From: an uncultured Candidatus Saccharibacteria bacterium | GTDB lineage: Bacteria > Patescibacteriota > Saccharimonadia > Saccharimonadales > JBBQAJ01 | Length of the DNA stretch: 64,000 nucleotides | NCBI GenBank assembly: GCA_964593805.1 | Contig: CAZQHP010000001.1 | Span: 192,091 to 256,090, forward strand | Direction: 5' to 3' | Part shown: one piece after another, positions 1-64,000 of the stretch | Numbering within the stretch: the first letter of the stretch is position 1 | Layout of the letters: each line of letters starts with the position of its first letter | Notes under the pieces: model-generated | Told to the model about the DNA's origin: nothing | What the model saw: the letters and a program-made list of their open reading frames with translations, nothing else | The model's database searches: none | Program-made: the position numbers and the translations under genes

Positions 1-339
1 TTGATCAGTTGTAGTCGGTTCTATGTTGCGGAATTCCGCTAAGGCTTCTTCGGGATCAGCTTTGAGGTATGCATCTAAAATTTGAGGCGCAAACTGATTA
101 CTTATCTGATCTACGCCATGCATCGGGTTTAATATAGGTGCAAGAGCCCTTTCGGTTGGCGTTAAGTCCGGCAGGCTATACCTGCTTTGAATGTATCTTA
201 TGGCATAGTAGCGAGCCTCGAGTTCTAAAATACCCTCAGGCGTGTCTAGCCACTGCTCCATGGGCGATGTGTAGGCATTGGCTACTGAAGGCTGGGGCGG
301 TAGCGTAGTCAGCTGTTCTGCTAGTGAAGCATCAGTCAT
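1..339 (-). CDS. hypothetical protein, truncated by window edge
   Basis: Uninterrupted reverse-strand frame from ATG (339..337) to position 1 (MTDASLAEQLTTLPPQPSVANAY...). Its ATG overlaps the TGA of the upstream GreA-like ORF (ATGA junction). Absent from the ORF track because no stop lies in the window. No family recognised. Confidence 0.4.
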   Translation of the reverse strand, partial: MTDASLAEQLTTLPPQPSVANAYTSPMEQWLDTPEGILELEARYYAIRYIQSRYSLPDLTPTERALAPILNPMHGVDQISNQFAPQILDAYLKADPEEALAEFRNIEPTTTDQ

Positions 340-896
340 GGTTGTATATCCTCAATAGCAAGCGCGGGGCTTGGAGAAGTTCCTAAAATGCGCAGCTGAT
401 GTGTGTGCTCTCCTAATACTGTCGAAAAGTCTGTTCCAGTATTTTGCCCAACAAGTGCTTTGCCCAGCGGTGAATTTATTGACGTGACCATAAGATCATC
501 GTCATTGCCATAATCATGCAATACAACCATGCCAACAAGATCGACAACATATGAAAATCTATCGTTTTGAATAATTTCAACTCTACTACCAATAGATGCT
601 ATAGCTGAACTTGCCTCTGGCATCTCAACTTGAGGCCACTCTGTTTTTGCAAGTACGAGTGGACGTTGTTGTTCAGATAAGTGATTGGCTGCAGCATCAG
701 TCGCTCGAAAAGCTCCATCATGCCAGTCATCACCGCCAGTAACTTTTATTTTTTCATCTATAAGATGAGCAAATGCATGTTGAATTGTTCGTAATCTTGC
801 ATCAATCAGCGCTAGTTCTATCTCAAGAATGGCATTTTGAATTTTGCCGCTTTGCCAACCTGCAAGAAACTCCGGATTCGGTAAAAGACCACTCAT
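336..896 (-). CDS. GreA/GreB-family transcription elongation factor-like protein
   Basis: 186-aa ORF. N-terminal helical region followed by a C-terminal block, SINSPLGKALVGQNTGTDF, resembling the conserved SPLGxALLGxxxGD motif of the GreA/Rnk C-terminal domain. Confidence 0.6.
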   Translation of the reverse strand: MSGLLPNPEFLAGWQSGKIQNAILEIELALIDARLRTIQHAFAHLIDEKIKVTGGDDWHDGAFRATDAAANHLSEQQRPLVLAKTEWPQVEMPEASSAIASIGSRVEIIQNDRFSYVVDLVGMVVLHDYGNDDDLMVTSINSPLGKALVGQNTGTDFSTVLGEHTHQLRILGTSPSPALAIEDIQP

Positions 897-928
897 GTTT
901 ACATTTTATACATTATTATCAGAATTAA

Positions 929-955
929 TGCAAGTATTTTTGTTTAATACTTGCA
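929..955 (-). terminator. hairpin between two minus-strand genes (possible intrinsic terminator)
   Basis: tgcaagtatt (929..938) and aatacttgca (946..955) form a perfect 10-bp stem with a 7-nt loop, just downstream of the stop at 965. The U-tract on the minus strand is only weak. Confidence 0.35.
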
Positions 956-964
956 GTTTAAGAT

Positions 965-1576
965 CTAAGCGACTGTATATTCTTGATATACGCGCAACAA
1001 GTGCGCGGCATTAACTTCTGCTGTTTGTGTACCATCCAACGCATGGTAGGGGTATTCTTGGCGCATTAAGTCCAGGGTTGGAACCATACATTCATTGTAT
1101 GTAAGAAGTCGTTTTTTGATAAATTCTCTGTCTTCAGCAACACTTGCATAACGTTGCCCCCTAGTTCTTATGCGCTCAAATACCGTTTCATCATCGACAA
1201 CGGCTTCGCAAACAGCAAGCACCCTAGCGCCAACATCTCTTACAACAGACTTAAACCTGTCTAAACTGTCTGGTGCCCGTAAGCCATCTATTATCACTAA
1301 ACCCGCATCTTCGTGGAGTGTTATAAACTCGCCAACGACACCCATAGTAACCTCGTGCGGTACAGACTTGTCTTGTGCCATTGTATCGGTATTCTCTGCA
1401 AGTATCTCTGCGAAAGCTGAATCTATTGTTCCACCTCCAATTCCGCGCAAATGCTCACCAACTGAAAGATGCAATGCACCATCAGGTGCATCCTTAAGCT
1501 CAATCATTGTTTGAGCCATAGTACTTTTACCCGAACCTGGCTTACCGCCCAGCAATAATAATTCTGTACCTGCCAC
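965..1576 (-). CDS. P-loop nucleoside/nucleotide kinase-like protein (adenylate-kinase-like fold)
   Basis: Walker A GGKPGSGKST near the N-terminus. The track ORF extends to 1699 but would overlap the pyrD-like gene. The in-frame GTG at 1576 (VAGTELLLLGGKPGSGKST) is the likely start. Confidence 0.6.
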   Translation of the reverse strand: MAGTELLLLGGKPGSGKSTMAQTMIELKDAPDGALHLSVGEHLRGIGGGTIDSAFAEILAENTDTMAQDKSVPHEVTMGVVGEFITLHEDAGLVIIDGLRAPDSLDRFKSVVRDVGARVLAVCEAVVDDETVFERIRTRGQRYASVAEDREFIKKRLLTYNECMVPTLDLMRQEYPYHALDGTQTAEVNAAHLLRVYQEYTVA

Positions 1577-1638
1577 AATGAATTTATAACATATAATAAT
1601 AATTAGGCAAAATCCTAGCAAATCCCGGCACGGGCAGG

Positions 1639-2714
1639 TTATTTCAAACGAGCGGTAATGTCGTGGGCGAGGTTCGGGTTCCACATGGGGCCGGTGCAAG
1701 CTTGTACTAGGTCAGCACCGGCTTCGCGGTACTCAAAGAAATCAGCTGGCGTCATAACGCCGCCGATGCCTACAATTTCATATGTATAACCTTTGGCTTT
1801 TCGCATTGCGTCCATTCGCTTTACCATATCCAGTCCTGCCCATTTGATACCGGCGCCGCACAATCCGCTAACCAATCGGCCTTCGCCGGGTAGAGCTTGC
1901 TTGCCGTTACGATCATAAACTTTGGCTGTAATGGTGTTGATGAGGGCGACGGCTTGGATGAGGGGGGCAACTTCTACTATCATTTTTTCCAGCAAAGTTT
2001 GTTGTTCCTGGGTGAAATAGCCAAGTTTTATCATGAGCGGCGTGTTGCCAATTGCTTCGCGGGTTCGCTTGCAGATACCAATCACTGCTTCGGGTGTGTA
2101 GCAAACTATACCTTCACCGACCACGTTCGGACAGGACAGATTTAGTTCTATTATTTTTGCTCCAGCTTCTACTGCCAGTTTGGAAGCATCGGCAAAGTCT
2201 TGCCAGAAATCTTCGCTTTTCATGCCTTTTGTGGCCGTGCCAAATGTACTGGCCACCATGACCTGACCTTTGCCGGCACCAGCTACAGCTTTTTCCATAT
2301 CTGGCATCCAGAACTTCGGTCCACGTCCCGGGTTGCCAAATGAATTAGTTATAACCAATTTGCTAATGTCTTTTGGGTAATCATCTAGCATGGTCAGGCC
2401 TTTGTTTGCCTCTTCCAGGCTGACACTGCCACTGGCATCTACCGGGATGACATTTGGAAATGGATTTGCTGTAAACGGCACTGTGCGCATGGTTTTGTAA
2501 TGCACTACGTCGTAACCCCAGTCAAAGGCAGCGTTTACATGCTTGCTGGTCGGTAGCGGCCCGGCAGCTATGCCAAACGGCAGGTAGAGCGGAAAGCCCA
2601 GAAATGTGTACTTTGGCTCACCCTCTCGTTCAAGTTTAGGAATTTCATCAAAAAACGGTCCATCATCAACGTTATCATCAAACGTCTTCGCCGGGTCATA
2701 GAAAAGTTGTGCCA
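1639..2714 (-). CDS. pyrD: dihydroorotate dehydrogenase family protein (class-1-like, catalytic Cys)
   Basis: TIM-barrel flavoenzyme signature, including ELNLSCPNV (Cys base as in class 1 DHODH/DPD) and a C-terminal GIGGV block. Probable start is MAQLFYDP at 2714 rather than 2826. Sits beside pyrF/pyrE. Confidence 0.8.
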
Positions 2715-2743
2715 TATTGCTTTTTAGAATAGCATAGTCAGTA

Positions 2744-3568
2744 ATGACCTTTAGGGAAAAGCTGACTAGAAGTTGGACGAAGAGTAATTCGCTGCTTTGT
2801 GTTGGTTTGGATCCTGATTTTGACAAATTGCCAACAAGTCTAAAAGATCACCCACAGGCTTTGTTTGAATTTAACAAAGCTATCATTGACGCTACTGCCG
2901 AACTGGTTTCTGCCTACAAGCCAAACAGTGCTTTCTATGAAGCCCTAGGTGCTGACGGTATTGAACAACTAAAATTAACGGCTAATTATTTGCATGAAAA
3001 TTATCCCGAAATCTCAATCATCTTAGACGCCAAAAGAGCGGATATAGGCAACACCAACAATGGCTATACGAGCTTTATTTTTGATTATCTGGGGATGGAC
3101 GCGGTAACTCTGCATCCTTACCTTGGCCAGGAAGCACTGGAACCATTTCTAAATTATAAGGACAAAGGGTTAATCATTCTTTGTCGGACGTCCAACCCAG
3201 GTGCCGGCGAATTTCAAGATTTGCTAGTAGATGGCAAGCCAGTTTATAGGCACGTTGCCGAACAAGTATCCAAAGACTGGGATACAAATGGAAACTGTCT
3301 GCTTGTAGTCGGTGCCACGTATCCCGAAGAAATGAAAATTATCCGTGAAATTGTAGGTCCCGACATGCCGTTTTTAGTTCCTGGCATTGGCGCACAAGGC
3401 GGAGACATTGAAGCAGTTATGAAGGCGGGGCTAAACGACAACAAGCAAGGACTAATCATCAGCTCTTCCCGCGAAATACTCTACGCCAGCAGTGGCGAAG
3501 ACTTTGCTGAAGCCGCACGTCAAAAAGCTACGGCAACACGTGATGAGATTAATAAATTCAGGAGGTAA
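2744..3568 (+). CDS. pyrF: orotidine 5'-phosphate decarboxylase (type 2)
   Basis: 274 aa with LCVGLDPD and DAKRADIGNT motifs. Confidence 0.9.
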   Translation: MTFREKLTRSWTKSNSLLCVGLDPDFDKLPTSLKDHPQALFEFNKAIIDATAELVSAYKPNSAFYEALGADGIEQLKLTANYLHENYPEISIILDAKRADIGNTNNGYTSFIFDYLGMDAVTLHPYLGQEALEPFLNYKDKGLIILCRTSNPGAGEFQDLLVDGKPVYRHVAEQVSKDWDTNGNCLLVVGATYPEEMKIIREIVGPDMPFLVPGIGAQGGDIEAVMKAGLNDNKQGLIISSSREILYASSGEDFAEAARQKATATRDEINKFRR

Positions 3569-3574
3569 CTGAAT

Positions 3575-4183
3575 ATGGCTAATGACGCACAAAAAACAGA
3601 AATTGCCCTGGCATTGGCAGAGGTTGGTGCTCTAAAGTTCGGTGAATTTACTTTCAAAAGCGGCATTGTGAGCCCCATGTATATAGATTTGCGGCTGTTC
3701 GTGAGCTATCCAAAACTACTCAAAAAAGTTGCCAAAGTCTATGCCCAACAATTAGCAAAGCTAAAGTATGACCGTCTAGCCGGCGTTGCCTACGCGGCAC
3801 TGCCTATTGCCGGAGCTATAAGTTTGGAGCTGGAACAACCCTGGATATTTTTGCGCAAGGAAGCTCTTAAAAAGGCCTACGGGTTAGAAAAAAGCCTGGA
3901 AGGGGAGTTTAAAAAAGGCGAAACTATTGTGATGATAGAAGATCTTGCCACCAAAGCGACCTCTTTGCTAGAGGCAATTCCGGCTATCGAGCAACACGGA
4001 CTGATCGTCAAAGATGCAGTTGTATTATTAGATTATGGCAAAGGTGGCGGTGAAAATTTACAGGCGAAAGGCTACAAGTTGCACGCCTTTATGACTGTAC
4101 GTGAGGTTGTAGATATCATGAAATCAGAAGGCAAAATTGACGCAAAAAAATACCAGCAGTGCCTCGATTTCTTAGCCAGCTAG
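3575..4183 (+). CDS. pyrE: orotate phosphoribosyltransferase
   Basis: 202 aa. PRPP-binding loop [13 protein letters not shown]. Begins 6 nt after pyrF. Confidence 0.9.
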
Positions 4184-5094
4184 GTTTTGAAAATATAGTC
4201 TAGTAGAGCCATGCGCATGTATAGGCCGTTTTTGACCTGCAGGAAATATTTAGCTCTTGGGTCTGCGTCTACGGAAACTTCAATTTCATTTACACGAGGC
4301 AAGGGGTGCAAGATTATAGCGCCTTTTTTCATCTTTTGAGCAATTGGCAGGGTCAAAACAAAACTGTCTTTCACCGCCATGTAGTCTTCAATAAGCTTAA
4401 ATCGTTCTTTCTGGACGCGGGTCATGTAGAGCACGTCCACTTTTCCGATCACCTCGTCCCAAGAATTGTGAACAGAATATTTAACCCCGCTTTTTTTCAA
4501 TAATGCTTCATGATCTTTGGGCAGCTGCAAGCTTTTGGGCGCAATCAAATATAGCTCAACATCGTATATCGCCAGTAACTGCATGAGCGAATGAATAGTG
4601 CGGCCGTTTAGAAGATCCCCAACCAGCGCAATTTTTAGACCATCAATTTTTCCCATGGTTTGCTTTATAGTGAAAAGGTCAAGCAAGGCTTGCGTGGGGT
4701 GTTCACCAGTTCCGTCGCCGGCATTTATGATGGGCACGCGCGAAACGTTACCAGCACGTTCGGCGGCACCGTCTTCAGGGTGACGTAGCACTATGGCATC
4801 GGCATAGGTGCTGATAGTTATGATGGTATCTTCTAAAGTTTCGCCCTTGATTGCCGAAGAAAACTGACCAGCGTTTTCGGTGCTGATAAGGTGCGCGCCA
4901 AGGTTTTGGATAGCTGTTTCAAATGATAAACGGGTGCGCGTGCTTGGTTCATAAAAAAGCGTTGCAATAGTCAGATGCTCCAGCGGTTTTGGGTAGTCGG
5001 CCAAAGGCATTTCTGAAAACACGCTAGCACTAGAAATTAATTTGTCTAGTAACTCTTTGTCCAAAAATTGTTTGACCGAAATAATATGTTTCAT
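4180..5094 (-). CDS. pyrB: aspartate carbamoyltransferase catalytic subunit
   Basis: [17 protein letters not shown] and HPLPRV motifs. Likely start is [10 protein letters not shown] at 5094; the track ORF runs to 5202. No pyrI follows. Confidence 0.9.
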
Positions 5095-5168
5095 AAAACC
5101 CTTGCATAAGGTTAAAGCAAAAGTCTTGCAACTACAACTCCTAGAAAAATATGATAGGCTAAGGTCTA

Positions 5169-5744
5169 GTGAAAATACTATTCCTAAGACATGGTGCCAC
5201 AAAACTCAACCAAGAAGGCAAATTAAATGGCCAGATTGACGAGCCGCTGGCGACATTGGGCTTTGAGCAGGCTGAAGTAGCGGCTGGGATTGTGCCAAAA
5301 TCAGTTAAAGAAATCAGAGCCTCGTCTATGCTGCGTGCTGTTCAGACCAGCACTGTCATAAGCAAAGCCTTGGGCATACCACTGCTTACCCATGATGCAT
5401 TACGTGAGATAAATATGGGTTCGTTTGCTGGAAAATCATGGGCTGGTATTGAGACTGGTCAAAAATTCAAGCGCATACACCGCTCGATGCAATTTGATTA
5501 TAAGGAAGATGGTGGTGAGTCAGCACCGGAATTTAGAGATAGAGTAATCGGATTTGCGGAAGGAGTCGATGGTCAATATGGTGACCACGAATTGCTTATA
5601 GTAGCGCATGGTGGCGTGCAACGGTTGTTTGATTTACTTCAAGGCCAAGAAAACCAATCAGAAATTGAAAATGCGGTCTTGCTGGAGTTTGATTTGAGCG
5701 CAATCATAGCAAACGCGAATCTATATATTACTCCCACTCCGTAG
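5169..5744 (+). CDS. histidine phosphatase family protein (phosphoglycerate-mutase-like)
   Basis: N-terminal LRHGAT (RHG catalytic motif) and a later AHGG block. 191 aa. Confidence 0.8.
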   Translation: MKILFLRHGATKLNQEGKLNGQIDEPLATLGFEQAEVAAGIVPKSVKEIRASSMLRAVQTSTVISKALGIPLLTHDALREINMGSFAGKSWAGIETGQKFKRIHRSMQFDYKEDGGESAPEFRDRVIGFAEGVDGQYGDHELLIVAHGGVQRLFDLLQGQENQSEIENAVLLEFDLSAIIANANLYITPTP

Positions 5745-7635
5745 TTGCCGGGGGTTTGGAAGTTAGGTCTATGAATACCTGGCCAATTCCAGGTACCTCA
5801 GTTTGTATTCGCGCAGTAACTTTCACTATGAAATCAAACGGTAAATCACGCTCGGGCAGCATGGGCTGAACCGTCATGAAGGTTGAAGTTGTAACAGGGC
5901 GGAGGACGATTGAGCGCTCACCAGGCTTGCCAAAAGACAGGGGCAAAAGCACCACCGGGAACTGGCTTATAGTTTTTGCGAGGTCGAAGCCGCGCATTTC
6001 TTCCCAGACAATTCTGTCAGCGTGTTGCAACTGGGCAATTTCAGCTGGTGCCACGAACGTGGGCGTGATTGTAAGATTTTCAATTGGCTGGTTTCCAAGC
6101 GCCACAGTGACTCGGTTTAGGTCATCTCGAAATTTTGCCGGCAGGCTTTTTGCTAGTTGCCCAAGTGTTTCCCATGAAGCAGTAGTTTGCAATGCCACAG
6201 CGGCTACATGCGAACGCTCGTCACCGCCCACACCGACGTTGCGCACGGGTAAAAGCCTGGCTAAAACTTTGTCTTTGGTGTTTGCGCCGTCCAAGTAATC
6301 CTGAATAAGCTTTTCAGTTTGTTCCGAGTCGGTTTTCTCGCTACCATTGGCGCACAGGATTCGCACCGCCAGGCCGGGGCCGGGAAATGGCTGTCGCTCA
6401 ACCACTTCTGCCGGCAAGCCCAAATGCTGGCCGACCGCACGCACTTCGTCTTTGAACAGCTCATCCAGCGGCTCAATCAACAGCCCGCGCTCCTTCAGTT
6501 CTTGCACTTCGCGTACTTGATTGTGATGAGTTTTTATCAGTGCCGTATGACTGCCACCTTTGCTGTATCCGCTTTCTATCCTGTCGGCGGCGTTGGTGCC
6601 TTGCAAAAGCAGAGCTTCTTCTAACCCAAGACCTGTTATCAAACGATTCTGAACGTCTATAAATGCTTTGCCGATAATCTGCCTTTTCTTTTGCGGGTCT
6701 ACCACGCCAGCCAAAGGAGTAAGAAAATCATCAGAAGCACCGACTTTTTTTACTGACACGCCCACATGTTTGAGGAGTTTTATGACGCCCGTGTCCTCAT
6801 GCCGCATCAGGCCATTGTCTATGTAATACGCGTGTAGTTTTTCGCGCGGTATCTCCGTGGCAGCCAGCGCCGCGCTGACGGAAGAATCAACACCTCCACT
6901 TACAAAGGCAATCACATGGCGACCCTTTGCTTTGGCTTGAATATCTTTCCGGAGTTGCGCAACCAATTCATCCATCTGATGGTCCAAAAATCCCTGGCTT
7001 GGTTTTAGCTTTGCAATGCCCTGCAGAAAGTTCTTGAATACTTGATAACCCTCCGGCGTGTCGTCAAAAACTTCCGGGTGGAACTGGACGGCCACTGTGT
7101 TGCCACGAGCAATTGCCGAATATACCGTTCTGCCGTCGTCAAGCTCATGCTGTCCGATAACCTTAAAATCTTTCGGAACCTCACTTACAAAGTTGCCATG
7201 TGTAAACAGGGCGCTGAAATTGGCTTTTGTGCCCGCGAAAAGCGGGTGATTAGTATCAACGGCTGTGATGACCCGGCCGTCTTGGCGTGATGTACCGCGA
7301 ACTACTTTGCCGCCAAGCTGCGAAGCCGCCGCGTGCAAGCCGTAGCAGATACCCAGGATAGGCATATTTAACTGCCAAATTTTTGCGTCAGGCAAAGGTG
7401 CATCCACTGCTTGCGAACTGGCGGGACTGCCAGAAATAATAACTGCTTTATATTTTTCTTGGAGTTCGGATGCCGGAGTATTGAGCGGCAGCACAACCGT
7501 GGGATAGCCCAGACGCTCGCAAGCTTTTTTGACTAAGTCTACATACTGACCGCCCGCGTCTAAAACCGCTACAACTGCCTTTGCGCTGGCTACTTGGTCT
7601 TTCATTACGTCATTATACCAGATAAGATGTTGCAT
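5728..7635 (-). CDS. guaA: GMP synthase (glutamine-hydrolysing), long form
   Basis: GATase nucleophile region GICYGLH, PP-loop SGGVDSSV, C-terminal ...TTEWE. An alternative start, MKDQV, lies at 7605. The 3' end overlaps the convergent phosphatase gene by 17 nt. Confidence 0.9.
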   Translation of the reverse strand: MQHLIWYNDVMKDQVASAKAVVAVLDAGGQYVDLVKKACERLGYPTVVLPLNTPASELQEKYKAVIISGSPASSQAVDAPLPDAKIWQLNMPILGICYGLHAAASQLGGKVVRGTSRQDGRVITAVDTNHPLFAGTKANFSALFTHGNFVSEVPKDFKVIGQHELDDGRTVYSAIARGNTVAVQFHPEVFDDTPEGYQVFKNFLQGIAKLKPSQGFLDHQMDELVAQLRKDIQAKAKGRHVIAFVSGGVDSSVSAALAATEIPREKLHAYYIDNGLMRHEDTGVIKLLKHVGVSVKKVGASDDFLTPLAGVVDPQKKRQIIGKAFIDVQNRLITGLGLEEALLLQGTNAADRIESGYSKGGSHTALIKTHHNQVREVQELKERGLLIEPLDELFKDEVRAVGQHLGLPAEVVERQPFPGPGLAVRILCANGSEKTDSEQTEKLIQDYLDGANTKDKVLARLLPVRNVGVGGDERSHVAAVALQTTASWETLGQLAKSLPAKFRDDLNRVTVALGNQPIENLTITPTFVAPAEIAQLQHADRIVWEEMRGFDLAKTISQFPVVLLPLSFGKPGERSIVLRPVTTSTFMTVQPMLPERDLPFDFIVKVTARIQTEVPGIGQVFIDLTSKPPATTEWE

Positions 7636-7660
7636 AATTGCTTTACATCACAAATTATTT

Positions 7661-8791
7661 GTGCTAAAGTTAAATCCTAGTATGCCAATGCTAGAAAAGT
7701 CGAAAATTTCCAAGAACCGAACCGCTAATCGCTCCAATCGGAGCGTTTTTTTTGCCAAAAAATCAGCCCAGCTTTTCCTGAGTGACGGCACAACTTTTCC
7801 TGGCCTGGCGCCGTCCTGGCAACAAGGCAGCTTCACGGGCGAGGTCGTTTTCAATACCGGTATGACTGGTTACGTGGAGTCATTGACCGACCCGTCATAT
7901 AGCAACCAAATCCTGGTGTTTACCTACCCTATGATTGGCAACTATGGCGTTGATCAGACATCGGCTGAATCATCAAAAATCCAAGTCAGCGGCGTGGTCG
8001 TAAGTACGGCTGCAGAAAAATGGAGCCACGCCGCCGCCGACCAATCGCTGCTGGAATGGCTAGAATCTCAAAATATCCCACTGCTCGCTAGTGTTGATAC
8101 GCGGGCTCTGACCAAACATTTACGCAGCCGCGGCACCATGCAAGGCGCGATTAGCGATTCGCCCATTGTGACGGATGACTTGGTTGCCGCAGCTGCTTCT
8201 CCTCCAACCTTTGAACCGGTCATTTATAACAGGCAACATACCAAGACAGTTATTTTGGTTGATTGCGGCGCCAAAGAAAACATCGTGCGTGAACTCCTAA
8301 AACTTCCAGTGCGGATAAAACGCGTGCCAGCAAATTATGATTACAGCCTGGAAAAGTATGACGGCGTGTTGTTTTCTAACGGTCCTGGCAACCCCACTGA
8401 TTATCAGCCAACCATAGACATTGCCAAAAAAGCTATGAAAAAAGACAAACCCCTATTTGGCATTTGCCTGGGCAGCCAAATTATGGGGCTGGCTGCCGGT
8501 GCCAGGACATACAAGCTGCCGTTCGGCCACCGCGGCCACAATCAGCCATGCATGGAGATAAAAACCAAACGCTGTTTTGTAACCAGCCAAAACCACGGCT
8601 ATGCCATAGACGAAAAAACTTTGCCGGCTGGCTGGGAAGTTTCTTTCAAAAACCTCAACGATAATTCAGTAGAGGGCATAGAACATAAAACCAAACCTTT
8701 CTTTTCCGTGCAATTTCATCCGGAAGCGTGCCCAGGGCCTACGGACACTGCCTGGCTGTTTGAAAAATTCGCCGAGGTTCTAAAGATATGA
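7661..8791 (+). CDS. carA: carbamoyl-phosphate synthase small (glutaminase) subunit
   Basis: GEVVFNTGMTGYVESLTDPSY, GICLGSQ and VQFHPEA motifs. Start uncertain: GTG at 7661 or ATG at 7682/7688. Confidence 0.9.
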   Translation: MLKLNPSMPMLEKSKISKNRTANRSNRSVFFAKKSAQLFLSDGTTFPGLAPSWQQGSFTGEVVFNTGMTGYVESLTDPSYSNQILVFTYPMIGNYGVDQTSAESSKIQVSGVVVSTAAEKWSHAAADQSLLEWLESQNIPLLASVDTRALTKHLRSRGTMQGAISDSPIVTDDLVAAAASPPTFEPVIYNRQHTKTVILVDCGAKENIVRELLKLPVRIKRVPANYDYSLEKYDGVLFSNGPGNPTDYQPTIDIAKKAMKKDKPLFGICLGSQIMGLAAGARTYKLPFGHRGHNQPCMEIKTKRCFVTSQNHGYAIDEKTLPAGWEVSFKNLNDNSVEGIEHKTKPFFSVQFHPEACPGPTDTAWLFEKFAEVLKI

Positions 8792-11700
8792 AAATTCGCA
8801 AAGTAGTGATTTTGGGTTCTGGCGGTCTGCGCATAGGCCAGGCCGGCGAGTTTGATTACTCCGGTTCCCAAGCCATCAAAGCGCTCAAAGAAGAAAAAAT
8901 CGAAACAGTGCTGATTAATCCAAACATAGCTACCGTGCAGACAGACCCAGACATGGCGGACCGAGTGTACTTTGAACCTTTAAACGTAAAAACCGTCACG
9001 AAAATATTGCAAAAAGAAAAACCAGACGCCATCATGCTCAGTTTCGGCGGCCAGACCGCGCTAAATCTAGGTTTGAGCCTGCATGACGCCGGCGTATTCA
9101 AAAAACTCGGCATCCGCGTGCTTGGTACCCCTGTTGAGGTTATTAAAACAACTGAAGACCGCGATTTGTTCAAAAATGCCCTGGAGAAAATAGGCACCAA
9201 AACTGCCCGCAGTATCGCTGCTTATACGGTCAACGAAGCTCGCGCCGCGGCTCGGGAAATTGGCTACCCAATCATGCTGCGTTCCGGCTTTAGCCTGGGC
9301 GGCCTGGGTTCTGGCCGTATCAATAATGACCAAGAACTTTTGCGCAAAGTGAACGAAGTGCTCCGGGTCGTACCGCAAGTGCTGATTGAAGAATACCTGG
9401 CCGGCTGGAAAGAAGTGGAATACGAAGTAGTACGAGACACTGGCGGCAATACCATAACGGTCTGCAACATGGAAAACTTTGACCCCATGGGCATCCACAC
9501 CGGCGAAAGTATTGTGATAGCACCGTCCCAAACGCTCACTAACGAGGAATACCACCGGCTGCGCGAGGTCGCCATCAAGACCATAAACCACCTGGGAATA
9601 ATTGGCGAATGCAACATCCAATACGCGCTGAATCCGGAAAATGGCGACTACCGAGTGATTGAGGTTAATGCCCGGCTGAGCCGTTCCAGCGCGCTGGCTT
9701 CCAAAGCAACAGGTTATCCGCTGGCGTTTGTGGCCAGCAAACTGATGCTTGGCTACCGCCTGCACGAACTCAAAAACGCCGTCACCGGCACGACTTCGGC
9801 GTTTTTTGAACCGGCTCTGGACTACGTGGCCGTCAAAATGCCACGCTGGGATTTGTCAAAACTAAAATCCAGCGATCACACGATTGGCACGGAAATGAAA
9901 AGCGTCGGCGAAGTCATGGCGCTTGGAAGAAGTTTTCCCGAAGCCTTGCAAAAAGCAATCCGCATGCTAAACATAGGCGCCCAGGGACTAACCGCGCATC
10001 CGTTTGAATTCAAAGACCCAGCCAAAGAAATCGCTCATCCCACCGATAAACGAGTATTCGCAATTCACGATGCTCTCAAACTAGGGGTTTCCGTAGACCG
10101 TATTCACGAACTTTCCAAAATTGATAATTGGTTTTTGGAACATCTTGCCGACATGGTAGAAACCGCCAGCAGCATAAAGCGCCAGCCCCTAGCCAAAGAA
10201 TTACTGCTCGAAGCCAAACAGAAAGGCTTTGCGGACAACGTAATCGCAAAACTTAAAAATACCAAAGAGGAAAACATAAGACAGCAGCGCCAAAAATTCG
10301 GGATAGTGCCTTACATAAAACAGATTGATACCCTAGCCGGTGAATTTGACGCCGCAACCAACTACCTGTACACCACCTATCATGGCAATACCCACGACGT
10401 TGAGCCTCTCAAAAAACCAATTATAGTTCTAGGCTCGGGTCCGTACTGTATTGGTTCTTCGGTTGAGTTTGATTGGTGCGCTGTCAACACCGCCAAAACC
10501 ATCCGCAAACACAAACTGCCAACCGTCATGGTAAATTCCAATCCAGAGACCGTGTCTACGGACTTTGACAGGTCTGACCGGCTGTACTTTGAAGAACTTT
10601 CACTGGAACGAATACGAGATATTGCCGATTTTGAACATCCAAAATCAATTGTGGTTTCGGTCGGCGGGCAGATTGCCAACAACCTTGCGCTGCCGCTGCA
10701 TCAGGCAGGTTATCCCATTCTTGGAACACCGCCGGGTCAAATTGACCGGGCGGAGGACCGCCAGAAATTTTCATCTATGCTAAACCGATTGGGGATAGAT
10801 CAACCAACCTGGGATGAAGTTTCTACACTGGCGCTGGCAAAAAAGTTTGCCGCCAAGGTCGGCTATCCAGTGCTAATCAGGCCTTCATATGTGCTATCCG
10901 GCGGTGCCATGAACGTTGTGACCAACGAACAGGAACTCAAACAATACCTCCAAGAAGCGGCGCATCTATCTCCGGACCATCCGGTAGTAATTTCCCAATT
11001 CATCGCCAACGCCAAAGAACTTGAAATTGACGGCGTGGCCCAAAATGGCGAACTCATCATATATGCCGTGTCCGAGCATATAGAAAATGCCGGCATTCAC
11101 TCGGGCGATGCCACCGTGGTTTTTCCGGCACAGCGGCTATACCTGGAAACCGTCCGCCAAGCCAAAAACATTACCAAGCAAATTATCAGCAACCTGAATA
11201 TAACCGGTCCGTTCAACGTGCAGTTCATAGCTAAAGACAACGAACTAAAAGTAATCGAGTGCAACGTGCGGGCTTCACGGTCATTTCCGTTCGTGTCCAA
11301 AGTCAGCAACCATAATTTTATAGAAATTGCCACCGAAGCCATGCTAGGCATAAAAAATAACAATACATACCAAACGCTTGAGCTGGATCACGTAGGCGTA
11401 AAAAGCCCGCAGTTTTCGTATAACCGGCTCAAAGGCGCCGATCCGGTGGCTGGCGTGGAAATGGCGTCTACTGGAGAAGTGGCTTGTTTTGGCGACGACC
11501 TGGCTAGCGCATTCTATGCCTCGTGGCTGGCAACCGAACAGCACATCAAAGCTAAGACTATGTTTTTAAGTTTGCCGGACGAACAAAAGTTCAAATTCGT
11601 GGACGAAGTCGCGGCTCTAGTGGCGCAAGGCTGGCAAATATACGCTACCGCCGGAACGCACCAGTTTTTTAAGCAGCACGGTATCAAAACAATCAAATTG

Positions 11701-11952
11701 CGCAAAGTATCGGAGCGCAGAGAACCAAGTGCGGAAACAGCGATTGCCAAACAAAAAATCGCCCTGATGATTAATGTTCCCACCACCGTTGAAGAAGAAA
11801 CAACCGACGGCTATATCATCAGACGCCTGGCAATAGATAACCATATACCGCTACTCACCAATGCGGAAACTGGCCGGCTGCTCCTGAAATGCCTCGGCGA
11901 AAACGACTTTGCAACCCGCGAACCAAAATCATGGCAGGAGTACGTGGGCTAG
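8788..11952 (+). CDS. carB: carbamoyl-phosphate synthase large subunit
   Basis: 1054 aa. N-terminus [24 protein letters not shown], a duplicated ATP-grasp half ([19 protein letters not shown]) and an MGS-like C-terminus. Overlaps the carA stop by 4 nt. Confidence 0.95.
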   Translation: [1054 protein letters not shown]

Positions 11953-11968
11953 GAGCAAAGCGCCTAAT

Positions 11969-12490
11969 CTAATTTTCTTCCACCCAGCAAAGTAACTCAG
12001 CATTGTTTATTTTTTCTGGATGACTCATTGGATAGTCTGCTTTTAAGACACTGCGCAACGCTCGTCCAAATGAACCATGGCTTACGATTAATACATGGTC
12101 TGCCGTAAAACTATTCACCCACTCAAGAGCAGAATGAGCACGATGCACCAGCGAGTCATCATCTTCAATGCCTTCAATCTCCTCATAAGCAAGATTTGAA
12201 TGATTTAATTTTCCTTCCATTTCGCCAAAAAATCGTTCAATTAATAATGGGCTAGAACGAATTTGAGAGGGCTTATAACCAATTTCTTTGGCTACAATAC
12301 GTGCTGTTTCCAGAGTCCTTCCCAGTGGCGAAGCTACGATTAAATCAATTCCCAAACCTTTGGCCGCTTTGCCGGCTTTCTTTGCCTGAGCTCGCCCTTC
12401 ATCAGTAAGGGGGGTTTCGGTAATGCCTGCATAGTGGCCGCTTACGTTCATAACTGTTTGGCCATGGCGCATAAAGTAAAGCTTCTTCAT
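11969..12490 (-). CDS. histidine phosphatase family protein (second paralog)
   Basis: Probable start MKKLYFMRHGQT at 12490 (RHG motif), with SHGS later. The track ORF extends to 12637 and would overlap tilS. Confidence 0.8.
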   Translation of the reverse strand: MKKLYFMRHGQTVMNVSGHYAGITETPLTDEGRAQAKKAGKAAKGLGIDLIVASPLGRTLETARIVAKEIGYKPSQIRSSPLLIERFFGEMEGKLNHSNLAYEEIEGIEDDDSLVHRAHSALEWVNSFTADHVLIVSHGSFGRALRSVLKADYPMSHPEKINNAELLCWVEEN

Positions 12491-12511
12491 GGAAGCTAGT
12501 ATACTAAACTC

Positions 12512-13399
12512 ATGAGGATTTCGGTGGGGGCGGGCACGTATGTACTGGCAGTGAGCGGTGGAGTTGATTCCATGGTGCTGTTGGATTTGCTGCGCCAGCG
12601 TCCAGGTATAAAACTTATCGTAGCTCACTACGACCACGGTATTCGCGCCGATTCAGCGGCAGATAGAAAGCTGGTTCAGGAGGTCGCAAAAAAACATGGC
12701 CTGGCTTTTGTGCACAAAGCCGGCAAGCTGGGGCATCAGACCAGCGAAGCAAAAGCCCGGACGGCTCGTTATAAATTTCTAGAAAGCGTAAAACGCGCCA
12801 GCGGAGCCAAGGCCATTATTACCGCCCATCACCAAGACGATGTACTGGAAACCGCCATCATTAACATGCTAAGAGGCAGTGGCCGCCGCGGGCTAACTTC
12901 TCTCAAAAGCGTAGACGGACTTTTGCGTCCGTTGGCAGGGCACACCAAAGATCAGATTCTTGATTACGCAGAAGAACACGCGCTATTATGGCGCGAAGAC
13001 AAAACCAACGCGGACACCAAATACCTGCGTAACTATATAAGGCTAAATGTCTTGCCAAAATTTACAGACGGCCAACGCGCCCAGTTGGTTATATTGCTCG
13101 AGCGTTTGCGGACTATCAACGATGAACTTGACGCCCACTTAACGGGTCTGCTGCACACGCAGCCAGCTTTGAACCAACTAGACAGAGCGTGGTTTATCTG
13201 TCTGCCGCATGACGTCGCCAAAGAAATCCTGCATGCTTGGCTAAAGCGCCACGGCGCGCGAGACGTGACAAAGAAAACCATTGAACGGCTGATTGTGGCT
13301 ATGAAAACCGGCAAAAACGGTCAGCATTTTGATGTGGACAACAGATACAGAGTCTCCATCAAACGTGATATTTTGGCACTCGTGCCTAGAGACCGCTAG
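12512..13399 (+). CDS. tilS: tRNA(Ile)-lysidine synthase, short form
   Basis: PP-loop SGGVDSMVLL and an N-type ATP-pyrophosphatase domain. 295 aa, so it lacks the long C-terminal domain. Confidence 0.8.
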   Translation: MRISVGAGTYVLAVSGGVDSMVLLDLLRQRPGIKLIVAHYDHGIRADSAADRKLVQEVAKKHGLAFVHKAGKLGHQTSEAKARTARYKFLESVKRASGAKAIITAHHQDDVLETAIINMLRGSGRRGLTSLKSVDGLLRPLAGHTKDQILDYAEEHALLWREDKTNADTKYLRNYIRLNVLPKFTDGQRAQLVILLERLRTINDELDAHLTGLLHTQPALNQLDRAWFICLPHDVAKEILHAWLKRHGARDVTKKTIERLIVAMKTGKNGQHFDVDNRYRVSIKRDILALVPRDR

Positions 13400-13433
13400 C
13401 AATCAGAGGCGACTGCTGTATAATAAATCCAAC

Positions 13434-15305
13434 ATGGACAAGAAACCTTTCAGAAGCAACTCAAGCGGCAAAAACCAAGGCCGCGGCGGCATGAAAAATT
13501 TTGGTTTTTTAGCGCTTTTAGCGCTATTTGGCTTGATTGTGTGGGCAAGTTTCTCGCAGACGGCTCAAAAGCCCCAACTGCCGTTTAACGAAGTTATCAA
13601 CCAAGCCAATGCCGGCCAGATTCAAAAAATTGAAGTCGTGGGCGATGAGCTAAAAGTCTACAAGAACAAAGACGACAAAGAGCCGTCTGACTTGTCGCGC
13701 AAAGAACCAGGTTCCAGCATTTATGAACAGGGCTTGACCAATAAAGACATACAGATTGTTAACCAGCCAGAGTCAAACAGCGGAGCAACATGGGCTAACA
13801 TTGGCGTTTCTATATTGCCAGTTTTGGTTATCAGCATGGTGCTTTTTTTCATGCTCAGGAGCGCACAGGGCCAAGGCAACCAGGCCATGAGCTTTGGCAA
13901 AAGCCGGGCACGTTTGTACGGCAACGAAAAAGACAAAGTAACATTTAAAGAAATTGCCGGGTCGGATGAAGCCAAGCAGGATCTGGAAGAAATAGTAGAA
14001 TTCCTTAAATTTCCTAAAAAATTTGAATCAGTTGGCGCCAAGATTCCAAAAGGCGTTATGCTGGTCGGGCCGCCCGGAACAGGCAAAACATTGCTCTCGC
14101 GGGCTGTTGCTGGCGAAGCTGGCGTCCCGTTTTTTAGTATTTCTGGTTCTGAGTTCGTAGAAATGTTCGTAGGCGTTGGGGCGTCAAGGGTACGTGATTT
14201 GTTTGCCAAAGCCAAGAAAAACGCGCCCTGCATAATTTTTGTAGATGAAATTGACGCCGTAGGGCGCCGCCGCGGTTCCGGCATGGGCGGCGGGCACGAC
14301 GAACGCGAACAAACGCTAAACCAGATTTTGGTAGAAATGGATGGTTTTGAGCAAGGCACCAACGTGATTGTACTAGCGGCTACTAACCGTTCCGACGTGC
14401 TGGATCCAGCGCTTTTGCGTCCCGGGCGCTTTGACCGCCGGGTAAACATTGATCTTCCGGACCGCAAAGACCGCGAAGCAATCCTGAAAGTGCACTTTGC
14501 CAAAAAACCGCTTGATAGCGGTGTAGATTTGGATGCCCTGGCTGCTAAAACTGCCGGCAGCAGCGGGGCGGACTTGGCCAACATTGCCAACGAAGCGGCC
14601 ATAATTGCCGCTCGGCATGACCGCAAAACTATCACCCAGACAGATGTGACGTCGGCCTTTGAAAAAGTAGCCATTGGCCCGGAGCGCAAAACCAAGATTA
14701 TGAACGACAAAGAAAAGGAACTGACAGCCTATCATGAGGCTGGCCACGCCATAGTCGGACACGTTTTGCCGGACAGCGACATGGTACACAAAGTTACTAT
14801 TATCCCGCGCGGCGGTACGGGCGGCGTAACATGGTTTATACCGCCGGAAGACAAAAGCTACCACAGCATTATTGAATACAAAGATGTCCTGGCACGCATG
14901 CTCGGCGGGCGCATTGCCGAAGAAGTAGTTTATGGTACCGACCGGGTTACTACCGGCGCTGGCAACGACCTGCAAAAAGCCGCTGAACTAGCCCGGGAAA
15001 TGATTGTCAACCAAGGCATGGGCAAAAAACTGCGAGACCAAGTTTTCCACGTAGAAGAAGGCATTATGCTGGAACGCGTTATGCATGAGAGGCAGTATTC
15101 TGACGAAACGGCCAAAATCATCGACGATGAAGTAGAGAACTTGATTACAGAGGCCGCCAACCGCGCCCGGGTAGTGATAAAAGCCAACCTGGACAAGCTG
15201 AAAGTCCTCAAAGACGCGCTGCTAGAAAAAGAAACCGTAGAAGCCGAACAGGTCTTGGAACTCCTCAAAGGTTCCAAAATGCCCAAAGAAGCCACCCTGT
15301 ACTAA
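13434..15305 (+). CDS. ftsH: ATP-dependent zinc metalloprotease FtsH
   Basis: Walker [11 protein letters not shown], zinc site HEAGHA, two N-terminal TM segments. Start taken as MDKKPF at 13434; the track ORF begins at 13329, inside tilS. Confidence 0.95.
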
Positions 15306-15359
15306 AAAGTAGCGTTCACCGCTGGTTCCTAGTTCCCAGTTCCTCTATACTAATACTGG

Positions 15360-16946
15360 ATGAATCGAATATTAAGTAGAGCCAACAAACGCGTTTCATT
15401 AGGCGGTGCGGCGACGTTGCTGATTTTTGTGGCGTTAGCCGGCCAGATGCTTGGTTTTCTGCGCAATCGCCTAATTAGTGCTAACTTTACGCAGCTTGAT
15501 CCCGGTTCTACGGACGCCTTTTTTGCTGCTTTCCAAATTCCGGACTTCTTTTTCTATACTATTGCCGCCGGCGCACTGGGCGTGGCGTTTGTGCCGTTTT
15601 TGTCAGACCACTTAGAACGAGGCGACCAAAAAGGCGTATGGGAATTGGTAACCAGTATTTTAAACATGCTGGCAATTGTAATGTTATTTGTAGCCGCCAT
15701 AATTTTTGTTTTTGCCGAACCTTTGATCCACTACATTGTTGCTCCAAAACTTGCGGGCGAAAACTTGCACCAAGCGGTTATTATCATGCGCTTTATAGCG
15801 CTGAACCCGCTGCTTTTTACTTTGTCCGGCGTGCTTACTAGCGTACAGCAAACTTTTGGCAGGTTTTTCTTCTACGCTCTAGCTCCTCTGTTCTATAACC
15901 TATCAATTATTTTTAGCGTTTATTTATTTAAATACAACTTAGGCATTATAGGCCTAGGCTTGGGGGCGCTAATTGGCGGGTTGTTACAACTGTTCGTTGC
16001 TTGCCTCGGCTTATATGGATTGCGTTTTCGGTGGCGGCCAACAATTATTTGGCGTAGCCGTGATTTTCACAGCATACTGCGCCAGTTGCCGCCACGATCG
16101 GTAGACCAAGGCATTGACCAGATAAACAGCATTGTAGAAACTAACCGCGCTGCTCATCTTGGCGTCGGTGCAATTAGCTCATACAACTACGCGCTAACTC
16201 TGATGAACGTGCCGGTGGCTCTTGTCGGCACATCAATAGCAACAGCGGCTTTCCCGCGGCTAACTGCCCGCCTATCCCAAAACCGATCTGACCTTTTTCG
16301 CAGCGAATTTTTAGTCATCTTGCGAACCATGATTTGGGTTACCATGCCGATTTTAGTAGTTTGTTTCTTCTGCCGAGCTTACCTGGCGCGGCTGCTTTTC
16401 AGTAGTGTTGCACCGCAAGTTTCACTGATTTTCGGCTACCTGACGGTTGCTATATTTTTCCGTATCATTTATAGCATTATTTCTCGTTGGTTTTACGCCC
16501 AGAAAGATACCAAGACCCCGTTGTTGGTATCTGTTTTTGCTATTGTTTTGAATATTATTTTAGCGTTTCAGCTGGCAAATCCAGAGGCTTATGGCGTCGC
16601 CGGCCTGGCCATGGCTCAATCATTGGTGGCTATGAGCGAAGTCGCAATACTGCTAGTCGTAATGCTTGTGCGAGACCATAGGTTGTTGAATATTGAATTC
16701 TGGAGCGGGATTGGGCGTATCCTGTCCGTTACGGGGTTTAGCGTGCTGGCCGCTTTTATCATGATTTCCATCTTCCCGCTCACAGTTACGGACACGGGCA
16801 TAGTAACGCTGGGTACCAAACTGGGTAGCATATCTCTAGTCACTTTTTTGGTTCACTTCGGGATTTCGTCTTTGTTTGACCTGGCCGAAGTTCGTCCGGT
16901 TATTGAAAAGACCAAACAATTTATCCTGCGCCCGGTTAAACTTTAG
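15360..16946 (+). CDS. murJ: lipid II flippase MurJ/MviN
   Basis: 528-aa polytopic membrane protein with MurJ-type N-terminus (...FLRNRLISANF...) and MOP-superfamily topology. Confidence 0.85.
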   Translation: MNRILSRANKRVSLGGAATLLIFVALAGQMLGFLRNRLISANFTQLDPGSTDAFFAAFQIPDFFFYTIAAGALGVAFVPFLSDHLERGDQKGVWELVTSILNMLAIVMLFVAAIIFVFAEPLIHYIVAPKLAGENLHQAVIIMRFIALNPLLFTLSGVLTSVQQTFGRFFFYALAPLFYNLSIIFSVYLFKYNLGIIGLGLGALIGGLLQLFVACLGLYGLRFRWRPTIIWRSRDFHSILRQLPPRSVDQGIDQINSIVETNRAAHLGVGAISSYNYALTLMNVPVALVGTSIATAAFPRLTARLSQNRSDLFRSEFLVILRTMIWVTMPILVVCFFCRAYLARLLFSSVAPQVSLIFGYLTVAIFFRIIYSIISRWFYAQKDTKTPLLVSVFAIVLNIILAFQLANPEAYGVAGLAMAQSLVAMSEVAILLVVMLVRDHRLLNIEFWSGIGRILSVTGFSVLAAFIMISIFPLTVTDTGIVTLGTKLGSISLVTFLVHFGISSLFDLAEVRPVIEKTKQFILRPVKL

Positions 16947-17139
16947 GCTTTTCTGACGGGGGTTGGCTAGCGGCAAGTTCTATGACTTTTGCCGAAGCTG
17001 GGCGGTCAAACGTTTCTATTGATGTAGGGGGGCGAAGCCCAACTGCTGCTTCAAACGCCTTTCCCTGGGCAGTAAAGTCATGCGATTTGGCAAATTCTTT
17101 ATCCGAACCTGGGTTTTTGGGGATTCTTTCATATTGCAT
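16936..17139 (-). CDS. small hypothetical protein
   Basis: ORF with probable start MQYERIPKNPGS. Convergent with murJ, overlapping its end by 11 nt. No family recognised. Confidence 0.3.
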   Translation of the reverse strand: MQYERIPKNPGSDKEFAKSHDFTAQGKAFEAAVGLRPPTSIETFDRPASAKVIELAASQPPSEKPKV

Positions 17140-17204
17140 AATTATATTATAGCATACAAAGTAAAGTTTTGTCAATTCTAACAGAGATGCTACACTGATA
17201 CGAC

Positions 17205-18983
17205 ATGACCCAACAAAACATACGCAACTTTTGCATAATTGCTCATATTGATCACGGCAAGTCCACGCTGGCGGATCGTTTGCTGGAGCTTACTGGCACT
17301 GTGCAAAAACGCGACATGAAAGCCCAGATGCTGGACAAAATGGACTTGGAGCGCGAAAAGGGCATAACTATCAAGCTCGCCCCCGTGAGAATGAAGTACA
17401 AAGACTATGAGTTGAACTTAATTGACACCCCAGGACACGTAGATTTTAGCTACGAAGTTTCGCGTAGCTTGCAGGCCTGCGAAGGCGCAATTTTGGTGGT
17501 TGACGCTAGCCAGGGCATACAAGCCCAAACTTTAGCCAACGTATATTTGGCCCTTGCCGCCAACCTAACTATTATTCCGGTGCTTAATAAGATTGATTTA
17601 CCGGCCGCTAATGCAGAAAAGGTTAGTGCAGAAATTATAAGTTTACTGGGTTGCAAGCAGGAAGATATCTTGCAAATTTCAGCCAAAACCGGCGAGGGTG
17701 TCGAGTCAGTTTTGGAACAAGTTGTGAAGCGCGTACCAGCACCTGGGAGTAGTCAGACCCAGTTGACTCGGGCGCTTATTTTTGACAGTTATTATGATGA
17801 CTACCGAGGCGTGGTTTTATATGTGAGGGTATTTGATGGAGCGATTTCAAAAAATAGCCAAATAAAAATGATGGCCACGGATGCCAACGGTATTGCGCTA
17901 GAGGTCGGTGCGCTAAAGCCGCAGATGACACCGCTGCAAAAACTTAATAATGGCGAGATTGGCTACATAGTGACGAATCTCAAAAGTACCCGTGAAGCCA
18001 AGGTGGGGGACACCGTTACTTTGGCGGCCAACCCAGCCAGTGAGCAGTTACCGGGCTACAAAGAAGTGTTGCCGTTTGTGTACGCCGGATTTTTCCCAGA
18101 GAGCAATGACAAATACCAAGAGCTCAAAGATGCCGTAGAAAAATTAAGCCTTAGTGATTCGGCCCTGCAGTACGTACCAGAAAACTCCCCGGTGCTGGGT
18201 TTTGGCGTGCGAATAGGTTTCCTTGGACTGCTTCACATGGACATTGTAAAAGAGCGCTTGGAACGTGAATATGACCTGGAACTGGTGGTCACAAATCCGT
18301 CTACCGACTACCAAGTAACGCTCAACAACGGCGAGGAAATAGACATAAAATCAGCCAGTGAACTGCCAGACATGTCGTTGGTGCGGGAAATCCGTGAGCC
18401 GTGGGTAAACGCCGAAATAATTGTGCCGGACGAATACGTGGGAGGAGTTATACAGCTAATTGCTAGCAAACGCGGCCTGCAGAAAAACCTCAGCTACGTA
18501 GACAAGCGGGCGCTAATTGCTTTTGAAGCGCCGCTGGCAAACTTGCTGACAGATTTTTACGATCAGCTCAAGAGCGCGACCAGTGGCTACGGCAGTTTTA
18601 ATTACGAACTTTCTGATTACCGCACGGAAGACCTTGTACGCGTGGACTTTTACATAGCCGGAGAAATAGTTAACGCGTTAAGTATTATGGTGCACCGTAG
18701 TGAGGCACAAAAAATTGGGCGAGAAGTTGTAGAAAAACTAAAAGAAGTCATACCGCGCCAAAACTTTCAGGTTGCCCTGCAGGCGGCAATTGGCGGCAAA
18801 TTCATCGCCCGCGAAGATCTGAGCGCCTACCGCAAAGATGTAACTACCGGTTTGTACGGCGGCGACGTATCCCGCAAGAAAAAAGTGCTAGCCAAACAAG
18901 CCAAGGGCAAAAAACGCATGAAACGTTTCGGCAAAGTGGACATCCCGGCCGAAGCCTTTACGGTGATGTTAAAACGCGACTAA
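17205..18983 (+). CDS. lepA: elongation factor 4 (LepA)
   Basis: G-domain AHIDHGKSTLADR, DTPGHVDF and NKIDL motifs, plus the LepA C-terminal domain. 592 aa. Confidence 0.95.
   Translation: MTQQNIRNFCIIAHIDHGKSTLADRLLELTGTVQKRDMKAQMLDKMDLEREKGITIKLAPVRMKYKDYELNLIDTPGHVDFSYEVSRSLQACEGAILVVDASQGIQAQTLANVYLALAANLTIIPVLNKIDLPAANAEKVSAEIISLLGCKQEDILQISAKTGEGVESVLEQVVKRVPAPGSSQTQLTRALIFDSYYDDYRGVVLYVRVFDGAISKNSQIKMMATDANGIALEVGALKPQMTPLQKLNNGEIGYIVTNLKSTREAKVGDTVTLAANPASEQLPGYKEVLPFVYAGFFPESNDKYQELKDAVEKLSLSDSALQYVPENSPVLGFGVRIGFLGLLHMDIVKERLEREYDLELVVTNPSTDYQVTLNNGEEIDIKSASELPDMSLVREIREPWVNAEIIVPDEYVGGVIQLIASKRGLQKNLSYVDKRALIAFEAPLANLLTDFYDQLKSATSGYGSFNYELSDYRTEDLVRVDFYIAGEIVNALSIMVHRSEAQKIGREVVEKLKEVIPRQNFQVALQAAIGGKFIAREDLSAYRKDVTTGLYGGDVSRKKKVLAKQAKGKKRMKRFGKVDIPAEAFTVMLKRD
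18888..18982 (+). repeat. direct repeat copy 1 (functional 3' end of lepA)
   Basis: ctagccaaacaagccaagggcaaaaaacgcatgaaacgtttcggcaaagtggacatcccggccgaagcctttacggtgatgttaaaacgcgacta recurs 1820 bp downstream at 20708..20802. The only differences are c/t at 18975/20795 and the stop codon (taa versus tag). Confidence 0.95.
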
Positions 18984-19077
18984 CAGCCGATACTGAACAA
19001 TAAGTCGTTCTGCTTCGTCCCACTAGAAGTATATAAAAGCTTATGTTAGTATATGCTTAATAATCAAAGGTGAGCCA

Positions 19078-20700
19078 ATGCCGAGTAAAAGAAAACAGTC
19101 AAGATATAACCTGTCGTTTAACAAAAAGAAAAGCAAAAAATCCAGATCCTCGTTATTCAGACCCCTTTTGAGTAGACGGTCACTTTTCGTTCTTCTTTTC
19201 GCAGCCGTTGGTGCTGCTGTAGTAATCATCTCTAGTGCTTTAACCTCGGGATTTAGTTTTTCTGGTCAAGTTACTGACAAAAATCCAACAAAATCTTTTA
19301 CTGTAACTTCTCCTGCGGTAGGCACTCTTAAAGCAAATCTGTCTTGGGACCGAACTACTACACTAAATCTAAAAATTGAAGACCCTTCTGGCGCTGTAGT
19401 GTACAACCAGTCTGCAGACAAATCACCTATCAGTACAACTGTTTCCACAACCAAAGGAAGCTACAGGATTTATGTTTCAAAAGTAGGTGGCTGGAATTCC
19501 AAGTTTAGTCTTACGGGCGACATAACTACGCCAGACCCTGATAGTACAGGTCCATTGGTAAGCTTTTCTGCGCCTACGAATGGAGCAACCGTAGCCGGTG
19601 GTGTACCTGTGCAGGCTACCGCCTCACACTCCTCCGGTATAACTAAAATCGATTTTCTTATAGATAATTCAGTTTATCGATCGGAAAGCCAGTCGCCATA
19701 CTGTATGGCGGGCGATAGCGGCGGGGCATGCTTCGCTTGGGATAGCAAAACAGTTTCTGACGGCCAACACACTTTGAGCGCTGTAGCATACGCAGGCAAT
19801 GGCCAAACTACGCGTACTGACATCACAATTACTGTTGCCAATAATTCCACAACTACGCCGCCGCCTACAACCGGAGGCGGAGGGAGCGGTACGTTGTCGT
19901 GGGCGCCTCCGGCAAACTGGAATAACTTTACTACCAAGACTGTGCCAGCAAGCGGCGGAACTATTAGCTTAGCTAATGACACAGACTATAAACTGGTTGC
20001 ACCCGAAATAATTACAGGGCCTGTAACTATCACAGGTGGCCGCAATATCGTCTGGATTGGCGGTGTCTTTGGTGGCCGGACTACCATGCCGTCTGGTTCT
20101 TACGACTCTACAAATAGGGGAATAAGATTATATGATGGCGCTGACGTTGCGCGGACTGTCCACTTCGAAGGTTTATGGTTTAAGCCAGGCACATATTTGT
20201 CGGACGCCATTCAGATTGCAATTCGCAGCAATAACAGCGTAAGGGTAGTTGTCCAGAACGTGCGCGTAGACTCATATACTTACGGTACCCAAGCAGGAGT
20301 GCATGCCGATACAATCCAAGCATGGGGCGGGCCGACGACATTACTAATCGACAGCCTAACCGCAAAAAATGTCACTTACCAGGGCTTTTACCTGGATCCC
20401 CAGGACGGTCGAACATTGCCGACTGGAAGTCGTGAAGCGTGGGTAACTCGGCGAGTAAATCTTGAAGGTAATTCCGCTTTGACTGGCAGTACAAGCTATA
20501 TGCTGACCAACCGAAGACCCGATTTTACCAATATGATTAACGACCGTGTCTATACAAACGGCTCAAGTAAAAACTCGACTGACACCTACGCGAACTGGCC
20601 AAGCGCCGGATTGACACAAAATGCGACTCCCCCTGGCGGAGACTGGGTACCAGCATCGCTTTGGATAGGCACAACATATACTTCACCCGGATATCAATAA
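19078..20700 (+). CDS. secreted/anchored protein with PPC-like and Ig-like domains and a possible beta-helix C-terminal region
   Basis: 540 aa. Basic N-terminus plus a hydrophobic segment ([20 protein letters not shown]). A bacterial Ig-like stretch ([37 protein letters not shown]...HTLSAVAY). A Thr/Pro/Gly linker. RBS aaaggtgag lies upstream. Function unknown. Confidence 0.7.
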
Positions 20701-20707
20701 TAAGGTC

Positions 20708-20803
20708 CTAGCCAAACAAGCCAAGGGCAAAAAACGCATGAAACGTTTCGGCAAAGTGGACATCCCGGCCGAAGCCTTTACGGTGATGTTAAAATGCGAC
20801 TAG
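20708..20803 (+). pseudogene. orphan duplicate of the last ~95 nt of lepA (direct repeat copy 2)
   Basis: Near-identical to 18888..18983. It has no upstream lepA body and is followed by the only terminator-like hairpin in the region. Confidence 0.9.
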
Positions 20804-20811
20804 TTCAAAAA

Positions 20812-20850
20812 AGCCTTGTGGAATTACGAGAACCCCACAAGGCTATTTTA
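20812..20850 (+). terminator. putative intrinsic terminator (probably the ancestral lepA terminator)
   Basis: agccttgtgg (20812..20821) pairs with ccacaaggct (20835..20844) and is followed by atttta. Confidence 0.5.
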
Positions 20851-20932
20851 GGCGTATTTGTTTGCTCTTATGCTACACCCATGTGTCAACAAATGCACCT
20901 CTTTTTTATGTGTCTTTGTATGTCTTCAGGGG

Positions 20933-21012
20933 AGAGTAGCCCGCCAAAATGTATTTCATTTTGCCGGCGCGATGAGAGGAGATGTTCCCCTCTCATGAGG
21001 TGAAGCCGCTCT
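20933..21012. repeat. multi-hairpin intergenic element, copy A
   Basis: agagtagc - hairpin (ccgccaaaatg/cattttgccgg) - gcgatgagagg/cctctcatgagg hairpin - tgaagccgct, ending on the stop codon of the minus-strand gene at 21011. Shares blocks with 60761..60843 and 46192..46309. Confidence 0.7.
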
Positions 21013-21430
21013 ATTTCCAAACAGAAAGAAGCACACCGTTAATTAGCAATACCACTAGGAAGTAACCAGTGTTAATTGCCCATAGTTTTTTGCGCGTGCC
21101 GGCAAAAATAGTGTTAACGCCCTGTGGTATGGCCACAAAAGCCAGCCATGCCCAAAAGGCTGTAAAAAGCCCGACCGACACGTCGCTGTATGTCGGATAA
21201 AAGTACGCCGCGAACGCGACAAAATGCAACAAAATATATGTCTGAACAAATGCCCCAATAGTGGTAATGACGTATCCCTGGGTTCCATCGCCCATTTCAT
21301 CCATTTTATGCCCTGTTAATTTGGACCACTGCTTGGCAAACAGCGCTGGCGAATACCAGACAAAACCCACCACCATATTTACGACTACGGCCGCAACTAT
21401 TGCTAACCAGTTAATATCTACGCTTGGCAT
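21011..21430 (-). CDS. DUF1761-like small membrane protein
   Basis: 139 aa with four predicted TM helices. The N-terminus, INWLAIVAAVVVNMVVGFVWYSPALFAKQW, resembles the DUF1761 family. Confidence 0.65.
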   Translation of the reverse strand: MPSVDINWLAIVAAVVVNMVVGFVWYSPALFAKQWSKLTGHKMDEMGDGTQGYVITTIGAFVQTYILLHFVAFAAYFYPTYSDVSVGLFTAFWAWLAFVAIPQGVNTIFAGTRKKLWAINTGYFLVVLLINGVLLSVWK

Positions 21431-21501
21431 ACAAACTCCTTATTTATCATAAATCTAGATATACGCTCTTTTACAAGAAATACAATATAAAAACTGTTAA
21501 G

Positions 21502-22245
21502 ATGATTCGTATGGATAACAGTCTTCAGCATCTTGAGGAATTCAAAAAAATTCTTGCTGACTATCATATATCAAATCAGAGCAAAACAATTTTGGCACGT
21601 ACCAAACTTGCTTTGCTTTTGGCGCCTTCGGGGGGAGGACGCAATACGCTAATCCGTGAACTGGTAAAAACCGGCAAATACCATTTTATAGTTTCAGATA
21701 CCACGCGAAAGCCTAGAGTAAACGACGGCATCGCAGAAAAAAACGGCGTGGAGTATTGGTTCAGAACTGAACAAGAAATACTGGCCGATCTAGAAGCAGG
21801 CAAATTCCTGGAAGCAGAACTGATACATGGCCAGCAGGTTTCGGGCATAAGTATACGGGAGTTGCAAAAAGCCCAAGACGAAAACCGAATTGCCATCACC
21901 GATGTGGATATGGGGGGCTTACACAACATTGTGCAGGCCGTTCCTGACATTACGGCCGTTTTGGTACTCCCGCCTTCGTTTGAAGAGTGGCAAAGGCGTA
22001 TGCTAAATAGAGGGGAAATGACCGTGAGTGAACACAAACGCCGCCTCGAGACGGCTATCAAAATATTTTCCATGGCGCTCGAACATAGCTACTTTAAGTT
22101 TGTAATTAATGACAAATTAGAACATGCCGTTGAGCAAATTCAGGCCCTTACCCACAAGCAAGTAAATACAGACCAGCAACAAAAAGACAGGGTGCTTACC
22201 AAACGGCTTATTACTGATACGCAAAATTGGCTAAAAACCAATTAG
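21502..22245 (+). CDS. guanylate kinase-like protein
   Basis: P-loop APSGGGRNTL followed by SDTTRKPR...GVEYWF, typical of the guanylate kinase family. Start taken as MIRMDN at 21502. Confidence 0.7.
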   Translation: MIRMDNSLQHLEEFKKILADYHISNQSKTILARTKLALLLAPSGGGRNTLIRELVKTGKYHFIVSDTTRKPRVNDGIAEKNGVEYWFRTEQEILADLEAGKFLEAELIHGQQVSGISIRELQKAQDENRIAITDVDMGGLHNIVQAVPDITAVLVLPPSFEEWQRRMLNRGEMTVSEHKRRLETAIKIFSMALEHSYFKFVINDKLEHAVEQIQALTHKQVNTDQQQKDRVLTKRLITDTQNWLKTN

Positions 22246-22268
22246 CACTCTTGACACCCGAGTGCCAG
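22242..22268 (+). promoter_or_regulatory. CIRCE operator 1 (HrcA binding site)
   Basis: TTAGCACTC-ttgacaccc-GAGTGCCAG versus consensus TTAGCACTC-N9-GAGTGCTAA. Confidence 0.8.
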
Positions 22269-22280
22269 CTCTAGTACAAT
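22251..22280 (+). promoter_or_regulatory. sigma-70-type promoter of the hrcA-grpE-dnaK operon
   Basis: TTGACA (22251..22256), an 18-nt spacer, then TACAAT (22275..22280). Bracketed by the two CIRCE elements. Confidence 0.6.
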
Positions 22281-22306
22281 TAGCACTAGCTTAAGATGAG
22301 TGCTTA
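22280..22306 (+). promoter_or_regulatory. CIRCE operator 2
   Basis: TTAGCACTA-gcttaagat-GAGTGCTTA. Overlaps the hrcA start region. Confidence 0.8.
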
Positions 22307-23010
22307 TGACAGACAGACAAGCTAAACTATTAGCCGCAATTGTAGAGCAATACGCCGAAGTAGCCAGTCCGGTCGGTTCTTCGCTGTTGGCCAAAGCCTT
22401 CAACGTCTCGTCCGCAACCATCCGCGCCGAAATGGCCGAATTAGAACGTATGGGCTATATACAACAGCCCCACACCAGCGCCGGCAGAGTGCCTACGGAC
22501 AAAGGCTATAGGTTTTATGTAAACAACATGACCGAACAGATAGAAACATCCGCGGAACGCCGCGGCGAACGTGCTCTTACGGCTCGCGTGTCTGGCGGCG
22601 GTCTGCCAGAACGCACTATTCGTAACGCCGTGGATACTCTCGTAGAACTGACTCACAACCTAGGACTGGCCACCATCGGCGACCAGTTGTACATGGGGGG
22701 TTTGGCCAATTTATTCGGCCAACCAGAATTTATAGGTGGCGCCCAGGTACAGCAGGTTGCTCGCCTGCTGGATAATCTAGAGCCATGGCTCAGGGAAGCC
22801 GCGCCCAATCAACCTCTCAGTGTATATATAGGCGCAGAAAATCCCATTGGCCGCAGCGCGCAGTGTTCGCTTATCATCAGTAAATTCCGTAGTCCCTACA
22901 GCGATGAAAGCTACATCGGCGTGCTTGGACCCACCCGCCAAAGCTACCGCGACGTCATGAACTTGGTAGAGCACGCCGGCCGCACCCTGGAAGGAGCTTT
23001 GTATGAGTAA
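22300..23010 (+). CDS. hrcA: heat-inducible transcription repressor HrcA (short form)
   Basis: N-terminal winged-helix region, RQAKLLAAIVEQYAEVASPVGSSLLAK...SSATIRAEMAELERMGYIQQPHTSAGRVPTDKGYRFYV. The start is GTG at 22300 or, more likely, ATG at 22306. Preceded by CIRCE sites. Confidence 0.85.
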   Translation: MLMTDRQAKLLAAIVEQYAEVASPVGSSLLAKAFNVSSATIRAEMAELERMGYIQQPHTSAGRVPTDKGYRFYVNNMTEQIETSAERRGERALTARVSGGGLPERTIRNAVDTLVELTHNLGLATIGDQLYMGGLANLFGQPEFIGGAQVQQVARLLDNLEPWLREAAPNQPLSVYIGAENPIGRSAQCSLIISKFRSPYSDESYIGVLGPTRQSYRDVMNLVEHAGRTLEGALYE

Positions 23011-23467
23011 GAAACCAACCCGCAAAGATTTGGAACAGCAAATTGGCGAACTGACCGAAGCGCTGCAGCGCGAGCGAGCAGATGTCATAAACATTCGCCG
23101 CCGCCACGAAGAACAGCTAGGCGGGCTAAAAGATTTGGTCAAAGCCAGCGTGGTTCGTGAGCTACTGCCAGTTATAGACAACTTCGAACGGGCGCTGAAA
23201 CACGTGCCATCAGATCTGGCAAAGAACGACTATGTCAAAGGCGTAAACGCGGTTGTAGCGCAGTTTGAAAACACACTCAAAGGCATGGGTGTCGAGCGCA
23301 TCAAAACTGTGGGACAGGCCTTTGACCCGCACCTGCACGAAGCTGTCAGTCATGACGGTGGCGACGGTGAACATGAAGTGGTCAGTGAAGAATTGCAGTC
23401 TGGGTATAAGCTGGGTGACGAAGTTATCCGACATGCTATGGTCAAAGTAAAGATGGAAAGTAAATAA
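23003..23467 (+). CDS. grpE: nucleotide exchange factor GrpE
   Basis: 154 aa. Coiled-coil N-terminus, DNFERA, and FDPHLHEAV...V.V (the GrpE C-terminal beta domain). Confidence 0.9.
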   Translation: MSKKPTRKDLEQQIGELTEALQRERADVINIRRRHEEQLGGLKDLVKASVVRELLPVIDNFERALKHVPSDLAKNDYVKGVNAVVAQFENTLKGMGVERIKTVGQAFDPHLHEAVSHDGGDGEHEVVSEELQSGYKLGDEVIRHAMVKVKMESK

Positions 23468-23479
23468 GGAGGAATAAAT

Positions 23480-23737
23480 ATGCCAGGAGGAGAACAAAGA
23501 AACTTGCGACCACCCTACGAAGGGACAGACGCCGAGATAATCGCAGACTGGAGAGCAAACGGCTACTTCCCAGAAGATGAACCCTACGGCGATTTTGTAG
23601 GAATTGTTAATCCTACGGGTCAGGAAGTTGACAAAGCGGTTTATGGGCCAGACGCAGTGAGTATAGACCCTGATACCGGCGAGCATAAACCAATAGGCGG
23701 ACAATCTATACCGCTCGATACTTTAATTGAAGAATAG
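23480..23737 (+). CDS. small acidic hypothetical protein inside the dnaK operon
   Basis: 85-aa ORF with a strong RBS (taaggagga, 7 nt before ATG), tightly packed between grpE and dnaK. No family recognised. Confidence 0.5.
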
Positions 23738-23748
23738 GAGGAAATTAT

Positions 23749-25668
23749 ATGGGTAAAATTATCGGGATAGATCTAGGAACAACCAACAGCGCCATGGCGG
23801 TTATGCAGGCCGGTAAGGCGGAGATTGTGGCCAACAGCGAAGGCGGCCGTACTACACCGTCAGTCGTTGCTGTTAATAAAAACGGTGAACGTTTGGTGGG
23901 CCAAGTGGCTCGCCGCCAGCAGGTTACCAACCCTAAAAACACCATTTATGAAGTGAAGCGCCTGATTGGCCGCAAGTGGGAAGACAAAGAAGTCCAGCGC
24001 GACATCAAACTCATGGGTTATGAGATGGTCAAATCCGGCACCGGTGTCAAAGTAAAAATGGGCGATAAAGAGTACAGCTCTGAAGAAGTCAGCGCCATGG
24101 TGCTTGGCAAGCTCAAAGCCGATGCCGAAGCTTTCCTGGGCGAACCAGTCACAGAAGCGGTTATAACAGTGCCGGCTTACTTTGACGACTCTCAGCGCCA
24201 GGCTACTAAAGACGCTGGCAAGATAGCCGGTCTGGAAGTAAAGCGCATCATCAACGAACCAACCGCCGCCGCACTGGCATATGGTTTGGACAAGGCTGAG
24301 AAGAAAGACGAAAAGATTGCTGTCTACGACCTTGGTGGCGGTACATTTGACGTCTCCATCCTAGAACTGGGCGACGGCGTGTTTGAGGTGAAATCAACCA
24401 ACGGCGACACACACCTGGGCGGTGCCGACTTCGACCGCGTGCTGGTAAACTACCTACGCGACGAATTCAAAAAAGAAAGCGGTGTGGATGTAACCGACGA
24501 CAATGCTGCCATGCAGCGCCTGCGCGACGAAGCCGAAAAAGCCAAGATTGAACTCAGCACCACCAACGAAGTCGCCATAAACCTGCCATTCCTGACTGCC
24601 GACGCCGACGGCCCCAAGCACTTTGAAACCAAACTGACCCGAGCCAAGCTGGAAAGCCTAGTCGGCGAGCTGATAGACAAAACTGCCGCTCCGTGCGAAA
24701 AGGCACTCAAAGACGCCGGCCTAAAAGCCAACGAAATCGACGCCGTGGTACTAGTGGGCGGCATGACCCGCATGCCCGCAGTCCAAGAAAAGGTCAAAAA
24801 GATTTTTGGCAAAGACCCTATGAAGGGCGTAAACCCAGATGAAGTTGTCGCCATCGGCGCGGCCATTCAGGGTGGAGTATTGCAGGGAGATGTGAAAGAC
24901 GTGCTGCTACTGGACGTAACGCCTCTAAGTCTTGGAATCGAAACACTCGGAAGCGTAGCTACCAAGCTGATTGAACGAAACACCACCATCCCAACCAGCA
25001 AATCAGAAACCTTTAGCACAGCCGCGGACAACCAGCCGCAGGTAGAAATCCATGTGGTCCAGGGCGAACGCGAAATGGTCGCAGACAACAAATCACTAGG
25101 TCGTTTCGTATTAGACGGCATCCCATCAGCACCCAGAGGCGTACCGCAGATTGAAGTGACGTTTAACATAGATGCCAATGGCATCCTTAATGTCAGCGCC
25201 AAGGACAAAGGTTCTGGCAAAGAGCAGTCCATAACCATCAGCGGTAGCGGCAACCTGGACAAGACAGAAGTGGAAAAAATGGCCAAAGAAGCCGAAGCTC
25301 ACGCCGACGAAGACAAAGCCAAGCGCGAGAGCATAGATGCCCGCAACCAGCTCGACGCGGCTGTGTACCAGGCAGAAAAAATGAAGTCTGATAATAAAGA
25401 CAAGATTTCCGAAGAAGATGTGAAAGTCATCGACGAAGCAGTAGAAGCAGCCAAAAAAGTAGTGGCAGATGAAAAGTCAGACAAAGAAGCCCTAGAAGCA
25501 GCCGGCAAAGAATTGTCTGACAAGATCATGCCCATAGGCGCTAAAATGTACGAGCAGACAAGTAAGGACGAAGCTCCAGCCGAAGGTGAAGAAACTAAAA
25601 AGACTGATAAAGACCAACCGGTAGAGGGCGAAGTCGTAGACGAAAAAGACGATAAAAAGGAAAAATAA
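23749..25668 (+). CDS. dnaK: molecular chaperone DnaK (Hsp70)
   Basis: [17 protein letters not shown] and [10 protein letters not shown] motifs. 639 aa. Confidence 0.97.
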
Positions 25669-25913
25669 TGTCAAACGAAAAAGCCGAGAGGCGAAAACTT
25701 GGCGAGGAAATTGCAGCGTACTACAAAAGAGATGATTTGCCGTTGCCCGACGATGACGAAACAGCTCGCCCGAGCCCTTTGAAAGCAGCGCCGGATGTTT
25801 TTGTCGAACCATTAAGCAGAGAAGAACGGGAAGAGATTACTGCGATCGGTGATAAATATGAAAAAGAATTCGTAAGACCCAACGTTGAGAAAGTTGACAA
25901 TGACCAAACATGA
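25668..25913 (+). CDS. small acidic hypothetical protein
   Basis: 81-aa ORF whose ATG overlaps the dnaK stop (TAATG). No family recognised. Confidence 0.45.
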   Translation: MSNEKAERRKLGEEIAAYYKRDDLPLPDDDETARPSPLKAAPDVFVEPLSREEREEITAIGDKYEKEFVRPNVEKVDNDQT

Positions 25914-25970
25914 CTGCCATACAATTCAAGAACCGAGTATCTTAACTAGGTTATTTAGTAGAGTGAAATA

Positions 25971-26312
25971 ATGAACATTTTCCCAGCCGCAGAACTATTT
26001 GGGGAAGCGCCATCAACACGGGCTGAGATAATTGCCGAAGCAACCTCGGGCGCCGTAATACAATCTAGAGCTGAACTTGCTGCTGGTGTTTCGTTTGAGC
26101 CATCCATGGTTCGTGGGCTAGCAATGGTTAGAGAAACATATGCTCTAAGCGAAAAAGAGGCTGCAGAGGTAGCAAAAACTGCATTGGCTGAGCTATTTGG
26201 AAAGACCAAAGAAGAGATAAATGAAGAAGTTGCTCTTTTTTGGCGCCAAAGCCGAGAGGCATTTTTCAATGACTTGGGAACTGGGGAAGGCGACAGTAAT
26301 GACCAAGCGTGA
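25971..26312 (+). CDS. small hypothetical protein
   Basis: 113-aa ORF between dnaK and dnaJ. Its end overlaps the dnaJ start by 14 nt. Weak RBS. No family recognised. Confidence 0.4.
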
Positions 26313-27411
26313 TTATTACGAAGTTTTAGGAGTTGGCAAGAACGCTTCTGCTGACGAGATTAAAAAGGCTTTTCGTAAAGCTGCCGTACAGCACCACCCG
26401 GACAAAGAGGGCGGTGATGAAACTAAATTCAAAGAAATAAATGAAGCCTACGAAGTTCTCAAAGACGCCTCTAAGCGTCAGCGCTACGACCAGTTCGGCC
26501 ATGCCGGCGTGGGCGGCGCGTCTGGCGGCGGCAATCCGTATGAAGGTTTTAGCGGATTCGGCGGCCAGGGCCAGGAGATGCACTTTGATTTCGGAGACTT
26601 GGGGCTGGGAGACATATTTGGCAGTTTCTTCGGCGGTAACACCGGCGGCCGGCAAAGCCAGCGAAGCAACCGCGGCCGAGACGTAGAAACCAGCATAGAC
26701 ATTACCTTTGAACAAGCGGTCTTTGGCACGGAAGTAGACCTGAAAATCAGCCTGGAAGACACCTGTGAGCACTGCAAAGGTACTACAGCCGAACCTGGCC
26801 ACGAACTTATAACTTGCGAGCAGTGCAAAGGCTCCGGCCAAGTTGTCACCGCCACGCGTACCATATTTGGCAACATCCAACAGGCCCAAACTTGTCCTAA
26901 ATGCCGTGGTACCGGCAAAGTACCAGAAAAAACCTGCAGCGTTTGCCACGGCAAAGGCACAAAGCAGAAAAGCCAAGAAATCCGGCTCAAAGTTCCCGCC
27001 GGCATAGACGAAGACGGCGCCACCATCCGCTTGCGTGAACACGGCGAAGCTATAGCTAACGGCCCCAAAGGCGATTTGTATGTCCACGTGCGCGTAAAAC
27101 CGCACAAACGCTTCACTCGCGAAGGCGACTTAATTCTCAGCGAAGCGCACATAGACATGGTAGACGCGGCTTTAGGCACGGAAATAGCGGTAGAAACGGT
27201 AGACGGACCTATCAAGATGAAAGTCCCCGCTGGCACCCAGTCTGGCAGCGACTTCAAGCTGTCCGGCCACGGCGTGCCGCATTTGAAGAGCGAAACCCGC
27301 GGCGCCCACATCGTAACCATCCTGGTAGACACACCTACTAAACTCGGCAAGCGACAGCAAGAACTTCTAGAAGAGTTCAAAAACAACACCAAACGCGGCC
27401 TCTTTAGTTAA
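26299..27411 (+). CDS. dnaJ: molecular chaperone DnaJ
   Basis: J-domain DYYEVLGV...HHPDK, a Gly-rich linker and four CxxCxGxG zinc repeats ([32 protein letters not shown]). Start at MTKRDYY. Confidence 0.95.
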
Positions 27412-27457
27412 ACCAGGAGTAATTGCATAAACGCAAGCTTTATGATATAATGTAGCT

Positions 27458-28150
27458 ATGCCTGCAAAAAGGCCGAAATTGGGCCACCCAGAACCAGTAG
27501 AACTGTTGCCTACGCCGTCTCTAGAACATCGAGACGCAGTACTTGAAGAACGTCGTCGGAATGCCCGCCAGATGGGCGAAATAGCCCTGCGGTTCAAAGC
27601 GCTTCATGAAAAAGCCTACACCGACGAATTGACAGGTTTAGGTAATCGCCGATTGTTCGAAGAGTCCTTTCCGCAACACTTTGATTTTGCTCGAAACAAT
27701 GGCATAACACTAGCGCTAGCTTTTGCGGATGTGCGGGGACTAAAGCGAACCAATAAAAAGTCGGGGTATCCAAAGGGTGATGACTTGCTTAGGTCGGCCG
27801 CCAAATCGTTTCAGCAAATCGTACGCGAAGGCGACATTGTGGCAAGAATAGGTGGCGATGAATTCGCAGCAATTCTGGTGGGTTATTCGCCAAAACCCGG
27901 CCAATCTCAAGCAGAATTGAACCAGGAAACCGCGGAGCGATTGAGTGGGAGTTTTGTCACTCAAGCCCAAAAACATGGAATTCCGGACGAACTGCATGTA
28001 GGTCTAGATGTTGCGATAATAAACGAAACTGATCACGATACGCACCTTTCAATGTTTGACAAGGCCGATAAAGCACTGCGAGCACTGCAAAAACAAGAAT
28101 ACATAAACCTTGATGAAATGGGCATTACTTTTGTGGACAGCCGTCTATAG
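27458..28150 (+). CDS. GGDEF-domain diguanylate cyclase without a recognisable sensor domain
   Basis: LTGLGNRRLF...ARIGGDEFAAIL (intact GGDEF). Only about 55 aa precede the catalytic domain. Confidence 0.85.
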   Translation: MPAKRPKLGHPEPVELLPTPSLEHRDAVLEERRRNARQMGEIALRFKALHEKAYTDELTGLGNRRLFEESFPQHFDFARNNGITLALAFADVRGLKRTNKKSGYPKGDDLLRSAAKSFQQIVREGDIVARIGGDEFAAILVGYSPKPGQSQAELNQETAERLSGSFVTQAQKHGIPDELHVGLDVAIINETDHDTHLSMFDKADKALRALQKQEYINLDEMGITFVDSRL

Positions 28151-28195
28151 CTGCAACTATACAAATTGATCGTTTTGGTCAATAATGAGCTTAAG

Positions 28196-28312
28196 ATGAA
28201 AAAGCTTAAGCCTGAACAAGAAGGTTTTATACCGTTGCTATTAGGACTTATACTACTACTCATACTCGGCGTGTTATTCGTGTATCTTCGCGTCAGCCAC
28301 GCCAGCCAGTAG
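28196..28312 (+). CDS. candidate 38-aa single-pass membrane peptide
   Basis: ATG..TAG read by eye: MKKLKPEQEGFIPLLLGLILLLILGVLFVYLRVSHASQ. Below the ORF-track size cutoff. The only support is its hydrophobic core and intergenic position. Confidence 0.25.
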   Translation: MKKLKPEQEGFIPLLLGLILLLILGVLFVYLRVSHASQ

Positions 28313-28355
28313 CATTGACAGAGTAGGCTAATTTTGATATAATATACATTGTTTA

Positions 28356-28802
28356 TTGGTTAATACAATGAAACATACAACTACGCCCAAAACACTCGCA
28401 TCATTTGAACCGGTTATGTTCCCGGATTTTGCTAATATTGGCCGGATTATGGCCAAAATTGACACCGGCGCCTACACCGGCGCTTTTCACTGTACCAAGA
28501 TCAGGGAAGAAACTACACCCGAAGGCAAAGTACTGCGTTTTTCCCCATTTGACCACCCCGAAACAGAGGTAAGTTTGACAGACTTCGCCGTACGCCACGT
28601 CCGCAGCAGCAACGGGGGCGATCAAAACCGTTATTTTATAGACACCGTTGTAAAAATTCAGGGAGAAACATACCCGATTGTGCTAAGCTTAGCGGACCGG
28701 TCAGAAATGAAATGGCCGGTGTTAATCGGTCGCAAGTTCTTGCGAAAAAACAACTTCCTAGTCGACGTAAGCAAGAAACCGCAGGCAAGGATTCAATCAT
28801 GA
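28356..28802 (+). CDS. RimB-like / DUF785 retropepsin-like protease
   Basis: 148 aa with AKIDTGAYTGAFH and PVLIGRKFL blocks typical of the 'ATP-dependent zinc protease' (DUF785) family, which usually accompanies rimK. Its stop overlaps the rimK start (ATGA). Confidence 0.7.
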   Translation: MVNTMKHTTTPKTLASFEPVMFPDFANIGRIMAKIDTGAYTGAFHCTKIREETTPEGKVLRFSPFDHPETEVSLTDFAVRHVRSSNGGDQNRYFIDTVVKIQGETYPIVLSLADRSEMKWPVLIGRKFLRKNNFLVDVSKKPQARIQS

Positions 28803-29713
28803 AAATAGCTATTTTATCCAACGGACCAGGCAATTACTCCACCAAGCGCCTCAAAGAAGAGGCCTTGGCTCGCGGCCACGAAGTTGAAATTATCAAGTAC
28901 AAAGATTGCTACGCCGGTATTGAGCAAAGCAACCCAGTCGTTCACTACAAAGGTGAAAAGTTGGAGGGGTTTGACGTGGTAATCCCTCGGATTGCAAGCT
29001 ATATGACACGCTACGGTTCGGCTATTGTGCGCCAATTTGAAATGCAGGGCGTGTTTACCACCACTAGCTCAATCGCGCTGGTGCGTTCACGCGATAAACT
29101 GCGAAGTATGCAGCTGCTGGCGCGAGCTGGCGTGGGCATACCAAAAACCGTTTTTTCGCGCGGCGTAACGACCGATTTAGATGATTTGATTGAAGGTCTT
29201 GGCGGTTCGCCAGTAATCATCAAGCTGGCGCGAGGCACCCACGGCAACGGCGTAGTTTTGGCCGAAACGAAGAAAGCGGCCAAATCTGTACTCCAGGCAT
29301 TTTACGTCATGGATGACGACGGTACTAACATCATGCTCCAAGAATTTATAAAGGAATCCGCCGGCGAAGACATGAGGGCGTTTATTGTGAATGGTAAGGT
29401 TGTGGCTAGTATGAAGCGCCAGAGCTTAGACGACGATTTTCGTTCCAACCTGCATCAAGGCGGCGAAGGTAAAGCTGTCAAGCTCACAGAAGAAGAACGC
29501 AAAACTGCCCAAAAAGCCGCCCGTGCCATGGGTCTCTCCATCTGCGGCGTGGATATGATGCGTTCCGACAAAGGGCCGCTAGTCCTGGAGGTAAACGCCA
29601 GCCCCGGCTTTGGTATTGAAAAAGTCACTGGCCGCAATGTAGCCGGGCCGATAATTGACTACATAGAACAAAACGCCAATCGTAAACGCCGCCGCGACCG
29701 AGTCGGTGCCTAG
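28799..29713 (+). CDS. rimK: RimK-family ATP-grasp alpha-L-glutamate ligase
   Basis: MKIAILS..., ATP-grasp blocks (PVIIKLARGTHGNGVVL, QEFI, GVDMMRS..GPLVLEVNASPG). Start taken at 28799. Confidence 0.9.
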   Translation: MKIAILSNGPGNYSTKRLKEEALARGHEVEIIKYKDCYAGIEQSNPVVHYKGEKLEGFDVVIPRIASYMTRYGSAIVRQFEMQGVFTTTSSIALVRSRDKLRSMQLLARAGVGIPKTVFSRGVTTDLDDLIEGLGGSPVIIKLARGTHGNGVVLAETKKAAKSVLQAFYVMDDDGTNIMLQEFIKESAGEDMRAFIVNGKVVASMKRQSLDDDFRSNLHQGGEGKAVKLTEEERKTAQKAARAMGLSICGVDMMRSDKGPLVLEVNASPGFGIEKVTGRNVAGPIIDYIEQNANRKRRRDRVGA

Positions 29714-29800
29714 GGGCTCTCACCGCAATTGCCGACTTGCTAGGTTTGGATAAGAAGTAAAGCAGTAGCTTTTTGCGTGTGAGCCGGTTATGATTATGTC

Positions 29801-30280
29801 ATGCCGCCAATCATCCTCCTTGCCATAATTACCGGGTTGCCGCTTGCGCTGGCGGTTTTGCTTAGAGTTAAACCGTTGTATTTGTTTGTCAGTATAGTTA
29901 CCGGCTATTTTTGGGTGCAGTTTTTGGGTGAAACCGCTGAACTGATAGTGCGATCCATGGTACAAATTTCTCACCCGGATATCGCGGTTCGGTTGGGATT
30001 GCTGCTGCTGCCAGTTGTATTTACGTTCATGCTCATGCGCAAAACATTATCGGCTTCCGCGCTGCCGTTCCAGTTTATTTTGCTGGTTGCCAACAGCTTA
30101 TTGCTAGCCACGTTTTTAATCCCGCTGCTTTCCGCAGGTACACAGGGCGCAATCTACCAGACGCACACCGGCAGCATAGTTAGGCAAGCTCACGATGTTT
30201 CAATCGCTGGAGTCGCCGGCTTGCATCTGCTGGTCATGTTTCTGATGCGCCCAAAACCTCATGGCAAGCATCGCAAGTAG
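29801..30280 (+). CDS. hypothetical integral membrane protein
   Basis: 159 aa with about 5 hydrophobic segments. No family recognised. Confidence 0.5.
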   Translation: MPPIILLAIITGLPLALAVLLRVKPLYLFVSIVTGYFWVQFLGETAELIVRSMVQISHPDIAVRLGLLLLPVVFTFMLMRKTLSASALPFQFILLVANSLLLATFLIPLLSAGTQGAIYQTHTGSIVRQAHDVSIAGVAGLHLLVMFLMRPKPHGKHRK

Positions 30281-30286
30281 AACCGT

Positions 30287-30676
30287 TTACTGAGCAGGGC
30301 TAATTGGCGGCTGGCTAGCTGATGGCGGAGTAGTTTCGGTTGGCGCGGCTTGCATGGGTGTTTCAGTTGCTGGGCTGGCAGCGACATTGTTGTTGAATGA
30401 ATCTTGTACTATAGCACCGCCGATTGGCCCAAGCACCCACAGCAAAATAAACGCCAAAACGCCAGACAATTTGCCGCCGGTGACTTTTTCTACGCCCTCG
30501 CTGTATTTCCAAAGCCACCAAATGTTCACCAAAGGGACAATAATCAGCCAGGCAGTTGGAATGTCTGCTCCCAGAGCGTTCATTTCGCCTTTGGTTTTAA
30601 CTTCCCAATAAATGGCATAAATCCCAAATGTTACAAATGATAGAAGGACTACGGCTATGGGATTGCGGTTTTTCAC
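30287..30676 (-). CDS. DUF4234-like membrane protein with Pro/Thr-rich tail
   Basis: LSFVTFGIYAIYWEVKTKGEMN resembles DUF4234. 129 aa. Confidence 0.55.
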   Translation of the reverse strand: MKNRNPIAVVLLSFVTFGIYAIYWEVKTKGEMNALGADIPTAWLIIVPLVNIWWLWKYSEGVEKVTGGKLSGVLAFILLWVLGPIGGAIVQDSFNNNVAASPATETPMQAAPTETTPPSASQPPISPAQ

Positions 30677-30802
30677 AAAAGAGCTCCTTGGTTATTGCCC
30701 TAAGAATAAGCTTAATCATCGATGTTTGCAAGCAATTCTACAGATTGACATTTTGGCCGATATACGGATAATGTAAGGAGTTAATTTTAAGTCCGCAAAT
30801 GC

Positions 30803-30878
30803 GGGCCCTTAGCTCAGCTGGTAGAGCAGAGGCCTTTTAAGCCTCGTGTCGCGGGTTCGAGCCCCGCAGGGCCCTCCA
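30803..30878 (+). tRNA. tRNA-Lys (anticodon UUU), CCA encoded
   Basis: Manual cloverleaf: acceptor gggccct/agggccc, D arm gctc-agctggta-gagc, anticodon arm gaggc-cTTTTaa-gcctc, T arm gcggg-ttcgagc-cccgc, discriminator t, cca. Confidence 0.9.
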
Positions 30879-30886
30879 AAAAAGTC

Positions 30887-32377
30887 TTGTGCAAACCAAG
30901 GCTTTCTTGTTTTATTAAGACTATGTTTCAACGGAGTCTCAGGTTTAGGCGGACAACCGTAATTACATTGGGACTTCTGATGTTTTTGGGCGGGCTGGGG
31001 TTTGCGCGGTTGAAGCTGCCGCTTTCAAACGAACTTTTAGTCACCGCCTGGCTGCTTTTTATGGTGACTTTTCTCAGGCTGAGAGTACCGGCAGTACTAA
31101 GCGTTTTGCTTTTTGGGTTTGTGCTTGGCTGGTGGCGCGGGCAAGTGTTTTTACAGCGGCTGCAACCGCTGGAATCATTAACTGGCCAGCACATTGTGGC
31201 AACGGTTCAGGCCGATAGCGACGCGGTTTATAACGACCGCAAGGAATTGTCTTTTGACGCCAGCCATTTGCACGTGAGCGATCCGGAAGACACAGTGCTG
31301 CCAGGACGGCTGTTGATAGCCGGTTTTGGCGAACCGGCCGTGTACAAAGGCGACATTGTGCAAATCGAGGGTAAAATTTTTGCCTCGCGCGGCAGCCGGC
31401 AGCTGCGCGTGAGTTTTGCCGAACTAGAGGTTTTGGGCCGCAGCGGCTCGCCAATAGACAACATCCGCAGGCAGTTCGCCGCAGGTATGGAATCCGCTCT
31501 GCCGGAACCACTGGCTTCGTTTGGCTTGGGGCTGTTGATAGGCCAGCGGAGCACTCTGCCAGATTCGGTCGCCGCCGCGCTATCCGCGGCCGGGCTAACG
31601 CACATCATCGCCGTGTCTGGCTATAACCTGACCATAATTATGCGGGCGGTCAGACGCCTGCTGCACAAACGCTCCAAATACCAAACTATGGTCATATCGC
31701 TTTTGCTCATGGGCCTGTTTCTGCTCATGACCGGATTTAGCGCCAGTATTGTCCGTGCCGCTATTGTAAGTAGTTTGAGCCTGCTTGCATGGTACTACGG
31801 CAGGAACTTAAGGCCGCTGCTGCTATTGGCATTGGCTGCCGTCATAACGGCTGGGTGGAATCCGTTTTATCTTTGGAGTGACGTGGGCTGGTATTTGTCA
31901 TTTCTGGCGTTTTTTGGCGTGCTGATAGTGGCGCCACTTATTGACAGGCGCCTGTTTGGCACCGAAGAACCAAAAGCTCTGACCGCGCTACTGACGGAAA
32001 GTTTTTGCGCGCTGCTCATGACCATCCCATTTGTTTTGTATATTTTTCAACAAATTTCTTTGGTAGCCCTGGTGGCAAATTTGCTAATCGTGCCGCTTGT
32101 GCCCATAGGCATGTTATTTGCGCTTACGGCCGGCCTGGCAGGCATGCTGGTGCCGGTGCTGAGCGGCATAATTGCTCTGCCGGCACGAATACTACTGACT
32201 TACATGTTGGATCTGGCACAGCTGATGTCCCGGATACCCCACGCTTTGGTACAGCGGCAGCTGCCGCTCGGGGCAATGTTGTTTTTGTATGGCTGCATTA
32301 GTTTGTTTGTGGTAGTTTTGTGGCGCGCAACAGAGAAGAGACGTGCTATACTGGGCGCACAAGCAAGCGGAGATTAG
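30887..32377 (+). CDS. comEC: ComEC/Rec2 DNA internalisation channel, short form
   Basis: Polytopic membrane protein with the competence-domain block GLTHIIAVSGYNLTII. 496 aa, so it has no C-terminal metallo-beta-lactamase domain. The start may be MFQRSL at 30923. Confidence 0.8.
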   Translation: MCKPRLSCFIKTMFQRSLRFRRTTVITLGLLMFLGGLGFARLKLPLSNELLVTAWLLFMVTFLRLRVPAVLSVLLFGFVLGWWRGQVFLQRLQPLESLTGQHIVATVQADSDAVYNDRKELSFDASHLHVSDPEDTVLPGRLLIAGFGEPAVYKGDIVQIEGKIFASRGSRQLRVSFAELEVLGRSGSPIDNIRRQFAAGMESALPEPLASFGLGLLIGQRSTLPDSVAAALSAAGLTHIIAVSGYNLTIIMRAVRRLLHKRSKYQTMVISLLLMGLFLLMTGFSASIVRAAIVSSLSLLAWYYGRNLRPLLLLALAAVITAGWNPFYLWSDVGWYLSFLAFFGVLIVAPLIDRRLFGTEEPKALTALLTESFCALLMTIPFVLYIFQQISLVALVANLLIVPLVPIGMLFALTAGLAGMLVPVLSGIIALPARILLTYMLDLAQLMSRIPHALVQRQLPLGAMLFLYGCISLFVVVLWRATEKRRAILGAQASGD

Positions 32378-32378
32378 T

Positions 32379-33107
32379 ATGTCCGGACACAGTAAATGGT
32401 CTACCATCAAGCGGCAAAAGGGCGCCAAAGACGCCGCCCGCGGCGCTATATTTACCAAACTCGGCAACGCCATAGCGCTGGCGGCTCGCGGCGGAGCAGA
32501 CGCGGACACAAACTTTTCGCTGCGGCTGGCTATAGACAAAGCTAAATCAGCCAACATGCCTTTGAGCAACATCCAGCGGGCTATAGACCGCGTCAGTGAC
32601 AAAAGCGCCGCTCAAGTACAAGAAGTAATTTATGAAGGCTACGGCCCAGGAGGAGTGGCAATACTAGTAGAGTGTGCCACGGATAACATCAATCGAACCT
32701 ATCCAGAAGTCCGACTGGCGTTTAGCAAACATGGTGGCAACATTGCCGAAAAAGGCGCCGTGGCTTTCCAGTTTGACCACAAAGGCATGATACGCGTACA
32801 CGGCGGCGGTGATGATTTGCTGCTGGCAGCGCTAGACGCCGGCGCCGAAGACGTGCAAGAAGAGGGCGAGGAATCTGTCATTTACACAGACCCAAAGCAA
32901 CTTGCCAAAGTCCGCGACAATCTTCGCAGTGCAGATATAGAGGTTTTGGAAGCGGAACTTACCTACGTGCCAAATAACAGTGTGGTTATAGACGATGCTG
33001 CGACCGCAGGAAAAATCATGCGTCTGATGGATGCGCTGGAAGATCACGACGACGTAACGACCACACATGTAAACTTCGACATCCCGGAGGAACTCCTTGC
33101 CAGCTAA
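32379..33107 (+). CDS. yebC: YebC/PmpR family DNA-binding regulator
   Basis: MSGHSKWSTIKRQKGAKDAARG N-terminus. Conserved position upstream of ruvC. Confidence 0.9.
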   Translation: MSGHSKWSTIKRQKGAKDAARGAIFTKLGNAIALAARGGADADTNFSLRLAIDKAKSANMPLSNIQRAIDRVSDKSAAQVQEVIYEGYGPGGVAILVECATDNINRTYPEVRLAFSKHGGNIAEKGAVAFQFDHKGMIRVHGGGDDLLLAALDAGAEDVQEEGEESVIYTDPKQLAKVRDNLRSADIEVLEAELTYVPNNSVVIDDAATAGKIMRLMDALEDHDDVTTTHVNFDIPEELLAS

Positions 33108-33579
33108 ACGGATCCTAGGCATTGACCCGGGGACGGGGATTTTGGGATTTGGGGTGATTGAGATTGATGATAAAAACAAAGCTCGTTTGGTAGACGCGGG
33201 AGTTATTCGTACGCCGGTAAAAGAAGACGATGCGGTACGTTTACATACCATTTATGAAGAACTAGTAGATATAATTACCAGCACAAAGCCCGGGATCATG
33301 TCGGTCGAAAAACTATTTTTTGCGCAAAACGTTACCACCGCTATGACCGTGGCGCAAGCTCGTGGTGTGGTTCTTTTGGCTGGTCAGCAAAATGGTCTTG
33401 AATTATATGAATATACGCCTCTGCAAATCAAACAAGCTATCACTGGTTACGGTCGGGCTGATAAAAAACAGATGCAGGAAATGGTGCGGGTAATCCTCGG
33501 GCTAAAAGAAGTGCCAAAACCAGACGATTGCGCCGACGCCCTAGCCGCCGCCCTCTGTTGCGCCCAAAGTGTGAGATAA
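33097..33579 (+). CDS. ruvC: crossover junction endodeoxyribonuclease RuvC
   Basis: RILGIDPG N-terminus and the later DDCADALAAALC block. TTG start overlapping the yebC end. Confidence 0.9.
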   Translation: MPAKRILGIDPGTGILGFGVIEIDDKNKARLVDAGVIRTPVKEDDAVRLHTIYEELVDIITSTKPGIMSVEKLFFAQNVTTAMTVAQARGVVLLAGQQNGLELYEYTPLQIKQAITGYGRADKKQMQEMVRVILGLKEVPKPDDCADALAAALCCAQSVR

Positions 33580-33587
33580 TTGAGCGG

Positions 33588-34163
33588 ATGATTGCGACAC
33601 TAACTGGCACAGTTGCCGAAAAACTGTCTGAGCTCTTGGTTCTAGATGTTGCTGGCGTGGGTTATGGTCTGCTGGTAACAGGCGAAGACTTTGGCCGGCT
33701 AGCTGTAGGCGAGCAGGCAAAAATATATGTTTATGAGAACGTCAGGGAAAATGTCTATGATTTATACGGGTTTTGCAGTCTGGACAGCAAGCGTTTGTTT
33801 GAACAGCTACTGGAAGTGAACGGCGTTGGGCCTAGGATGGCGCTAAATATACTGGGTGTCGGCAGTGCCAATGCAGTACGAGCGGCAATTGCCGCCGGCG
33901 ACACTAAATTCATGCAAGCCGCCAGCGGCGTAGGCAAACGAGTTGCCGAACGCGTAATTGTAGAGCTTAAAGACAAAGTGGGGCTAGTTAGCTCTGAGGG
34001 CGCAACTGATTTCTTGCAAGGTCCCGCCATGCAAGACGAAGCCATGCAAGCACTGGTAGCCCTCGGCTTTACCGCCCAAGATGCTGCCATTGCACTTCAA
34101 AAAGTCGACGACAAACTGCCTACAGAAGACCGGGTTAAACAAGCGCTAAAGGGTGTCAAATAA
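33588..34163 (+). CDS. ruvA: Holliday junction DNA helicase RuvA
   Basis: MIATLTGTV start, HhH region [14 protein letters not shown]-terminal domain III. Confidence 0.9.
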
Positions 34164-35191
34164 TGGCGATTGAGCGAATTGTGCAGCCGGTTGCGGGGGA
34201 CGACGACTCTAAAGAGCAGGAGCTGGAAGTTACGCTTCGGCCTTGGGATTTTGCTAACTACATTGGGCAAGAGCGGCTGGTAAAAAATCTAAAACTGGCA
34301 ATTGCGGCTGCCAAAAAACGCGGTGAGCCAGTGGACCATGTTCTGCTGTACGGACCGCCCGGACTGGGCAAAACCACTACGGCTAGCGTAATTGCCCACG
34401 AAATGGGCGCTAATATCCGAATAACTAGCGGACCGGCAATTGAACGAGCCGGGGATTTGGCCAGCCTGCTTACCAACCTACAGGACGGCGACATACTTTT
34501 TATAGATGAAATTCACCGTTTGCATCGCTCCGTGGAGGAAGTGCTGTATAGCGCTATGGAAGATTTCAAACTGGATATTATGCTTGGCAAAGGCCCCAGC
34601 GCCCGAAGTTTGCGGCTGGATTTACCTAAATTTACACTGATTGGGGCCACAACTCGTACCGGCGCTCTGGCCGCGCCGCTGCGAGACCGTTTTGGTCTGC
34701 AACACCGGCTAGAGTTTTATAGCAAGGACGAGATTGCTCAGATTATTCTACGGGCTGCCGGAATCCTAAAAGTCAAAATCAGTCCCGAAGCCGCAGCCCA
34801 CTTAGCCCAGCGCGCCAGACTGACGCCGCGAATTGCCAACCGTTTGCTCAACAGAGTACGCGATTACGCCGACGTAAATGGCGACGGCATAATTGACCAA
34901 ACCATTGCTAATAAAGCTCTGGCCTTGCTGGAAATAGATTCCCTGGGGTTGGACCCGGCAGACAGACGTGTTTTGGAAGCAGTCATAGAACACTACAAAG
35001 GCGGCCCAGTGGGGCTAGATACTATTGCGGCATTAACGGGGGACGAACGTACTACAATTGAGGATTTTTATGAACCGTACATGATGCAAATCGGCCTGCT
35101 GGAGCGCACGCCGCGCGGCCGCAAAGTAACCCCGAAAGCCTACAAACACCTGGGCAAAAACCAGTCGGCAGAGCAAAAGGAATTGTTATAA
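34163..35191 (+). CDS. ruvB: Holliday junction DNA helicase RuvB
   Basis: Walker [18 protein letters not shown], and the RuvB winged-helix C-terminus. Confidence 0.95.
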
Positions 35192-35192
35192 A

Positions 35193-35783
35193 ATGACTCA
35201 CATGGAACCAAAATTACTATCCGCCCGCGGCCGCAATTTGTTCAAAATGATAGAATTTGATCCTGATGAAAACCTCTTGGGTGAAATTCGGAAACACCCG
35301 TTCGGGTTGTTCGTGATTTTTCTGACCGGCGGTTTGGTAGCATTGGCGTTGATGCTGAGCCTGATGATTTTGCCGCTGCTTGTTACCGAAGACCCGATAG
35401 GGTTGGGTATCAATATTGTTTCCATTCGTTCAGCCCTGGTTGGGGTTGGTTTTTTACTAACTGTGTTGGCACTTATCATGACTGCCATAGCTGCCTATTT
35501 GTATCAGAGTAATGTCGTGATTGTAACTTCAGAAAAGATTACCCAGCTACTTTATAAAACAATTTTTGACCGTAAAATATCGCAGCTCAGCATTGGTGAT
35601 ATCCAGGACGTGACCATCAACCAAACGGGTATTTTTGCCCGTATTTTTAACTACGGCACTCTTATTATTGAAACGGCTGGCGAGCAGCAAAATTACACCT
35701 TTACCTTTACGCCAAATCCTCACGAAACTGGAAAGTTAATAGTTGGATCGCACGAAGAAAACCTTAAAAAATACGGCAACTAA
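35193..35783 (+). CDS. membrane protein with bacterial PH (YdbS/YdbT-like) domain
   Basis: FDPDENLLGEIRKHPFGLFV followed by two TM helices and a C-terminal beta-rich domain. This architecture is typical of bPH_2 proteins. Confidence 0.55.
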   Translation: MTHMEPKLLSARGRNLFKMIEFDPDENLLGEIRKHPFGLFVIFLTGGLVALALMLSLMILPLLVTEDPIGLGINIVSIRSALVGVGFLLTVLALIMTAIAAYLYQSNVVIVTSEKITQLLYKTIFDRKISQLSIGDIQDVTINQTGIFARIFNYGTLIIETAGEQQNYTFTFTPNPHETGKLIVGSHEENLKKYGN

Positions 35784-35786
35784 CCG

Positions 35787-36086
35787 CTATTCCGAAAAAG
35801 GATTGTTTCTGGCTTGATCAAAAAGAGACTGGATCTGGATGTTTTGGTCCTGTAGCTGCTGGATTTTATCTATTACTGCCTGGTCGATTTTTGGGCGCTG
35901 TACGGTTTGAAGTTTTTCCTCTACTGCCGTTTCGCCGGGCTCTATTCGGCTAAATTGATTGATGCGAAAAACAAAAAATCCAAAAATTAGAAGAATGACC
36001 ATTGCGAAAATAAACACCACGTAGCGTTTTATAAACTCCAGAACAGGTCGAATTTTAGCTGGTAAATCTTTAAAATCTAATTTCAT
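35787..36086 (-). CDS. small bitopic membrane protein, last gene of the pilMNO operon (PilP-position)
   Basis: 99 aa with one TM helix. Start overlaps the pilO-like stop by 4 nt. Confidence 0.4.
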   Translation of the reverse strand: MKLDFKDLPAKIRPVLEFIKRYVVFIFAMVILLIFGFFVFRINQFSRIEPGETAVEEKLQTVQRPKIDQAVIDKIQQLQDQNIQIQSLFDQARNNPFSE

Positions 36087-36727
36087 GGTTTTATATATAG
36101 CGTTAAAGTTAGAGAAAAATTCAGCGCCGCCCGATTTGCGACATCCGGTTGTATAGAAATCTGCGATACTTGAGCGGTTCGGCGATTTTGCTCGAGCCGG
36201 CTCAGGAAGTCAATCAGCCGGCTATAGCTGGCAGGGCTCGTGATGTCTGAAGTCACCGTAATATCCAGCTGAAATAAATTCTGAATACCATCAACTTTTT
36301 TGACTTGCGTTTCCGAAGTTGTTGCCGGCGCGGTAGGCGTAGTTGTGGTGGTTCCGCCCGCCGGCGCTGCGGCTTTCGGTGCTGCCTGTCCAAGCGTGGA
36401 CGCCGGAAAGCCAATGGTGGCGATTTTGACGCCAGACAGTTTGGCCAGATTTACAATTTCGCGGGTTGCTCTGGCTTGGTCTTTGTCCTGCGGTACAATC
36501 TGCTTGGCGATAGATTCAAGTTCACTGTATTTTTCTATATCTTTTTTGGCCTGTGCCAAGGACGCTTCCTGGGCTTCAATCACCTGGTTCTCAAGCTTTA
36601 GTTCAACCAGTTTACGAGATTGCTTGCTTAAAAACGTATCTCCCAAAACTACCGTGGCAATTACCAACACGCTCATCAGGCCCAAAACTCCAAGCATAAC
36701 AAAAAAAACTCGCTTGCTGGTAATCAT
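36083..36727 (-). CDS. pilO: PilO-like type IV pilus assembly protein
   Basis: N-terminal TM helix, coiled coil, Thr/Ala/Pro linker. Positioned after pilN with a 4-nt overlap. Confidence 0.55.
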   Translation of the reverse strand: MITSKRVFFVMLGVLGLMSVLVIATVVLGDTFLSKQSRKLVELKLENQVIEAQEASLAQAKKDIEKYSELESIAKQIVPQDKDQARATREIVNLAKLSGVKIATIGFPASTLGQAAPKAAAPAGGTTTTTPTAPATTSETQVKKVDGIQNLFQLDITVTSDITSPASYSRLIDFLSRLEQNRRTAQVSQISIQPDVANRAALNFSLTLTLYIKP

Positions 36728-37338
36728 TGTGTTGTACCTCCGTTGCTAATGAACGAAAATGTATTATTTTTCGCAAACAAGGCTCTAATTTGAACGGCGC
36801 ACGGGTACTGTGATCGCAGGGGGTCTGTGGTGTTGGCGGTGGCTTCAGCGCACTGGATGTTTAAGATGTCAGCTTTCTCAAAAATTTTATTGTTAGGATC
36901 CTGGAGGTTTAACTGTACTTGTGTGGCGGTCTGATAATCTGCCGCGGCCGCCTGCAAATCCAGGCCGCCCTGCACCTTGTTAATGCTGAGGCTGTTTAGA
37001 ATTGAACCGCTAGGCAAAGCGCCCCCAATCTGGACAATTAATTTGGAAAACAAAATTTCACGCTGCAAAACTTGTGTTACCAATTTTAAGCTATCCGTGA
37101 GCTCTTGAACCTTTTTTTGAGTTTCGTCCAAGTTTTGTTCTTTGAGGTTTTCATTGCCTTGCTGGACTTGGGCCGCCAAAGAGTTAATTGATTGATGCAA
37201 GTACATCTGGCCCACGGCTACGGTACCGACTATACCGAAAATACTTATCAGCAGGGCAATTGACCATTTGCGCAGCCTAGTGTTGCGCCGGGCGTATACT
37301 GTACTTTTTTTCACGTCAGGGGGGAGAAGATTTATCAT
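36724..37338 (-). CDS. pilN: PilN-like type IV pilus assembly protein
   Basis: MINLLPPDV N-terminus (INLLP motif), one TM helix, coiled coil. Confidence 0.7.
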   Translation of the reverse strand: MINLLPPDVKKSTVYARRNTRLRKWSIALLISIFGIVGTVAVGQMYLHQSINSLAAQVQQGNENLKEQNLDETQKKVQELTDSLKLVTQVLQREILFSKLIVQIGGALPSGSILNSLSINKVQGGLDLQAAAADYQTATQVQLNLQDPNNKIFEKADILNIQCAEATANTTDPLRSQYPCAVQIRALFAKNNTFSFISNGGTTQ

Positions 37339-38396
37339 TGGTAAATCTCCCTTGAATTAACCAAAGACAGTCCAGAAACAGTCACATACATGGATCTCTC
37401 AATAGTGTGCGGTGGCTGGAGTCCGCCAAACTCAATATGCTGCCAAGGGTCGCACATGCGTACCGGCAGACGTAGCAAGTTGGTCATGTGCTCCGACAGA
37501 CCGGGCATGTTGGCGCCGCCTCCCATAGTTACGACCTGTCCGATTTTTCGCTGGGTACTGGAGCGCTCTTCATAATAACGAATCATCCGGCGGATTTCTT
37601 TGAGCATCTGCGCTAAAATCGCATCTAAACTGTCGGTAATCTCCCTTTGTTTTTTACTGACCCCCAGCCCGTATTTAGTTTTTATAACATGCGCTTCCTC
37701 TTTGGTGACGCCTAATTTGTTAGCTATCGCGGAAGTAAAACTATCGCCGCCGCCAGGTACCGTGCCAGTGACAACTATGGCTTTGTCATAAATGGTAATG
37801 TCTGAAGACAGCGAACCAAAATCGATCAGCACGGTCGGAACATCGCTTCGCTCTGCTTGCACAAAAAGGCGGCTCGCGGAATCAATGGTGGTTTCAACAG
37901 CCACAACTTCAAGCCCCATTAAAGCTGTGAGCTGTAGATATGAATCAACCATCTTTTTTGGAACTGCTACTGCTAGAATTTCTTGCTCTTTTTCCATTTT
38001 ATTAACAATTGCATAATCTATATACAGCTCCTCGATAGGGACGGGTACATACTGTTCCGTTTCTAGCCGAATTGCTTCAGCCAAATCTTTTGTGCTCAGT
38101 TTTGGAAGAGTAATAGTGCGCGTGAAAGTACGGGCTGCCGGTACCGCTACGGCTACGCGGCGGGTAGTTATTTCGCCGATAAGATGTTTGCCAAACAAAT
38201 CATCGGCAACTTTAGCAATGATCTCCGGATTAACGATTACGCCGTCTTTGAGGGCCGTTGGGTCAAAACCGGCTACGCCATAACCCATCACCAATTGGCG
38301 CTTGTTTTGCATGCTTGTTTGCATGACTTTAAGGCTCGAAAATCCAATGTCGAGGCCAAAAACTGGTTTGTCTTGATAAAAAACTGCGTTATTCAT
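37335..38396 (-). CDS. pilM: type IV pilus assembly protein PilM (actin-like ATPase fold)
   Basis: 353 aa. FGLDIGFSSLKV, IDFGSLSSDI and GGGANMPGL blocks. Confidence 0.85.
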   Translation of the reverse strand: MNNAVFYQDKPVFGLDIGFSSLKVMQTSMQNKRQLVMGYGVAGFDPTALKDGVIVNPEIIAKVADDLFGKHLIGEITTRRVAVAVPAARTFTRTITLPKLSTKDLAEAIRLETEQYVPVPIEELYIDYAIVNKMEKEQEILAVAVPKKMVDSYLQLTALMGLEVVAVETTIDSASRLFVQAERSDVPTVLIDFGSLSSDITIYDKAIVVTGTVPGGGDSFTSAIANKLGVTKEEAHVIKTKYGLGVSKKQREITDSLDAILAQMLKEIRRMIRYYEERSSTQRKIGQVVTMGGGANMPGLSEHMTNLLRLPVRMCDPWQHIEFGGLQPPHTIERSMYVTVSGLSLVNSREIYQ

Positions 38397-38504
38397 TGTC
38401 TGTTATGCTGCCCATCTATAAGCATAAGATCTTCATCAACTATAGCACAGATGCCAGCCAGGAGACACAGCAATCACGGTGATAATATAAAACTTTAGAA
38501 AAGG

Positions 38505-39890
38505 CTAGTTAAACTGGCGGCGGTAGCCGTCAATAACCCAAAAAGTTGTACCAGTTCCAGTGGAAGTGCCAAAAGTAATCGTGCCGCTATTGGAAAGCTC
38601 GACTGTCTGGCCAACCAAAGCACCAATTTGACCGCTGTTTTTGACGTGTACTTTGGTCCATCTTGAGTAAAATATAGTATTTGGGCCGGAGGCTGAATTG
38701 TCTAGTTCAATAGTCGTATCATTTTGTGAATTGAATAGGTCGTTACCGGTCACATTAGCGCAATCTGGCGAACAGCTAGCGTCACTTTTGTAGGTGATAA
38801 TCTGAAACCCAGTGCCGCTCGCGTTACTGCGCAGCAAAGAGCTATTGCTAAACTCAGCTTCAACACCGTCAACCATAATAACCGGCCTGGTGGTGCCCAG
38901 CGAATTAGCTACAATCATTTCAGTAGAATTTTTAAGTTCGAGCTTGCCTGTGATCCAGACGTTGCCGCTTACCGTCACTTTGCAGCTGTTAGTAATGCTC
39001 ACATCGCCAGTAATTTTTGTATTAGCCGCATAGGTCTTAGTGCCGCTGGAACAACTGGCTGCGGCGCCGGTAATTGTTGTGGCGACGGCTGCTTTTTGGG
39101 CATCACGGTCATGTGTCGGCAGAGCTTGCGGCGTCACGCAGTTTACGCCCGGAGCTGGCACAAGGCAGTGGGGCGTCTGAAGTCCAGGAGTGCTCATGCC
39201 AGTGCCAGTCGTCTGATTATTGGCTTTGACAGTACCGTAAATTTTGGCGGTATTGTTAAGGATGATGGGCTGGCCATTTTCGCCGCTGTTACAAACAACG
39301 GGGTATGCGGCGGTTGGAGGGGTCGGGCAAGATTGATGGGCGACGCTTAAATTTACCGGGTTAGTGCTTAGGCCGATTTGCGCCGAATTGCTGAGGGTAA
39401 CTTTGCCGTTTATGAACACGTCACCGCCTAAAATTTTGGAGCTGTTGCTCATTATCAGTCCGCCCACGCCGCCCACGACGCTGTATTCACCCGAACTAAC
39501 CGGGCGAAGGTCGACATTCACCTCTATGGTTGCCGACGGCACGGTACTAGTGACGGGCGTGTAAGTACGGCCGGTTGAGACTACGGTTTTGTTGTCGGCA
39601 TCCACGGCGGTCACGGCCACTTCGTAAGTAGTTCTAACCTTGCTGTCATTATGCAGCTCAACCTCTCCCGCCGTTCCCGACCAATTACTGTCTAGGTTGA
39701 TTTCTTGTAGTGCCAGATCTATGCCGCCGTCGGTTGCAAACTGGGCGTGGGAACGAAACTGGTCAGTCCTAGCGACTTTGAAACTAGATACTGTAAGCTC
39801 CATGTAAAGCGCCGTGATTAGCATGAGATACGGCAAGATGATTATGAGCGATACAAGTGCCGACCCTTTTTGGGATATATTATTTCGCAT
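38505..39890 (-). CDS. large PilX-like pilus-associated protein (possible tip/adhesin component)
   Basis: 461 aa. The N-terminal hydrophobic helix plus FKVARTDQFRSHAQFATDGGIDLAL resembles the PilX N-terminal domain. The long Thr/Ser/Gly/Asn-rich C-terminal region is of unknown fold. Start abuts the preceding pilin gene. Confidence 0.5.
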   Translation of the reverse strand: MRNNISQKGSALVSLIIILPYLMLITALYMELTVSSFKVARTDQFRSHAQFATDGGIDLALQEINLDSNWSGTAGEVELHNDSKVRTTYEVAVTAVDADNKTVVSTGRTYTPVTSTVPSATIEVNVDLRPVSSGEYSVVGGVGGLIMSNSSKILGGDVFINGKVTLSNSAQIGLSTNPVNLSVAHQSCPTPPTAAYPVVCNSGENGQPIILNNTAKIYGTVKANNQTTGTGMSTPGLQTPHCLVPAPGVNCVTPQALPTHDRDAQKAAVATTITGAAASCSSGTKTYAANTKITGDVSITNSCKVTVSGNVWITGKLELKNSTEMIVANSLGTTRPVIMVDGVEAEFSNSSLLRSNASGTGFQIITYKSDASCSPDCANVTGNDLFNSQNDTTIELDNSASGPNTIFYSRWTKVHVKNSGQIGALVGQTVELSNSGTITFGTSTGTGTTFWVIDGYRRQFN

Positions 39891-40558
39891 CAGAACTGAT
39901 TCCTTAAAGTTGTTCGTATACTGTTATTTAGTACTAGCGGATCCCCGAACGTATCTCGTTCCAGCACCAGGTCAATTTTTATGGATCTCGCCAGCAGCGC
40001 GTCGGTGGTTACCGCGTCGTCTTGATCGTATAGCGTAAACGCCATGTCTTTGGTTGCTTCATTTAGTACGCGGTCTGCCGGACAGCTTGGTGAAGCACTG
40101 GCGGCCGGGCATGAAGTTTTGAGTATGTTGCCCGCAGCGTCGGGATGGGCAAGTGTGCGCTTGTACAAAACACTGCCTTGCTTGAAATAAACTAGCTCAT
40201 TGTTGTAGGGGTTGCCGGTGGCGGTGTCGATAATGTAGTTGCGCGCACTGTCCAGCGCCGGTACAGCGATGATAATCACAAAATTAGTATTACTAGTGTT
40301 CCAACCGCTGGGAGCGCTTGGGTCGGCAATGGCGTTAGTTTGCCGAACGCCAGCGCCGTAACGAAGCTCTTCCACGGTAACCCTCAGCAGGTTTTGCGAA
40401 TCAACCGTCATGTCAACCAATATATTGTTGCGGGTAATCAACACCAGGTAATTAGTGATAATAGCCAGCAAGCTGACCGCTATGATGCCAATCAGCGCAA
40501 TGCTAATAAGCAGCTCTACGATAGTAAAGCCAGCGTTGTTTTTAGTATTGTCCGACAC
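39890..40558 (-). CDS. type IV minor pilin (prepilin-type N-terminal cleavage/methylation domain)
   Basis: NNAGFTIVELLISIALIGIIA class III signal. Confidence 0.75.
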   Translation of the reverse strand: MSDNTKNNAGFTIVELLISIALIGIIAVSLLAIITNYLVLITRNNILVDMTVDSQNLLRVTVEELRYGAGVRQTNAIADPSAPSGWNTSNTNFVIIIAVPALDSARNYIIDTATGNPYNNELVYFKQGSVLYKRTLAHPDAAGNILKTSCPAASASPSCPADRVLNEATKDMAFTLYDQDDAVTTDALLARSIKIDLVLERDTFGDPLVLNNSIRTTLRNQF

Positions 40559-40949
40559 CGAGTTCTCCTATAAGCGTCGTATATGTATATGTGCGGGCGA
40601 CCCCTTGCTCGTTATACGTTACAATCACCACCACCCGTTTAATCGCAGATGTCTGCGAAGAAATAACCAAACTCGCGCTGCGCGGGGCCACAAGCTCGCT
40701 TGGCAACTCGCTGGTAATGTCAGCGGTGCCGTCGCTGAGGCCGCTAAAACCAAGGCTGCGCAGAGCTTCAATCTTTGCCTCAACGTAAGAATTGGCCAAA
40801 ATAAGATCTCGGCTGCGTTGGCCTAAATAAGACTGTGAAATAACTATGGAATTTAAACCAGTCACCAAAATAGCTCCGACAAAAAGGGTAATCAACAGCT
40901 CAACAATGGTGAAACCGAGATCAGATTCGTTGCCCTCACGCTTGTACAT
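40542..40949 (-). CDS. type IV minor pilin (prepilin-type N-terminal domain)
   Basis: SDLGFTIVELLITLFVGAIL class III signal. 135 aa. Confidence 0.75.
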   Translation of the reverse strand: MYKREGNESDLGFTIVELLITLFVGAILVTGLNSIVISQSYLGQRSRDLILANSYVEAKIEALRSLGFSGLSDGTADITSELPSELVAPRSASLVISSQTSAIKRVVVIVTYNEQGVARTYTYTTLIGELGVGQY

Positions 40950-40981
40950 ACTTATGCTTTATTATAACGTCTACCGCGCTA

Positions 40982-42193
40982 TTAGTTGCCGATATTTTTA
41001 CTCAGGCTGGCAATCGGGCCCATCACACTGGCTGCAATCACGCCGACAATGCTGCCCAGAACTATAATCATGAGCGGTTCAATCAAGGCGCTCAGGCCAT
41101 CAATCATCGTTTCCACCTCTTCTTCATAAAAATCAGCCACTTTGACCAGAATTGTGTCAATCTGTCCGGTTTCCTCGCCAACCGCCAGCATCTGGCTGAC
41201 AATAGGCGGGAAATGCGGACTGGCGCTCAAAGGTTCACTCAGTTGTTTGCCGTTTTTCACGGCTTTGGCAGCTTCTTTCAGCTCGGCTTCAATGACCTTG
41301 TTTCCAATTGCCCCGCCAGTAACTTCCAGCGCATCAAGCACGCTTACACCGGCCGACATCAGCGACGCAAAAGTACGAGAAAAACGGGCAATGGCAATTT
41401 TGGTCACCAGGCCCTTTATAACCGGTATTCGCAAGAGCAGGCTGTGAAATTTAAATTTTCCTTTCGGAGTTTTGATATAACGCCTCACTAAGTAAACTGA
41501 ACCAAAAGTAATCCCAACCACCAGAACAACGTTGTGCTGCATAAAAGAGCTCATGTTCAGCATGGCTTGCGTATAAACCGGTAATTTAGCATCAGGGCCG
41601 CCAAGGTCAAGCAAAATTTTCCCAATCTTCGGAATTACTAAAATCATAATGCCAAAAAACGCGATCACAGTAATGCTCAAAATCACCATCGGGTACATCA
41701 TGGCGCTTTTGATTTTTTTGCGCATGCTGGCATCTTGCTCCACCTGGCTGGCAAGACGCTTCAAAATCTCATCCAAAATACCGCCCGCCTCGCCCGCCCT
41801 GACCATGTTTACGTATATATCCGAAAAAACGCTAGGGTATTTTTGCAAGGCGTCGCCTAAAGCCATACCGCTTTCGATATCTTTGGTAACGGCGCCGACA
41901 ACCCCTTTAAAGTATTTACTTTCGGATTGGCTTTGCATGGTAGACAATGCCCGCGTAAGCGGCACGCCAGCCGAAACCATAGTTGAAAGCTGACGCGTAA
42001 AAATAACCAGTTCCTTGAGTTTGACTTTTTTAGCACGTCCTTTTTTGACGCTCCCGCTACCCGCTAGCTTAACCACAATGGGGTGCAGATCCTGTTTGTT
42101 AAGCATTTCTACCAGGCTGCTGCGGTCGGTCGCATCGGCGGCTCCTTGAATGGTTTTGCCTTCTTTGTTGGTAGCGGTGTAGTTAAAACGCAT
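40982..42193 (-). CDS. pilC: type IV pilus platform protein PilC (GspF family)
   Basis: 403 aa. Two T2SS-F repeats and three TM segments. Confidence 0.9.
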   Translation of the reverse strand: MRFNYTATNKEGKTIQGAADATDRSSLVEMLNKQDLHPIVVKLAGSGSVKKGRAKKVKLKELVIFTRQLSTMVSAGVPLTRALSTMQSQSESKYFKGVVGAVTKDIESGMALGDALQKYPSVFSDIYVNMVRAGEAGGILDEILKRLASQVEQDASMRKKIKSAMMYPMVILSITVIAFFGIMILVIPKIGKILLDLGGPDAKLPVYTQAMLNMSSFMQHNVVLVVGITFGSVYLVRRYIKTPKGKFKFHSLLLRIPVIKGLVTKIAIARFSRTFASLMSAGVSVLDALEVTGGAIGNKVIEAELKEAAKAVKNGKQLSEPLSASPHFPPIVSQMLAVGEETGQIDTILVKVADFYEEEVETMIDGLSALIEPLMIIVLGSIVGVIAASVMGPIASLSKNIGN

Positions 42194-42195
42194 AG

Positions 42196-44010
42196 TTATT
42201 TCTCGCTCGTTACGCGGAGTATTTCTTCAATTGTGGTTTGTCCGCGCAACGCCTTGACAAGCCCGTCAACCTGCATGGTTATCATGCCGTCTTTTACTGA
42301 CTGGTCCTGAATCTCATCACTGGTGCTATTCATAACAATCAACTTTTGAACCGTTGGTGAGTTACTCAACACCTCATAAATTCCCACTCGCCCTTTATAG
42401 CCGCTGTGGCCGCAGGTCTCACAACCGTCTTCGTGGGCCTTGTAGAGCCTGGTTATCTTGGTGTCTGTGGTGGCTAGCTGTGAGGTATCAACTTGGCTCT
42501 TGCCGCTGCTTGCTTTGCCAATGCCGCCGTCCAAAGCTTGCTGCTCGAGCTGATGGACGTGCTTCATAACAGCCGCGTCGTCAGTGCCAAATATCTCAGC
42601 AATTTGTTTTAGAATTGGCGCGTCAGGTGTGATTTGTTCGCGGCAGTCCACGCATAAACGTCGTACAAGCCGCTGCCCCACGACCGCGCGAACCGTGCTG
42701 GCGATCAAAAACGGTTCAATGCCCATATCCAGCAAACGAGGCAAACAAGTAGCGGCATTGTTGGTGTGCAGCGTGGCAAAAACCAAGTGGCCGGTCAAGG
42801 CGGCTTGAACGGCAATATCCGCGGTTTCGCTGTCTCGTATCTCGCCAACCATTATGACATTGGGGTCTTGGCGCATTAAAGCCCGCAAACCAGTCGCGAA
42901 CGTCATGCCAGCCAATGGGTTCAGCTGAACCTGATTGGCTCCAGGTATACGATACTCCACCGGATCTTCAACAGTTGAAATGTTGATAGTTGGCTTGTTT
43001 AACAAACTGAGCGTGCTGAATAAACTGGTAGATTTGCCAGACCCAGTAGGGCCGGTCACTAGTATCATGCCGTGCGGCTGCCGGATTGCTTTATTTATGT
43101 TTTCCAAACTGATTCCCCAGTAACCGAGTTCCTCCAGAGTTGCGGCAGTGGATGATTCGTTCAAAATACGCATCACTACCTTTTCGCCTTCGGTAATCGG
43201 CAGGGTAGAAACACGCAAAGCATACATTTCGCCGCCCAGCTCTATTTTAAATCGGCCGTCTTGCGGAGCCCGGCGTTCATCTATTTTCAAATTAGACAAA
43301 ATTTTAATACGCGACACTAGCGCCCCATGGACTTTTTTTGGCAGTTTATTGGCTTCGCGCAGAATACCGTCTACTCTGTAGCGTACGCTCACGTAGTTTT
43401 CGCGCGGTTCAACGTGGATATCACTCGCGCCAGAGCGAATAGCGTACTCAATCAGCAAATTTACCGTCTGGGCAATTGGCGAGTCTTCCGCCAAATCGGC
43501 TTCATCTATTTCTTCGTCTTCTTCCTCTTCCTTGGCGTCCTCGGGCGAAATGACTTTGGTCAGTTCATTGCCAATCGTGCCGCGGTATTGGTCAAGCGCC
43601 GTCTGGATGTTCGAATTAGTGGCAACCGATACTTTTATCTTGTCGCCAAGCTGTTTTTGCAGAAAACTAATGGCCTGAATATCGTCTGGGTCGGCCATAG
43701 CCAACTGCTTGTTGCCGTCCTTTTCCACGCCAAAAAGTACCACGTTGTACTGCCGCGCGATTCGTTCTGGGATGAGACTCAGCACCTCGTGCTTTATTTC
43801 TTTGGGGTTGAGTTCAATAAAAGGCAGGTCAATTTCTTTGGCGTACAATTTTGTCAGATCTTTTTCGGTCGCAATACTGCCCTGGATAACTAAATCTTGC
43901 AGCGGTTTTTTTTCTGCCGTTTTTTGTTCGCGCAAACTCTTCAGCTGCTCGGCGGTTACTTTGCCGGCATCGGTTAAAAGTTTCTCTACCAGGGCGTCAG
44001 AAATACGCAT
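42196..44010 (-). CDS. pilB: type IV pilus assembly ATPase PilB (GspE family)
   Basis: Walker A GPTGSGKST, Asp/His boxes, tetracysteine motif CVDC...CETCGHSGYKGR. Confidence 0.95.
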   Translation of the reverse strand: MRISDALVEKLLTDAGKVTAEQLKSLREQKTAEKKPLQDLVIQGSIATEKDLTKLYAKEIDLPFIELNPKEIKHEVLSLIPERIARQYNVVLFGVEKDGNKQLAMADPDDIQAISFLQKQLGDKIKVSVATNSNIQTALDQYRGTIGNELTKVISPEDAKEEEEDEEIDEADLAEDSPIAQTVNLLIEYAIRSGASDIHVEPRENYVSVRYRVDGILREANKLPKKVHGALVSRIKILSNLKIDERRAPQDGRFKIELGGEMYALRVSTLPITEGEKVVMRILNESSTAATLEELGYWGISLENINKAIRQPHGMILVTGPTGSGKSTSLFSTLSLLNKPTINISTVEDPVEYRIPGANQVQLNPLAGMTFATGLRALMRQDPNVIMVGEIRDSETADIAVQAALTGHLVFATLHTNNAATCLPRLLDMGIEPFLIASTVRAVVGQRLVRRLCVDCREQITPDAPILKQIAEIFGTDDAAVMKHVHQLEQQALDGGIGKASSGKSQVDTSQLATTDTKITRLYKAHEDGCETCGHSGYKGRVGIYEVLSNSPTVQKLIVMNSTSDEIQDQSVKDGMITMQVDGLVKALRGQTTIEEILRVTSEK

Positions 44011-44083
44011 TGTTGCTTATTATAGTGTAACCACAAGCGTCACGCTAGGGCTTCCTTGCTTGGCGCATCCGCCAGATGGCCAA

Positions 44084-44109
44084 TTACGCTTAATTATGAT
44101 TAAGCGTAA
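44084..44109. promoter_or_regulatory. perfect 11-bp inverted repeat upstream of recA (candidate operator)
   Basis: ttacgcttaat-tatg-attaagcgtaa. Lies in the divergent pilB/recA intergenic region, immediately 5' of a TTGATA (N18) TTAAAT promoter-like pair and about 70 nt before the recA ATG. Confidence 0.35.
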
Positions 44110-44178
44110 GCAATTTTTGATATCAATCGTTTTGTTATACTTAAATCACACAAGAGACGGCTAAACAGGAGGGCGACC

Positions 44179-45207
44179 ATGGCGGCAGACAAAGACAAGA
44201 AGCAAGCAGACGCGGGCGAATCAAACGGCAAAGCCAAAGCTTTGGGTTTGGCGCTGGAGACTATTGAAAAACAGTTTGGCAAAGGCTCAATCATGAAACT
44301 GGGCGAACGCACGAATGCTGACGTGGAATGCATTTCCACCGGCAGCCTTAGCCTGGACATTGCCTTGGGCGGCGGCGTCCCAAAAGGCCGAGTGGTAGAA
44401 ATTTATGGTCCGGAAAGCTCTGGCAAAACCACGCTGACACTGCATATTATTGCCGAAATTCAGAAATCTGGTGGTACAGCGGCGTTTATTGACGCCGAAC
44501 ACGCCCTAGATCCTGGCTACGCCAAGCGGATTGGCGTGGACACGGGCAACTTGCTGCTTTCGCAGCCGGACAACGGCGAACAAGCACTGGAAATTGTGGA
44601 AACCCTGGTTCGCAGCAATGCCGTCGATCTAGTGGTAGTTGATTCCGTTGCTGCCTTGGTTCCACGCGCGGAAATTGAAGGCGACATGGGCGACAGCCAC
44701 ATGGGCTTGCAAGCTCGGCTAATGAGCCAGGCTCTACGCAAGCTCACGGGCATCATCAGCCGCAGCAACACCACGGTTATATTTATCAACCAGATTCGCA
44801 TGAAGATTGGCGTTATGTTTGGCAATCCGGAAACCACTACCGGCGGAAATGCATTGAAGTTTTACGCCTCTGTCCGCATGGACATCCGGCGCATTGCCCA
44901 GATAAAGCAGGGCGAGGAAATCATCGGCAACAGGACGCGGGTGAAAGTAGTGAAAAACAAAATTGCACCGCCTTTCCGCCAAGCCGAATTTGACATCATG
45001 TATAACCAAGGCATCAGCGCTAGCGGCGACATCCTAGACTTGGCCACAGAAAAGGGAATTGTGGAAAAATCCGGCGCCTGGTTTGCCTACAACGGTGAAA
45101 AAATCAGCCAAGGCCGCGAAGCCGCCAAAACCTATCTGGAAGAGAACCCCAAAGTTCTAGCCGAAATTGCCAAAAAGGTAAAAGAAGCCGCCGCCAAAGA
45201 GGCTTGA
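44179..45207 (+). CDS. recA: recombinase RecA
   Basis: GPESSGKTT Walker [10 protein letters not shown] and the L1/L2 loop regions. RBS caggaggg. Confidence 0.97.
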
Positions 45208-45210
45208 AAT

Positions 45211-45585
45211 ATGAAAACTGCTTTTGAAATATGGGATGACCCCACGGGCAAAGTGAGGTTTTGCTTCTCTCATTCAGACAAAGACTTTACCACGGGCGTT
45301 ATGATTATTCAGCCGGGAGCTGAATTACCAAAACACAATCGGCCGCTTGCCTATGAAAATCTTTTACAACTCTCTGGTAAGTGCAAAATGAGTCTTCTGA
45401 CGGAGGACGGAGAGCCAGAACGAGAGGTTGTTTTAGGGCCTTCAGACACTTTGCGCATGAATAAGAGCCAATGGCACGTTCACGCCAATCCGTTTAGTGA
45501 ACCATCCCTGACGTTTTTTAAGGCGGAGGGCGACATTACGGAAATTGTAAAAACCCTGCGCGAAACTTTTACTAAAGTCGGCTAA
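45211..45585 (+). CDS. cupin-domain protein
   Basis: 124 aa. The pattern GVMIIQPGAELPKHNRP...WHVHANP is consistent with a small cupin barrel. Wedged between recA (3-nt gap) and recX (adjacent). Confidence 0.55.
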   Translation: MKTAFEIWDDPTGKVRFCFSHSDKDFTTGVMIIQPGAELPKHNRPLAYENLLQLSGKCKMSLLTEDGEPEREVVLGPSDTLRMNKSQWHVHANPFSEPSLTFFKAEGDITEIVKTLRETFTKVG

Positions 45586-46191
45586 ATGAAAATTACGGAT
45601 ATTAAGCAACAGGTTAAACGGGTCGATAGGTATTCGATTTATGTGGATGGCAAGTATTCGTTTCCGCTGGGCGAAACCGAGCTGCTGAACGCCAGATTGC
45701 GGATTGGACAGGAATTTACAGAGGCAGAGCTGGATGAGTTGAAAGACAGAGCAGTTATAGACAAAGGTTGTGACAGAGCGCTGAATCTCATCATGCGCCG
45801 CCCTAGATCCGCGTGGGAGCTGCGGGATTATTTGAAGCGGAAAGAATACACCCCAGAGGCCACAGAACAAATACTTAACATGTTAAGTAAAAAGGGATAT
45901 GTAAATGACGCGGACTTTGCACGCCGCTGGGTAGAAAGCCGCCGGTTGCTCAAAGCCACCAGCAAACGCCGTCTTGTCCAGGAATTACGCCAGAAGCGCG
46001 TGGCAGATGAAATTATCCAGTCGGTTTTAGAATCCGACGAAACAGACGAACAAGACGTTTTACGTGAACTCATAGAACGCAAACGCAAACAAACCAAGTA
46101 TCAAGATGACTTAAAACTCATGCAGTACCTTGTGCGCCAAGGCTATAACTACGGTGATATTAAAGCAGTACTCAACGAAGATTTGAGCTAG
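45586..46191 (+). CDS. recX: recombination regulator RecX
   Basis: 201 aa. Three-helix repeat pattern with RSAWELRDYLKRK... and DDLKLMQYLVRQGYNYGDI. Confidence 0.85.
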   Translation: MKITDIKQQVKRVDRYSIYVDGKYSFPLGETELLNARLRIGQEFTEAELDELKDRAVIDKGCDRALNLIMRRPRSAWELRDYLKRKEYTPEATEQILNMLSKKGYVNDADFARRWVESRRLLKATSKRRLVQELRQKRVADEIIQSVLESDETDEQDVLRELIERKRKQTKYQDDLKLMQYLVRQGYNYGDIKAVLNEDLS

Positions 46192-46309
46192 GGTAGAGCA
46201 GCCCACGCTCGGATTCATTCCGAGCTTGGCGCTATAGGGGTTCCCATGAAACCAGTTTCATGGGGTAAGGTGAGAGGGGATGTTCCCCGAGCGTTCGGCG
46301 AAGCCGCTA
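46192..46309. repeat. multi-hairpin intergenic element, copy B (expanded variant)
   Basis: gtagagcagccc...gagaggggatgttcccc...cgaagccgcta shares its head, middle and tail blocks with copy A. Contains extra hairpins gctcgga-ttcat-tccgagc and cccatgaaac-cag-tttcatggg. Ends on the stop codon of the minus-strand gene at 46307. Confidence 0.6.
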
Positions 46310-46837
46310 GGCGGCTGGTGATACGGCGCCAGCCGGTACGGCGTTTTTAACTTCTTTGAGTGGCTCTTGAACAACTATTTTGCGGTCGGTAATCTCTACA
46401 ATCTGGCTGCGGTCAATGCTCAGGTTGCCACCAGTCAAGCTTTTTAAAATACTTTGGCCCACGTAAATTTTCTGCACGTACATTGCAGCGTCATCTACCG
46501 CGTAATCATTTACTTTGCCCAGCCGCTGTTTGTTGACAGTTACCACAGGCTTGCCAATCAGCGTGAATTGGAGCTTCAACACTTTTTCCAACCGTATCAG
46601 TTCCTCGGGATCAACCAAAACTTCGTGGTCGTTTACCACAAATCCACGCTCCACGCGGTCGCGAATGTCCTGCGTCAGCAGAATCAACTGTTTTTTTTCA
46701 AATCGGTCGTCGCAGTAAAATCCCTCAACCTTTAGATTGTTGGGATTAATGATTGGTTCGGTGGCAGTAGCCACCTGCCCGCCAGTCCGCAGAGACAGAA
46801 CTGATTGGTTTAAAAGTGTTGAACTAAGTTGCAGCAT
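46307..46837 (-). CDS. PRC-barrel domain protein (two repeats)
   Basis: 176 aa. Two repeats of the PRC-barrel-like pattern (SVLSLRTGGQVATATEPIINPNNLKVEGFY and LIGKPVVTVNKQRLGKVNDYAVDDAAMYVQKIYV). Confidence 0.55.
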   Translation of the reverse strand: MLQLSSTLLNQSVLSLRTGGQVATATEPIINPNNLKVEGFYCDDRFEKKQLILLTQDIRDRVERGFVVNDHEVLVDPEELIRLEKVLKLQFTLIGKPVVTVNKQRLGKVNDYAVDDAAMYVQKIYVGQSILKSLTGGNLSIDRSQIVEITDRKIVVQEPLKEVKNAVPAGAVSPAA

Positions 46838-46867
46838 ACTTTAATAAGTATAGCGTAGCATTGCTGT

Positions 46868-46875
46868 GTATAAAT
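46868..46875. repeat. target-site duplication, left copy (GTATAAAT)
   Basis: The identical octamer is repeated directly at 52254..52261, immediately outside both inverted repeats. Confidence 0.85.
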
Positions 46876-46899
46876 GACGAGTATGTAGCCAAGACAACC
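46876..46899. repeat. left terminal inverted repeat
   Basis: GACGAGTATGTAGCCAAGACAACC. The reverse complement of 52230..52253 reads GAGGAGTATGTAGCCAAGACAACC. Confidence 0.9.
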
Positions 46900-47024
46900 A
46901 AACTAAATCATGTGACATTCAGTGACTAATATGATTTTGTCATTGATTTGATAATAGTATAGTTTATATTTTTGTAACCATAAGCATAATAAAAAGCTGT
47001 TCCTGTCAATGGCGTAGATGTATA

Positions 47025-48122
47025 ATGTTTCATATGGACACCGGAAAGCTTCTAAAAGTCATCGAGGACATCCTAACCGAAGAAACGTCGGCGAAGATAC
47101 AGTCATTACTTCAAAACATTGTTAGCTACTATGACGCAAGCGACCCTGCCTCACTGAACACGACAAAAGAGCAGATTTACGTAGCCGTAACTAACTCAAG
47201 AATTAGTGAGTATGCCTTGAGCGATTTTCAGGTTCTAGTGCGCCTGAACGTTGAAAGACTATTTGGACCTGGGCTATACCAGCACCTAGATGACGTTCTT
47301 AGTGCTCAGGCTCATGAGGTGAAAGTAAAACTACAGCAATTAGTTACTGAACGTGAGACTGCACTTGCGTCATTGACAGAAGTAAATGTGGCCTTAAGTA
47401 AGTTTGAATTTGAGTCTAGGGCTTTAGATGACAGCCATTATGAAATAGGCTTCGTGCTACCAGCAAGTTACTCGGATCTTGCTAAGACAGAAAAGGCTAT
47501 CAAAGATTTGGGGCAGCTACTTAACGCATTATCAGACGCTGTGGACGTGCAACAGCCATTAAAAATCAAATATGTCAGTAACGGTTCAATAGAAATTTTT
47601 CTAGATGTAGCAGTAGAGCTTGCTCAGAACTTTGATGTTGTTATTGACTATGCACTTAAGGTGTATGGTTCAATAGAAATGTTTAAGGGCATAAAGAGGC
47701 AGTATAAAAAATACTCTATAGCACGCAGAAAGAAAGCTGAAAAACTGGCAGATGACGAAAAGAAAGAGCAAGTTGAGAAACTAGTTGATGAGCTAATCCA
47801 GGCTCTAGGCATAAAAGAAGAGGCTGATAAAACTGCTGTTAGGATATTGTTTAAACAATTCCTAAAGCATATTGAAGCCGGTGTTGGTGCTGAGGTTCAT
47901 ACTCCAAAAACAGAAGAACCTGAAGAGCCTGCATCTGAAGCAAAACCTGCCGAGAAGAAGGCTTATAAAGAAAGTCTAAAGGCATACGAGAAGAAAAAAG
48001 AGATTGACTCAAGAAATCGTGCAATATTTATCTTACAGCAAAATAACTTCTACGGAATGGACACCAAGTTTCTGGATGACGGTGTTAGTGAGACAGAAAA
48101 CGAAGAGGACGGTCAGAACTAG
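47025..48122 (+). CDS. hypothetical protein, helical with Lys/Glu-rich C-terminal third (passenger gene)
   Basis: 365-aa ORF (the start may be MDTGKLL at 47034). No recognisable catalytic motif. Its stop overlaps the stop of the convergent P-loop gene by 4 nt. Confidence 0.6.
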   Translation: MFHMDTGKLLKVIEDILTEETSAKIQSLLQNIVSYYDASDPASLNTTKEQIYVAVTNSRISEYALSDFQVLVRLNVERLFGPGLYQHLDDVLSAQAHEVKVKLQQLVTERETALASLTEVNVALSKFEFESRALDDSHYEIGFVLPASYSDLAKTEKAIKDLGQLLNALSDAVDVQQPLKIKYVSNGSIEIFLDVAVELAQNFDVVIDYALKVYGSIEMFKGIKRQYKKYSIARRKKAEKLADDEKKEQVEKLVDELIQALGIKEEADKTAVRILFKQFLKHIEAGVGAEVHTPKTEEPEEPASEAKPAEKKAYKESLKAYEKKKEIDSRNRAIFILQQNNFYGMDTKFLDDGVSETENEEDGQN

Positions 48123-48694
48123 CTCATAACGAGACCATGGTCTCGTAGTGCCAATTCAACCAGCGATACTCTGTCAGCAATACTCACTGGTGGCAGAGCA
48201 ACAACTTCAAGTCCGGATTCTCTATATGCTTCTTCAATGGCAGCGTGCGTGAACAACGCTTCTTCCGCAGTCTCACGTCTTACTTCTGTTGCCATATACT
48301 GTTCAAGTGGTTGGCAGATAAGTGCAAAGCTATAGCGTGCAAACCATATCTTACGCTCAACATCAGGTATCAAGTCCTCAAAGCCGTTGATCCGTCCATA
48401 GGCAATGTTATCAACTAGGCTACGGTCTAGAAAAGTTACACCAGCTTCATAAGGAATTACGTCTTCAAGAGCCTCTGACTCAACAATGGCTAACGGTGCA
48501 AAGTTAGGGTAGTCAAGCCAAGGCACTTTCGGTTCGTAATCTTCGTGCCTTGCTGCAAAATCTAGCTCACGGTCTATTACTCGTGTAGCTGGCTCATCAA
48601 CAAAGTAGGCGTCGGGAAAACGCTCGTGCAAGGCTTCAACAAGTGTGGTTTTGCCAGTACAAGGTCCGCCAGAAATAGGTATTTTGTGTATCAT
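48119..48694 (-). CDS. AAA_28 / NadR-like P-loop ATPase or small-molecule kinase (passenger gene)
   Basis: 191 aa. Walker A SGGPCTGKTTL at residues 8-18 and a later hydrophobic-Asp strand (VTFLDRS). Start overlaps the stop of the upstream PurB::HAD gene (ATGA). Confidence 0.65.
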   Translation of the reverse strand: MIHKIPISGGPCTGKTTLVEALHERFPDAYFVDEPATRVIDRELDFAARHEDYEPKVPWLDYPNFAPLAIVESEALEDVIPYEAGVTFLDRSLVDNIAYGRINGFEDLIPDVERKIWFARYSFALICQPLEQYMATEVRRETAEEALFTHAAIEEAYRESGLEVVALPPVSIADRVSLVELALRDHGLVMS

Positions 48695-50862
48695 CGGGCG
48701 TATAGCCTTGCGAGTGGTTGCAGATTTTCCCAGTGGTATGTTGGTTTTGGACCGTATGGGTCTGGTGCGGTTTCGCCAACTAAGGCGGTTTTCATTCCTA
48801 GAGCCATAGCAGCACCAACATCAGCGTCTTGGTCATCGCCTACATATATACTGCGTTCTGGGTTGATTCCAAGCTTGCCAAGTGCGATTGCAAGTGGTTC
48901 TGGGTGTGGTTTGCGCCGTTTTACATCGCCACCACCGATAATGACATCAAATGAATCACTAAAGCCGTGCAAATCAAGCACACGACCTAGAGATATTGGA
49001 CCTCTTGTTGTAACTAGTCCAGTTACTTTGCCACTATCACGCACAGTCTGAATAACTTCTTTAGATTCTGGTGGTGCGTAGAACATATGGTCAAAGCTGC
49101 CAGTTACTTTGCCGTTAGCCGTCATGAAGTCTTCAACTGTTAGCTTGTTTGAGCTACGAACATTATGCTCGGCAACCATTGCTTCAACCATTTTATTGAA
49201 GTCGTGTATCTTAGAGTATTCTTTGATTTCTTCTTCCGAAAAACCAGATTCAAACTCTCCAAAAATATGTGTGAGCTTTGCAATAACCTCGTCTTTAACT
49301 CCGAAGTGAAGTGTGTCGTCAAGGTCAAACAATACTGCGTCAATGCTTGTCGATTCATCAAGTACACCTCGTCTTAGAATCAGCTTCGCTGCGTGCCAGC
49401 CAAGTACCGCTTGACGAGCTTTCTCGCCAGCAACACCAACATACATATCTGGTGTAACCGCAGCAACACGGTCTTTTAATTCGCCGTCAGGCAAGGCTTC
49501 GTCAATAACTTCACGAATATCTGCTAGGTCAAGTTTCTTACCTTGTGTTAGAGCAACCACTTTGTCGTAAGCGTCTGGATCGCCTGATACACGCCCAGCA
49601 GTCTGAACTAATTCGCTCAACACTTCGGCGGACTGATTGAGTGTTTCTCTAGCACCGTCTTCATCAACAGCTAGTCGGTCAAGCTGAACTGCAAAATAAT
49701 TATAACCAGCAACAACTCGTCCGATCATATCGCCGTAGGCACGCTGCCAGCCATGGTCTGATAAATCTCTTTCGTGGCGGCTTGCTACAAGACCCTCTGG
49801 CGCACGGCTCATCAAAGCAATCGCTTGTTCAAACAGGGATTCGGCGTTCTCTAATCTCCAAGGGTTAATCTTGTGAGACATCGTGGAAGAGCCTTTTTCG
49901 CCAGCTACAAGTCGTTGCGTTAGCTTGTTGCCTAGTATCTGCAACCAAACATTGTCAGTGGCGTCTTTGCCGACCAGTGCAAGCCTAGAAACGGTTGATA
50001 GTAAATCAGTTACTGCTAGGTGGTCGTTACGTTGGTTTTCTACTGGTGCGTAGGTAAAGCCCATACTCTCAACGAAGTCTTTTGAATACGCGTCATAGTC
50101 AAAGTCTGGAAATAGTACAGACATCGGATTATGGTTACCGACTGCACCACTAAACTTACCACTCAAACGCTTTCCGTCTAGTTCTTCGGCTACTTTTGTA
50201 ATATCTGAAAGCAAGTAACCGAACTGCTTACCAACAGTGGTTGGAGAAGCTTTTTGAGCGTGCGTAACGCCAAGTGTAGGAGTATCTGCGTATACAGTCG
50301 CTAAATGTGCTAAACGGTCAGCTACACGTGCAACCGAAGGGACAATAACTTTATTCGTAGCGTCACGAAGCATGAGGTTATAAGCAAGGTTATTGGTGTC
50401 TTCCGAAGTCATACCGAAGTGAACCCACTCTTTGAGATGTCCAAGACTATATGCGTTTAATTGTTCTGCAAGATAAACTTCAACTGCCTTTACGTCGTGT
50501 TCCAATGGTGGCTGACCCTTGTAGCCCAAATGGTCAAGGCGAATTACTACGCTTGGATCAAAATGGTCTTCGTCATATAAGCTGCGAAGCAAAAGTTTGT
50601 CTGCGCTAGTCATCTCAATATCCACTGGACCACGTTCAGCGAGGTTAATAAGAGCTTCTACCTCTACTTCGGCACGATAACGGTGCAACGCACCCTCGGA
50701 AGTTATATTATCTAGCTCCCAAGTAAAAGGCTTCTCACGTCCTGCGAGGACTGTTCCTTGATTCAAGCTATCTAGAACTAGTTGTTCTGGGTCTGGGTGG
50801 TTCGCTAGAGGGTTGTATGCTTCTGGCGAGTCGCTATATTGGCTTAGTATTTCTGCTGACAC
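48691..50862 (-). CDS. purB: adenylosuccinate lyase fused to a C-terminal HAD-IA phosphatase domain (passenger gene)
   Basis: The N-terminal ~480 aa carry HFGMTSEDTNN and the fumarate-lyase signature GSSTMSHKINP. The C-terminal ~230 aa carry HAD motifs I FDLDDTL, II GLVTTR, III KRRKPHPEP and IV YVGDDQDAD. Confidence 0.85.
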   Translation of the reverse strand: MSAEILSQYSDSPEAYNPLANHPDPEQLVLDSLNQGTVLAGREKPFTWELDNITSEGALHRYRAEVEVEALINLAERGPVDIEMTSADKLLLRSLYDEDHFDPSVVIRLDHLGYKGQPPLEHDVKAVEVYLAEQLNAYSLGHLKEWVHFGMTSEDTNNLAYNLMLRDATNKVIVPSVARVADRLAHLATVYADTPTLGVTHAQKASPTTVGKQFGYLLSDITKVAEELDGKRLSGKFSGAVGNHNPMSVLFPDFDYDAYSKDFVESMGFTYAPVENQRNDHLAVTDLLSTVSRLALVGKDATDNVWLQILGNKLTQRLVAGEKGSSTMSHKINPWRLENAESLFEQAIALMSRAPEGLVASRHERDLSDHGWQRAYGDMIGRVVAGYNYFAVQLDRLAVDEDGARETLNQSAEVLSELVQTAGRVSGDPDAYDKVVALTQGKKLDLADIREVIDEALPDGELKDRVAAVTPDMYVGVAGEKARQAVLGWHAAKLILRRGVLDESTSIDAVLFDLDDTLHFGVKDEVIAKLTHIFGEFESGFSEEEIKEYSKIHDFNKMVEAMVAEHNVRSSNKLTVEDFMTANGKVTGSFDHMFYAPPESKEVIQTVRDSGKVTGLVTTRGPISLGRVLDLHGFSDSFDVIIGGGDVKRRKPHPEPLAIALGKLGINPERSIYVGDDQDADVGAAMALGMKTALVGETAPDPYGPKPTYHWENLQPLARLYAR

Positions 50863-51158
50863 GCTAACTCCTTAAATGATTACCTAGACTATATAATTAA
50901 CAGATAAGCAAAGCAAGCATAAGCAAATTGGCTAAATAAAGCGTTCATAACTAATTCGTATTAATATATATCTACCTTATATACGAAGTATATATAAAAG
51001 GAGCTAAAAACTTATGAAAAAAACAGATGAAAATCAAAAAGATAGTATGGAACCGCGGTTCTCTATTATCTCTACCTGAAAATTGGGTACTTCCTCTATA
51101 TGTATATATAAAGGAGAGGAAGTAAAAGTAAGTAGATTACAGATTAAATGATACCGGC

Positions 51159-51184
51159 AACAGTTCCTCTCGGCAGGAACTGTT
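51159..51184 (-). terminator. hairpin downstream of the transposase gene
   Basis: aacagttcct-ctcggc-aggaactgtt, a perfect 10-bp stem about 55 nt after the transposase stop. Weak U-tract, so its function as a terminator is uncertain. Confidence 0.3.
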
Positions 51185-51237
51185 AGGACAAGTCTGTATA
51201 ATGGTGCTTATGGGTAAAAAGAAGTTTCTAGAAATAA

Positions 51238-52092
51238 TTAAGCTCGCTTCCCAGCCTTTGCCAAAAGGAGCGGAAAAATCGTTTGATGACGGTGATTATA
51301 ACGAAAGGCAAATTCTGCGACGTATGAACCAAGATAATAAGGAGAAACTGCGTGGTAAGTCCCATCCAAAGAACGTTTCAACTGGCCGAAAAAGCCCTCC
51401 ACGTGGTTCGTCGTAACACCGTCTTTTACAAACTCCTTAGCAATATGCCTAACTGATTTGTGATTATAAAATTGTTTGACCTGTAGATGTTTATAAATCT
51501 TGCTTTCGTCAGTATGTAGCATTGAACCATCATCTACATTCTCACGTAGAAATGGAAGAGCGTGTTGTGAGTTGGCTCTAGGTACAACCTGAGTCCTAAT
51601 CTCTCCACCTACTTCCAGAGCCGCCATAACGGGTGTTTTATGGTCTTTATAGGCTTGCCTGCGTTTACCGCCTATATAGGCTTCATCTACTTCAATCGGT
51701 GTGCCTAAAAAACCAAGTTTACCGCTTTCATGCATAAGAACCCGTATCATCTTGGCCATTCTATGTGCTGTTTTATAAGAAACACCGACTTGTCTTTGTA
51801 TTTCTAGAGCTGCGACACCGTTCTTAGACACGGAGAATAGATATAACGCGTGAAACCATAACGACAGTGGTGTCGTAGACTTTTCAAAGATTGTGCCAAC
51901 TAGCGGATAGATCTGTTGCCTGCAGGTGGCACACTTGAAGGACATACGGTTTTTAACACGCCAGAACTTCGTACCAATAACACCGCACTTAGGGCAAGTC
52001 TTTAGGTCGCCATAACGATAGTCAAAGACGAGTTGCAGGCACGACTCATCATCAGGAAAGTCTGCCCTCAAGTCCTTAATGGTGTATCTCAT
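51238..52092 (-). CDS. IS1595-family (ISXO2-like) DDE transposase
   Basis: N-terminal zinc ribbon CPKCG...CATC, a helix-turn-helix region, then IEVDEAYIGGKRR and HTDESKIY blocks. 284 aa. Confidence 0.85.
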   Translation of the reverse strand: MRYTIKDLRADFPDDESCLQLVFDYRYGDLKTCPKCGVIGTKFWRVKNRMSFKCATCRQQIYPLVGTIFEKSTTPLSLWFHALYLFSVSKNGVAALEIQRQVGVSYKTAHRMAKMIRVLMHESGKLGFLGTPIEVDEAYIGGKRRQAYKDHKTPVMAALEVGGEIRTQVVPRANSQHALPFLRENVDDGSMLHTDESKIYKHLQVKQFYNHKSVRHIAKEFVKDGVTTNHVEGFFGQLKRSLDGTYHAVSPYYLGSYVAEFAFRYNHRHQTIFPLLLAKAGKRA

Positions 52093-52229
52093 GCTATATA
52101 TTATATGCCAATAAAGGTTGGCGTCAAGCGTAAACTAACAGATACTATCAAGTACTAGAGCATGTATAACGAACAACAGCAAATTTCTGTGGATATGTGT
52201 AGTAAATATGTGAAAGTACTAGCCTGTTA

Positions 52230-52253
52230 GGTTGTCTTGGCTACATACTCCTC
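52230..52253. repeat. right terminal inverted repeat
   Basis: ggttgtcttggctacatactcctc, the reverse complement of the left IR with one mismatch. Confidence 0.9.
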
Positions 52254-52261
52254 GTATAAAT
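52254..52261. repeat. target-site duplication, right copy (GTATAAAT)
   Basis: Identical to 46868..46875. Confidence 0.85.
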
Positions 52262-52298
52262 ACTTTTCAACTGATAATTAACTTAGTAAACTCTGAAC

Positions 52299-53753
52299 AT
52301 GAAACGGGCAAAAAAGCTCCTTGGGGTAATCGCCATTTCCCCTCTACTGTTGCCATTGTGGCTTGGCGAAATTGTCCATGCAGACACGCCGGCGCTGATT
52401 ATTTCTGAAGTCAAAATCCGCAACGACACCGCGGGATTTGATGAATTTATAGAGTTGTACAATCCCGGGGTCGAGCCAGTTTCACTAAATGATTATTTTA
52501 TAGGCTTTGTTAATTCGCCTGCTCCGTCCGCCGATCAATTGTTCGCCGAATTCGTGATTGGCGAGGGCCTACTGCCTGCCGGGGAAAGTTTTGTTCTGGC
52601 TAAAAACGAACTAGACCTAAATCTGCCAAAGTCCAAAAAGTCGCCGTTTGCCAGTTTGTCAGACAGCGGCGGGACTTTGCGCATTACAGATGCCCAGGAC
52701 GAGATCATAGACCAGTTTGCTTGGACTGCTACTGCTAGCCTGGCTATCGCGCCTGTGCAATTTTTGTGCACAACCAGCAACACTACCTGCAACGCAAATA
52801 AATCCCAAAGTTTCACCCGGGGAAAAGACGACCAAGATAACTATTTATTGGCAAACCCTTCGTGGCAGCTTGTGGCGCCGTCGCCGCTGAGCGTTGACTT
52901 ACTGCCATTACCAGTTCCAGACCCGGTTCCCGAACCCGACCCGGAACCAACGCCAGACCCAGCCCCCACAGATGACACAACTGAACCTCTACCAGACCAG
53001 GTTGCGCAGACCTCGGAAGACACAGCCACTACGGCGCCTTTACAGCCTTTGCAAATTACTGAACTCTTACCCAACCCTGCTGCTCCAGCCAGCGATAGTA
53101 GCGATGAGTTTATTGAACTTTATAACCCAAATGACCAATCCGTGGATCTAGCTGGCTATAAACTGCAATCCGGCAATACGTTTAGCTACAGCCATAGCTT
53201 TGCCGGGGTGAGTCTTGGCGCGCATGAGTACAAAGCTTTTCTGATTACTGAAACAGGCAATATTTTGTCTAATACCAGCGGGCAAGCCCGTTTGCTCGAT
53301 CCTTCCGGCGCGGTCGTGGCTCAAACCAATGCCTATGATTCGGCGGATGACGGCGACGCTTGGGCTCTAATAAATGGAGCCTGGCAATGGACAACTACGC
53401 CAACCCCGAATGCCCCAAACGTGCTGGCAGCGCCTGTTTTAAAGATTGCGGCCGCCAAAACCACTACGGCTAAAAAACAAACTACAGCCGCTAAAAAACC
53501 TAAAGCCAAAACTACGGCCAAAGTCGCTAGCGCCAAGACCAAAAAACCAGCCGCCGCAGCCGCCGAGCGCCAGGTCTACGAGGACCCCGCGGAAACTATT
53601 GCGCCAGTTCACCCGGGTATACTTGCCGGCGTAGGTGTTGTCACGCTAGTATATGCAGCATATGAGTACCGCTATGACGTTTTCAATCGCTTGCAACAGC
53701 TCCGACGCTACCGAGAAGTTCGGCGAGCAACTAGGCCGTTGTCTAAAGGGTAG
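52299..53753 (+). CDS. surface protein with two lamin-tail (LTD) domains and a C-terminal membrane anchor
   Basis: Signal peptide. LIISEVKIRN...FIELYNPG and ITELLPNPAAP...EFIELYNPN (the LTD hallmark). A Pro/Asp/Glu/Thr linker, a Lys/Ala/Thr-rich stretch and a terminal TM helix ILAGVGVVTLVYAAY. Confidence 0.7.
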   Translation: MKRAKKLLGVIAISPLLLPLWLGEIVHADTPALIISEVKIRNDTAGFDEFIELYNPGVEPVSLNDYFIGFVNSPAPSADQLFAEFVIGEGLLPAGESFVLAKNELDLNLPKSKKSPFASLSDSGGTLRITDAQDEIIDQFAWTATASLAIAPVQFLCTTSNTTCNANKSQSFTRGKDDQDNYLLANPSWQLVAPSPLSVDLLPLPVPDPVPEPDPEPTPDPAPTDDTTEPLPDQVAQTSEDTATTAPLQPLQITELLPNPAAPASDSSDEFIELYNPNDQSVDLAGYKLQSGNTFSYSHSFAGVSLGAHEYKAFLITETGNILSNTSGQARLLDPSGAVVAQTNAYDSADDGDAWALINGAWQWTTTPTPNAPNVLAAPVLKIAAAKTTTAKKQTTAAKKPKAKTTAKVASAKTKKPAAAAAERQVYEDPAETIAPVHPGILAGVGVVTLVYAAYEYRYDVFNRLQQLRRYREVRRATRPLSKG

Positions 53754-54126
53754 CGAAGTCATAGAACTTATCAGCGACCTGGGCGGCGGTAAAACCACGC
53801 TGACCCGCGGCATTGCTCGTGGAGCAGGCAGTGTCGACGCGGTGGGCAGTCCGACTTTCATGTTGAGCAAAGTATACAAAGCAGCAAAGTGTGATATATA
53901 TCACTTTGATTTCTACCGACTTACAGAAGCTGGACTCATGGAACACGAACTGCACGACGCGCTGGCAGACCCGCGAGCAGTTGTGATTGTGGAATGGGGC
54001 GGGGTGGTGCAGCACGTTTTACCCAGCGAACGGCTCACCATACGTATCAGCAAAACAACAGACGATTCGCGAAAGCTTATATGCTCTTATCCAAAAGAGC
54101 TCGCTTATCTACTGGAGCAGGCATGA
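53674..54126 (+). CDS. tsaE: tRNA t6A37 biosynthesis ATPase TsaE
   Basis: P-loop SDLGGGKTTLTRGIARG and the later YHFDFYRL block. Start MTFSIA at 53674 (or 53653) lies 80-100 nt inside the preceding ORF. Confidence 0.8.
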   Translation: MTFSIACNSSDATEKFGEQLGRCLKGSEVIELISDLGGGKTTLTRGIARGAGSVDAVGSPTFMLSKVYKAAKCDIYHFDFYRLTEAGLMEHELHDALADPRAVVIVEWGGVVQHVLPSERLTIRISKTTDDSRKLICSYPKELAYLLEQA

Positions 54127-54172
54127 TTTTTCCTATGCTTACCATATACATGCTACTAGGAGGCAAAGCCTC

Positions 54173-54562
54173 ATGATCATACTTGCGCTCAAAACGGATA
54201 GTCCAGAAGCAGAAATCGGTTTATACGAAGATAACAAGCAAATAGCATATGAAACATGGCAGGCACACAGAAAGCTGGCAGAAACCATTCACCAGAAAAT
54301 CGATAAGCTACTAAAATCAAACGGGAAAAATTTGGACTCCATACAGGGCATCGTGATTTTTAAAGGCCCTGGTAGCTTTACGGGGCTTCGGATTGGGCTT
54401 TCAGTCGCAAACGCGCTGGCGTATAGTTTGAACATCCCGATTGTGGCAGCAGAAGGTGATTGGATAGAATCCGGAATAAAACAGCTGCTGGCTGGCAAGT
54501 CAGACAAAGTTGCCCTGCCGGAATACGGCTCCCCTGTTCACACCACAACTCCCAGAAAATAA
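54173..54562 (+). CDS. tsaB: tRNA t6A37 biosynthesis protein TsaB, short form
   Basis: MIILALKTDSP...GPGSFTGLRIGLSVANALAYSLNIP. Only 129 aa, equivalent to the N-terminal half of typical TsaB. Confidence 0.8.
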   Translation: MIILALKTDSPEAEIGLYEDNKQIAYETWQAHRKLAETIHQKIDKLLKSNGKNLDSIQGIVIFKGPGSFTGLRIGLSVANALAYSLNIPIVAAEGDWIESGIKQLLAGKSDKVALPEYGSPVHTTTPRK

Positions 54563-54757
54563 AAATAACGTACCACCCAGGATTAGTTGTCAGTTGCGGC
54601 TGAACGGGGTATTATTGAAGTTAGGATTACCACTGTTCTTTTGGGAGCAGAGTCCAAATTGTATAAATTGAATTTCTAAAGTATTGTAGCGGGCTAATGA
54701 AGTGATAGTGATGTCCGGGAAACATGCTTTGGACCGATAGAAAGAAGAGGTTTCCAT

Positions 54758-56272
54758 ATGGATCCAGTGACTATTGTACTGGCATTAGTTGGTATAGGTG
54801 TTGGCTTTGGCGCAAACACCGTCATGACCAAGCAAAAACTAGGTAGTGCCGAAGAAAACGCCAAAAAGGATCTGGCCAAAGCCAAAAAAGAAGCAAGCAA
54901 ACTAATTGATGAAGCTCGGGAAGAAGCCTTGCGTGCGGCCGAGGAATCTAAAAAAGAAGACCAATCGCGCCGCCGTGAAATAAAAGATATAGAACAGCGT
55001 CTGCTGTCGCGCGAAGAATCACTGGATAAAAAGCTGGATGATCTAGACAAGCGAAGTGAAGGCCTGCGCAAAGGCGAAGACGAAGTAGAAGCACTCAAAA
55101 ACGAAATCCGCGAAATCCGCGGCAAACAGCAGGAAAAACTGGAAAAAATTGCCAAACTGACCAAAGCCGATGCCGCTGAAAAGCTAATACAAATGACCGA
55201 ACGCGACATCCGCGGCGATCTAACAGGTTTGATTACCAAACTGCAAACTGAAGCCAAAGAACAGGCCGAAGAAAAAGCCGGCGCTATTTTGGTTGGGGCC
55301 ATGGAGCGCATGGCCAGCGAAGTGACCGCCGAACGTACCATCACGTCCGTCAAGCTGGAAGACGAAGAAATGAAAGGCCGGATTATCGGCAAAGAAGGCC
55401 GCAACATTCAGGCTCTGCAACGGGCTACCGGCGTGGACATCATGGTGGATGATACGCCCGGCTACATTGTGCTCAGTAGCTTTGATCCTGTGCGCCGCGA
55501 AGTTGCCCGCCAGGCGCTGGAAATGCTGCTAAAAGACGGCCGCGTACATCCGGGGCGGATTGAAGAAATCGTTGAAAAAGCTCAGAAAGAAGTTCAAAAA
55601 GCCGTCATTCGCGCTGGCGAAGACGCCGCCCGTGAAGTCGGCATCATCGGTATTCCCAAAGAAGTTCTGGAGTTACTTGGCGAGCTCAAATACCGTACCA
55701 GCTACGGCCAAAACGTGTTGAAACACAGTACCGAAATGGCACATATTGCCGGCATCATTGCTGAGGAGGTCGGGGCGGATGTAAAGATTGCCAAATACGC
55801 CGCGCTGGTACATGACATCGGCAAAGCCCTGACCCACAAAGTAGAAGGCAAGCACCACCACATCAGCGGTGAAGTCCTGCGTAAATACGGCGCGCCAGAA
55901 GAAGTCGCCCTGGCTGCCGAACAGCACCATGATGACGTAGAAGCCACCAGTACCGAGGCTTTGATTGTTCGCGTGGTAGACGCCATCAGCGCTTCGCGTC
56001 CTGGCGCTCGCAACATCAGCGCCGAAAACTTCGCCGAGCGCATGAAAGACCTGGAAAACATTGCCAACAGTTTCAGCGGCATCGACAAATCCTACGCTAT
56101 CAGCGCTGGCCGCGAAGTCCGCGTGTTTGTAAAACCCGGTCAGATAGATGATCTTTCGGCCATCAAGCTGGCTCGCGACATCGCGACTAAGATTGAAGCC
56201 AGCATGCAATATCCGGGGACTATAAAAGTCAATGTCATCCGCGAAACCCGCGCCATAGAATTCGCCAAGTAG
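54758..56272 (+). CDS. rny: ribonuclease Y
   Basis: N-terminal TM helix, Lys/Glu coiled coil, KH motif GRIIGKEGRNIQ, HD domain HDIGK. Confidence 0.95.
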   Translation: MDPVTIVLALVGIGVGFGANTVMTKQKLGSAEENAKKDLAKAKKEASKLIDEAREEALRAAEESKKEDQSRRREIKDIEQRLLSREESLDKKLDDLDKRSEGLRKGEDEVEALKNEIREIRGKQQEKLEKIAKLTKADAAEKLIQMTERDIRGDLTGLITKLQTEAKEQAEEKAGAILVGAMERMASEVTAERTITSVKLEDEEMKGRIIGKEGRNIQALQRATGVDIMVDDTPGYIVLSSFDPVRREVARQALEMLLKDGRVHPGRIEEIVEKAQKEVQKAVIRAGEDAAREVGIIGIPKEVLELLGELKYRTSYGQNVLKHSTEMAHIAGIIAEEVGADVKIAKYAALVHDIGKALTHKVEGKHHHISGEVLRKYGAPEEVALAAEQHHDDVEATSTEALIVRVVDAISASRPGARNISAENFAERMKDLENIANSFSGIDKSYAISAGREVRVFVKPGQIDDLSAIKLARDIATKIEASMQYPGTIKVNVIRETRAIEFAK

Positions 56273-56275
56273 TTC

Positions 56276-57073
56276 ATGCGGTTACTTTACATTGGGGATA
56301 TTTACGGAGAACCGGGCGTCGAAGTCGTTCGAAAAGTTCTGCCAGAACTTAAAAAGGCACAGAAAATAGACGTTGTTATCGCTCAGAGTGAAAATGTCAG
56401 CGAAGGACGAAGTTTATTGCCAAAAGACAGAATGCTACTACAGTCACTCGGCATTGATTTCTTTACTGGAGGAAACTGGAGTTTATTCCGCGACGAAGCA
56501 CACGGCGACTTAAATGACCCCAACGTACCGGTTACAAGACCCGCCAACTATCCAGCCGGCACGCCAGGGCTAGGATATAAATATCTTCAAACCAAAAAGG
56601 GCAAAATCTTAGTGATCAGTTTGTTGGGCAGTATTGTTGGTAAAGATGCCGATAAGCCGATGGATAATCCGCTAAAAGTTGTCGATGAGATTCTCGAGCG
56701 TGAAGACTCTACTAAGCGAGTAGCAACCGTAGTGAACTTTCATGGTGATTATTCGAGCGAAAAGCGGGTGATTGGTATGTATCTTGATGGGCGTGTCAGC
56801 GCAGTGATTGGTGATCACTGGCACGTGCCAACAGCCGATGCTTCAGTCTTGCCAAATGGGACAGCTCATATTACCGATGTGGGTATGTGCGGCAGTTTGC
56901 ACTCCAGCCTAGGCGTTAAAACCAGCGTCATTGTGTCTCGCTGGCGAGATGGCCAGGTCAACAAAAACGAACTGGAAACCAAAGGACCCATGCAGTTCAA
57001 TGCCGTGCTGGTAGAAACCGATGAAGCAAACGGCTTAGCAAAATCAATTAAACAGATACAAATTTACCAATAA
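56276..57073 (+). CDS. ymdB: YmdB-like metallophosphoesterase (2',3'-cyclic-nucleotide 2'-phosphodiesterase family)
   Basis: MRLLYIGDIYGEPG start and GNW, NFHGD and GDHWHVPT metal-binding blocks. Conserved rny-ymdB linkage. Confidence 0.85.
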   Translation: MRLLYIGDIYGEPGVEVVRKVLPELKKAQKIDVVIAQSENVSEGRSLLPKDRMLLQSLGIDFFTGGNWSLFRDEAHGDLNDPNVPVTRPANYPAGTPGLGYKYLQTKKGKILVISLLGSIVGKDADKPMDNPLKVVDEILEREDSTKRVATVVNFHGDYSSEKRVIGMYLDGRVSAVIGDHWHVPTADASVLPNGTAHITDVGMCGSLHSSLGVKTSVIVSRWRDGQVNKNELETKGPMQFNAVLVETDEANGLAKSIKQIQIYQ

Positions 57074-57118
57074 AATGGTAAAATAACATCTGTTGAGTAG
57101 TGGTGCATGTTCTTTGGA

Positions 57119-57195
57119 CGGGGATTGGCGCAGTTGGCTAGCGCGCGCGGTTTGGGACCGCGAGGTCGGAGGTTCGAGTCCTCTATCCCCGACCA
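57119..57195 (+). tRNA. tRNA-Pro (anticodon UGG), CCA encoded
   Basis: Manual cloverleaf: acceptor cggggat/atccccg, D arm gcgc-agttggcta-gcgc, anticodon arm cgcgg-ttTGGga-ccgcg, T arm ggagg-ttcgagt-cctct, discriminator a, cca. Confidence 0.9.
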
Positions 57196-57300
57196 AAGAA
57201 TGTGCACTACCATGCGTGCAATTCGCTGTTCTTTCACCCCGACCAATCAAAGAGCGTTTCTTATGAGGCTCTTTTTGATTGATTTGCTACAATACCTCTA

Positions 57301-57936
57301 ATGATTTGGCTACTAGGACTTACGGCTGCTATTGGCGTGCTTGCGATTTTGTTGGCGGACGCGCTGCGCCACCGCCACGTGATTGGCAACGAACTAGCCA
57401 GAAAAAGCATTCATATCACGCACGCGCTCATTATCGGCAGCTGGCCATTTTTTACCAATTACAAAATTGTCATCGCCGCCGAGGTATTTTCTTTTGGGAT
57501 GGTTCTGCTGGCTCGAGTTTTTAAGCTCTTTGGGCCACTACGAGAAGTAAAGCGCTTGTCTTGGGGCGAGTTCTTTTTCCCGCTGGCAGTGATAATTATG
57601 GCGCTATTAGAACCGTCACAATGGCTGTTTTTGGCGGCCGTACTACACTTTGGCCTGGCGGACGGGCTAGCGGCAATTATTGGTTCCCGCGTGAAAAAAG
57701 GCCATTACATAATTTTTGGCCACCGTAAATCCGTAGTAGGTACCATGGTTTTTTGGCTGGTGTCGCTGGCAATTGTGAGCTGGTTTTTGTACGGTCAAAG
57801 CGGACTCGACCCGCAGTTTTGGCCTGTTGTTATCACAATTTCCACCATCACGGCAATTATAGAAAACATATCGCCGTGGGGCAGCGACAACTTCACGGTG
57901 CCGCTGGCGGCGTATGGTTTGCTGGCGCTGTTTTAG
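57301..57936 (+). CDS. polyprenol/dolichol kinase or CDP-alcohol family membrane protein (CTP-transferase-1-like)
   Basis: 211 aa with about 6 TM helices. GLADGLAAIIGSRV...GHRKSVVGT resembles the phytol/dolichol kinase and CdsA-like family. Confidence 0.5.
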   Translation: MIWLLGLTAAIGVLAILLADALRHRHVIGNELARKSIHITHALIIGSWPFFTNYKIVIAAEVFSFGMVLLARVFKLFGPLREVKRLSWGEFFFPLAVIIMALLEPSQWLFLAAVLHFGLADGLAAIIGSRVKKGHYIIFGHRKSVVGTMVFWLVSLAIVSWFLYGQSGLDPQFWPVVITISTITAIIENISPWGSDNFTVPLAAYGLLALF

Positions 57937-57966
57937 ACCATTGTTGGAAAGTGCGTTATAGTTTAG

Positions 57967-58506
57967 GTGATGAATAGAGTCAAACAACACTTTGAGGATT
58001 ATTTGAGCGAGTTTGTCTATGGCGGAATAGACGGATCTGTTACTACATTTGCAGTTGTTGCAGGAGCAACTGGTGCAAGTTTTAATGTTAAAGTTTTGCT
58101 GGTACTCGGCTTTGCAAATCTTATTGCCGATGGTTTTTCCATGAGTGTCGGATCGTATTTGTCTACCAAGTCTACCCAAGAACTGATGGTCAAAAAAGGC
58201 CAATCTATTGCAGACGAAGCCTCGCCTGTTATAAATGGCGTCTCCACTTTTTCGGCCTTTATTTTGCTAGGCTTGGTGCCGCTACTGGCTTACGTGGTAG
58301 ATACTGTATTTGATCTGAAGGCCACCAACCTATTTTTCATCGCAAGCGTACTCACAGCTATCGCCTTTGCGGTCATTGGTTTTCTGAAAAGCAAAGTTAC
58401 GCACGCGCCTTTGCTACGCTCAGTTGCAGAAACATTAATTCTCGGCGTGCTGGCAGCTTCCTTTGCCTATGTACTGGGCGATGTCCTGGAACGACTTATC
58501 ACTTAG
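57967..58506 (+). CDS. VIT1/CCC1-family iron/manganese transporter
   Basis: FVYGGIDGSVTTFAVVAGATGA and GFANLIADGFSM blocks. Confidence 0.75.
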   Translation: MMNRVKQHFEDYLSEFVYGGIDGSVTTFAVVAGATGASFNVKVLLVLGFANLIADGFSMSVGSYLSTKSTQELMVKKGQSIADEASPVINGVSTFSAFILLGLVPLLAYVVDTVFDLKATNLFFIASVLTAIAFAVIGFLKSKVTHAPLLRSVAETLILGVLAASFAYVLGDVLERLIT

Positions 58507-59144
58507 TTGGTCTGAATGTTATCCCAAGATAAGGCATTGTACCAACTACCGCTTGGATAGCAGTTGCCGTTAATCAAATTCAAGTTTGCCCACTTAACCT
58601 GCCAAACCGAAGTAATCTTAGTACCGTCTTTGTAACTAAAAAGACGGTATATTTGACCGTACAAAGTTGGTCCGTATGCAGTTGAGTATGCATTTATAGA
58701 GCCCCCGAAATAATTGTCCATATTCTTACATTTTGGCACGTGTGCCCAAGTATTTTTTAATTCAGCAATTTTTTGCCAACTCCCAGAGGGACTGAATGTT
58801 CTAAGGTCTAGACTATAAAGCCCTGTTCGACCCTGACTATCTTTGAATTGCATACAATTTGCTAAACTGCCATATCCTGTCTTTGCGGCCACGCTTCGAC
58901 ACTGCACTGGACCTGACACCCCGTCGCTTGCTTTGATCTGCTGATCAATTGACACGAAATCGGTGAATTTGTCCGGGGGATAGGTGGCTGCGAAGGTTTT
59001 ATATGCGGCGTAACCACCACCGACAACTACAAAGGAGACAAGGAACAAAGCCAGCATGCCTTTTTTCGACGTCGGGTCAAAGCTATGAATTAGTCTTTTA
59101 AGTCTTGAATTTGATTTTGATTTTTTGGTTTTTGTTGCGGCCAT
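58503..59144 (-). CDS. hypothetical Cys-containing exported protein with N-terminal anchor
   Basis: 213 aa. Basic N-terminus, one TM helix (MLALFLVSFVVVGGGYAAY), Trp/Tyr/Cys-rich ectodomain. No family recognised. Confidence 0.5.
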   Translation of the reverse strand: MAATKTKKSKSNSRLKRLIHSFDPTSKKGMLALFLVSFVVVGGGYAAYKTFAATYPPDKFTDFVSIDQQIKASDGVSGPVQCRSVAAKTGYGSLANCMQFKDSQGRTGLYSLDLRTFSPSGSWQKIAELKNTWAHVPKCKNMDNYFGGSINAYSTAYGPTLYGQIYRLFSYKDGTKITSVWQVKWANLNLINGNCYPSGSWYNALSWDNIQTN

Positions 59145-59205
59145 GAAACGAGCCTTGTTTAGTTGTTAATGGAATCATAAGAGGTATCAGTATAATTGTC
59201 AATTC

Positions 59206-59283
59206 TGGGGCGAGAGATGGGAATCGAACCCACGGCCTTCGGAACCACAACCCGACGCTCTAACCAACTGAGCTACTCCCGCC
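59206..59283 (-). tRNA. tRNA-His (anticodon GUG) with G-1, CCA encoded
   Basis: Reverse complement reads g-gcgggag-ta-gctc-agttggtta-gagc-g-tcggg-ttGTGgt-tccga-aggcc-gtggg-ttcgatt-cccat-ctctcgc-c-cca. The extra 5' G opposite discriminator C is the His identity feature. Confidence 0.85.
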
Positions 59284-59336
59284 AGAACAGAGGTGATTAT
59301 ACTTTATTGAGCGCATATTAACAACGACAATAGACT

Positions 59337-59867
59337 TTAGTAGTGATCTGGATTTTCTAGATGGATGAGAGCCATCATAACGGCTAGTTCGTTCACCTTT
59401 GTACGATCAATCTTGCCATGGGTAAGAATAAATATAGCTCCTTCTGCCACGCCAATCTTTTCATGGGTAGTCAAGCCGAGTTCTTTAAACGCCTGGCTAC
59501 CGTCTTTGCCATCTATGATTAAATCAATCATTTTTTTGGGCCACTCAAACGAAGGCGACAAACCCAAATGATAATTTTTGCCGTCATAAATTGCACAAAC
59601 GGTAGTTTCCAAATAACCACTTTTAGTATCAGGCGCAGGCATAATGCCGCTTTCTAGGCCAAAGCTGTATTTACAGCCTCCAAAAACTGTTTTGGCCCTT
59701 TGCTTGGCACCGGCTATGGTGTCTCCTAGAGTTTTTGGATGGTCAAACTCTGCTACGTTTGCATCAACAGCACTGATCAGCGCGTCCTTGAACAGAGGAT
59801 GGTCCGTTAGAATATTGCAAACGGCCTGGAGTTTGGTAGGGTTCATAGAACCAACGTTTATTTGCAT
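59337..59867 (-). CDS. yjjX: inosine/xanthosine triphosphatase (YjjX/DUF84 NTPase)
   Basis: 176 aa. MQINVGSMNPTKLQAV N-terminus and FGLESG block. Confidence 0.75.
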   Translation of the reverse strand: MQINVGSMNPTKLQAVCNILTDHPLFKDALISAVDANVAEFDHPKTLGDTIAGAKQRAKTVFGGCKYSFGLESGIMPAPDTKSGYLETTVCAIYDGKNYHLGLSPSFEWPKKMIDLIIDGKDGSQAFKELGLTTHEKIGVAEGAIFILTHGKIDRTKVNELAVMMALIHLENPDHY

Positions 59868-59891
59868 AACAATACAATATCTATAAGTTAT

Positions 59892-59968
59892 TGGTGCCCC
59901 CGGCTTGATTCGAACAAGCGACCTTAGGCTTAGAAGTCCTCTGCTCTATCCAGCTGAGCTACGGGGGC
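59892..59968 (-). tRNA. tRNA-Arg (anticodon UCU), CCA encoded
   Basis: Reverse complement: gcccccg-ta-gctc-agctggata-gagc-a-gagga-ctTCTaa-gccta-aggtc-gcttg-ttcgaat-caagc-cgggggc-a-cca. The anticodon stem has only three central Watson-Crick pairs. Confidence 0.8.
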
Positions 59969-60112
59969 GCACTTTTGCTTGCTCGCAAAAGCAATTATCA
60001 ATTATCAATTATCAATTTTCAATGATGGAAATTTGATACAAAAACTTTCAGTTTTTGCCCAGCACTGGTAAATGGTAAATGAGAAATGGTAAATGCATTG
60101 CTTTGCAATGCT

Positions 60113-60187
60113 TGGTGCGGGATGGGAGAGTCGAACTCCCGTCCAAAGTTTGGAAAACTTTTATATTAACCGCTATACGAATCCCGC
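60113..60187 (-). tRNA. tRNA-Gly (anticodon UCC), CCA encoded
   Basis: Reverse complement: gcgggat-tc-gtat-agcggtta-atat-a-aaagt-ttTCCaa-acttt-ggac-gggag-ttcgact-ctccc-atcccgc-a-cca. Confidence 0.85.
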
Positions 60188-60345
60188 AACAGGGGCAATT
60201 ATAACAGTTGTATCTCGATTTGCTAAAGACACCCCAAAGAGGAGTGCAAGCATAAGCACAATGACTTATCCACAAGCTATTTGCAATTTTCGCAAGCTAG
60301 TACTATGCTGAGCTTACAAAACAGTTAAGTGGGAGGTTAAACCAC

Positions 60346-60663
60346 ATGAACGTACAACTAAAATCACCTAAAGAAATGGCAATCACTAGTATTGAGTGGT
60401 TCGTCGTAGCGGCATTGCTTGTGCTGGGCTTGCGCTTTGTTTTTCGCCTTTTTGGCGCGGAAGGCAGTGGCGACGGTTTCGTAGCTTGGCTATACGACAC
60501 CAGCAATGTGCTTTTACAACCGGTTCGCGGCGTGTTTCCCGAAACGGCTGTCAGGAGCAAGAATGCGTTTGAATTCGCAACTCTGTTCGCAGCAGTCGCC
60601 TACATGGGCGTAGGCAACGTAGCAATGGGCGTGGTGGAACGCTGGTCACCGAAGCGTAAATAG
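60346..60663 (+). CDS. small membrane protein, possibly YggT-like
   Basis: 105 aa with two TM helices. RFVFRLFGA...LLQPVRGVFP is reminiscent of YggT repeats. Confidence 0.45.
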   Translation: MNVQLKSPKEMAITSIEWFVVAALLVLGLRFVFRLFGAEGSGDGFVAWLYDTSNVLLQPVRGVFPETAVRSKNAFEFATLFAAVAYMGVGNVAMGVVERWSPKRK

Positions 60664-60675
60664 TAAATCAGTGCA

Positions 60676-60719
60676 CTAAATAAAAACTTCCCCTTTAATT
60701 AGGGGAAGTTTTTATTTAG
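60676..60719 (+). terminator. strong intrinsic terminator / bidirectional hairpin
   Basis: ctaaataaaaacttcccct-ttaatt-aggggaagtttttatttag, a perfect 19-bp stem whose arms contain A- and T-runs on both sides. Confidence 0.8.
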
Positions 60720-60760
60720 CTCAACCGCCAAGTAATAGAAACTGTAGCTAAAAAGGTAAA

Positions 60761-60843
60761 AGAGTAGCGTTGGCAAACATGTATTCCATTTTGCCTGAGC
60801 GATGAGAAAAACCGTAGGTTTGTCTCATGAGGCGTAGCCGCTA
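60761..60843. repeat. multi-hairpin intergenic element, copy C
   Basis: agagtagc - ggcaaacatg/ccattttgcc hairpin - gcgatgagaaaaacc/ggtttgtctcatgagg hairpin - cgtagccgcta. Ends on the stop codon of the HTH::MurA gene. Confidence 0.7.
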
Positions 60844-62361
60844 GAGATCGTGCATGATTGTAATCTGGGCGCCAAGGCTGTTTAGGCGGTCGGCTAAATC
60901 TTCATAGCCGCGATTGATAGAGTAGACGTTTCTCAGAATAGAAATGCCTGGCGCGGCCAGCATGCCAATTAGCAGTAGCACGGCTGGGCGCAGGGCAGGC
61001 GGGCAGACAATGTCCGCGGCGCTGAATTTGGTTGGGCCGTCCACGTATGCCCGGTGCGGGTCGGCCAGGGTGACGTTGGCGTTGAGTTTGCGTAGCTCCG
61101 TATAATACAAAGCCCGTTCTTCATAAACCCAGTCATGTATCAGCGTGCGGCCTTTGGCAACGGCGCAGATAGGCACAAAATAAGGCAAGTTATCAATATT
61201 GAGGCCAGGGAAGGGGCGGGCATAGATTTTTTCTTCCAGCGCTACCAGTTCACCGTCGTGCTTATGGATGGTTATGTCCGCCAAATTTGTAAAACCGTTT
61301 TCCGCTTTATAGTAAGGTGTTACGTCAAATTTCAGATTCATTTTTTTTAATTTCAGCAGTTCTAGTTCCAAAAATTCAATTGGCGCGCGCGTTATGGAGA
61401 TTTTTGAGTTGGTAGTAACGGCCGCCGCGATAAACGTCATAGCCTCTATGGGGTCTTCGCTTGGGTGATAAGTCACGTTTTTCTTTATATCTTTCACGCC
61501 CTTTACGGTCAGGGTGCTAGTGCCGACTCCCTCTATTTTAACGCCGAGTTTTTTGAGAAAACAGCACAAATCCTGAACCATGTAGTTAGCGCTGGCCATT
61601 TTAATCACGATCTCTTCTTCAAACTTGGCTGCCGCCATCAGCACGTTTTCTGTCGTGGTGTCGCCGGATTCATATAGCACAATCTGTTTGGCTGGATGTT
61701 TTTTAACCATCACGTTGTAGTAGCCGGCCTTGGCTACAATATCAACGCCCAGTTCCTCGAGCGCGAACAAATGCGGCTGAACCGTCCTGGTGCCAAGTTT
61801 GCAGCCCCCAGCATAGGGAATTTTAAATTCTTTGAACATATGCATAAGCGGGCCAAGCAACATGAGCACGCTGCGGGTTTTTCGCGCTGCCGCCGCGTCT
61901 ATTTTGTCCAAATCCAGAACTGCCGGCGGTTTAATTTCCAAATCATTTCCAGCTAGCCAGCGGACATGCACGCCTATACTCACCAATACTTCGATCAAAC
62001 GGTTTACTTCTTCAATGCGCGGCATGTGCTTGAGCCGTGTAGTGCCTTTGTTGAGCAGAGACGCCATAAGCAGACAAACAGCGGCGTTTTTAGAAGTTTT
62101 GGTCTCTATAGTCCCGTGCAGTTCATGGCCGCCTTCTACGCGCAGATTTACGGCACCGCTGCTGAGGCTAATGATGGGTTTGTTGAGTACATCGCTGATT
62201 CGCCCCAGGGTTTCAAGGCTCAAGTTCTGATGGCCATGTTCAATCCGGTTAACGGCGCTCTGGCTAGTGCCGAGCTTGCGCGCAAAAGCCGCCTGCGTCA
62301 GGCCTCGCTCTTGCCGTATCTGGTAAATAAGTTGGCCAATTTTCTCGTTAGTCGTCTTCAT
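60841..62361 (-). CDS. murA: XRE-family HTH domain fused to UDP-N-acetylglucosamine 1-carboxyvinyltransferase (MurA)
   Basis: N-terminal ~65 aa: IGQLIYQIRQERGLTQAAFARKLGTSQSAVNRIEHGHQNLSLETL (Cro/C1 HTH). The remainder is a full MurA fold (GTIETKTSKNAAV..., active-site loop GGCKLGTRTVQPH with Cys retained). Start taken as MKTTNEK at 62361. Confidence 0.9.
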   Translation of the reverse strand: MKTTNEKIGQLIYQIRQERGLTQAAFARKLGTSQSAVNRIEHGHQNLSLETLGRISDVLNKPIISLSSGAVNLRVEGGHELHGTIETKTSKNAAVCLLMASLLNKGTTRLKHMPRIEEVNRLIEVLVSIGVHVRWLAGNDLEIKPPAVLDLDKIDAAAARKTRSVLMLLGPLMHMFKEFKIPYAGGCKLGTRTVQPHLFALEELGVDIVAKAGYYNVMVKKHPAKQIVLYESGDTTTENVLMAAAKFEEEIVIKMASANYMVQDLCCFLKKLGVKIEGVGTSTLTVKGVKDIKKNVTYHPSEDPIEAMTFIAAAVTTNSKISITRAPIEFLELELLKLKKMNLKFDVTPYYKAENGFTNLADITIHKHDGELVALEEKIYARPFPGLNIDNLPYFVPICAVAKGRTLIHDWVYEERALYYTELRKLNANVTLADPHRAYVDGPTKFSAADIVCPPALRPAVLLLIGMLAAPGISILRNVYSINRGYEDLADRLNSLGAQITIMHDL

Positions 62362-62479
62362 GGGCTCAAATATAATACCACCCGAGGTATAAAAAACAAG
62401 ACTTGCTACAATAGGTATATGATTTGACGACAATACCCACTTCAGAATTTATAAACGTGAGTATTTATGGGAGTTTGAT

Positions 62480-63739
62480 ATGCAAGACACAGCAATTTGG
62501 GATTTGATTAAAGCAGAAGAAAAGCGCCAAGCCGGGGGGCTAGAGATGATTCCTAGCGAAAACCACACCTCGGCTGACGTGCTAACGGCGCTGGGCTCCC
62601 GCCTGACCGATAAATATTCCGAAGGCTACCCCGGCATGCGTTACTACGGCGGCTGCGAAGTAGTTGACAAAGTTGAAAACTTAGCTCGCGACCGCGCCAA
62701 GAAACTGTTTGGCGTGTCCCACGCCAACGTACAGGCACATTCCGGCTCGCCGGCTAACCAAGCCATCTACTACGCGCTTTTGGATCCGGGGGACAAAGTC
62801 ATGGGCATGAGCCTTTTTTTTGGCGGCCACATGACGCACGGGCTAAAGGTCAATTTTTCCGGCACGTACTATAATTCCGTACAGTACACAACCGACAAAG
62901 ACGGCTTTTTGGACTACCAGGCGATTGCCAAACTTGCTAAAGCCGAAAAACCAAAATTTATCATGTGCGGGACTACCGCTTACCCGCGTACTATAGATTG
63001 GCAAAAATTCCGTGAAATTGCGGACAATGTAGGCGCGTGGCTAGTGGCGGATGTTTCGCACATCAGCGGCCTAATCATTGCCGGCGTACATCCTTCTCCC
63101 GTAGGTATCGCGGACGTTGTAATGACCACGACTCACAAAACACTGCGCGGGCCGCGCGGCGCACTGATTTTGTGTAACGGCAATCCCTCAAACCCGCTGA
63201 AAAAGCCGGAAAGAACTCGTGAGAATTTGCCATCGCTGATTGACCGGGCAGTAATACCGGGATTACAGGGCGGCCCTCACAACCATCAAACCGCGGCAAT
63301 TGCCGTGGCGCTTCGCGAAGCTCTAACGCCGCAGTTTAAATTGTACGGGAAGCAAATTGCCCTAAACGCGCGGGTGCTTGCCAAAGAACTCACAAACAGC
63401 GGGTTTAATCTTGTCACCGGCGGTACAGACACCCACCTCATGGTCGTTGACCTGAACAACAAAGACGTTAGCGGCAAAGAAGGCGAAAAAGCCCTGGGCA
63501 TAGCCGGCATTACCGTCAACAAAAACACGGTGCCGTTTGATCCTCGTTCGCCATATGACCCGAGCGGTATTCGTCTTGGCACGCCAGCACTGACAACCCG
63601 GGGCATGAAAGAACCAGAAATGAAACAAATTGCCAGCTGGATACAAGACGCAATCGCTCATCACGACAACGAACCGTATCTCAAAGCCTTGCACAAAACC
63701 ATCACCAAATTTACTATGGATTTCCCGCTACCTAGCTAA
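62480..63739 (+). CDS. glyA: serine hydroxymethyltransferase
   Basis: PLP-lysine block TTTHKTLRGPRG. 419 aa. Confidence 0.97.
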   Translation: MQDTAIWDLIKAEEKRQAGGLEMIPSENHTSADVLTALGSRLTDKYSEGYPGMRYYGGCEVVDKVENLARDRAKKLFGVSHANVQAHSGSPANQAIYYALLDPGDKVMGMSLFFGGHMTHGLKVNFSGTYYNSVQYTTDKDGFLDYQAIAKLAKAEKPKFIMCGTTAYPRTIDWQKFREIADNVGAWLVADVSHISGLIIAGVHPSPVGIADVVMTTTHKTLRGPRGALILCNGNPSNPLKKPERTRENLPSLIDRAVIPGLQGGPHNHQTAAIAVALREALTPQFKLYGKQIALNARVLAKELTNSGFNLVTGGTDTHLMVVDLNNKDVSGKEGEKALGIAGITVNKNTVPFDPRSPYDPSGIRLGTPALTTRGMKEPEMKQIASWIQDAIAHHDNEPYLKALHKTITKFTMDFPLPS

Positions 63740-63743
63740 GTTA

Positions 63744-64000
63744 TTAGGGTAGCAATTCCGGCTCTTGTTCCAGCGTTATGCCAAATTTTGCTTGTACGGC
63801 ATTCACTATTTTTTGCTTGAAGCGCAATAAATCAGCCGTGCTTTTGGCGTATTCATTTATAAGCACCAGCGATTGTCCGGGCCAGGTTGCCATGCCCGTT
63901 TCTGGGTCGTGAGCTTCTTTGAACCCAGCCTGCTCAATCAACCAGGCGGCCGAAAGTTTGATTTGGCCGTCGTCAGTCTGCCAGTATTTTATTTGCGGGT
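63744..64000 (-). CDS. murB: UDP-N-acetylenolpyruvoylglucosamine reductase, C-terminal part (gene continues beyond window)
   Basis: The frame is open to the window edge (...PQIKYWQTDDGQIKLSAAWLIEQAGFKEAHD...). SAAWLIEQAGFK is the conserved MurB C-terminal-domain block. The track's M at 63941 is an internal TTG-encoded Leu. Confidence 0.8.
   Translation of the reverse strand, partial: PQIKYWQTDDGQIKLSAAWLIEQAGFKEAHDPETGMATWPGQSLVLINEYAKSTADLLRFKQKIVNAVQAKFGITLEQEPELLP

Follow-up and report, generated by a model that had tools for sequence, protein, structure and literature searches.

The stretch of Saccharibacteria DNA analysed here (64 kb, referred to as the window) contains three copies of a small structured repeat that we take, with moderate confidence, to be a non-autonomous, insertion-polymorphic mobile element of about 80-90 nt that lodges at the ends of open reading frames (ORFs), with a 3' end that is sharp and a 5' end that varies from copy to copy. 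We suspect that mobilisation proceeds via a folded single-stranded intermediate of the + strand, and that copies would survive only where they leave genes unbroken: flush with the ends of ORFs, beside tRNA genes or within leaders. Because such survival geometry in compact genomes would place copies flush with ORF ends, it provides a likely explanation for their appearance of ending on stop codons. After insertion, a copy would be co-transcribed in whichever orientation it had landed, and any host role, for example in RNA processing or stability, would be secondary. Against a mobile origin stand the lack of the terminal inverted repeats of an insertion sequence (IS) and of a target duplication of fixed length; a low apparent copy number, with 1-4 copies detected per sampled relative genome (counts that refer to windows of 8-20 kb per genome) and three in this 64 kb; and the recurrence of several positions across species, in the same orientation and with the structure intact (after ssb/rpsR, before tRNA-Asn and before hrcA). 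Nor did we find a transposase, reverse transcriptase or recombinase linked to the element.

A filter-free covariance-model scan of the window returned exactly three copies (A, B and C), all on the + strand, and no fourth (Table 1). The relatedness of A and C, noticed in a first-pass annotation of this DNA, stands: the two align end to end over their full length with nhmmer (E about 1e-7), and B gives a weaker match, in its 3' half (E about 0.01). The three copies are real, but the extents first assigned to them had to be corrected to those in Table 1. The accompanying statement that the last bases of the element form the TAG of the minus-strand gene holds for B and C, where the stop codon overlaps the last two bases (GCCG/CTA), but not for A, where the stop (21011-21013) follows the element without overlap. 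Copy B is a diverged or rearranged member of the family: covariance-model alignment assigns it a 59-nt insertion, and the lower stem of hairpin 2 is degraded or lost. An additional perfect hairpin at 46236-46265 (CCCATGAAAC-CAG-GTTTCATGGG) is present in this copy and absent from all others, and B may be a rearranged or nested copy. The window as a whole has a G+C content of 48%, and its genes include hrcA-grpE-dnaK-dnaJ, recA-recX, an HTH-MurA fusion gene and genes for type IV pili. Its bases 11011-31430 match an ENA metagenome contig of 776,748 bp with 100% identity, and these features, along with pattern-scan hits in Saccharibacteria MAGs, mark the source as a Saccharibacteria genome. The fusion, of an N-terminal HTH (Xre-type) domain to MurA (UDP-GlcNAc 1-carboxyvinyltransferase), is conserved, with 80-91% identity, across thousands of sequences from Patescibacteria. 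This small genome also harbours conventional IS elements, as shown by a gene at 51238-52092 (-) for an IS1595-family (ISXO2-like) DDE transposase with a zinc ribbon.

Table 1. Element copies, adjoining genes and terminators in the window, and hairpins flanking Y1_Tnp genes in related loci (positions in the numbering of the window or of the locus named)
Feature	Position	Strand	Remarks
Copy A	20929-21010	+	covariance-model score 80.8 bits, E 1e-21
Copy A, purine extension	20929-20934		GGGGAG
Copy A, closing-stem 5' strand	20935-20940		AGTAGC
Copy A, hairpin 1	20941-20967
Copy A, hairpin 2	20972-20996
Copy A, mini-hairpin	20999-21007		GGTGAAGCC
Copy A, terminal GCT	21008-21010
Copy B	46192-46308	+	covariance-model score 24-38 bits, E 4e-5 to 2e-8
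Copy C	60755-60842	+	covariance-model score 70.4 bits
Copy C, extension	60755-60762		GGTAAAAG
Copy C, AGTAGC	60763-60768
Copy C, tail GCCGCT	60837-60842
DUF1761 gene	21011-21430	-	ORF list and Pfam; stop directly after copy A
PRC-barrel gene	46307-46837	-	TAG overlaps copy B tail
HTH-MurA fusion gene	60841-62433	-	TAG 60841-60843 overlaps copy C tail
Canonical intrinsic terminator	20812-20844	- (T-run on minus strand)	about 85-92 nt beyond copy A head
Bidirectional intrinsic terminator	60672-60708	both	between ORF 60346-60663 and copy C head
Y1_Tnp flanking hairpins, L094	5767-5787, 6461-6481		gene 5817-6434
Y1_Tnp flanking hairpins, L101	9948-9968, 10640-10660
Y1_Tnp flanking hairpins, L100	about 9960-10000, 10640-10665, 11000-11025

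Scans of a genome collection and of metagenomes with a pattern that left the stems unspecified, followed by nhmmer and a covariance model on the fetched loci, recovered about 30-31 distinct copies, all from Saccharibacteria loci (genomes and metagenomes). The check proposed at first pass, a covariance model and a scan of related genomes, turned up about 30 further copies and established the family as genuine. Matches outside Saccharibacteria occurred at chance level, mostly in G+C-rich genomes, and had no score; the 31 pattern matches in viral contigs were likewise at chance level, and nhmmer confirmed none of them. Because the proteins encoded at syntenic loci share 78-89% identity with their counterparts in the window, the sampled genomes represent one fairly close lineage, and the family is, as far as sampled, confined to one lineage of Saccharimonadales. 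The copies share an invariant core, GGGAAGAGCAGCC...CGCGATGAGA...TCTCATAAGGCGAAGCCGCT, within the consensus GGGAAGAG-CAGCC-[hairpin 1]-CGCG-ATGAGA[distal hairpin 2]TCTCAT-AA-GGCGAAGCC-GCT. Among the models of Rfam 15, which include hammerhead, twister, pistol, hatchet and HDV-like ribozymes, tRNA and SRP RNA, none matched the window or 14 loci at gathering score, and copies A, C and the near-consensus copy of L074 gave nothing at E<=10. A search of the literature on structured RNAs, small RNAs and miniature inverted-repeat transposable elements (MITEs) in Saccharibacteria and the candidate phyla radiation (CPR) produced nothing relevant. The repeat family is previously undescribed, with neither an Rfam entry nor a description in the searched literature.

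The first-pass description of the element as a pair of hairpins captured its two long hairpins but missed a closing stem (AGC/GCU) and a mini-hairpin (GGC-GAA-GCC) that RNAalifold places in the same consensus fold. The fold is accordingly modelled as a three- or four-way junction with a GNA-looped mini-hairpin, and an alternative three-way-junction pairing (AGCAGC/GCCGCU plus CGC/GCG) may also be accessible. The covariation noted between A and C, and with it the idea of selection on structure, was borne out in a MAFFT alignment of 25 homologues compared with 500 shuffles and with controls in which pairing partners were slid. Paired cells made up 93.7% of the total versus 78.6% in shuffles, and the covariation score was 0.397 versus 0.141 in shuffled alignments (0/500 reached it) and 0.08-0.18 for slid partners, so that compensatory change exceeds both controls, as expected of a motif whose pairing is selected. 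Double changes were found at 12 pairs, seven in hairpin 1 and five in hairpin 2. The closing stem and mini-hairpin showed no variation within the 25-homologue set; in a diverged copy (L101), GGGAC-CUA-GUCCC replaces GGC-GAA-GCC, which supports the mini-hairpin. These features also led us to reject a hammerhead reading of GAUGAG...CGAA: the bases concerned are paired and covary, the junction has only 0-2 unpaired nt, and the position equivalent to G5 varies.

Conservation is unevenly spread over this fold. The distal stems vary freely yet stay paired, and an invariant stretch of about 40 nt surrounds the junction, paired positions included, which implies sequence-specific recognition. The core is also unchanged across genomes that differ at about 20% of synonymous sites, which speaks for purifying selection, a host function or, at the least, concerted evolution, as opposed to a purely selfish element. 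Taken with the recurrent positions and the maintained pairing, it suggests selection beyond selfish spread, and an RNA role in processing or stability, whether secondary or primary, is a live rival to simple mobility.

The two strands of the element do not fold equally well. Minimum free energies favour the reverse strand in 22/26 copies, by a mean of 2.9 kcal/mol, an advantage that arises because two conserved A.C positions become G.U there. When G.T and A.C were scored alike, the sporadic non-canonical pairs of the + strand comprised 15 G.T versus 3-5 A.C, small numbers that are partly affected by how the copies were fished out, and the G.T excess was also seen in copies transcribed only in reverse. 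Loops on the + strand include C-GAA-G and C-GUA-G triloops, a GUAA tetraloop and G(CUUG)C tetraloops. With moderate confidence, we infer from these pairs and loops that the + strand is probably the selected folded form, either as RNA or as single-stranded DNA.

In all copies, the purine arm of hairpin 2 is mirrored, in each subtype, by a purine extension that precedes the element on its 5' side. Within the window the mirrored segments are 20929-20936 and 20974-20981 in copy A and 60755-60764 and 60804-60813 in copy C; examples of the correspondence are GGGGAGAG with GAGAGGGG, GGAAAAGAG with GAGAAAAACC and, in L045, GGGAGGAGAG with GAGAGGAGG. The mirror could reflect a purine-motif triple helix or merely linkage within subfamilies.

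One line of evidence for insertion comes from sites that are filled in the window and empty in relatives. In four related genomes (L105-L108, PRC-barrel protein 83-89% identical), the site of copy B is empty, and recX and the PRC-barrel gene converge with their stops overlapping by 4 nt or lying 6-10 nt apart. In the window, copy B is placed exactly between the recX stop (46189-46191) and the PRC-barrel stop (46307-46309), with the junctions reading GAGCTAG/GGTAG...GCCG/CTAGGCGG, so that CTAG (or AG) is duplicated and neither protein has lost its native end. The site of copy C is empty in three relatives (L109, L110 and L111), in which unrelated sequence follows the stop and the HTH-MurA gene ends in the same ...MHE/DL-TAG. 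No covariance-model match was found in 51 kb from the relatives with empty B and C sites. The stop codons occur in element-free relatives as well and are therefore native, not contributed by the element. Judged from these comparisons, the copies appear to be insertions, although the empty sites may instead reflect loss by precise deletion in the relatives.

Four copies are flanked by direct repeats of 47 nt (L058), 44 nt (L057), 42 nt (L079) and 30 nt (L074; p<0.005 each) that duplicate the 3'-terminal part of the co-oriented gene on the upstream side. Of the two repeats, the upstream one ends at the stop codon and is separated from the element by a leader of 10-23 nt, and the downstream one begins 0-3 nt after GCCGCT. 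None of the other copies had significant decayed target duplications around them. Leader sequences are shared by unrelated copies, and across the family the element has a sharp 3' end (GCCGCT) and a 5' end with a variable leader of 0-23 nt. In L057 and L058, the paired repeats are identical within each genome and carry about ten synonymous differences between genomes, a pattern that points to recent independent events or to gene conversion. The copies downstream of lepA in these two genomes are positional counterparts of copy A, and the post-lepA copy in L101 has the orientation opposite to that in L058, L057 and the window. Near copy A, the window also contains a 108-nt direct repeat of the lepA 3' end, 95% identical (18875-18982 and 20695-20802), that brackets a gene for a Big_7-domain protein (19078-20700), and in L057 a separate 75-nt duplication of the lepA end surrounds a terminator hairpin. 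The 3' end of lepA seems to be a hot spot for insertions in general, which arrive there together with a duplication of the gene end.

How copies lie relative to their neighbours bears directly on what they might do. In about 17/30 copies the tail is 0-14 nt from the stop of a convergent ORF, and in 10-12 it is exactly flush (U/AGCGGC). The abutted stops are TAG in 12/17 cases versus a genome usage of 38-42%, an excess that fits junction microhomology or a target preference. The same facts would be expected if the element belonged to the 3' untranslated region (3'-UTR) of the gene whose stop it abuts, acting as an mRNA stabiliser or an unconventional terminator, as the first-pass annotation had proposed, or in some coupling to UAG termination. 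Consistent with this idea, the more stable reverse-strand folds form a clean three-way junction, and canonical terminators on that strand lie beyond the element in A, C, L045 and L074; as the one beside copy A lies beyond its head, minus-strand transcripts would traverse the copy before terminating. We nevertheless consider the idea improbable, and as a reading for minus-strand genes it is contradicted by the overall distribution of copies. Orientation relative to the transcription of neighbouring genes is about 50:50 over about 30 copies, and around 12 copies face the other way, 5' of tRNA-Asn, tRNA-Val, tRNA-Asp or the hrcA ATG or between co-oriented genes. With orientation mixed across contexts, a dedicated 3'-UTR role for the abutting gene cannot be general. 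The native stops of element-free relatives and the terminators already present after A and C also speak against it, as do the closing stems of A and C, "T variants" in which the stem is broken on the reverse strand (C.A) and kept on the + strand (U.G), and the + strand bias of wobble pairs in copies transcribed only in reverse. An intrinsic (Rho-independent) terminator in particular was rejected, given the lack of a U-tract (there is no T-run at either end) and the separate canonical terminators beside A, C, L045 and L074. A bias relative to the direction of replication was rejected as well, because both orientations occur within 5-8 kb of each other in L037 and in L094.

A different set of neighbours raises the possibility that the element is primarily a host RNA on the + strand. 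In three species its tail adjoins the 5' end of tRNA-Asn, 0-2 nt away. Copies without a tail lie before tRNA-Val and tRNA-Asp, and the tRNA-linked copies form promoter-element-tRNA-terminator units. In L094 and L096, the tail adjoins the true hrcA ATG, downstream of a CIRCE operator and promoter. This placement between CIRCE and the ATG leaves no room for a conventional ribosome-binding site. In the window, two CIRCE operators (TTAGCACTC-N9-GAGTGCTAA-like) and a TTGACA-18-TACAAT promoter (22242-22306) lie directly upstream of hrcA (22300-23010). According to the host-RNA explanation, the element would act in RNA processing or as "punctuation", perhaps in a self-cleaving or nuclease-directed manner, to leave an RNA end exactly at GCCGCU; its dispersal would be secondary. 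Such a module might free tRNA 5' ends and a leaderless or split-RBS hrcA mRNA, and might cleave read-through transcripts that would otherwise become antisense to convergent genes. The good promoters upstream of the tRNA-linked copies and terminators after the tRNA would suit this role, as would the + strand G.U pairs, the GNRA and CUUG loops, the maintenance of structure at recurrent positions and the invariant junction core, a feature typical of ribozymes or protein-binding RNAs.

We regard a primarily host-encoded RNA as unlikely nonetheless. About a dozen copies are transcribable in one sense only, about ten only in the opposite sense and the rest in both, and the copies restricted to the opposite strand, which include two inside a pyk-pgk-tpi gene string (L053), those after ssb or after the next gene (L055, L082 and L092) and the L046 copy, have no convincing + strand promoter. 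On the reverse strand, A, C, L045 and L074 are followed by terminators, close relatives have neither the element nor a compensating feature at the B and C sites, and no known ribozyme in Rfam resembles the element. In L046, the copy (953-1040) stands upstream of the RNase P RNA gene (1086-1438) in a head-to-head arrangement and at a distance of 46 nt, and the RNase P promoter (TTGTGC-17-TATAAT) is in the spacer between the two. Two kinds of promoter were considered for the element itself and rejected: a fixed promoter upstream of the head, as for an independent small RNA gene, because only the tRNA- and hrcA-linked copies have promoters, whose distance varies, and an internal sigma-70 promoter (ATGAGA-17-CATAAG), whose -10-like hexamer lacks the conserved T.

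If the mobile reading is correct, it has implications for how CPR genomes are viewed. These ultra-small bacteria have tiny, streamlined genomes that are thought to be poor in repetitive and mobile DNA, and the element would indicate that they still host small mobile DNA in the form of a branched, insertion-polymorphic unit wedged exactly between genes: between overlapping convergent stops, before tRNAs, and between a heat-shock promoter and a start codon. It would serve as a marker for strain-level variation and rearrangement, and would account for unusual "intergenic" structures that are liable to be misread by gene callers and RNA-motif scans. Should the invariant core instead prove to be a processing signal or ribozyme, it would define a new RNA class.

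Among known systems, the REP/BIME and REPIN repeats that accompany RAYT genes in Proteobacteria have much in common with the element, and in behaviour a REP/BIME-like family was the closest of the options offered at first pass. Like those repeats, it is short, structured, extragenic and found at gene ends in either orientation, is co-transcribed with its neighbours, keeps its stems by compensatory change and persists over long evolutionary times. A dispersed intergenic repeat is therefore a fair description, but strict REP identity does not hold. The hallmarks of REP/RAYT systems are a 5' GTAG with a single imperfect palindrome, a RAYT gene flanked by the repeat and tens to hundreds of copies per genome. 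The GTAG taken at first pass as typical of REP is indeed found in the heads of A and C, but the head consensus is GAGCAGCC, with GCAG, and GTAG is a minority variant (5/~26 copies, A and C included). Moreover, the element is an ~85-nt branched three- or four-way junction at apparently low copy number, whereas REP is a 35-nt palindrome or doublet. The suggested search for a RAYT gene did uncover a candidate in relatives: L094 encodes a 205-aa Y1_Tnp protein, found with E. coli RayT (Pfam E 1.3e-8, HUH and Tyr motifs aligned), whose family has >2,600 relatives in Patescibacteria and whose gene is 2 kb from element copies. The window, however, contains no Y1_Tnp/RayT-like gene, and the Y1_Tnp genes in L094/L103, L101 and L100 are flanked not by the element, whose nearest copies are ~2 kb or more away, but by other inverted hairpins that are absent elsewhere in the fetched loci. 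These genes encode 205-210 aa, and their flanks are inverted imperfect palindromes (TTTGCGAGG-N5-CCTTGCAAA, or ATTTGGAGGACWGTCCTCCAAAT in L100); gene and hairpins together look like a minimal IS200/RAYT-type unit widespread in Patescibacteria. Long target duplications, present at some copies of the element, are to our knowledge not a feature of Y1 transposition (IS200/IS605). A classical REP/REPIN family mobilised by RAYT, an HUH Y1 transposase, is for these reasons the least probable of the explanations that we weighed.

The tRNA-linked copies invite comparison with eukaryotic SINEs and other retroposed small RNAs, which are likewise small structured units whose 3' end is sharp and whose 5' end varies, with target duplications of variable length and, as here, candidate "source" copies physically linked to tRNA genes. 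One could imagine a bacterial SINE-like retroposon that spreads through RNA from promoter-element-tRNA units: RNase P cleavage at the tRNA 5' end would yield an RNA ending at GCCGCU (+0-2 nt), a variable transcription start would set its 5' end, and the RNA would be reverse-transcribed and inserted at gene ends with target duplications of variable length. Such a scheme fits because of the sharp 3' end, the 0-23-nt leaders, the 2-47-nt duplications and the + strand-specific folding, but, unlike SINEs, the element has no linked reverse transcriptase, A-tail or internal promoter. We know of no SINE-type retroposition in bacteria, and we consider this route very improbable.

Integron attC sites provide a third parallel, as they too are folded single-strand sites, conserved in structure and variable in sequence, that start at or overlap the stop of the preceding gene and fold strand-specifically with conserved irregularities. 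The element differs in lacking the R''/L''-L'/R' core sites (no RYYYAAC/GTTRRRY ends were found in the alignment) and cassette arrays, in having no integron integrase nearby, and in being dispersed among housekeeping genes in either orientation.

Finally, the mobile structured repeat that we favour resembles MITEs such as the Correia elements of Neisseria and the enterobacterial ERIC/IRU sequences in being non-autonomous and intergenic, in having filled and empty sites between relatives (B empty in four genomes and C in three), and in being transcribed with its neighbours and able to alter their RNA. It differs from an IS-derived MITE in that its ends (AGCAGC/GCCGCT) pair over 3-6 nt only and do not match terminal inverted repeats of an IS, and in that its duplications, of 2-4 nt at B and 30, 42, 44 and 47 nt elsewhere, are not of a fixed short length. 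One of its ends is sharp and the other ragged, a geometry that hints at mobilisation unlike that of standard IS, MITE or REP systems.

Follow-up and report, generated by a model that had tools for sequence, protein, structure and literature searches.

Is the GGDEF gene that lies upstream of a rimB-rimK pair in a Saccharimonadales genome a dedicated c-di-GMP input to RimK, or does it belong to a different expression unit? A preliminary description of this locus saw in it a cyclase-driven variant of the Pseudomonas rimABK module, with a c-di-GMP-synthesizing enzyme in the place of RimA. The Pseudomonas background to this proposal agrees with the literature: RimA is an EAL trigger phosphodiesterase, and c-di-GMP binds to RimK and stimulates it (PMC7343187, PMC10092738), the Kd being about 1 uM (PMC7343187). 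We analyzed the locus within a 64,000-nucleotide stretch (hereafter the window) of a 777-kb Saccharimonadales contig, and compared its local gene context among 80 species-level relatives from the Saccharimonadales.

Genes of the locus

The features on which the analysis draws are as follows.

22242..22306, + strand: two CIRCE-like inverted repeats (HrcA operators) 5' of hrcA, from a sequence pattern scan
26269..27411, + strand: dnaJ (gene call; Pfam DnaJ, DnaJ_C and CXXCXGXG)
27423..27451, + strand: promoter-like element of the GGDEF gene, read from the sequence
27458..28150, + strand: gene for a stand-alone GGDEF protein of 230 aa (Pfam GGDEF, 3.3e-27; NCBIfam; PDB sequence matches)
28196..28312, + strand: mini-ORF for a 38-aa single-pass membrane peptide (homologs, alignment, dN/dS)
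28315..28343, + strand: sigma-70-type promoter of rimB-rimK (12/12 consensus match)
28368..28802, + strand: gene for a RimB-like, retropepsin-type aspartic endopeptidase of 144 aa with D32-T-G (Pfam PF05618)
28799..29713, + strand: rimK, ATP-grasp alpha-L-glutamate ligase of 304 aa (NF007764, Pfam)
42196-44010, - strand: PilB (Pfam MshEN, 3.9e-18)

All four ORFs of the preliminary description, from the GGDEF gene to rimK, are present on the + strand at the coordinates above, and the identities it gave them are correct, those of the GGDEF protein, RimB and RimK being supported by Pfam and NCBIfam. That a sensor-less GGDEF gene with an intact RIGGDEF motif stands 5' of rimB-rimK on the same strand can be read directly from the sequence. 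Each of the four genes is under purifying selection: dN/dS is 0.005 for rimK (against L083), 0.06 for the mini-ORF (against the closest relative) and 0.09 for both rimB and the GGDEF gene.

The rimB-rimK pair

The RimK protein has both Pfam domains expected from its name (Rimk_N, 6e-36; RimK ATP-grasp, 6e-57), exceeds the NCBIfam equivalog cutoff for 30S ribosomal protein S6--L-glutamate ligase (NF007764, 333.9 versus 331 bits), and shares 55% identity with the RimK of P. aeruginosa (PDB 7QYR). RimB is more loosely defined. It matches the Zn_protease/RimB-like family PF05618 (6.4e-17, 62 bits versus a cutoff of 27), and its best NCBIfam match, Asp_endo_RimB, scores 57.9 bits, below the equivalog cutoff of 200 bits; identity is 30-45% even among most Saccharimonadales. 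A DTG motif with an essential Asp has been described for RimB (PMC11957791). The rimB start is likely to be the ATG at 28368, as called in the source assembly, and not the TTG at 28356.

The overlap of the protease stop with the rimK start was correctly described: TGA at 28800-28802 and ATG at 28799-28801 share an ATGA of 4 nt, so that rimB and rimK are probably translationally coupled. The two genes are adjacent in 69 of 78 representatives. Judged from gene order, rimB and rimK almost always form a stable unit, and the pair is near-universal in these Saccharimonadales. A RimA-type EAL domain was found neither here nor elsewhere in the 64-kb window among the ORFs scanned. P. aeruginosa is known to have rimB and rimK as a pair that lacks rimA (PMC10092738), and distinct rimB and rimK genes occur in 44% of rim-positive genomes (PMC11957791).

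The pair also has a promoter of its own. TTGACA and TATAAT, 17 nt apart and with an extended -10 TG, match the consensus at 12/12 positions; the element follows the stop of the mini-ORF by 3 nt and leaves 24 nt to the ATG of rimB. Matches of at least 10/12 lie upstream of rimB (within 160 nt) in 56/81 related loci, versus 32/830 (3.9%) random windows of 170 nt.

As regards a substrate, the window contains no ORF whose product has an acidic, Glu-terminated tail, and searches of the window and the related loci with approximate E. coli queries for rpsF, rpsR and ssb gave no match.

Distribution of the GGDEF gene in relatives

If the GGDEF gene were a dedicated part of the rim module, it would be expected to travel with rimB-rimK. 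A GGDEF gene is found in 23/80 loci overall; it is present in 18 of the 67 complete dnaJ-rimB intervals and absent from 49, and 29% of relatives have one 0.1-4 kb from rimB. In 16 of the 23 GGDEF-bearing loci the gene is on the strand opposite to rimBK, and in 14 it is not adjacent to rimB, the distance being 848-4007 nt, with ATP-grasp, GATase, methyltransferase and other genes between. Just 3 of the 80 representatives have the arrangement seen in the window, in which the GGDEF gene abuts rimB and shares its strand. In a RimK tree the presence of GGDEF is patchy and its orientation is common to the members of small clades, and no RimK residues track GGDEF presence beyond conservative E/D and A/V swaps.

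The neighbors to which the gene keeps close are different ones. Of the 18 representative loci with both genes, 17 have GGDEF no more than 53 nt (about 3-53) from the 3' end of dnaJ. Look-ups anchored on GGDEF gave the same adjacency in 3/3 cases, all within 53 nt, and in one of these loci (L085) another gene separates GGDEF from rimB. The mini-ORF stands beside GGDEF in about 20 of the 23 loci. Gene context thus indicates that the GGDEF gene is an optional one, anchored to dnaJ and not to rimB.

These data do not bear out the idea of a cyclase in RimA's place in a dedicated module, given the absence of GGDEF from most intervals, its frequent antisense orientation and its anchoring to dnaJ. Nor is the GGDEF-rimBK linkage co-conserved in relatives, the check that the preliminary description had itself proposed: GGDEF and rimB are often apart, and each has a separate predicted promoter. 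As far as local gene order can tell, then, a dedicated 'cyclase-driven rimABK variant' fails the comparative test, although the gene identities and the Pseudomonas background that went into the proposal stand.

It is of note that all GGDEF matches in the related loci, about 1 Mb of sequence, lie upstream of rimB, which could be more than inherited synteny. The dnaJ-rimB interval is also a variable island, in which relatives carry extra ATP-grasp ligases and peptidase-like genes.

The GGDEF promoter and the neighboring heat-shock operon

Upstream of the GGDEF gene lies a heat-shock operon with the order hrcA-grpE-dnaK-orf81-orf113-dnaJ, in which HrcA, GrpE and DnaK/DnaJ were assigned by Pfam. 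Its start is marked by the CIRCE-like repeats (two matches with two mismatches each, where 0.02 would be expected by chance), and its end is 46 nt from the GGDEF gene. Within this gap is a promoter-like element comprising TTGCAT, 17 nt, and TATAAT with an extended -10 TG (TGATATAAT at 27443-27451), which ends 6 nt before the ATG. A TGnTATAAT box 6-7 nt before the GGDEF ATG is found in nine other loci (L083, L084, L085, L048, L061, L063, L034, L036 and L078), and it precedes the gene in both gene orientations. Since the -10 box is so close to the ATG, the GGDEF mRNA is probably leaderless.

In the spacers from dnaJ to rimB, on either side of GGDEF and of the mini-ORF, no hairpin resembled a terminator or was better than those of shuffled sequence, so that read-through co-transcription may occur in this genome. 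The transcription units proposed below are drawn from the two promoters, both of which are consensus matches in the sequence.

The GGDEF protein

An AlphaFold model of the protein (pLDDT 90.4) has a disordered stretch (residues 1-21), a long stalk helix of 33 residues (22-54) and a GGDEF domain (55-212), with no sensor or receiver domain. Residues 1-21 carry a clade-specific proline-rich motif. The best fold match is the coiled-coil plus GGDEF region of C. crescentus DgcB (6TTR).

Is this protein an active cyclase? The active-site motif is intact (G132-G-D-E-F136), and five residues before it is an RxxD I-site (R123-E-G-D126), an allosteric site that is not required for cyclase activity. In PleD, Asp327, Lys332, Asn335 and Asp344 take part in metal and guanine binding; their equivalents here are D91, K96, N99 and D108, each kept in at least 134 of 137 aligned GGDEF proteins. 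The phosphate-binding positions of PleD, Lys442 and Arg446, are occupied by Gln211 and Tyr215, a mapping that we take from the spacing of ADxxxYxAKxxGR, with PleD numbering that is in part approximate. The position of Gln211 is K in 121/137 aligned proteins. The residue list for judging GGDEF catalytic function from which the four conserved residues were taken also includes Lys442 and Arg446 (PMC6629876). The intact RIGGDEF noted earlier is therefore real but, with the Lys442 and Arg446 equivalents replaced, does not amount to proof of cyclase activity, which on sequence grounds we regard as uncertain.

Proteins of the Hypr-GGDEF class (cGAMP synthases) are not known to retain the Asp344 equivalent. 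Since D108 is kept, a Hypr reading of the window protein was rejected. Two further short proteins that consist of GGDEF alone and are encoded on long contigs (P0111, P0015) were set aside as irrelevant, being non-CPR and having hydrogenase and GST neighbors, and a metagenome scan with the GGDEF protein was uninformative, giving just two distant, unrelated loci (L081, L082).

The mini-ORF

The 38-codon ORF between GGDEF and rimB proved to be real, given its dN/dS and its homologs, which occur in 69/85 loci and 66/80 representatives. It is not called by the assemblies' gene callers and has no Pfam or NCBIfam match. The peptide has a basic N-terminus, then xGFI[PT][LM], about 20 hydrophobic residues and Y-x-RV. 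It is not specific to GGDEF-bearing loci, being present in most of those that lack GGDEF. The G|F after a basic leader suggested a pilin-like peptide; prepilin class III signals have a conserved Glu at position +5, and this reading was rejected because that Glu is absent.

Weighing the explanations

We think it probable that the locus consists of three separate expression units lying back to back in a gene order conserved across the Saccharimonadales, with the GGDEF gene outside the rim operon. One unit would be the CIRCE/HrcA-controlled hrcA-grpE-dnaK-dnaJ heat-shock operon. Another would be an accessory GGDEF gene with its own extended -10 promoter and probably a leaderless mRNA, followed by the mini-ORF. 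The last would be rimB-rimK, an autonomous P. aeruginosa-type operon that has a consensus promoter to itself. The GGDEF gene would abut rimB here because this genome is without the extra genes that many relatives have between the mini-ORF and rimB. From their families, RimK would be predicted to add alpha-linked glutamates onto a C-terminal Glu, classically that of S6, or to make free poly-alpha-glutamate, and RimB, as a DTG protease, to shorten poly-Glu tails and to stimulate RimK. The GGDEF protein, if active, would dimerize via its helix and make c-di-GMP, with feedback inhibition at the RxxD I-site and with control exerted mainly by expression level. Any link between GGDEF and RimK would be via diffusible c-di-GMP only.

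Three other explanations have to be weighed against this one. Were the GGDEF protein a dedicated input of the rimB-rimK module, local c-di-GMP would stimulate the ATPase and glutamylation activities of RimK, with a sign opposite to that of P. fluorescens RimA. This would account for the contiguity of the genes on one strand in the window, in its closest relatives (L083, L084) and in L048, L050 and L069, with no terminator between GGDEF and rimBK; RimK is an equivalog-level ortholog of known c-di-GMP binders (PMC7343187), and the GGDEF motif, the I-site and four of the six PleD substrate/metal-binding residues outside the motif are kept. Against it are the rarity of the window-like arrangement, the absence or antisense orientation of GGDEF in most loci, its anchoring to dnaJ and the mini-ORF, the conserved promoter that rimBK has to itself, the want of co-varying RimK residues and the loss of the Lys442 and Arg446 equivalents. 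Moreover, the c-di-GMP site on RimK has not been located in the literature (PMC10092738), so binding is not predictable. A dedicated input therefore seems quite unlikely. We would call it unlikely, too, that the GGDEF protein works instead with the heat-shock operon, the mini-ORF peptide, or both, and provides stress-linked c-di-GMP for other targets such as surface attachment or type IV pili, RimK being irrelevant. The tightest conserved neighbors of GGDEF are indeed dnaJ and the mini-ORF, the CIRCE-controlled operon is directly upstream with no terminator, and the genes 8-16 kb downstream include a type IV pilus cluster, the PilB of which has an MshEN-family domain. However, GGDEF converges on dnaJ in 16/23 loci, so that a transcript shared with the heat-shock operon is not a conserved feature, and the mini-ORF is found in most loci without GGDEF. 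Neither PilZ nor EAL nor HD-GYP domains were found in the window ORFs that were scanned, and an Rfam scan for c-di-GMP riboswitches and other RNA elements returned only tRNAs. PilB was considered as an alternative c-di-GMP receptor and rejected: despite its Pfam domain, its N-terminus fails both the strict and the relaxed form of the MshEN motif, a tandem 24-residue RLGxx(L/V/I)(L/V/I)xxG(L/V/I)(L/V/I)xxxxLxxxLxxQ (PMC5013675).

The remaining explanation turns on the protein itself, which may no longer be an efficient cyclase and may act as a binder of c-di-GMP or another nucleotide, or as a protein-interaction module, via its I-site and N-terminal motif. Four residues are changed both in the window protein and in its sister of 86% identity (D to K100, H to Y104, Y to R208 and K to Q211), each at a position whose conservation in the set of 137 GGDEF proteins is 83-96%; Tyr215 occupies the Arg446 position throughout the close clade, and Lys442 and Arg446 are on the catalytic-function list (PMC6629876). 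The low dN/dS of the gene, 0.09, means that the protein is functional in some way. That said, the GGDEF motif and the Asp327, Lys332, Asn335 and Asp344 equivalents are intact, Lys212, beside Gln211, could substitute, the D/K and H/Y changes, as a pair, could compensate for each other in packing, and no other cyclase is known in this genome to supply a product to sense. We consider this explanation as a whole very unlikely. We would give equally long odds to a minimal circuit of an ultra-small, episymbiont-type genome that joins the units, in which one sensor-less GGDEF enzyme, expressed from a leaderless, heat-shock-linked gene, supplies c-di-GMP, RimK is the main receptor, and stress would tune S6 polyglutamylation by RimK and RimB with no need for a phosphodiesterase or a classical receptor. 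Three separate units is thus the explanation that we prefer.

Comparison with known systems

On this reading the locus is an ordinary one, a P. aeruginosa-type rimB-rimK operon beside an accessory GGDEF gene with its own predicted promoter. The full-text literature searched yielded no paper that mentions both Saccharibacteria and RimK. The near-universal occurrence of rimB-rimK and the very strong purifying selection on RimK in environmental Saccharimonadales suggest that the chemistry of ribosome tails or of poly-glutamate may be important to organisms with such reduced genomes. In about a quarter of the genomes a sensor-less GGDEF gene is retained in its position next to dnaJ, and its surroundings show no obvious phosphodiesterase or receptor. 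Were RimK in fact the c-di-GMP receptor, this would be among the simplest second-messenger-to-ribosome circuits known, but the comparative data do not favor it. A counterpoint to the separation of the units is that Pseudomonas RimK, at 55% identity, is a genuine c-di-GMP-binding enzyme.

The closest known system is the rimB-rimK pair of P. aeruginosa, with which the locus shares gene pair, order and strand, a RimK resembling 7QYR, a RimB-like domain with DTG, and the absence of an EAL gene. The differences are that the genes here belong to an ultra-small genome of the Saccharimonadales (CPR/Patescibacteria), that RimB has diverged (57.9 bits, the cutoff being 200) and that the S6 substrate is putative. 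The rimABK genes of P. fluorescens and P. syringae likewise comprise RimB and RimK homologs, preceded on their strand by a gene related to c-di-GMP. They differ in that their upstream gene encodes an EAL protein, whereas here it is of the GGDEF (synthesis) type, has its own promoter and, in relatives, is optional, often inverted and tied to dnaJ.

The GGDEF protein itself resembles coiled-coil plus GGDEF cyclases such as DgcB (6TTR) and a GCN4-WspR fusion (3I5C), which are the best fold matches of its model (TM about 0.65-0.79). They have in common a long N-terminal helix leading into the GGDEF domain and an RxxD I-site; unlike them, the window protein has no sensor or receiver, has replaced the Lys442 and Arg446 equivalents, carries the proline-rich N-terminal motif and is probably translated from a leaderless mRNA. 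Finally, orthology extends to RimK of E. coli (PDB 4IWX and 5ZCT, matched at 1e-87), but the E. coli gene is solitary, whereas rimK here is probably coupled to rimB in translation by the start/stop overlap.

Genes of the locus

In this Candidatus Saccharimonadales (Saccharibacteria, CPR) genome the plus strand reads gmk, two CIRCE elements, hrcA, grpE, dnaK, two small ORFs and dnaJ, then a GGDEF gene, a mini-ORF, rimB, rimK and a 159-aa membrane protein; further 3' are DUF4234 (minus strand), tRNA-Lys, comEC, yebC, ruvC, ruvA and ruvB. The four ORFs named in the preliminary description are all confirmed, as is the overlap of the rimB stop with the rimK start (ATGA):

27458-28150, plus strand: GGDEF protein (Pfam, 3.3e-27)
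28196-28312, plus strand: mini-ORF of 38 codons
28368-28802, plus strand: RimB-like protease (Pfam PF05618, 62 bits)
28799-29713, plus strand: RimK (Rimk_N plus RimK ATP-grasp domains)

The top NCBIfam match of the protease is the RimB retropepsin family, with a score under the equivalog cutoff. It has the catalytic Asp-Thr-Gly (as D32-T-G), a motif that is essential in P. fluorescens RimB (PMC11957791). RimK scores 333.9 bits (cutoff 331) against NCBIfam NF007764, 'S6--L-glutamate ligase', and shares 55% identity with P. aeruginosa RimK (PDB 7QYR). It is under extreme purifying selection: between the window (28799-29713) and L083 (4261-5175), a locus retrieved with the GGDEF protein, dN/dS is 0.005 at a dS of 0.47 and the protein is near-identical, compared with dN/dS of about 0.09 for RimB, the GGDEF protein and the downstream membrane protein, and 0.04 for DnaJ. 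This multi-pass membrane protein (29801-30280) has no family match; a homolog with 25-67% identity lies downstream of rimK in about half of the related loci.

Linkage of the GGDEF gene to rimBK

Is the GGDEF gene a dedicated c-di-GMP input to rimB-rimK, in place of RimA, as first proposed? We compared the best 80 RimK-bearing loci (69-84% identity, 6-kb flanks) from a species-representative genome collection, nearly all of them from Saccharibacteria or Saccharimonadales MAGs. Window proteins were placed in them by tblastn, and GGDEF domains by an HMM built from the family. rimB lies directly 5' of rimK in 69 of the 78 loci with enough upstream sequence, and dnaJ is upstream of the pair in 67, at 0.2-4.8 kb from rimB. 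Of the 67 complete dnaJ-rimB intervals, 18 contain a GGDEF gene (23 of 80 loci overall); the gene is thus not co-conserved with rimK, and the module idea is not upheld by the refutation criterion given with the preliminary description. Where present, the GGDEF gene keeps company with dnaJ: in 17 of 18 dnaJ-containing loci its start or end falls 3-53 nt from the 3' end of dnaJ, and the mini-ORF adjoins it in about 20 of 23. Sixteen of the 23 loci have it on the opposite strand to rimBK, and in 14 it is separated from rimB by 848-4007 nt; the window's arrangement recurs only in L048, L050 and L069 among the 80 representatives. Look-ups anchored on GGDEF proteins of 86, 59 and 58% identity gave dnaJ-GGDEF in all three cases, two running straight into rimB-rimK and one with an intervening gene.

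No column of the RimK alignment separates GGDEF-positive from GGDEF-negative loci. On a neighbor-joining tree of RimK the positive loci are scattered in small clades, orientation being common within a clade, which fits an old resident of the dnaJ position that would have been lost repeatedly. Conserved dnaK-dnaJ ... rimB-rimK gene order thus accounts for the proximity of the GGDEF gene to rimB, and we regard a dedicated GGDEF-rimBK module as quite improbable.

In relatives the dnaJ-rimB interval is a variable island in which ATP-grasp enzymes are also found, some of them RimK-like or TTL-like ligases, together with a SAM methyltransferase, a class-I glutamine amidotransferase/peptidase-C26 protein and HExxH proteins, of which one matches MATCAP weakly (examples: L037 4569-5558, L035 4236-5624, L045 3537-4124, L028 3057-4640, L085 4930-6312). 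The RimK-like ligases give a tubulin-tyrosine-ligase match. Judged by these families, the island looks like an expanded toolkit for amino-acid ligation and trimming in the surroundings of rimBK.

Promoters and transcription units

The stretch between the mini-ORF stop and rimB carries a promoter (28315-28343) in which perfect TTGACA and TATAAT boxes are spaced by 17 nt and the -10 box is extended by TG. In 56 of 81 related loci the 160 nt before rimB contain a match of at least 10/12, mostly 0-35 nt from the start codon; of random 170-nt windows taken from these loci, 32 of 830 (3.9%) do. The promoter upstream of rimB is therefore a conserved feature. The GGDEF gene has its own box, TGATATAAT, ending 6 nt before the ATG. 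This spacing is repeated in nine loci (L083, L084, L085, L048, L061, L063, L034, L036 and L078) whatever the strand of the gene, and such recurrent geometry suggests an independent, probably leaderless GGDEF transcript. No terminator-like hairpin was found between the units of the dnaJ-GGDEF-mini-ORF-rimB region, so read-through is possible.

Two CIRCE-like inverted repeats (22242-22268 and 22280-22306), each with two mismatches to TTAGCACTC-N9-GAGTGCTAA, are placed directly upstream of the hrcA start and overlap it. They suggest that hrcA-grpE-dnaK-dnaJ is a classical operon under HrcA control in this CPR genome.

The mini-ORF encodes one of a family of conserved membrane peptides, 35-41 aa long and single-pass, with a basic N-terminus, an invariant Gly, F-I-(P/T)-(L/M), about 20 hydrophobic residues and Y-x-R-V. 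Homologs (e.g. L083 3649-3771; L039 3318-3434) lie between dnaJ and rimB in 66 of 80 Saccharimonadales loci, and dN/dS is 0.06. The peptide matches no Pfam or NCBIfam family and was missed by the assemblies' gene callers.

The GGDEF protein and other c-di-GMP components

Close relatives of the GGDEF protein are rare: 5.8 billion proteins include no more than nine 90%-identity clusters that reach at least 48% identity. Its AlphaFold model (pLDDT 90.4) has a disordered N-terminus, a single long helix (22-54) and a canonical GGDEF domain; the top fold matches are a coiled-coil plus GGDEF fragment of C. crescentus DgcB and a leucine-zipper-WspR fusion. The protein was thus correctly described as sensor-less. 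The close clade shares an N-terminal motif, HPEPV..LP.PP.E.R.AV..ERRR. Purifying selection (dN/dS 0.09) shows that the gene is functional.

The GGDEF motif, the RxxD I-site and the equivalents of PleD Asp327, Lys332, Asn335 and Asp344 are kept. The window protein and a sister with 86% identity to it carry four simultaneous substitutions at positions that are 83-96% conserved across 137 aligned GGDEF proteins: K100 (D in 131 of 137), Y104 (H in 131), R208 (Y in 113) and Q211 (K in 121). The last is at what we take, from the ADxxxYxAKxxGR spacing, to be the Lys442 position of PleD; at the presumed Arg446 position the whole close clade has Tyr. Both residues are among those used to judge GGDEF catalytic function (PMC6629876). 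Efficient cyclase activity is not assured from these residues. The four changes may compensate each other in pairs, D to K together with K to Q and H to Y together with Y to R.

The ORFs scanned in the window, which makes up about 8% of the contig, encode no EAL, HD-GYP or PilZ domain, and neither a second GGDEF gene nor a c-di-GMP riboswitch was found in the window. A type IV pilus cluster (36083-44010, minus strand) encodes PilM, two or three N-methyl pilin-like proteins, a PilX_N protein, PilC and PilB. PilB (42196-44010, minus strand) is a type IV pilus ATPase with a Pfam MshEN-family domain; it was rejected as a c-di-GMP receptor because its N-terminus lacks even the relaxed MshEN binding motif of PMC5013675. 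rpsF was not found in the window or the fetched loci with approximate E. coli query sequences.

Other genes in the window

Nucleotide biosynthesis genes (1639-11952; 5728-7635, minus strand; 21424-22245) include those of the de novo pyrimidine pathway, for both chains (small and large) of carbamoyl-phosphate synthase, aspartate carbamoyltransferase, dihydroorotate dehydrogenase, a phosphoribosyltransferase and OMP decarboxylase, as well as genes for GMP synthase and guanylate kinase. Saccharibacteria are usually described as having less nucleotide biosynthesis than this. An IS1595-family transposase (DDE_Tnp_IS1595 plus zinc ribbon; 51238-52092, minus strand) lies in a region (46-52 kb) with a G+C of 0.42-0.46 versus about 0.49 elsewhere, which may have been recently acquired. 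The ORF at 60841-62433 (minus strand) joins, in a single frame, an N-terminal XRE-type HTH_3 domain (residues 36-87, 4.5e-16) to a complete MurA/EPSP-synthase domain (99-517) and is either an unusual fusion or has an over-extended start codon. In another, of 723 aa (48691-50862, minus strand), a HAD-family hydrolase domain is fused to the C-terminus of adenylosuccinate lyase (Lyase_1 plus ASL_C).

Comparison with known systems

The locus is best read as three neighboring units: a predicted HrcA/CIRCE heat-shock operon; an accessory GGDEF gene, probably with its own promoter, followed by the conserved membrane-peptide gene; and what would be an autonomous rimB-rimK operon of the P. aeruginosa type, i.e. 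rimBK without rimA, as described for that organism (PMC10092738). In 44% of rim-positive genomes rimB and rimK are distinct genes (PMC11957791). Going by homology, RimK would add alpha-glutamates to a C-terminal Glu or make poly-alpha-glutamate, and RimB would trim the product and stimulate RimK. Since Pseudomonas RimK binds c-di-GMP (Kd about 1 uM; PMC7343187), a trans effect of c-di-GMP on RimK is possible by analogy. Four things are worth recording: the near-universal and very strongly conserved rimBK of Saccharimonadales, the variable, ATP-grasp-rich island beside it in relatives, the dnaJ-anchored GGDEF family, and the conserved 38-aa peptide. Both parts of the locus are of types already known, rimBK operons on the one hand and stand-alone GGDEF proteins with a coiled coil on the other.

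Follow-up and report, generated by a model that had tools for sequence, protein, structure and literature searches.

The 64-kb stretch of Saccharibacteria DNA analysed here (the window) carries an intact element of 5,378 bp (5.4 kb, positions 46876-52253), which sits, as an earlier note on this DNA had it, in the intergenic region between the divergent LTD and PRC-barrel genes. Its 24-bp terminal inverted repeats lie at 46876..46899 (plus strand, cargo end, GACGAGTATGTAGCCAAGACAACC) and at 52230..52253 (minus strand, transposase end, GAGGAGTATGTAGCCAAGACAACC). Re-alignment reproduced the match of 23/24 with the one mismatch described before (C/G at position 3), and the similarity extends to 26/28 positions. 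In the window, a degenerate 24-mer of the repeat had two occurrences and no more, whereas 100 shuffles gave an expectation of 0.00. Both repeats are abutted by a perfect 8-bp direct repeat, GTATAAAT (46868..46875 and 52254..52261), again in agreement with the earlier description. The octamer alone is not rare, having four copies in the window against 1.8 expected, and its weight therefore comes from its position and from the empty site described below.

The G+C content of the element is 42.9% versus 48.5% in the rest of the window, lower than in all 479 equal-sized windows elsewhere (minimum 44.6%). The lower G+C of the element reported earlier thus stands, while the 53-58% given for its flanks is true of only a few local 500-nt windows. 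Genes at both ends of the element read inwards, and a scan of the element and its flanks against Rfam at E <= 0.1 returned no RNA family.

The transposase, 284 aa (51238..52092, minus strand), is full length in comparison with its homologues and shows the motifs CPKCG...CATC and IEVDEAYIGG. Its assignment to the IS1595 type with a zinc ribbon, made in the earlier note, was confirmed by matches above the cutoffs to Pfam PF12762 DDE_Tnp_IS1595 (3e-35, 121.9 bits, cutoff 27), Pfam PF12760 Zn_ribbon_IS1595 (4e-10, 40 bits, cutoff 25.4) and NCBIfam NF033547 (184 bits, cutoff 75). Across 40 aligned homologues, the acidic residues D136, D195 and E232 were invariant or nearly so and the zinc-ribbon cysteines C33, C36, C54 and C57 were conserved; the third catalytic residue is embedded in the motif TTNHVEGFFGQLKR. 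A strong promoter with 11 of 12 consensus matches, TTGACG-16-TATAAT, was predicted for the gene at 52100..52127 (minus strand). Its -10 hexamer ends only 7 nt before the ATG, so that the transposase mRNA is probably leaderless. It should be added that the inner half of the terminal repeat (GCCAACC) recurs at 52116-52125, overlapping the -35 of this promoter, which would probably allow the transposase to repress its own expression.

Three passenger ORFs make up the cargo, in line with the figure of about 4.3 kb between the repeats proposed before. The first (47025..48122, plus strand) encodes 365 aa with no family assignment; its single-sequence AlphaFold2 model was poor (pLDDT 41, pTM 0.23). 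The second (48119..48694, minus strand) encodes an AAA_28 P-loop protein of 191 aa, NadR-kinase-like (Pfam PF13521, 3e-25), with further weak matches to NadR and thymidylate-kinase-like proteins, and overlaps the stop codon of its upstream gene. The third (48691..50862, minus strand) encodes a 723-aa PurB-like/HAD fusion (Pfam Lyase_1, ASL_C and HAD_2), in which an adenylosuccinate-lyase-like domain (residues 1-485) is followed by a HAD phosphatase domain (residues 505-720). The fusion protein scored 343 bits with the NCBIfam PurB model, under the cutoff of 446, and matched adenylosuccinate lyases of the PDB at 5e-65. Such fusions are rare: the best 150 hits listed from 1.84 billion representatives held three full-length clusters and two fragments. 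PADLOC assigned no defence family to any passenger protein, and their PHROGs matches were all of a generic lyase, HAD or kinase-like sort. Our best guess is that the cargo constitutes a nucleotide-related module. Searches for other copies of the element, or of its PurB-HAD gene, led back only to the same locus, in three assemblies, so that present mobility of the element is no more than a possibility.

Entry of the element as a single unit

The earlier note had proposed to look for the empty site in relatives, and such a site was found. A relative with approximately 84-88% nucleotide identity (L134) possesses the same LTD/PRC-barrel intergenic region, reading ...gttgaaaagtATTTATACacag..., where the whole block is absent and a single copy of the octamer, ATTTATAC, is kept; the target 10-mer TTATACACAG occurs there once. 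Consequently, the 5,378 bp were inserted as one unit, and entry into the LTD/PRC-barrel intergenic region with duplication of 8 bp is shown.

Passenger genes occupy 80% of the element, whose G+C departs only moderately from that of the host, as would be expected if the block were a decayed composite transposon around ancestral genes, or an island moved by another recombinase. We consider such an origin extremely improbable. The element holds one transposase gene, with no second insertion sequence or integrase, and only two copies of the repeat exist in the 64 kb. L134 lacks, in synteny, exactly the 5,378 bp and one octamer, which contradicts a composite or foreign-recombinase origin. Furthermore, relatives with other cargo display the same end architecture with perfect 8-bp duplications, and several sites hold nearly identical copies of a relative that has 6.2 kb of cargo.

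With three passenger ORFs inside its repeats and the complete 5,378 bp missing from L134, the element qualifies as a transporter insertion sequence (tIS) of the IS1595 family, in which tIS have been described before. Eight-bp target duplications, attributed to the family in the earlier note, are documented for it (PMC8101967), and tIS correspond to the ISfinder '+' groups with passenger genes (Siguier, Gagnevin and Chandler 2009, cited through PMC8101967); transporter IS are also covered by the TnCentral preprint (10.1101/2021.05.26.445724). ISfinder distinguishes, by end sequence and the signature of the catalytic motif, the subgroups ISPna2, IS1595, ISSod11, ISNwi1, ISNha5, ISH4 and IS1016, with an N-terminal zinc ribbon in all groups except IS1016. 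In common with known IS1595 tIS, the element has a single Zn-ribbon/DDE transposase, short inverted repeats, an 8-bp duplication and passenger genes placed between its transposase gene and the repeat at the opposite end. It differs in its host, a Saccharibacterium (Patescibacteria), in a transposase-side end that is long (about 160 nt) and contains a DnaA-box-like motif as well as the inner repeat half once more, and in belonging to a clade whose target choice is strongly sequence- and orientation-specific. By itself, the element would be one more IS1595 transporter IS and as such routine.

The intact target motif TTATACACAG (46864..46873, minus strand) lies at the cargo-end side, beside the PRC-barrel gene, and overlaps the -35 of that gene. 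A consensus scan predicted the PRC-barrel promoter, TTTATA-16-TATACT, at 46847..46874 (minus strand), with its -35 inside the duplicated octamer; the insertion would therefore have preserved this promoter, which is contained wholly in the retained duplication and flank. The suggestion that the element rewires both neighbouring promoters is accordingly not supported for the PRC-barrel gene. As to the LTD gene, a hybrid promoter was picked out by eye, with TTGTCT in the repeat (52232-52237), a 17-nt spacer and TATAAA in the duplication (52255-52260); the promoter scan does not call it, and no weight is placed on this candidate. The insertion had also been described as recent, and this holds in a relative sense only: a relative of about 85% identity lacks the element, and L004, the transposon most closely related to it, has other cargo and a transposase core of only 87% identity.

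Target choice across the clade

Homologues of the transposase number approximately 1,900 in all, and about 30 relatives in other Saccharibacteria were taken into the comparison of targets. Target-site specificity had not figured in the earlier note. The 8 bp duplicated in this clade are mostly nnTTATCC: TTATCC occupied exactly positions 3-8 of the duplication in 21 of 32 non-redundant insertion ends, and in 26 of 32 when up to one mismatch was allowed (chance, 0.0046 per site). Each of ten complete elements had a perfect 8-bp duplication, whose first two bases varied between elements. On the cargo side, all known flanks (17/17) start with ACA. The duplication and this flank together define the target as TTAT(C/N)C^ACA(G), written out as TTATCCACAG, and insertion had the same orientation relative to the motif throughout the clade sample. 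Perfect copies of TTATCCACA numbered 24 in 330 kb of clade loci versus 2.5 expected, 23 of them at element junctions or at an internal position of the element. In the window, the motif was not enriched (13 sites with <=1 mismatch, 12.7 expected). Relatives of 40-50% identity had neither the internal motif nor motif-like duplications.

Many of the insertions, some of them in tandem, occupy a hot spot between rplL and dnaX-dnaB, which in many genomes is situated just upstream of the -35 of a conserved operon of a 169-aa gene, dnaX and dnaB. Since about one third to one half of the sampled insertions share this one orthologous hot spot, they are non-independent evidence for sequence recognition. 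The abundance of hot-spot elements would also be expected if insertion were near-random and the specificity only apparent, with one ancient hot-spot insertion inherited vertically and purifying selection acting elsewhere; three of the five copies of a recently active element at motif-free sites fit this as well. We consider it unlikely. Copies of the duplication match within an element and differ between elements, as does the cargo, and the hot-spot insertions are thus independent events. Outside the hot spot, the same motif, register and orientation recur in at least five gene contexts: the window element lies between the LTD and PRC-barrel genes, L005 has the site upstream of nrdA, in L024/L057 and in L008 it follows an NrtR-like gene and a membrane-protein gene, respectively, and in L151 a TrmB gene adjoins it. 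The motif on a phage-like contig (L143/L158), TTGACCACA, is weaker and deviates from the consensus at two positions. Nor can selection for neutrality confine the cut to a single phosphodiester bond of a 9-mer. Moreover, unoccupied sites already hold the motif, both in L134 and between rplL and the 169-aa gene in L140/L141.

The comparison of these loci shows a clade that is Saccharibacteria-wide and non-random in its insertion. Its specificity is to be understood as a strong preference, because three (L058, L059 and L096) of the five copies of the recently active 6.2-kb relative are at motif-free sites and L064 is at a weak motif site. The copies of this cargo-carrying element have at least four different flanks and share 99.3-100% identity (L006, L007, L058, L059, L096). 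The pattern is probably made sharper by the loss, under selection, of other insertions from these gene-dense genomes.

As the comparison shows, the transpososome of this clade cuts the 9-10-bp motif nnTTATCC^ACA(G), and the transposase gene always has one orientation with respect to it. A stagger of 8 bp duplicates nnTTATCC, and the complete motif is re-formed at the cargo-end junction only, beside the promoter of the downstream gene. This promoter stays intact and the re-formed site is open to further hits, from which tandem pile-ups follow. To account for targeted insertion, we propose that the transpososome would read the motif directly, the cut falling at a single fixed phosphodiester bond within it, with C^ACA invariant; tandem arrays in L054, L056, L062 and L068 share a single octamer. 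Taken as a whole, the identity of the element as a tIS, the target choice of its clade and the mechanism proposed here are, with a probability of roughly 0.8, the best explanation of the data.

Site selection of this kind has parallels in other transposons. Tn7 uses attTn7 downstream of glmS, needs the selector TnsD in addition to TnsABC, and inserts away from the sequence recognised. Insertion by the clade is likewise site- and orientation-specific, leaves the adjoining essential gene intact and uses a 'safe harbour' site. Unlike Tn7, the clade has a lone transposase with no accessory targeting gene (domains of Tn7-like selectors or regulators, TnsC/TnsD/TniQ, were absent from all element ORFs), cuts inside the motif, can use several motifs per genome and forms tandem arrays. 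Short host repeats, or sequences like their own ends, are the preferred targets of insertion sequences such as IS30 and the REP-targeting ones. There, too, the transposase itself determines the preference and the target is similar to a sequence within the element; however, those transposases belong to other families, and the clade motif is a conserved promoter-proximal site of regulatory type and not a repeat element or terminal repeat. Our literature search found no report of sequence- and orientation-specific targeting for the IS1595 family, and DnaA-box-like targeting in one orientation appears to be undescribed so far for it. Such targeting by a lone DDE transposase is rare and bears on the evolution of target selection, and the clade transposase could become a compact programmable or safe-harbour insertion tool.

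The DnaA-box-like motif and its possible readers

The target motif fits the DnaA-box consensus TTATNCACA plus G, this consensus being a general bacterial one that may not be that of the host; 12 of 17 complete targets fit it exactly, and the 9-mer targeted in the window is TTATACACA. A target-like motif, ATATCCACAG, is also present inside the element (52187..52196, minus strand), 58-67 nt from the transposase-proximal tip. This internal motif, about 57 nt inside the transposase end, was found in 20/20 aligned transposase-side ends, with C63, C65 and A66 invariant and variation mainly at the N of the consensus; cargo-side ends are devoid of it. From these patterns we infer that the motif is bound either by DnaA or by the transposase. 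For the internal copy there are two possibilities: whatever reads the target might bind here as well, or the copy might be a genuine DnaA box through which transposase expression or the assembly of the transpososome is linked to DnaA, as in the outside end of IS50.

The outside end of IS50/Tn5 contains a DnaA box, CTGACTCTTATACACAAGT, and DnaA stimulates transposition. Its 9-mer, TTATACACA, also forms the box of the cargo-side junction in the window, so that both systems have a DnaA-box sequence at a transposon end. The IS50 box, however, is part of the end of the element itself, and Tn5 is not known to target DnaA boxes, whereas the junction box in the window comes from the target and a second box lies 57 nt inside the other end; the transposase families also differ.

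The Tn5 precedent, with DnaA stimulating transposition from an end that holds this very 9-mer, favours a role of the host initiator: DnaA on its box might recruit or position the transposase, much as Tn7 proteins make use of host factors, and through the internal box DnaA could enter into transpososome assembly or the control of transposase expression, by which transposition would be coupled to the replication-initiation state. The motif is the same as the DnaA-box consensus, its sole freely varying position is the N of this consensus, and some targets are upstream of the replication-related dnaX-dnaB and nrdA. On the other hand, the scissile bond is inside the 9-mer and would be expected to be occluded by bound DnaA, and the window site is beside a PRC-barrel gene with no evident link to replication. 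Guidance by DnaA is in our opinion rather doubtful. A search of 1.6 Mb of sequence revealed neither clusters of >=4 boxes within 400 bp nor a dnaA gene (RDH[ST]T[VI] signature), and literature searches returned no relevant paper on DnaA boxes as a target of IS1595 or any transposase, or on DnaA boxes of Saccharibacteria.

Returning to reading by the transpososome, we may speculate further, and tentatively, that recognition of the DnaA box, by the protein itself or by way of DnaA, arose in one lineage of single-protein DDE transposases. Precise, orientation-specific and promoter-sparing insertion at a few sites per genome would result; the sites upstream of replication genes would serve as re-usable 'landing pads' at which cargo builds up and is shuffled among Saccharibacteria and their phages, and the internal box would couple transposition to replication initiation. 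We see this as possible, with the odds against it. If the motif is truly a DnaA box, it would directly link the recognition sequence of the replication initiator with transposon targeting and regulation, beyond the accessory role of DnaA in Tn5.

Genomes of Saccharibacteria are ultra-small, gene-dense and poorly charted for mobile DNA, and the data identify in them a recurrent integration hot spot, rplL - dnaX/dnaB, together with a vehicle for horizontal transfer. Cargo across the clade includes diversity-generating retroelements, toxin-antitoxin pairs and metabolic genes; diversity-generating retroelements are known to be abundant in Saccharibacteria. A scan of viral contigs yielded only one further clade member, in the same phage-like context as L143/L158, the other hits being distant relatives.

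Insertion, transposase and passenger genes of the window element

The terminal inverted repeat GACGAGTATGTAGCCAAGACAACC, read directly at 46876-46899, and its reverse complement with one mismatch at 52230-52253 were re-found as the earlier note had described them; a degenerate search returned exactly two copies in 64 kb, with 0.00 expected in shuffles. Both ends are adjoined by the direct repeat GTATAAAT in the same orientation (46868-46875 and 52254-52261). This octamer alone is not rare (four copies in the window vs 1.8 expected), and its significance derives from its position and from an empty site. The latter, a check proposed in the earlier note, is present in L134, a related genome lacking the element, where 98 bp separate the LTD and PRC-barrel genes and contain gttgaaaagtATTTATACacag, i.e. 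both window flanks joined via one octamer. The PRC-barrel protein of L134 is 95% identical to that of the window and the DNA approximately 84-88% identical; the empty site thus bears out the insertion as well as the 8-bp target duplication. G+C content was 42.9% within the element vs 48.5% outside, lower than in any of 479 segments of equal size taken from the rest of the window. The direction of the contrast noted earlier is right, but the values given for the flanks had been too high. The window sequence was 100% identical to a 776,748-bp ENA contig (ERZ27284378) and to a Logan contig (SRR8863434). The sources named for homologues and related loci point to a Saccharibacterium (Patescibacteria).

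The assignment of the 284-aa transposase (51238-52092, minus strand) to the IS1595 family was borne out by the Pfam domains Zn_ribbon_IS1595 and DDE_Tnp_IS1595 and by the NCBIfam IS1595 transposase model (184 bits, cutoff 75). The protein is full length compared with homologues of 284-288 aa, with catalytic and Cys residues kept. Since 8-bp duplications and the Zn-finger and DDE architecture are characteristic of IS1595-family elements (PMC8101967), and transporter IS (tIS), i.e. elements with passenger genes, are so far known in just two families, IS1595 and IS66 (TnCentral preprint, 10.1101/2021.05.26.445724), the window element is a new IS1595 tIS member. The original observation and its interpretation are confirmed, and by these alone the element is an ordinary new member of this group.

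In transposase orientation (52253 to 46876), the terminal repeat (nt 1-24) is followed by an internal motif, the promoter and the transposase gene, and then by 375 bp of AT-rich spacer, an operon of two genes, a convergent 365-aa ORF and the second repeat. At either end the outermost gene is directed inwards, so there is no read-out into the neighbours. The earlier suggestion that the insertion rewires the PRC-barrel promoter is not supported, as the predicted promoter TTTATA-16-TATACT (46874-46847) is made up entirely of retained octamer and flank. The promoter scan also predicted a strong transposase promoter, TTGACG-16-TATAAT (52127-52100, minus strand), ending only 7 nt before the ATG, so that the transposase mRNA is probably leaderless. 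The predicted -10 hexamers of the transposase and PRC-barrel genes are located 7-10 nt from the gene starts (52092-52100 and 46837-46847), which suggests leaderless or near-leaderless mRNAs for both.

The first operon gene (48691-50862, minus strand) encodes a 723-aa fusion of an adenylosuccinate-lyase-like domain with a HAD phosphatase. The lyase domain carries the fumarate-lyase signature GSSTMSHKIN and matched solved adenylosuccinate lyases at 5e-65; it scored below the NCBI PurB cutoff (343 vs 446 bits), and its identity to ordinary PurB is about 31-37%. Among the best 150 matches listed, of 1.84 billion representatives, lyase-HAD fusions comprised three full-length clusters and two fragments, and the fusion is a rare architecture. 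The second operon gene encodes a 191-aa AAA_28 protein with a NadR-kinase-like P-loop fold. The 365-aa orphan ORF matched no Pfam or NCBIfam family, and no defence-system families were matched by the passenger proteins; a nucleotide-related passenger function is a guess.

Related elements and their cargo

About 1,900 transposase homologues were recovered at E <= 1e-10, many of them bearing Saccharibacteria names, and exact-protein look-ups together with collections of genomic, metagenomic and viral sequence supplied approximately 30 members of the clade of related Saccharibacteria transposons. In all ten complete clade elements (2.1-6.3 kb) the ends are conserved and the 8-bp duplication is perfect. 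In the closest relative, locus L004, the transposase is 96% identical to that of the window element; homology is confined to nt 1-1044 and the far repeat, and the cargo is wholly different. In at least ten elements (L004, L005-L007, L009, L010, L055, L151, L152 and the P0002 contig) the transposase gene is immediately followed by one for a Replic_Relax protein (PF13814) of some 270-315 aa, which the window element lacks. Other cargo in the clade included MazEF, diversity-generating retroelements (bAvd, reverse transcriptase and target gene) and a nested IS3-type transposase.

A 6.2-kb element occurs in copies 99.3-100% identical at four or more different flanks (L006, L007, L058, L059 and L096), which indicates that cargo-laden members transpose. 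Its cargo (also in L005 and L055) consists of a complete diversity-generating retroelement, a MazEF pair and the Replic_Relax gene. Furthermore, a 2,056-bp clade member was present inside phage-like contigs with a SU10_adaptor gene (L143-L150, and L158, which is IMG/VR UViG_3300002301_000036); its transposase is 71% identical, and the perfect duplication GATTGACC is followed by ACAT. Such a phage-borne member is a possible route of between-host transfer.

A DnaA-box-like target motif and its internal counterpart

Beyond tIS membership, the comparison adds a provisional finding: throughout the clade a DnaA-box-like motif is preferred as target, subject to confirmation by biochemistry or a census. 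In transposase orientation the octamer reads nnTTATCC, exactly in 21 of 32 non-redundant ends and in 26 when a single mismatch is allowed (chance 0.005 per site), and ACA, mostly ACAG, continues all 17 known cargo-side flanks. The target as reconstructed is TTATCC^ACA(G), with invariant insertion orientation. It agrees with the bacterial DnaA-box consensus, TTATNCACA; 12 of 17 complete targets, including TTATACACA of the window, fit it exactly. The motif is already present in the empty L134 site and, some 15-20 nt ahead of a TTGACT -35, in the unoccupied spacers between rplL and a 169-aa gene in loci L140 and L141, and therefore precedes insertion. The same motif in the same register was found at the LTD/PRC-barrel site of the window, upstream of nrdA (L005), after an NrtR-like gene (L024/L057), after a membrane-protein gene (L008) and next to a TrmB gene (L151); the phage-like contig (L143/L158) has a weaker target, TTGACCACA, with two mismatches to the consensus.

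Perfect TTATCCACA occurred 24 times in 330 kb of clade loci vs 2.5 expected, 23 of these copies being element-associated. Three copies of the recently active 6.2-kb element lie at motif-less sites (L058, L059 and L096, whose contigs end inside the element) and the L064 insertion at a weak one, so the preference is strong and not absolute; it has probably been sharpened by selection. At L059 the motif-less site is AATTGAAC, and the left flank (5000-9852) shares synteny and about 70% identity with window genes at 33913-35151; a search of the window did not pinpoint the corresponding empty site. The window shows no general motif enrichment. Its only other perfect TTATCCACA (60266-60274), intergenic between tRNA-Gly (60113-60187, minus strand) and a 105-aa membrane-protein ORF (60346-60663), is by its sequence a candidate unoccupied target site. 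As a DnaA box of Saccharibacteria the 9-mer is a candidate: neither a dnaA gene nor a DnaA-box cluster was seen in the 1.6 Mb of sequence examined, and we found no literature on Saccharibacteria using this 9-mer at oriC.

The elements themselves carry a matching motif: all 20 aligned transposase-side ends contain TTATNCACA at nt 57-66, oriented like the target, with C63, C65 and A66 invariant and the variable base at the consensus N (ATATCCACAG in the window element; 52187-52196, nt 58-67). It is absent from the cargo-side ends. The ends of IS1595 relatives at 40-50% identity are short, the repeat itself containing the -35, and lack the internal motif; the octamers of these relatives are unrelated to the target motif. 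This argues that internal motif and target preference arose together in the clade. Moreover, an alignment of 20 relatives showed covariation between the inner half of the terminal repeat, which differs among elements (ACAACC, ACAAGT, ACACCC or ACAAGG), and a further copy inside the element that overlaps the transposase promoter at its -35 and spacer (52116-52127 and 52230-52253 in the window, both minus strand). This covariation suggests that the copy may act as a second transposase-binding site and mediate autorepression.

Repeated insertion upstream of dnaX-dnaB

About one third to one half of the sampled elements lie at a single hot spot, flanked by rplJ-rplL on one side and on the other by a conserved operon of the 169-aa gene, dnaX and dnaB. 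Both octamer copies agree within an element and differ among genomes (GT-, AG-, AC- or TT-TTATCC), as does the cargo, and these insertions therefore represent independent events; as evidence that a sequence is recognised, they do not count independently. The preference extends to orientation, and the downstream promoter is spared. Insertion re-forms an intact motif solely at the cargo-distal junction, so that the site can be hit again and the hot spot is re-usable. Head-to-tail arrays with one shared octamer were found in loci L054, L056, L062 and L068, where the transposase has been lost from some older units. Cargo-like blocks at the hot spot retain only a remnant of the cargo-side repeat (L062, 7342-9843; L056, 1-135) or have no detectable repeat (L142, 5403-8812; L138, 1-2644), and are probably decayed earlier insertions.

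Follow-up and report, generated by a model that had tools for sequence, protein, structure and literature searches.

An HTH-MurA fusion in Saccharimonadia with a conserved palindrome in its own promoter: a candidate self-regulating enzyme of peptidoglycan synthesis

Trigger enzymes such as BirA, NadR, and PutA are bifunctional enzyme/repressors that carry a DNA-binding domain. MurA catalyzes the first committed step of peptidoglycan synthesis and is the target of fosfomycin; it opens and closes on UDP-GlcNAc, PEP, and UDP-MurNAc, and its control is known mainly as proteolysis and feedback inhibition. RodZ is a membrane protein with a Cro/C1-type helix-turn-helix (HTH) that binds MreB. To our knowledge, little has been established about gene regulation in the Patescibacteria, whose genomes hold few regulators. 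A literature search for a fusion of an HTH domain to MurA found nothing; on the basis of that search, the putatively self-regulating arrangement considered here (an enzyme, an HTH, and a palindrome in the gene's own promoter) is undescribed for MurA.

The gene lies in DNA from an uncultured Candidatus Saccharibacteria bacterium, and we use "the window" for the whole stretch that was analyzed, which is 64 kb (64,000 nucleotides) long. Translation of the open reading frame gave a protein with the following parts:

60841..62361, minus strand: coding sequence of the HTH-MurA fusion, 506 aa, with its ATG at 62361 and a TAG stop at 60841-60843; this architecture is common to the best 120 protein hits and to 80 genome loci
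62173..62328, minus strand: XRE/Cro-C1-type HTH domain, aa 12-63 (Pfam HTH_3, E 4e-16; AF2 helices)
62146..62172, minus strand: short flexible linker, aa 64-72, without an alternative start codon (from pLDDT and conservation)
60853..62145, minus strand: complete MurA domain (UDP-GlcNAc enolpyruvyl transferase), aa 73-503 (NF006873, PDB matches, Foldseek)
61801..61803, minus strand: catalytic Cys187 codon, within the loop GGCKLGTR; the residue aligns with Cys115 of E. coli MurA/1uae

A preliminary description of this DNA had read the protein as an XRE-family HTH at the N-terminus of a complete MurA that retains its active-site Cys loop, and the analysis agrees on both counts. The HTH_3 match is above the gathering score and takes in GLTQAAFARKLGTSQSAVNRIEHG (aa 20-43 of the protein). 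In an AF2 model of the fusion (pLDDT 90.9), the HTH is formed by four helices at residues 4-18, 23-30, 34-41, and 49-59 (pLDDT 81-91), and the linker, with a column conservation of 0.76, is disordered at aa 65-68 (pLDDT <50). Weak NCBIfam matches restricted to the HTH (aa 4-66) were to PRK08154 and to PuuR-type HTH-cupin regulators. The Pfam EPSP_synthase match (PF00275; aa 75-493, E 1.7e-43) covers profile positions 1-417 of 417. The MurA domain follows directly after the HTH, and the protein is predicted to be soluble; the RodZ-like layout of a transmembrane segment and a periplasmic part is not met.

The MurA half scored 326.8 bits against the NCBIfam MurA subfamily model NF006873 (cutoff 297) and fell below the cutoffs of the equivalog TIGR01072 (313.2 bits, cutoff 392.7) and of NF009470 (220 bits, cutoff 552). 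MurA entries in the PDB were matched with E values reaching 4e-50, and Foldseek returned a target TM of 0.91-0.93 for many MurA crystal structures. For residue numbering we used an E. coli MurA reference sequence that was confirmed to be identical to PDB 1uae. Residues matching E. coli Lys22, Asn23, Arg91, Cys115, Arg120, Asp305, Arg371, and Arg397 are all present, the Cys115 equivalent (Cys187) being contained in GGCKLGTRTVQPH, and these eight catalytic/substrate-binding residues (K91, N92, R163, C187, R192, D390, R458, and R484) do not vary in any of the 76 orthologues. Where E. coli has Asp369, this whole MurA clade has Ala (PPALRP). The MurA half thus looks catalytically active, as had been proposed earlier, with the activity inferred from its residues only.

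We found no support for the reading that the fusion is an assembly or sequencing artifact, or that translation truly begins downstream of the HTH, two outcomes that would have undone the preliminary description, and we regard this reading as scarcely conceivable. HTH-MurA is a single uninterrupted ORF in 76 of the 80 independent genome loci, which come from independent assemblies of many studies, and all of the best 120 protein hits are fused, with the start position shared as well. The orthologues are from Saccharimonadia/Patescibacteria MAGs (71-92% identity), and an ATG aligns with 62361 in 75 of 76 of them. An internal start yielding an HTH-less enzyme is ruled out because the linker has no ATG, GTG, or TTG codon and the next Met comes only after the essential Lys91; in addition, a conserved murA promoter lies 8-11 nt ahead of the ATG of the HTH. 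A longer, TTG-initiated ORF (62433) was also rejected, since the conserved promoter would fall inside the extension and nearly all orthologues use the ATG. The HTH-MurA fusion is genuine and not an artifact.

Column conservation was 0.91 for the HTH versus 0.83 for MurA, and pN/pS was 0.15 versus 0.21. All 76 orthologues have an identical recognition helix, T32-SQSAVNRIE-41, which is also retained by fused homologues with only 29-58% identity. From these estimates, the fusion is under strong purifying selection, and because this selection is stronger on the HTH than on the enzyme, the HTH does not appear to be vestigial.

The region upstream of the gene (62362..62479) had been singled out as the place to look for a palindromic operator. 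A phylogenetically conserved candidate is present there, for which no binding has been shown, together with predicted promoter elements:

62375..62390, no strand assigned: candidate operator ATACC-TCGGGT-GGTAT, a 16-bp palindrome with the consensus ATAYC-N6-GRTAT (no binding data)
62372..62377, minus strand: predicted murA -10 hexamer TATTAT (family consensus TGnTATAAT; PWM positions 13-18), overlapping the right operator arm
62394..62399, minus strand: predicted murA -35 hexamer TTGTTT, whose TTG (PWM positions -9..-7) is conserved in 64 non-redundant loci

The palindrome sits between the -35 and -10 elements of the murA promoter, 11-14 nt ahead of the ATG, and the 16-nt spacer between the two hexamers holds its left arm. 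A PWM was built from the intergenic regions of 64 non-redundant loci; in it, the positions of the left arm (ATAYC) each hold 0.9-1.6 bits, which equals the level of the -10 box. This arm has no promoter role, and it complements the right arm exactly. Because the right arm coincides with the extended -10 (TGnTATAAT), independent evidence for a protein site comes from the left arm alone. Of 86 loci, 62 have an exact match to the operator at -29..-14 relative to the ATG, and there are four off-site matches in ~700 kb. No other intergenic sequence in the window matches exactly. A second exact match (41865-41880) is inside a T2SS-F gene, the matches with one mismatch are intragenic or lie at guaA/carA or at an unknown ORF, and no operator regulon was found within these 64 kb. 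An RNA structure in place of a protein site was considered and rejected, since arm positions Y3 and R12 do not covary in the aligned sites. With the murA -10 box placed 10 nt ahead of the ATG, we infer that the leader of the murA mRNA is very short or absent and that the gene has no Shine-Dalgarno sequence.

The genes around the fusion are arranged as had been described, with murB (MurB_C, E 3e-12; 63744..>64000, minus strand) nearby on the same strand and separated from it by glyA (SHMT, E 2e-160; 62480..63739, plus strand). Synteny with murB is seen in 58 of 80 loci. We found no second EPSP_synthase gene within 4 kb of the fusion in the 80 loci or anywhere in the window. Two further features border the gene:

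62404..62412, plus strand: predicted extended -10 (TGCTACAAT) of the glyA promoter, which diverges from the murA promoter in a back-to-back arrangement
60761..60842, minus strand: repeated 3' element after the murA stop (TAG-CGGCTACGCC, a hairpin, and GGCAAAATGGAATACAT), ~73% identical to 20933-21010

The glyA promoter is predicted from a conserved block, AAATCAT-N7-ATTGTAGCA, in the intergenic alignments. The glyA -10 box does not keep a constant distance from the operator across loci, so co-regulation of glyA has not been demonstrated, and an operator shared with the glyA promoter is not supported; where murA has another neighbor than glyA, the operator is still found with murA. Single-sequence folds gave a hairpin in the glyA 5' UTR in many loci and a weak one in the window, and a consensus fold gave no structure for this hairpin, its variable stems having been misaligned by MAFFT. 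An Rfam search over the window returned tRNAs only. The 3' element, probably a terminator or a repeat element, had been called a copy of an intergenic element; this holds only in part, and the likeness to 46271-46308 is itself partial.

The preliminary description had left the distribution of the architecture to be surveyed. Besides the MAGs above, fused genes occur in Nonomuraea and in other distant lineages, and the same 5-6-5 palindrome is found upstream of these homologues at 29-58% identity. In Nonomuraea (70% GC), ATCTCATATGTGAGAT lies 12-13 nt ahead of the start codon and is identical in two species with diverged flanks; its arms have changed jointly to ATCTC/GAGAT and remain complementary. 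Perfect ATATC-N6-GATAT sites are at the promoters of P0128, P0129, P0178, and P0187; P0148 has the palindrome at the start of its operon, and that of P0140 has one arm mismatch. No clear palindrome was seen upstream of P0145, which belongs to a fused lineage, and none upstream of the unfused P0122 and P0125 or of P0131, in which the HTH is degenerate.

Some fused paralogues in these other lineages have lost the catalytic residues and kept both HTH and operator, and they sit within mur gene clusters. The dead P0128, P0129, and P0140 are each flanked by a canonical murA on one side (with murB beside it in two of the three) and by Mur ligase or ddl genes on the other, and the dead P0187 adjoins murB and relA/spoT. 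The canonical murA that adjoins the fused paralogue at loci L082, L083, and L085 belongs to a different clade. Unfused members of the same clade (P0122-P0142) retain the catalytic set, and the unfused P0122 murA is divergent from an mreB-like gene (an ORF read by eye). Because the dead paralogues keep the HTH and the operator in mur clusters, they point to a putative regulatory role for the HTH-MurA family in cell-wall precursor genes.

We think it probable that HTH-MurA works like a trigger enzyme, combining catalysis with repression of its own gene; DNA binding, repression, ligand control, and catalysis are all inferred. An earlier suggestion that the fusion autoregulates as a transcription factor is favored by the conserved promoter palindrome, which travels with the HTH-MurA gene across distant lineages; this evidence is computational. 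Two HTH domains, presumably in a dimer, would bind the 16-bp palindrome, and the bound protein would fill the spacer and overlap the extended -10, excluding RNA polymerase from the murA promoter. Negative feedback of this kind may hold the MurA level constant. More speculatively, the ligand state of the enzyme could modulate DNA binding and in this way tie transcription of murA to the pool of cell-wall precursors. At the level of sequence, the proposal rests on a real fusion with intact catalytic residues and on a conserved core-promoter palindrome that accompanies the HTH in distant lineages. Three points are inferences made without binding or expression data: the palindrome is bound by this HTH and not by some other protein, its occupancy represses the gene, and ligands alter the binding.

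It may be that the HTH is instead a protein-protein module that tethers MurA to a cytoskeletal or divisome partner, with the palindrome being that of another regulator or unrelated. XRE-type folds do sometimes serve protein binding, the divergent mreB-like gene beside the unfused P0122 murA would fit such a role, and DNA-binding data for HTH-MurA are absent. RodZ is likewise a cell-wall-related protein with an XRE-type HTH; however, RodZ sits in the membrane and its HTH binds protein, whereas HTH-MurA is predicted to be soluble and has a conserved palindrome at its gene. The invariance of the recognition helix and its retention in distant fused homologues, together with the constant palindrome upstream of fused genes, make a purely protein-binding HTH very unlikely to us, and it gives no reason for the palindrome being absent where the HTH is absent. 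The palindrome could also be mere promoter architecture or the site of a housekeeping factor, with no bound regulator and an HTH that acts elsewhere or is vestigial. The overlap of the right arm, GRTAT, with TGnTATAAT is compatible with this, and AT-rich spacers are common. We nevertheless rate it as distinctly unlikely: conservation of the left arm equals that of the -10 box and preserves the exact complement of the right arm, no other promoter in the 64-kb window was found to carry the motif, and in the GC-rich Nonomuraea both arms shift together. A vestigial HTH is also at odds with the stronger selection on this domain than on the enzyme.

We also consider it unlikely that HTH-MurA acts mainly as a regulator with a MurA-like sensor while a separate canonical murA elsewhere supplies the enzyme. 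The canonical murA next to the fused paralogue at L082, L083, and L085 and the TIGR01072 score below cutoff would agree with this, and only 64 kb of this genome was examined. However, the eight catalytic residues are invariant in the orthologues of HTH-MurA, whereas P0128, P0129, P0140, and other dead paralogues have lost them, and unfused members of the clade also keep the set. The lack of a second EPSP_synthase gene near the 80 loci or in the window, and the synteny with murB, further speak for a working enzyme.

A broader proposal remains tentative, and we hold it to be possible without calling it probable. The MurA fold may have been recruited for a family of metabolite-sensing transcription factors of cell-wall precursor synthesis, whose DNA binding answers the UDP-GlcNAc, UDP-MurNAc, or PEP state. 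The enzyme would be its own repressor in Saccharimonadia and also in Nonomuraea, where the gene is probably the result of a transfer between epibiont and actinomycete host, and other Patescibacteria-like lineages would have a dead sensor-regulator acting on an operator shared between murA-murB and murC/ddl operons. The Nonomuraea gene and operator hint at gene exchange between Saccharibacteria and actinomycete hosts, and this cultivable organism offers an experimental entry point. The autorepressor model lends itself to direct testing, since its protein, its 16-bp site, and its candidate ligands have all been defined. If it is true, ultra-small epibiotic bacteria would have a minimal feedback circuit for cell-wall synthesis in which one enzyme reads its own promoter, and the active fusion, the dead fusion alongside a canonical enzyme, and the unfused enzyme would together be a clear natural example of an enzyme becoming a regulator.

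HTH-MurA shares the two-domain fold of canonical MurA (E. coli, PDB 1uae; target TM 0.93) at an identity of only 27%. Its clade is separate, with PPALRP in place of ATDLRA, and its 72-residue N-terminal HTH and linker are found in no solved MurA. The nearest non-MurA structure is NikO (PDB 4fqd; E 2e-18, target TM 0.82), an enolpyruvyl transferase of the same superfamily that scores far below MurA, acts in antibiotic biosynthesis, and has no HTH. PRK08154 (an XRE-HTH with a shikimate kinase, annotated as "anaerobic benzoate catabolism transcriptional regulator") and the PuuR-type HTH-cupin proteins likewise place an N-terminal HTH_3 before an enzyme-like or ligand-binding domain, but their C-terminal domains are unrelated to MurA. 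With BirA, NadR, and PutA the fusion shares a metabolic enzyme and a DNA-binding domain in one polypeptide and an operator at its own or its pathway's promoter, and the logic we propose is theirs, in that the state of the enzyme would report metabolite supply to transcription. It differs from them in being an enolpyruvyl transferase at the first committed step of peptidoglycan synthesis with an XRE-type HTH, and its ligand control is unproven. Unlike these trigger enzymes, the HTH-MurA family also has pseudoenzyme members that look like pure regulators.

The preliminary description proposed that an XRE-type helix-turn-helix (HTH) is fused to MurA in this region, with murB nearby and a plus-strand glyA gene between the two, and both the single-ORF fusion and its neighbours were found as described:

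60841..62361, minus strand: HTH-MurA coding sequence, a single ORF of 506 aa with its ATG at 62361
62480..63739, plus strand: glyA
63744..>64000, minus strand: murB, C-terminal part

Pfam identified HTH_3 at aa 12-63 (E 4e-16) and EPSP_synthase at aa 75-493, with the whole profile covered (E 1.7e-43). The protein scored above the cutoff of the NCBIfam MurA subfamily model NF006873 (326.8 bits, cutoff 297) but below that of the equivalog TIGR01072 (313 bits, cutoff 392.7), and among solved structures the closest relatives were exclusively MurA (up to E 4e-50). The enzyme half shares 27% identity with E. coli MurA (reference sequence PDB 1uae, identity verified), and in the alignment Lys22, Asn23, Arg91 and Cys115 of E. 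coli correspond to K91, N92, R163 and C187, and Arg120, Asp305, Arg371 and Arg397 to R192, D390, R458 and R484, so that all eight are kept. The position of E. coli Asp369 is occupied by Ala (PPALRP), as throughout the MurA clade to which this protein belongs, members without the HTH (unfused) included. An AlphaFold2 model (mean pLDDT 90.9, pTM 0.83) comprised a four-helix HTH, a disordered linker at aa 65-68 (pLDDT <50) and a MurA body that matched MurA crystal structures with a target TM of 0.91-0.93. Fold, residues and subfamily score all identify HTH-MurA as a MurA; the strict equivalog score does not.

The best 120 protein-collection matches (80-92% identity), from Saccharibacteria/Patescibacteria MAGs, all combined HTH and EPSP_synthase in ~506 aa and, in the few sources that give a name, bore only that of 'UDP-N-acetylglucosamine 1-carboxyvinyltransferase'. 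Some family members already carry the automated label 'helix-turn-helix domain-containing protein', so the architecture itself is present in databases. A scan with each species represented by one genome retrieved 247 stretches encoding relatives, the best 80 loci being 71-92% identical; nearly all of these are Saccharimonadia MAGs, and the few records with other taxon labels are probably mis-binned. The match was full-length in one frame in 76 of the best 80 loci, with the ATG at the same aligned position in 75/76 orthologues; the fusion is thus genuine. Because the linker is free of ATG, GTG and TTG codons and the first Met beyond it is located past the essential Lys91, a start downstream of the HTH, and with it an HTH-less isoform made by internal initiation, is implausible. 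The HTH is under tighter constraint than the enzyme (column conservation 0.91 vs 0.83; pN/pS 0.15 vs 0.21, with pS saturated at ~0.8), and both the recognition helix (T32-SQSAVNRIE-41) and the eight catalytic residues were unchanged in 76/76 orthologues. Domain content, intact residues and selection on the HTH are direct observations. No second murA copy was found in the 64-kb window or within 4 kb of the gene in the best 80 loci.

glyA and murA are divergent in about 70 of the best 80 loci, and murB precedes murA on the same strand in 58, where the murB (-), glyA (+), murA (-) order of window 62480-64000 is kept. For Chlamydia, GlyA is reported to have a side role in D-alanine supply; such a role might be one idea for a serine hydroxymethyltransferase between two cell-wall genes. 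The glyA leader (window 62404-62479; genome loci L002-L080) contains a conserved TGnTACAAT -10 box and a ATGATTTAG block, followed by a 10-12 bp hairpin immediately 5' of the GGAG ribosome-binding site. The hairpin varies in sequence among loci with pairing retained; the window's own copy is weak (z +1.25), and Rfam gave no match. An ~80-nt element, the 'intergenic element' of the preliminary description, occurs right after stop codons of minus-strand genes (window 60761-60842, 20933-21010 and 46271-46308; ~73% identity). It consists of TAG-CGGCTWCRCC, a hairpin TCATGAGAG...CTCTCAT with compensatory changes, and then GGCAAAATGRAATACAT, and may be a terminator or small repeat element. A 44-nt inverted repeat (60676-60719, 91% complementary) between murA and the convergent ORF 60346..60663 (+) is probably a bidirectional terminator. 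Elsewhere, a 108-nt direct repeat (18875-18982 and 20695-20802, 95% identical) forms the 3' ends of the adjacent plus-strand ORFs 17205..18983 and 19078..20700, probably paralogous genes with a common C-terminus.

A search for palindromic operators upstream of murA had been suggested, and 62362..62479 does contain a conserved candidate, for which there are no binding data:

62375-62390, minus strand: candidate operator, ATACCTCGGGTGGTAT, palindrome in the murA promoter
62372-62377, minus strand: predicted -10 box of murA
62394-62399, minus strand: predicted -35 box of murA

A position weight matrix from 64 aligned, non-redundant intergenic regions gave the consensus TTG(-35)-N...-T-A-T-A-Y-C-N6-G-R-T-A-T-A-A-T, in which the final six bases are the -10 box after TGn (an extended -10). 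The palindrome's right arm, GRTAT, shares bases with this box, and its left arm, ATAYC, falls within the spacer, a stretch in which sigma-70-type promoters require no specific bases, and still carries 0.9-1.6 bits per position, equal to the -10 box. The two arms are fully complementary across a constant 6-nt gap, with their centres ~11 bp or one helical turn apart, as in the classic site of a dimeric HTH protein. Y3 and R12 do not covary, which fits a protein site and not an RNA helix. The -10 box ends 8-11 nt upstream of the ATG in all loci, with no Shine-Dalgarno sequence; we therefore infer a very short or absent mRNA leader, and the position of the box also anchors the start of translation at the HTH.

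The exact palindrome (ATAYC-N6-GRTAT) was present in 62/86 loci, nearly always at -29..-14 of the ATG, with four off-site matches in about 700 kb, and it was retained at murA also in loci without an adjacent glyA. The sole other exact match in the 64-kb window (41865-41880) falls within a T2SS-F gene, and one-mismatch matches there are intragenic, at guaA/carA or at an unknown ORF. Judged by these matches, the palindrome is not a general promoter feature of the genome; neither search revealed a wider regulon in the window.

From a search of 1.84 billion cluster representatives we obtained further fused proteins at 31-58% identity, plus unfused close relatives, and retrieved their loci.

Distant relatives (P numbers, homologous proteins) and their upstream palindromes
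Nonomuraea (Actinomycetota, 70% GC; cluster of 246 sequences), 58% identity, catalytic set intact: palindrome ATCTCATATGTGAGAT, 12-13 nt upstream of the start codon
P0128, P0129, P0178, P0187, catalytic residues lost: perfect promoter palindrome, ATATC-N6-GATAT
P0148, catalytic residues lost: perfect palindrome where its three-gene operon begins
P0140, catalytic residues lost: palindrome with one mismatch between the arms (ATAAC/GCTAT)
P0145, catalytic residues lost: no clear palindrome
P0122 (59% identical), P0125, unfused: no upstream palindrome
P0131, catalytic set intact, HTH degenerate: no upstream palindrome

The perfect palindrome is unique in the P0128, P0129 and P0187 loci, and the P0178 locus holds one more, unrelated. 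In Nonomuraea the arms are altered on both sides with complementarity kept, and the site is identical in two species despite diverged flanks. Such palindromes have a background rate of ~2 per 75 kb in these distant loci, and by our own estimate chance falls far short of explaining one within ~40 nt of the start in most independent lineages. A conserved core-promoter palindrome co-occurs with the HTH. In two Nonomuraea species the HTH-MurA gene (L081 6001-7530; L091/L092 6001-7530) has a phage-type integrase on one side and a 567-aa formyltransferase/enoyl-CoA-hydratase fusion gene on the other; this context, with the 58% identity to the Saccharimonadia protein, suggests that the copy is accessory and that the gene may have been transferred between Saccharibacteria and actinomycete hosts. 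The unfused P0122 gene is divergent from an ORF (L090 3-248, minus strand) that starts MAFFTRKLGIDLGTANTLVF and looks by eye, without a domain scan, like MreB.

The seven paralogues that have lost catalytic residues (P0128, P0129, P0140, P0145, P0148, P0178 and P0187) lack the Cys loop and most of Lys22, Arg91, Arg120, Arg371 and Arg397, and their recognition helix remains TSQSA[VI]xR[IM]E. P0128, P0129 and P0140 lie head-to-head with, or one gene from, a canonical unfused murA of a different clade (26-29% identity to the window protein), which has murB after it at two of these loci; all three paralogues are themselves followed by Mur ligase or ddl genes. At P0129 the common intergenic region is just 60 nt, with the operator inside, and the context of P0187 is murB-relA/spoT-HTH-murA*. 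In L094 a dead paralogue (1562-2983) comes after murB and a RelA/SpoT-family gene, and the final 18 nt of that relA/spoT ORF contain the operator. This pattern is expected of an enzyme-derived, dedicated regulator of cell-wall precursor genes, and it argues for the MurA fold as the part that senses or oligomerises. In a rough neighbour-joining tree of MurA domains, the fused-active, fused-dead and unfused-active proteins formed a single clade separate from canonical MurA. Given the near-invariance of the recognition helix, we infer as the simplest history one fusion event with later HTH losses, in which P0131 would be an intermediate.

We propose that HTH-MurA would serve as both a MurA enzyme and a repressor of its own promoter, with a dimer on the palindrome blocking the -10 box and spacer. 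That the palindrome is bound by this HTH and not by another protein, and that binding represses, are both inferences: the autoregulation raised in the preliminary description is supported by comparative evidence, without binding data. MurA undergoes an open/closed transition on UDP-GlcNAc, PEP and UDP-MurNAc, and we speculate that this ligand-driven change could alter DNA affinity.

A full-text literature search of incomplete coverage found no description of the HTH-MurA architecture or operator, although such absence is not proof. The lack of a membrane part sets HTH-MurA apart from RodZ, and the HTH-plus-enzyme layout of HTH-MurA is similar to that of the XRE-shikimate-kinase regulators (weak NCBIfam matches). 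BirA, NadR and PutA are enzyme-repressor fusions, or 'trigger enzymes', to which HTH-MurA may be likened in its way of working; here the putative fusion of this kind stands at the committed step of peptidoglycan synthesis and has pseudoenzyme relatives, in a circuit that is simple and conserved, can be tested with defined parts and occurs in a cultivable genus (Nonomuraea).
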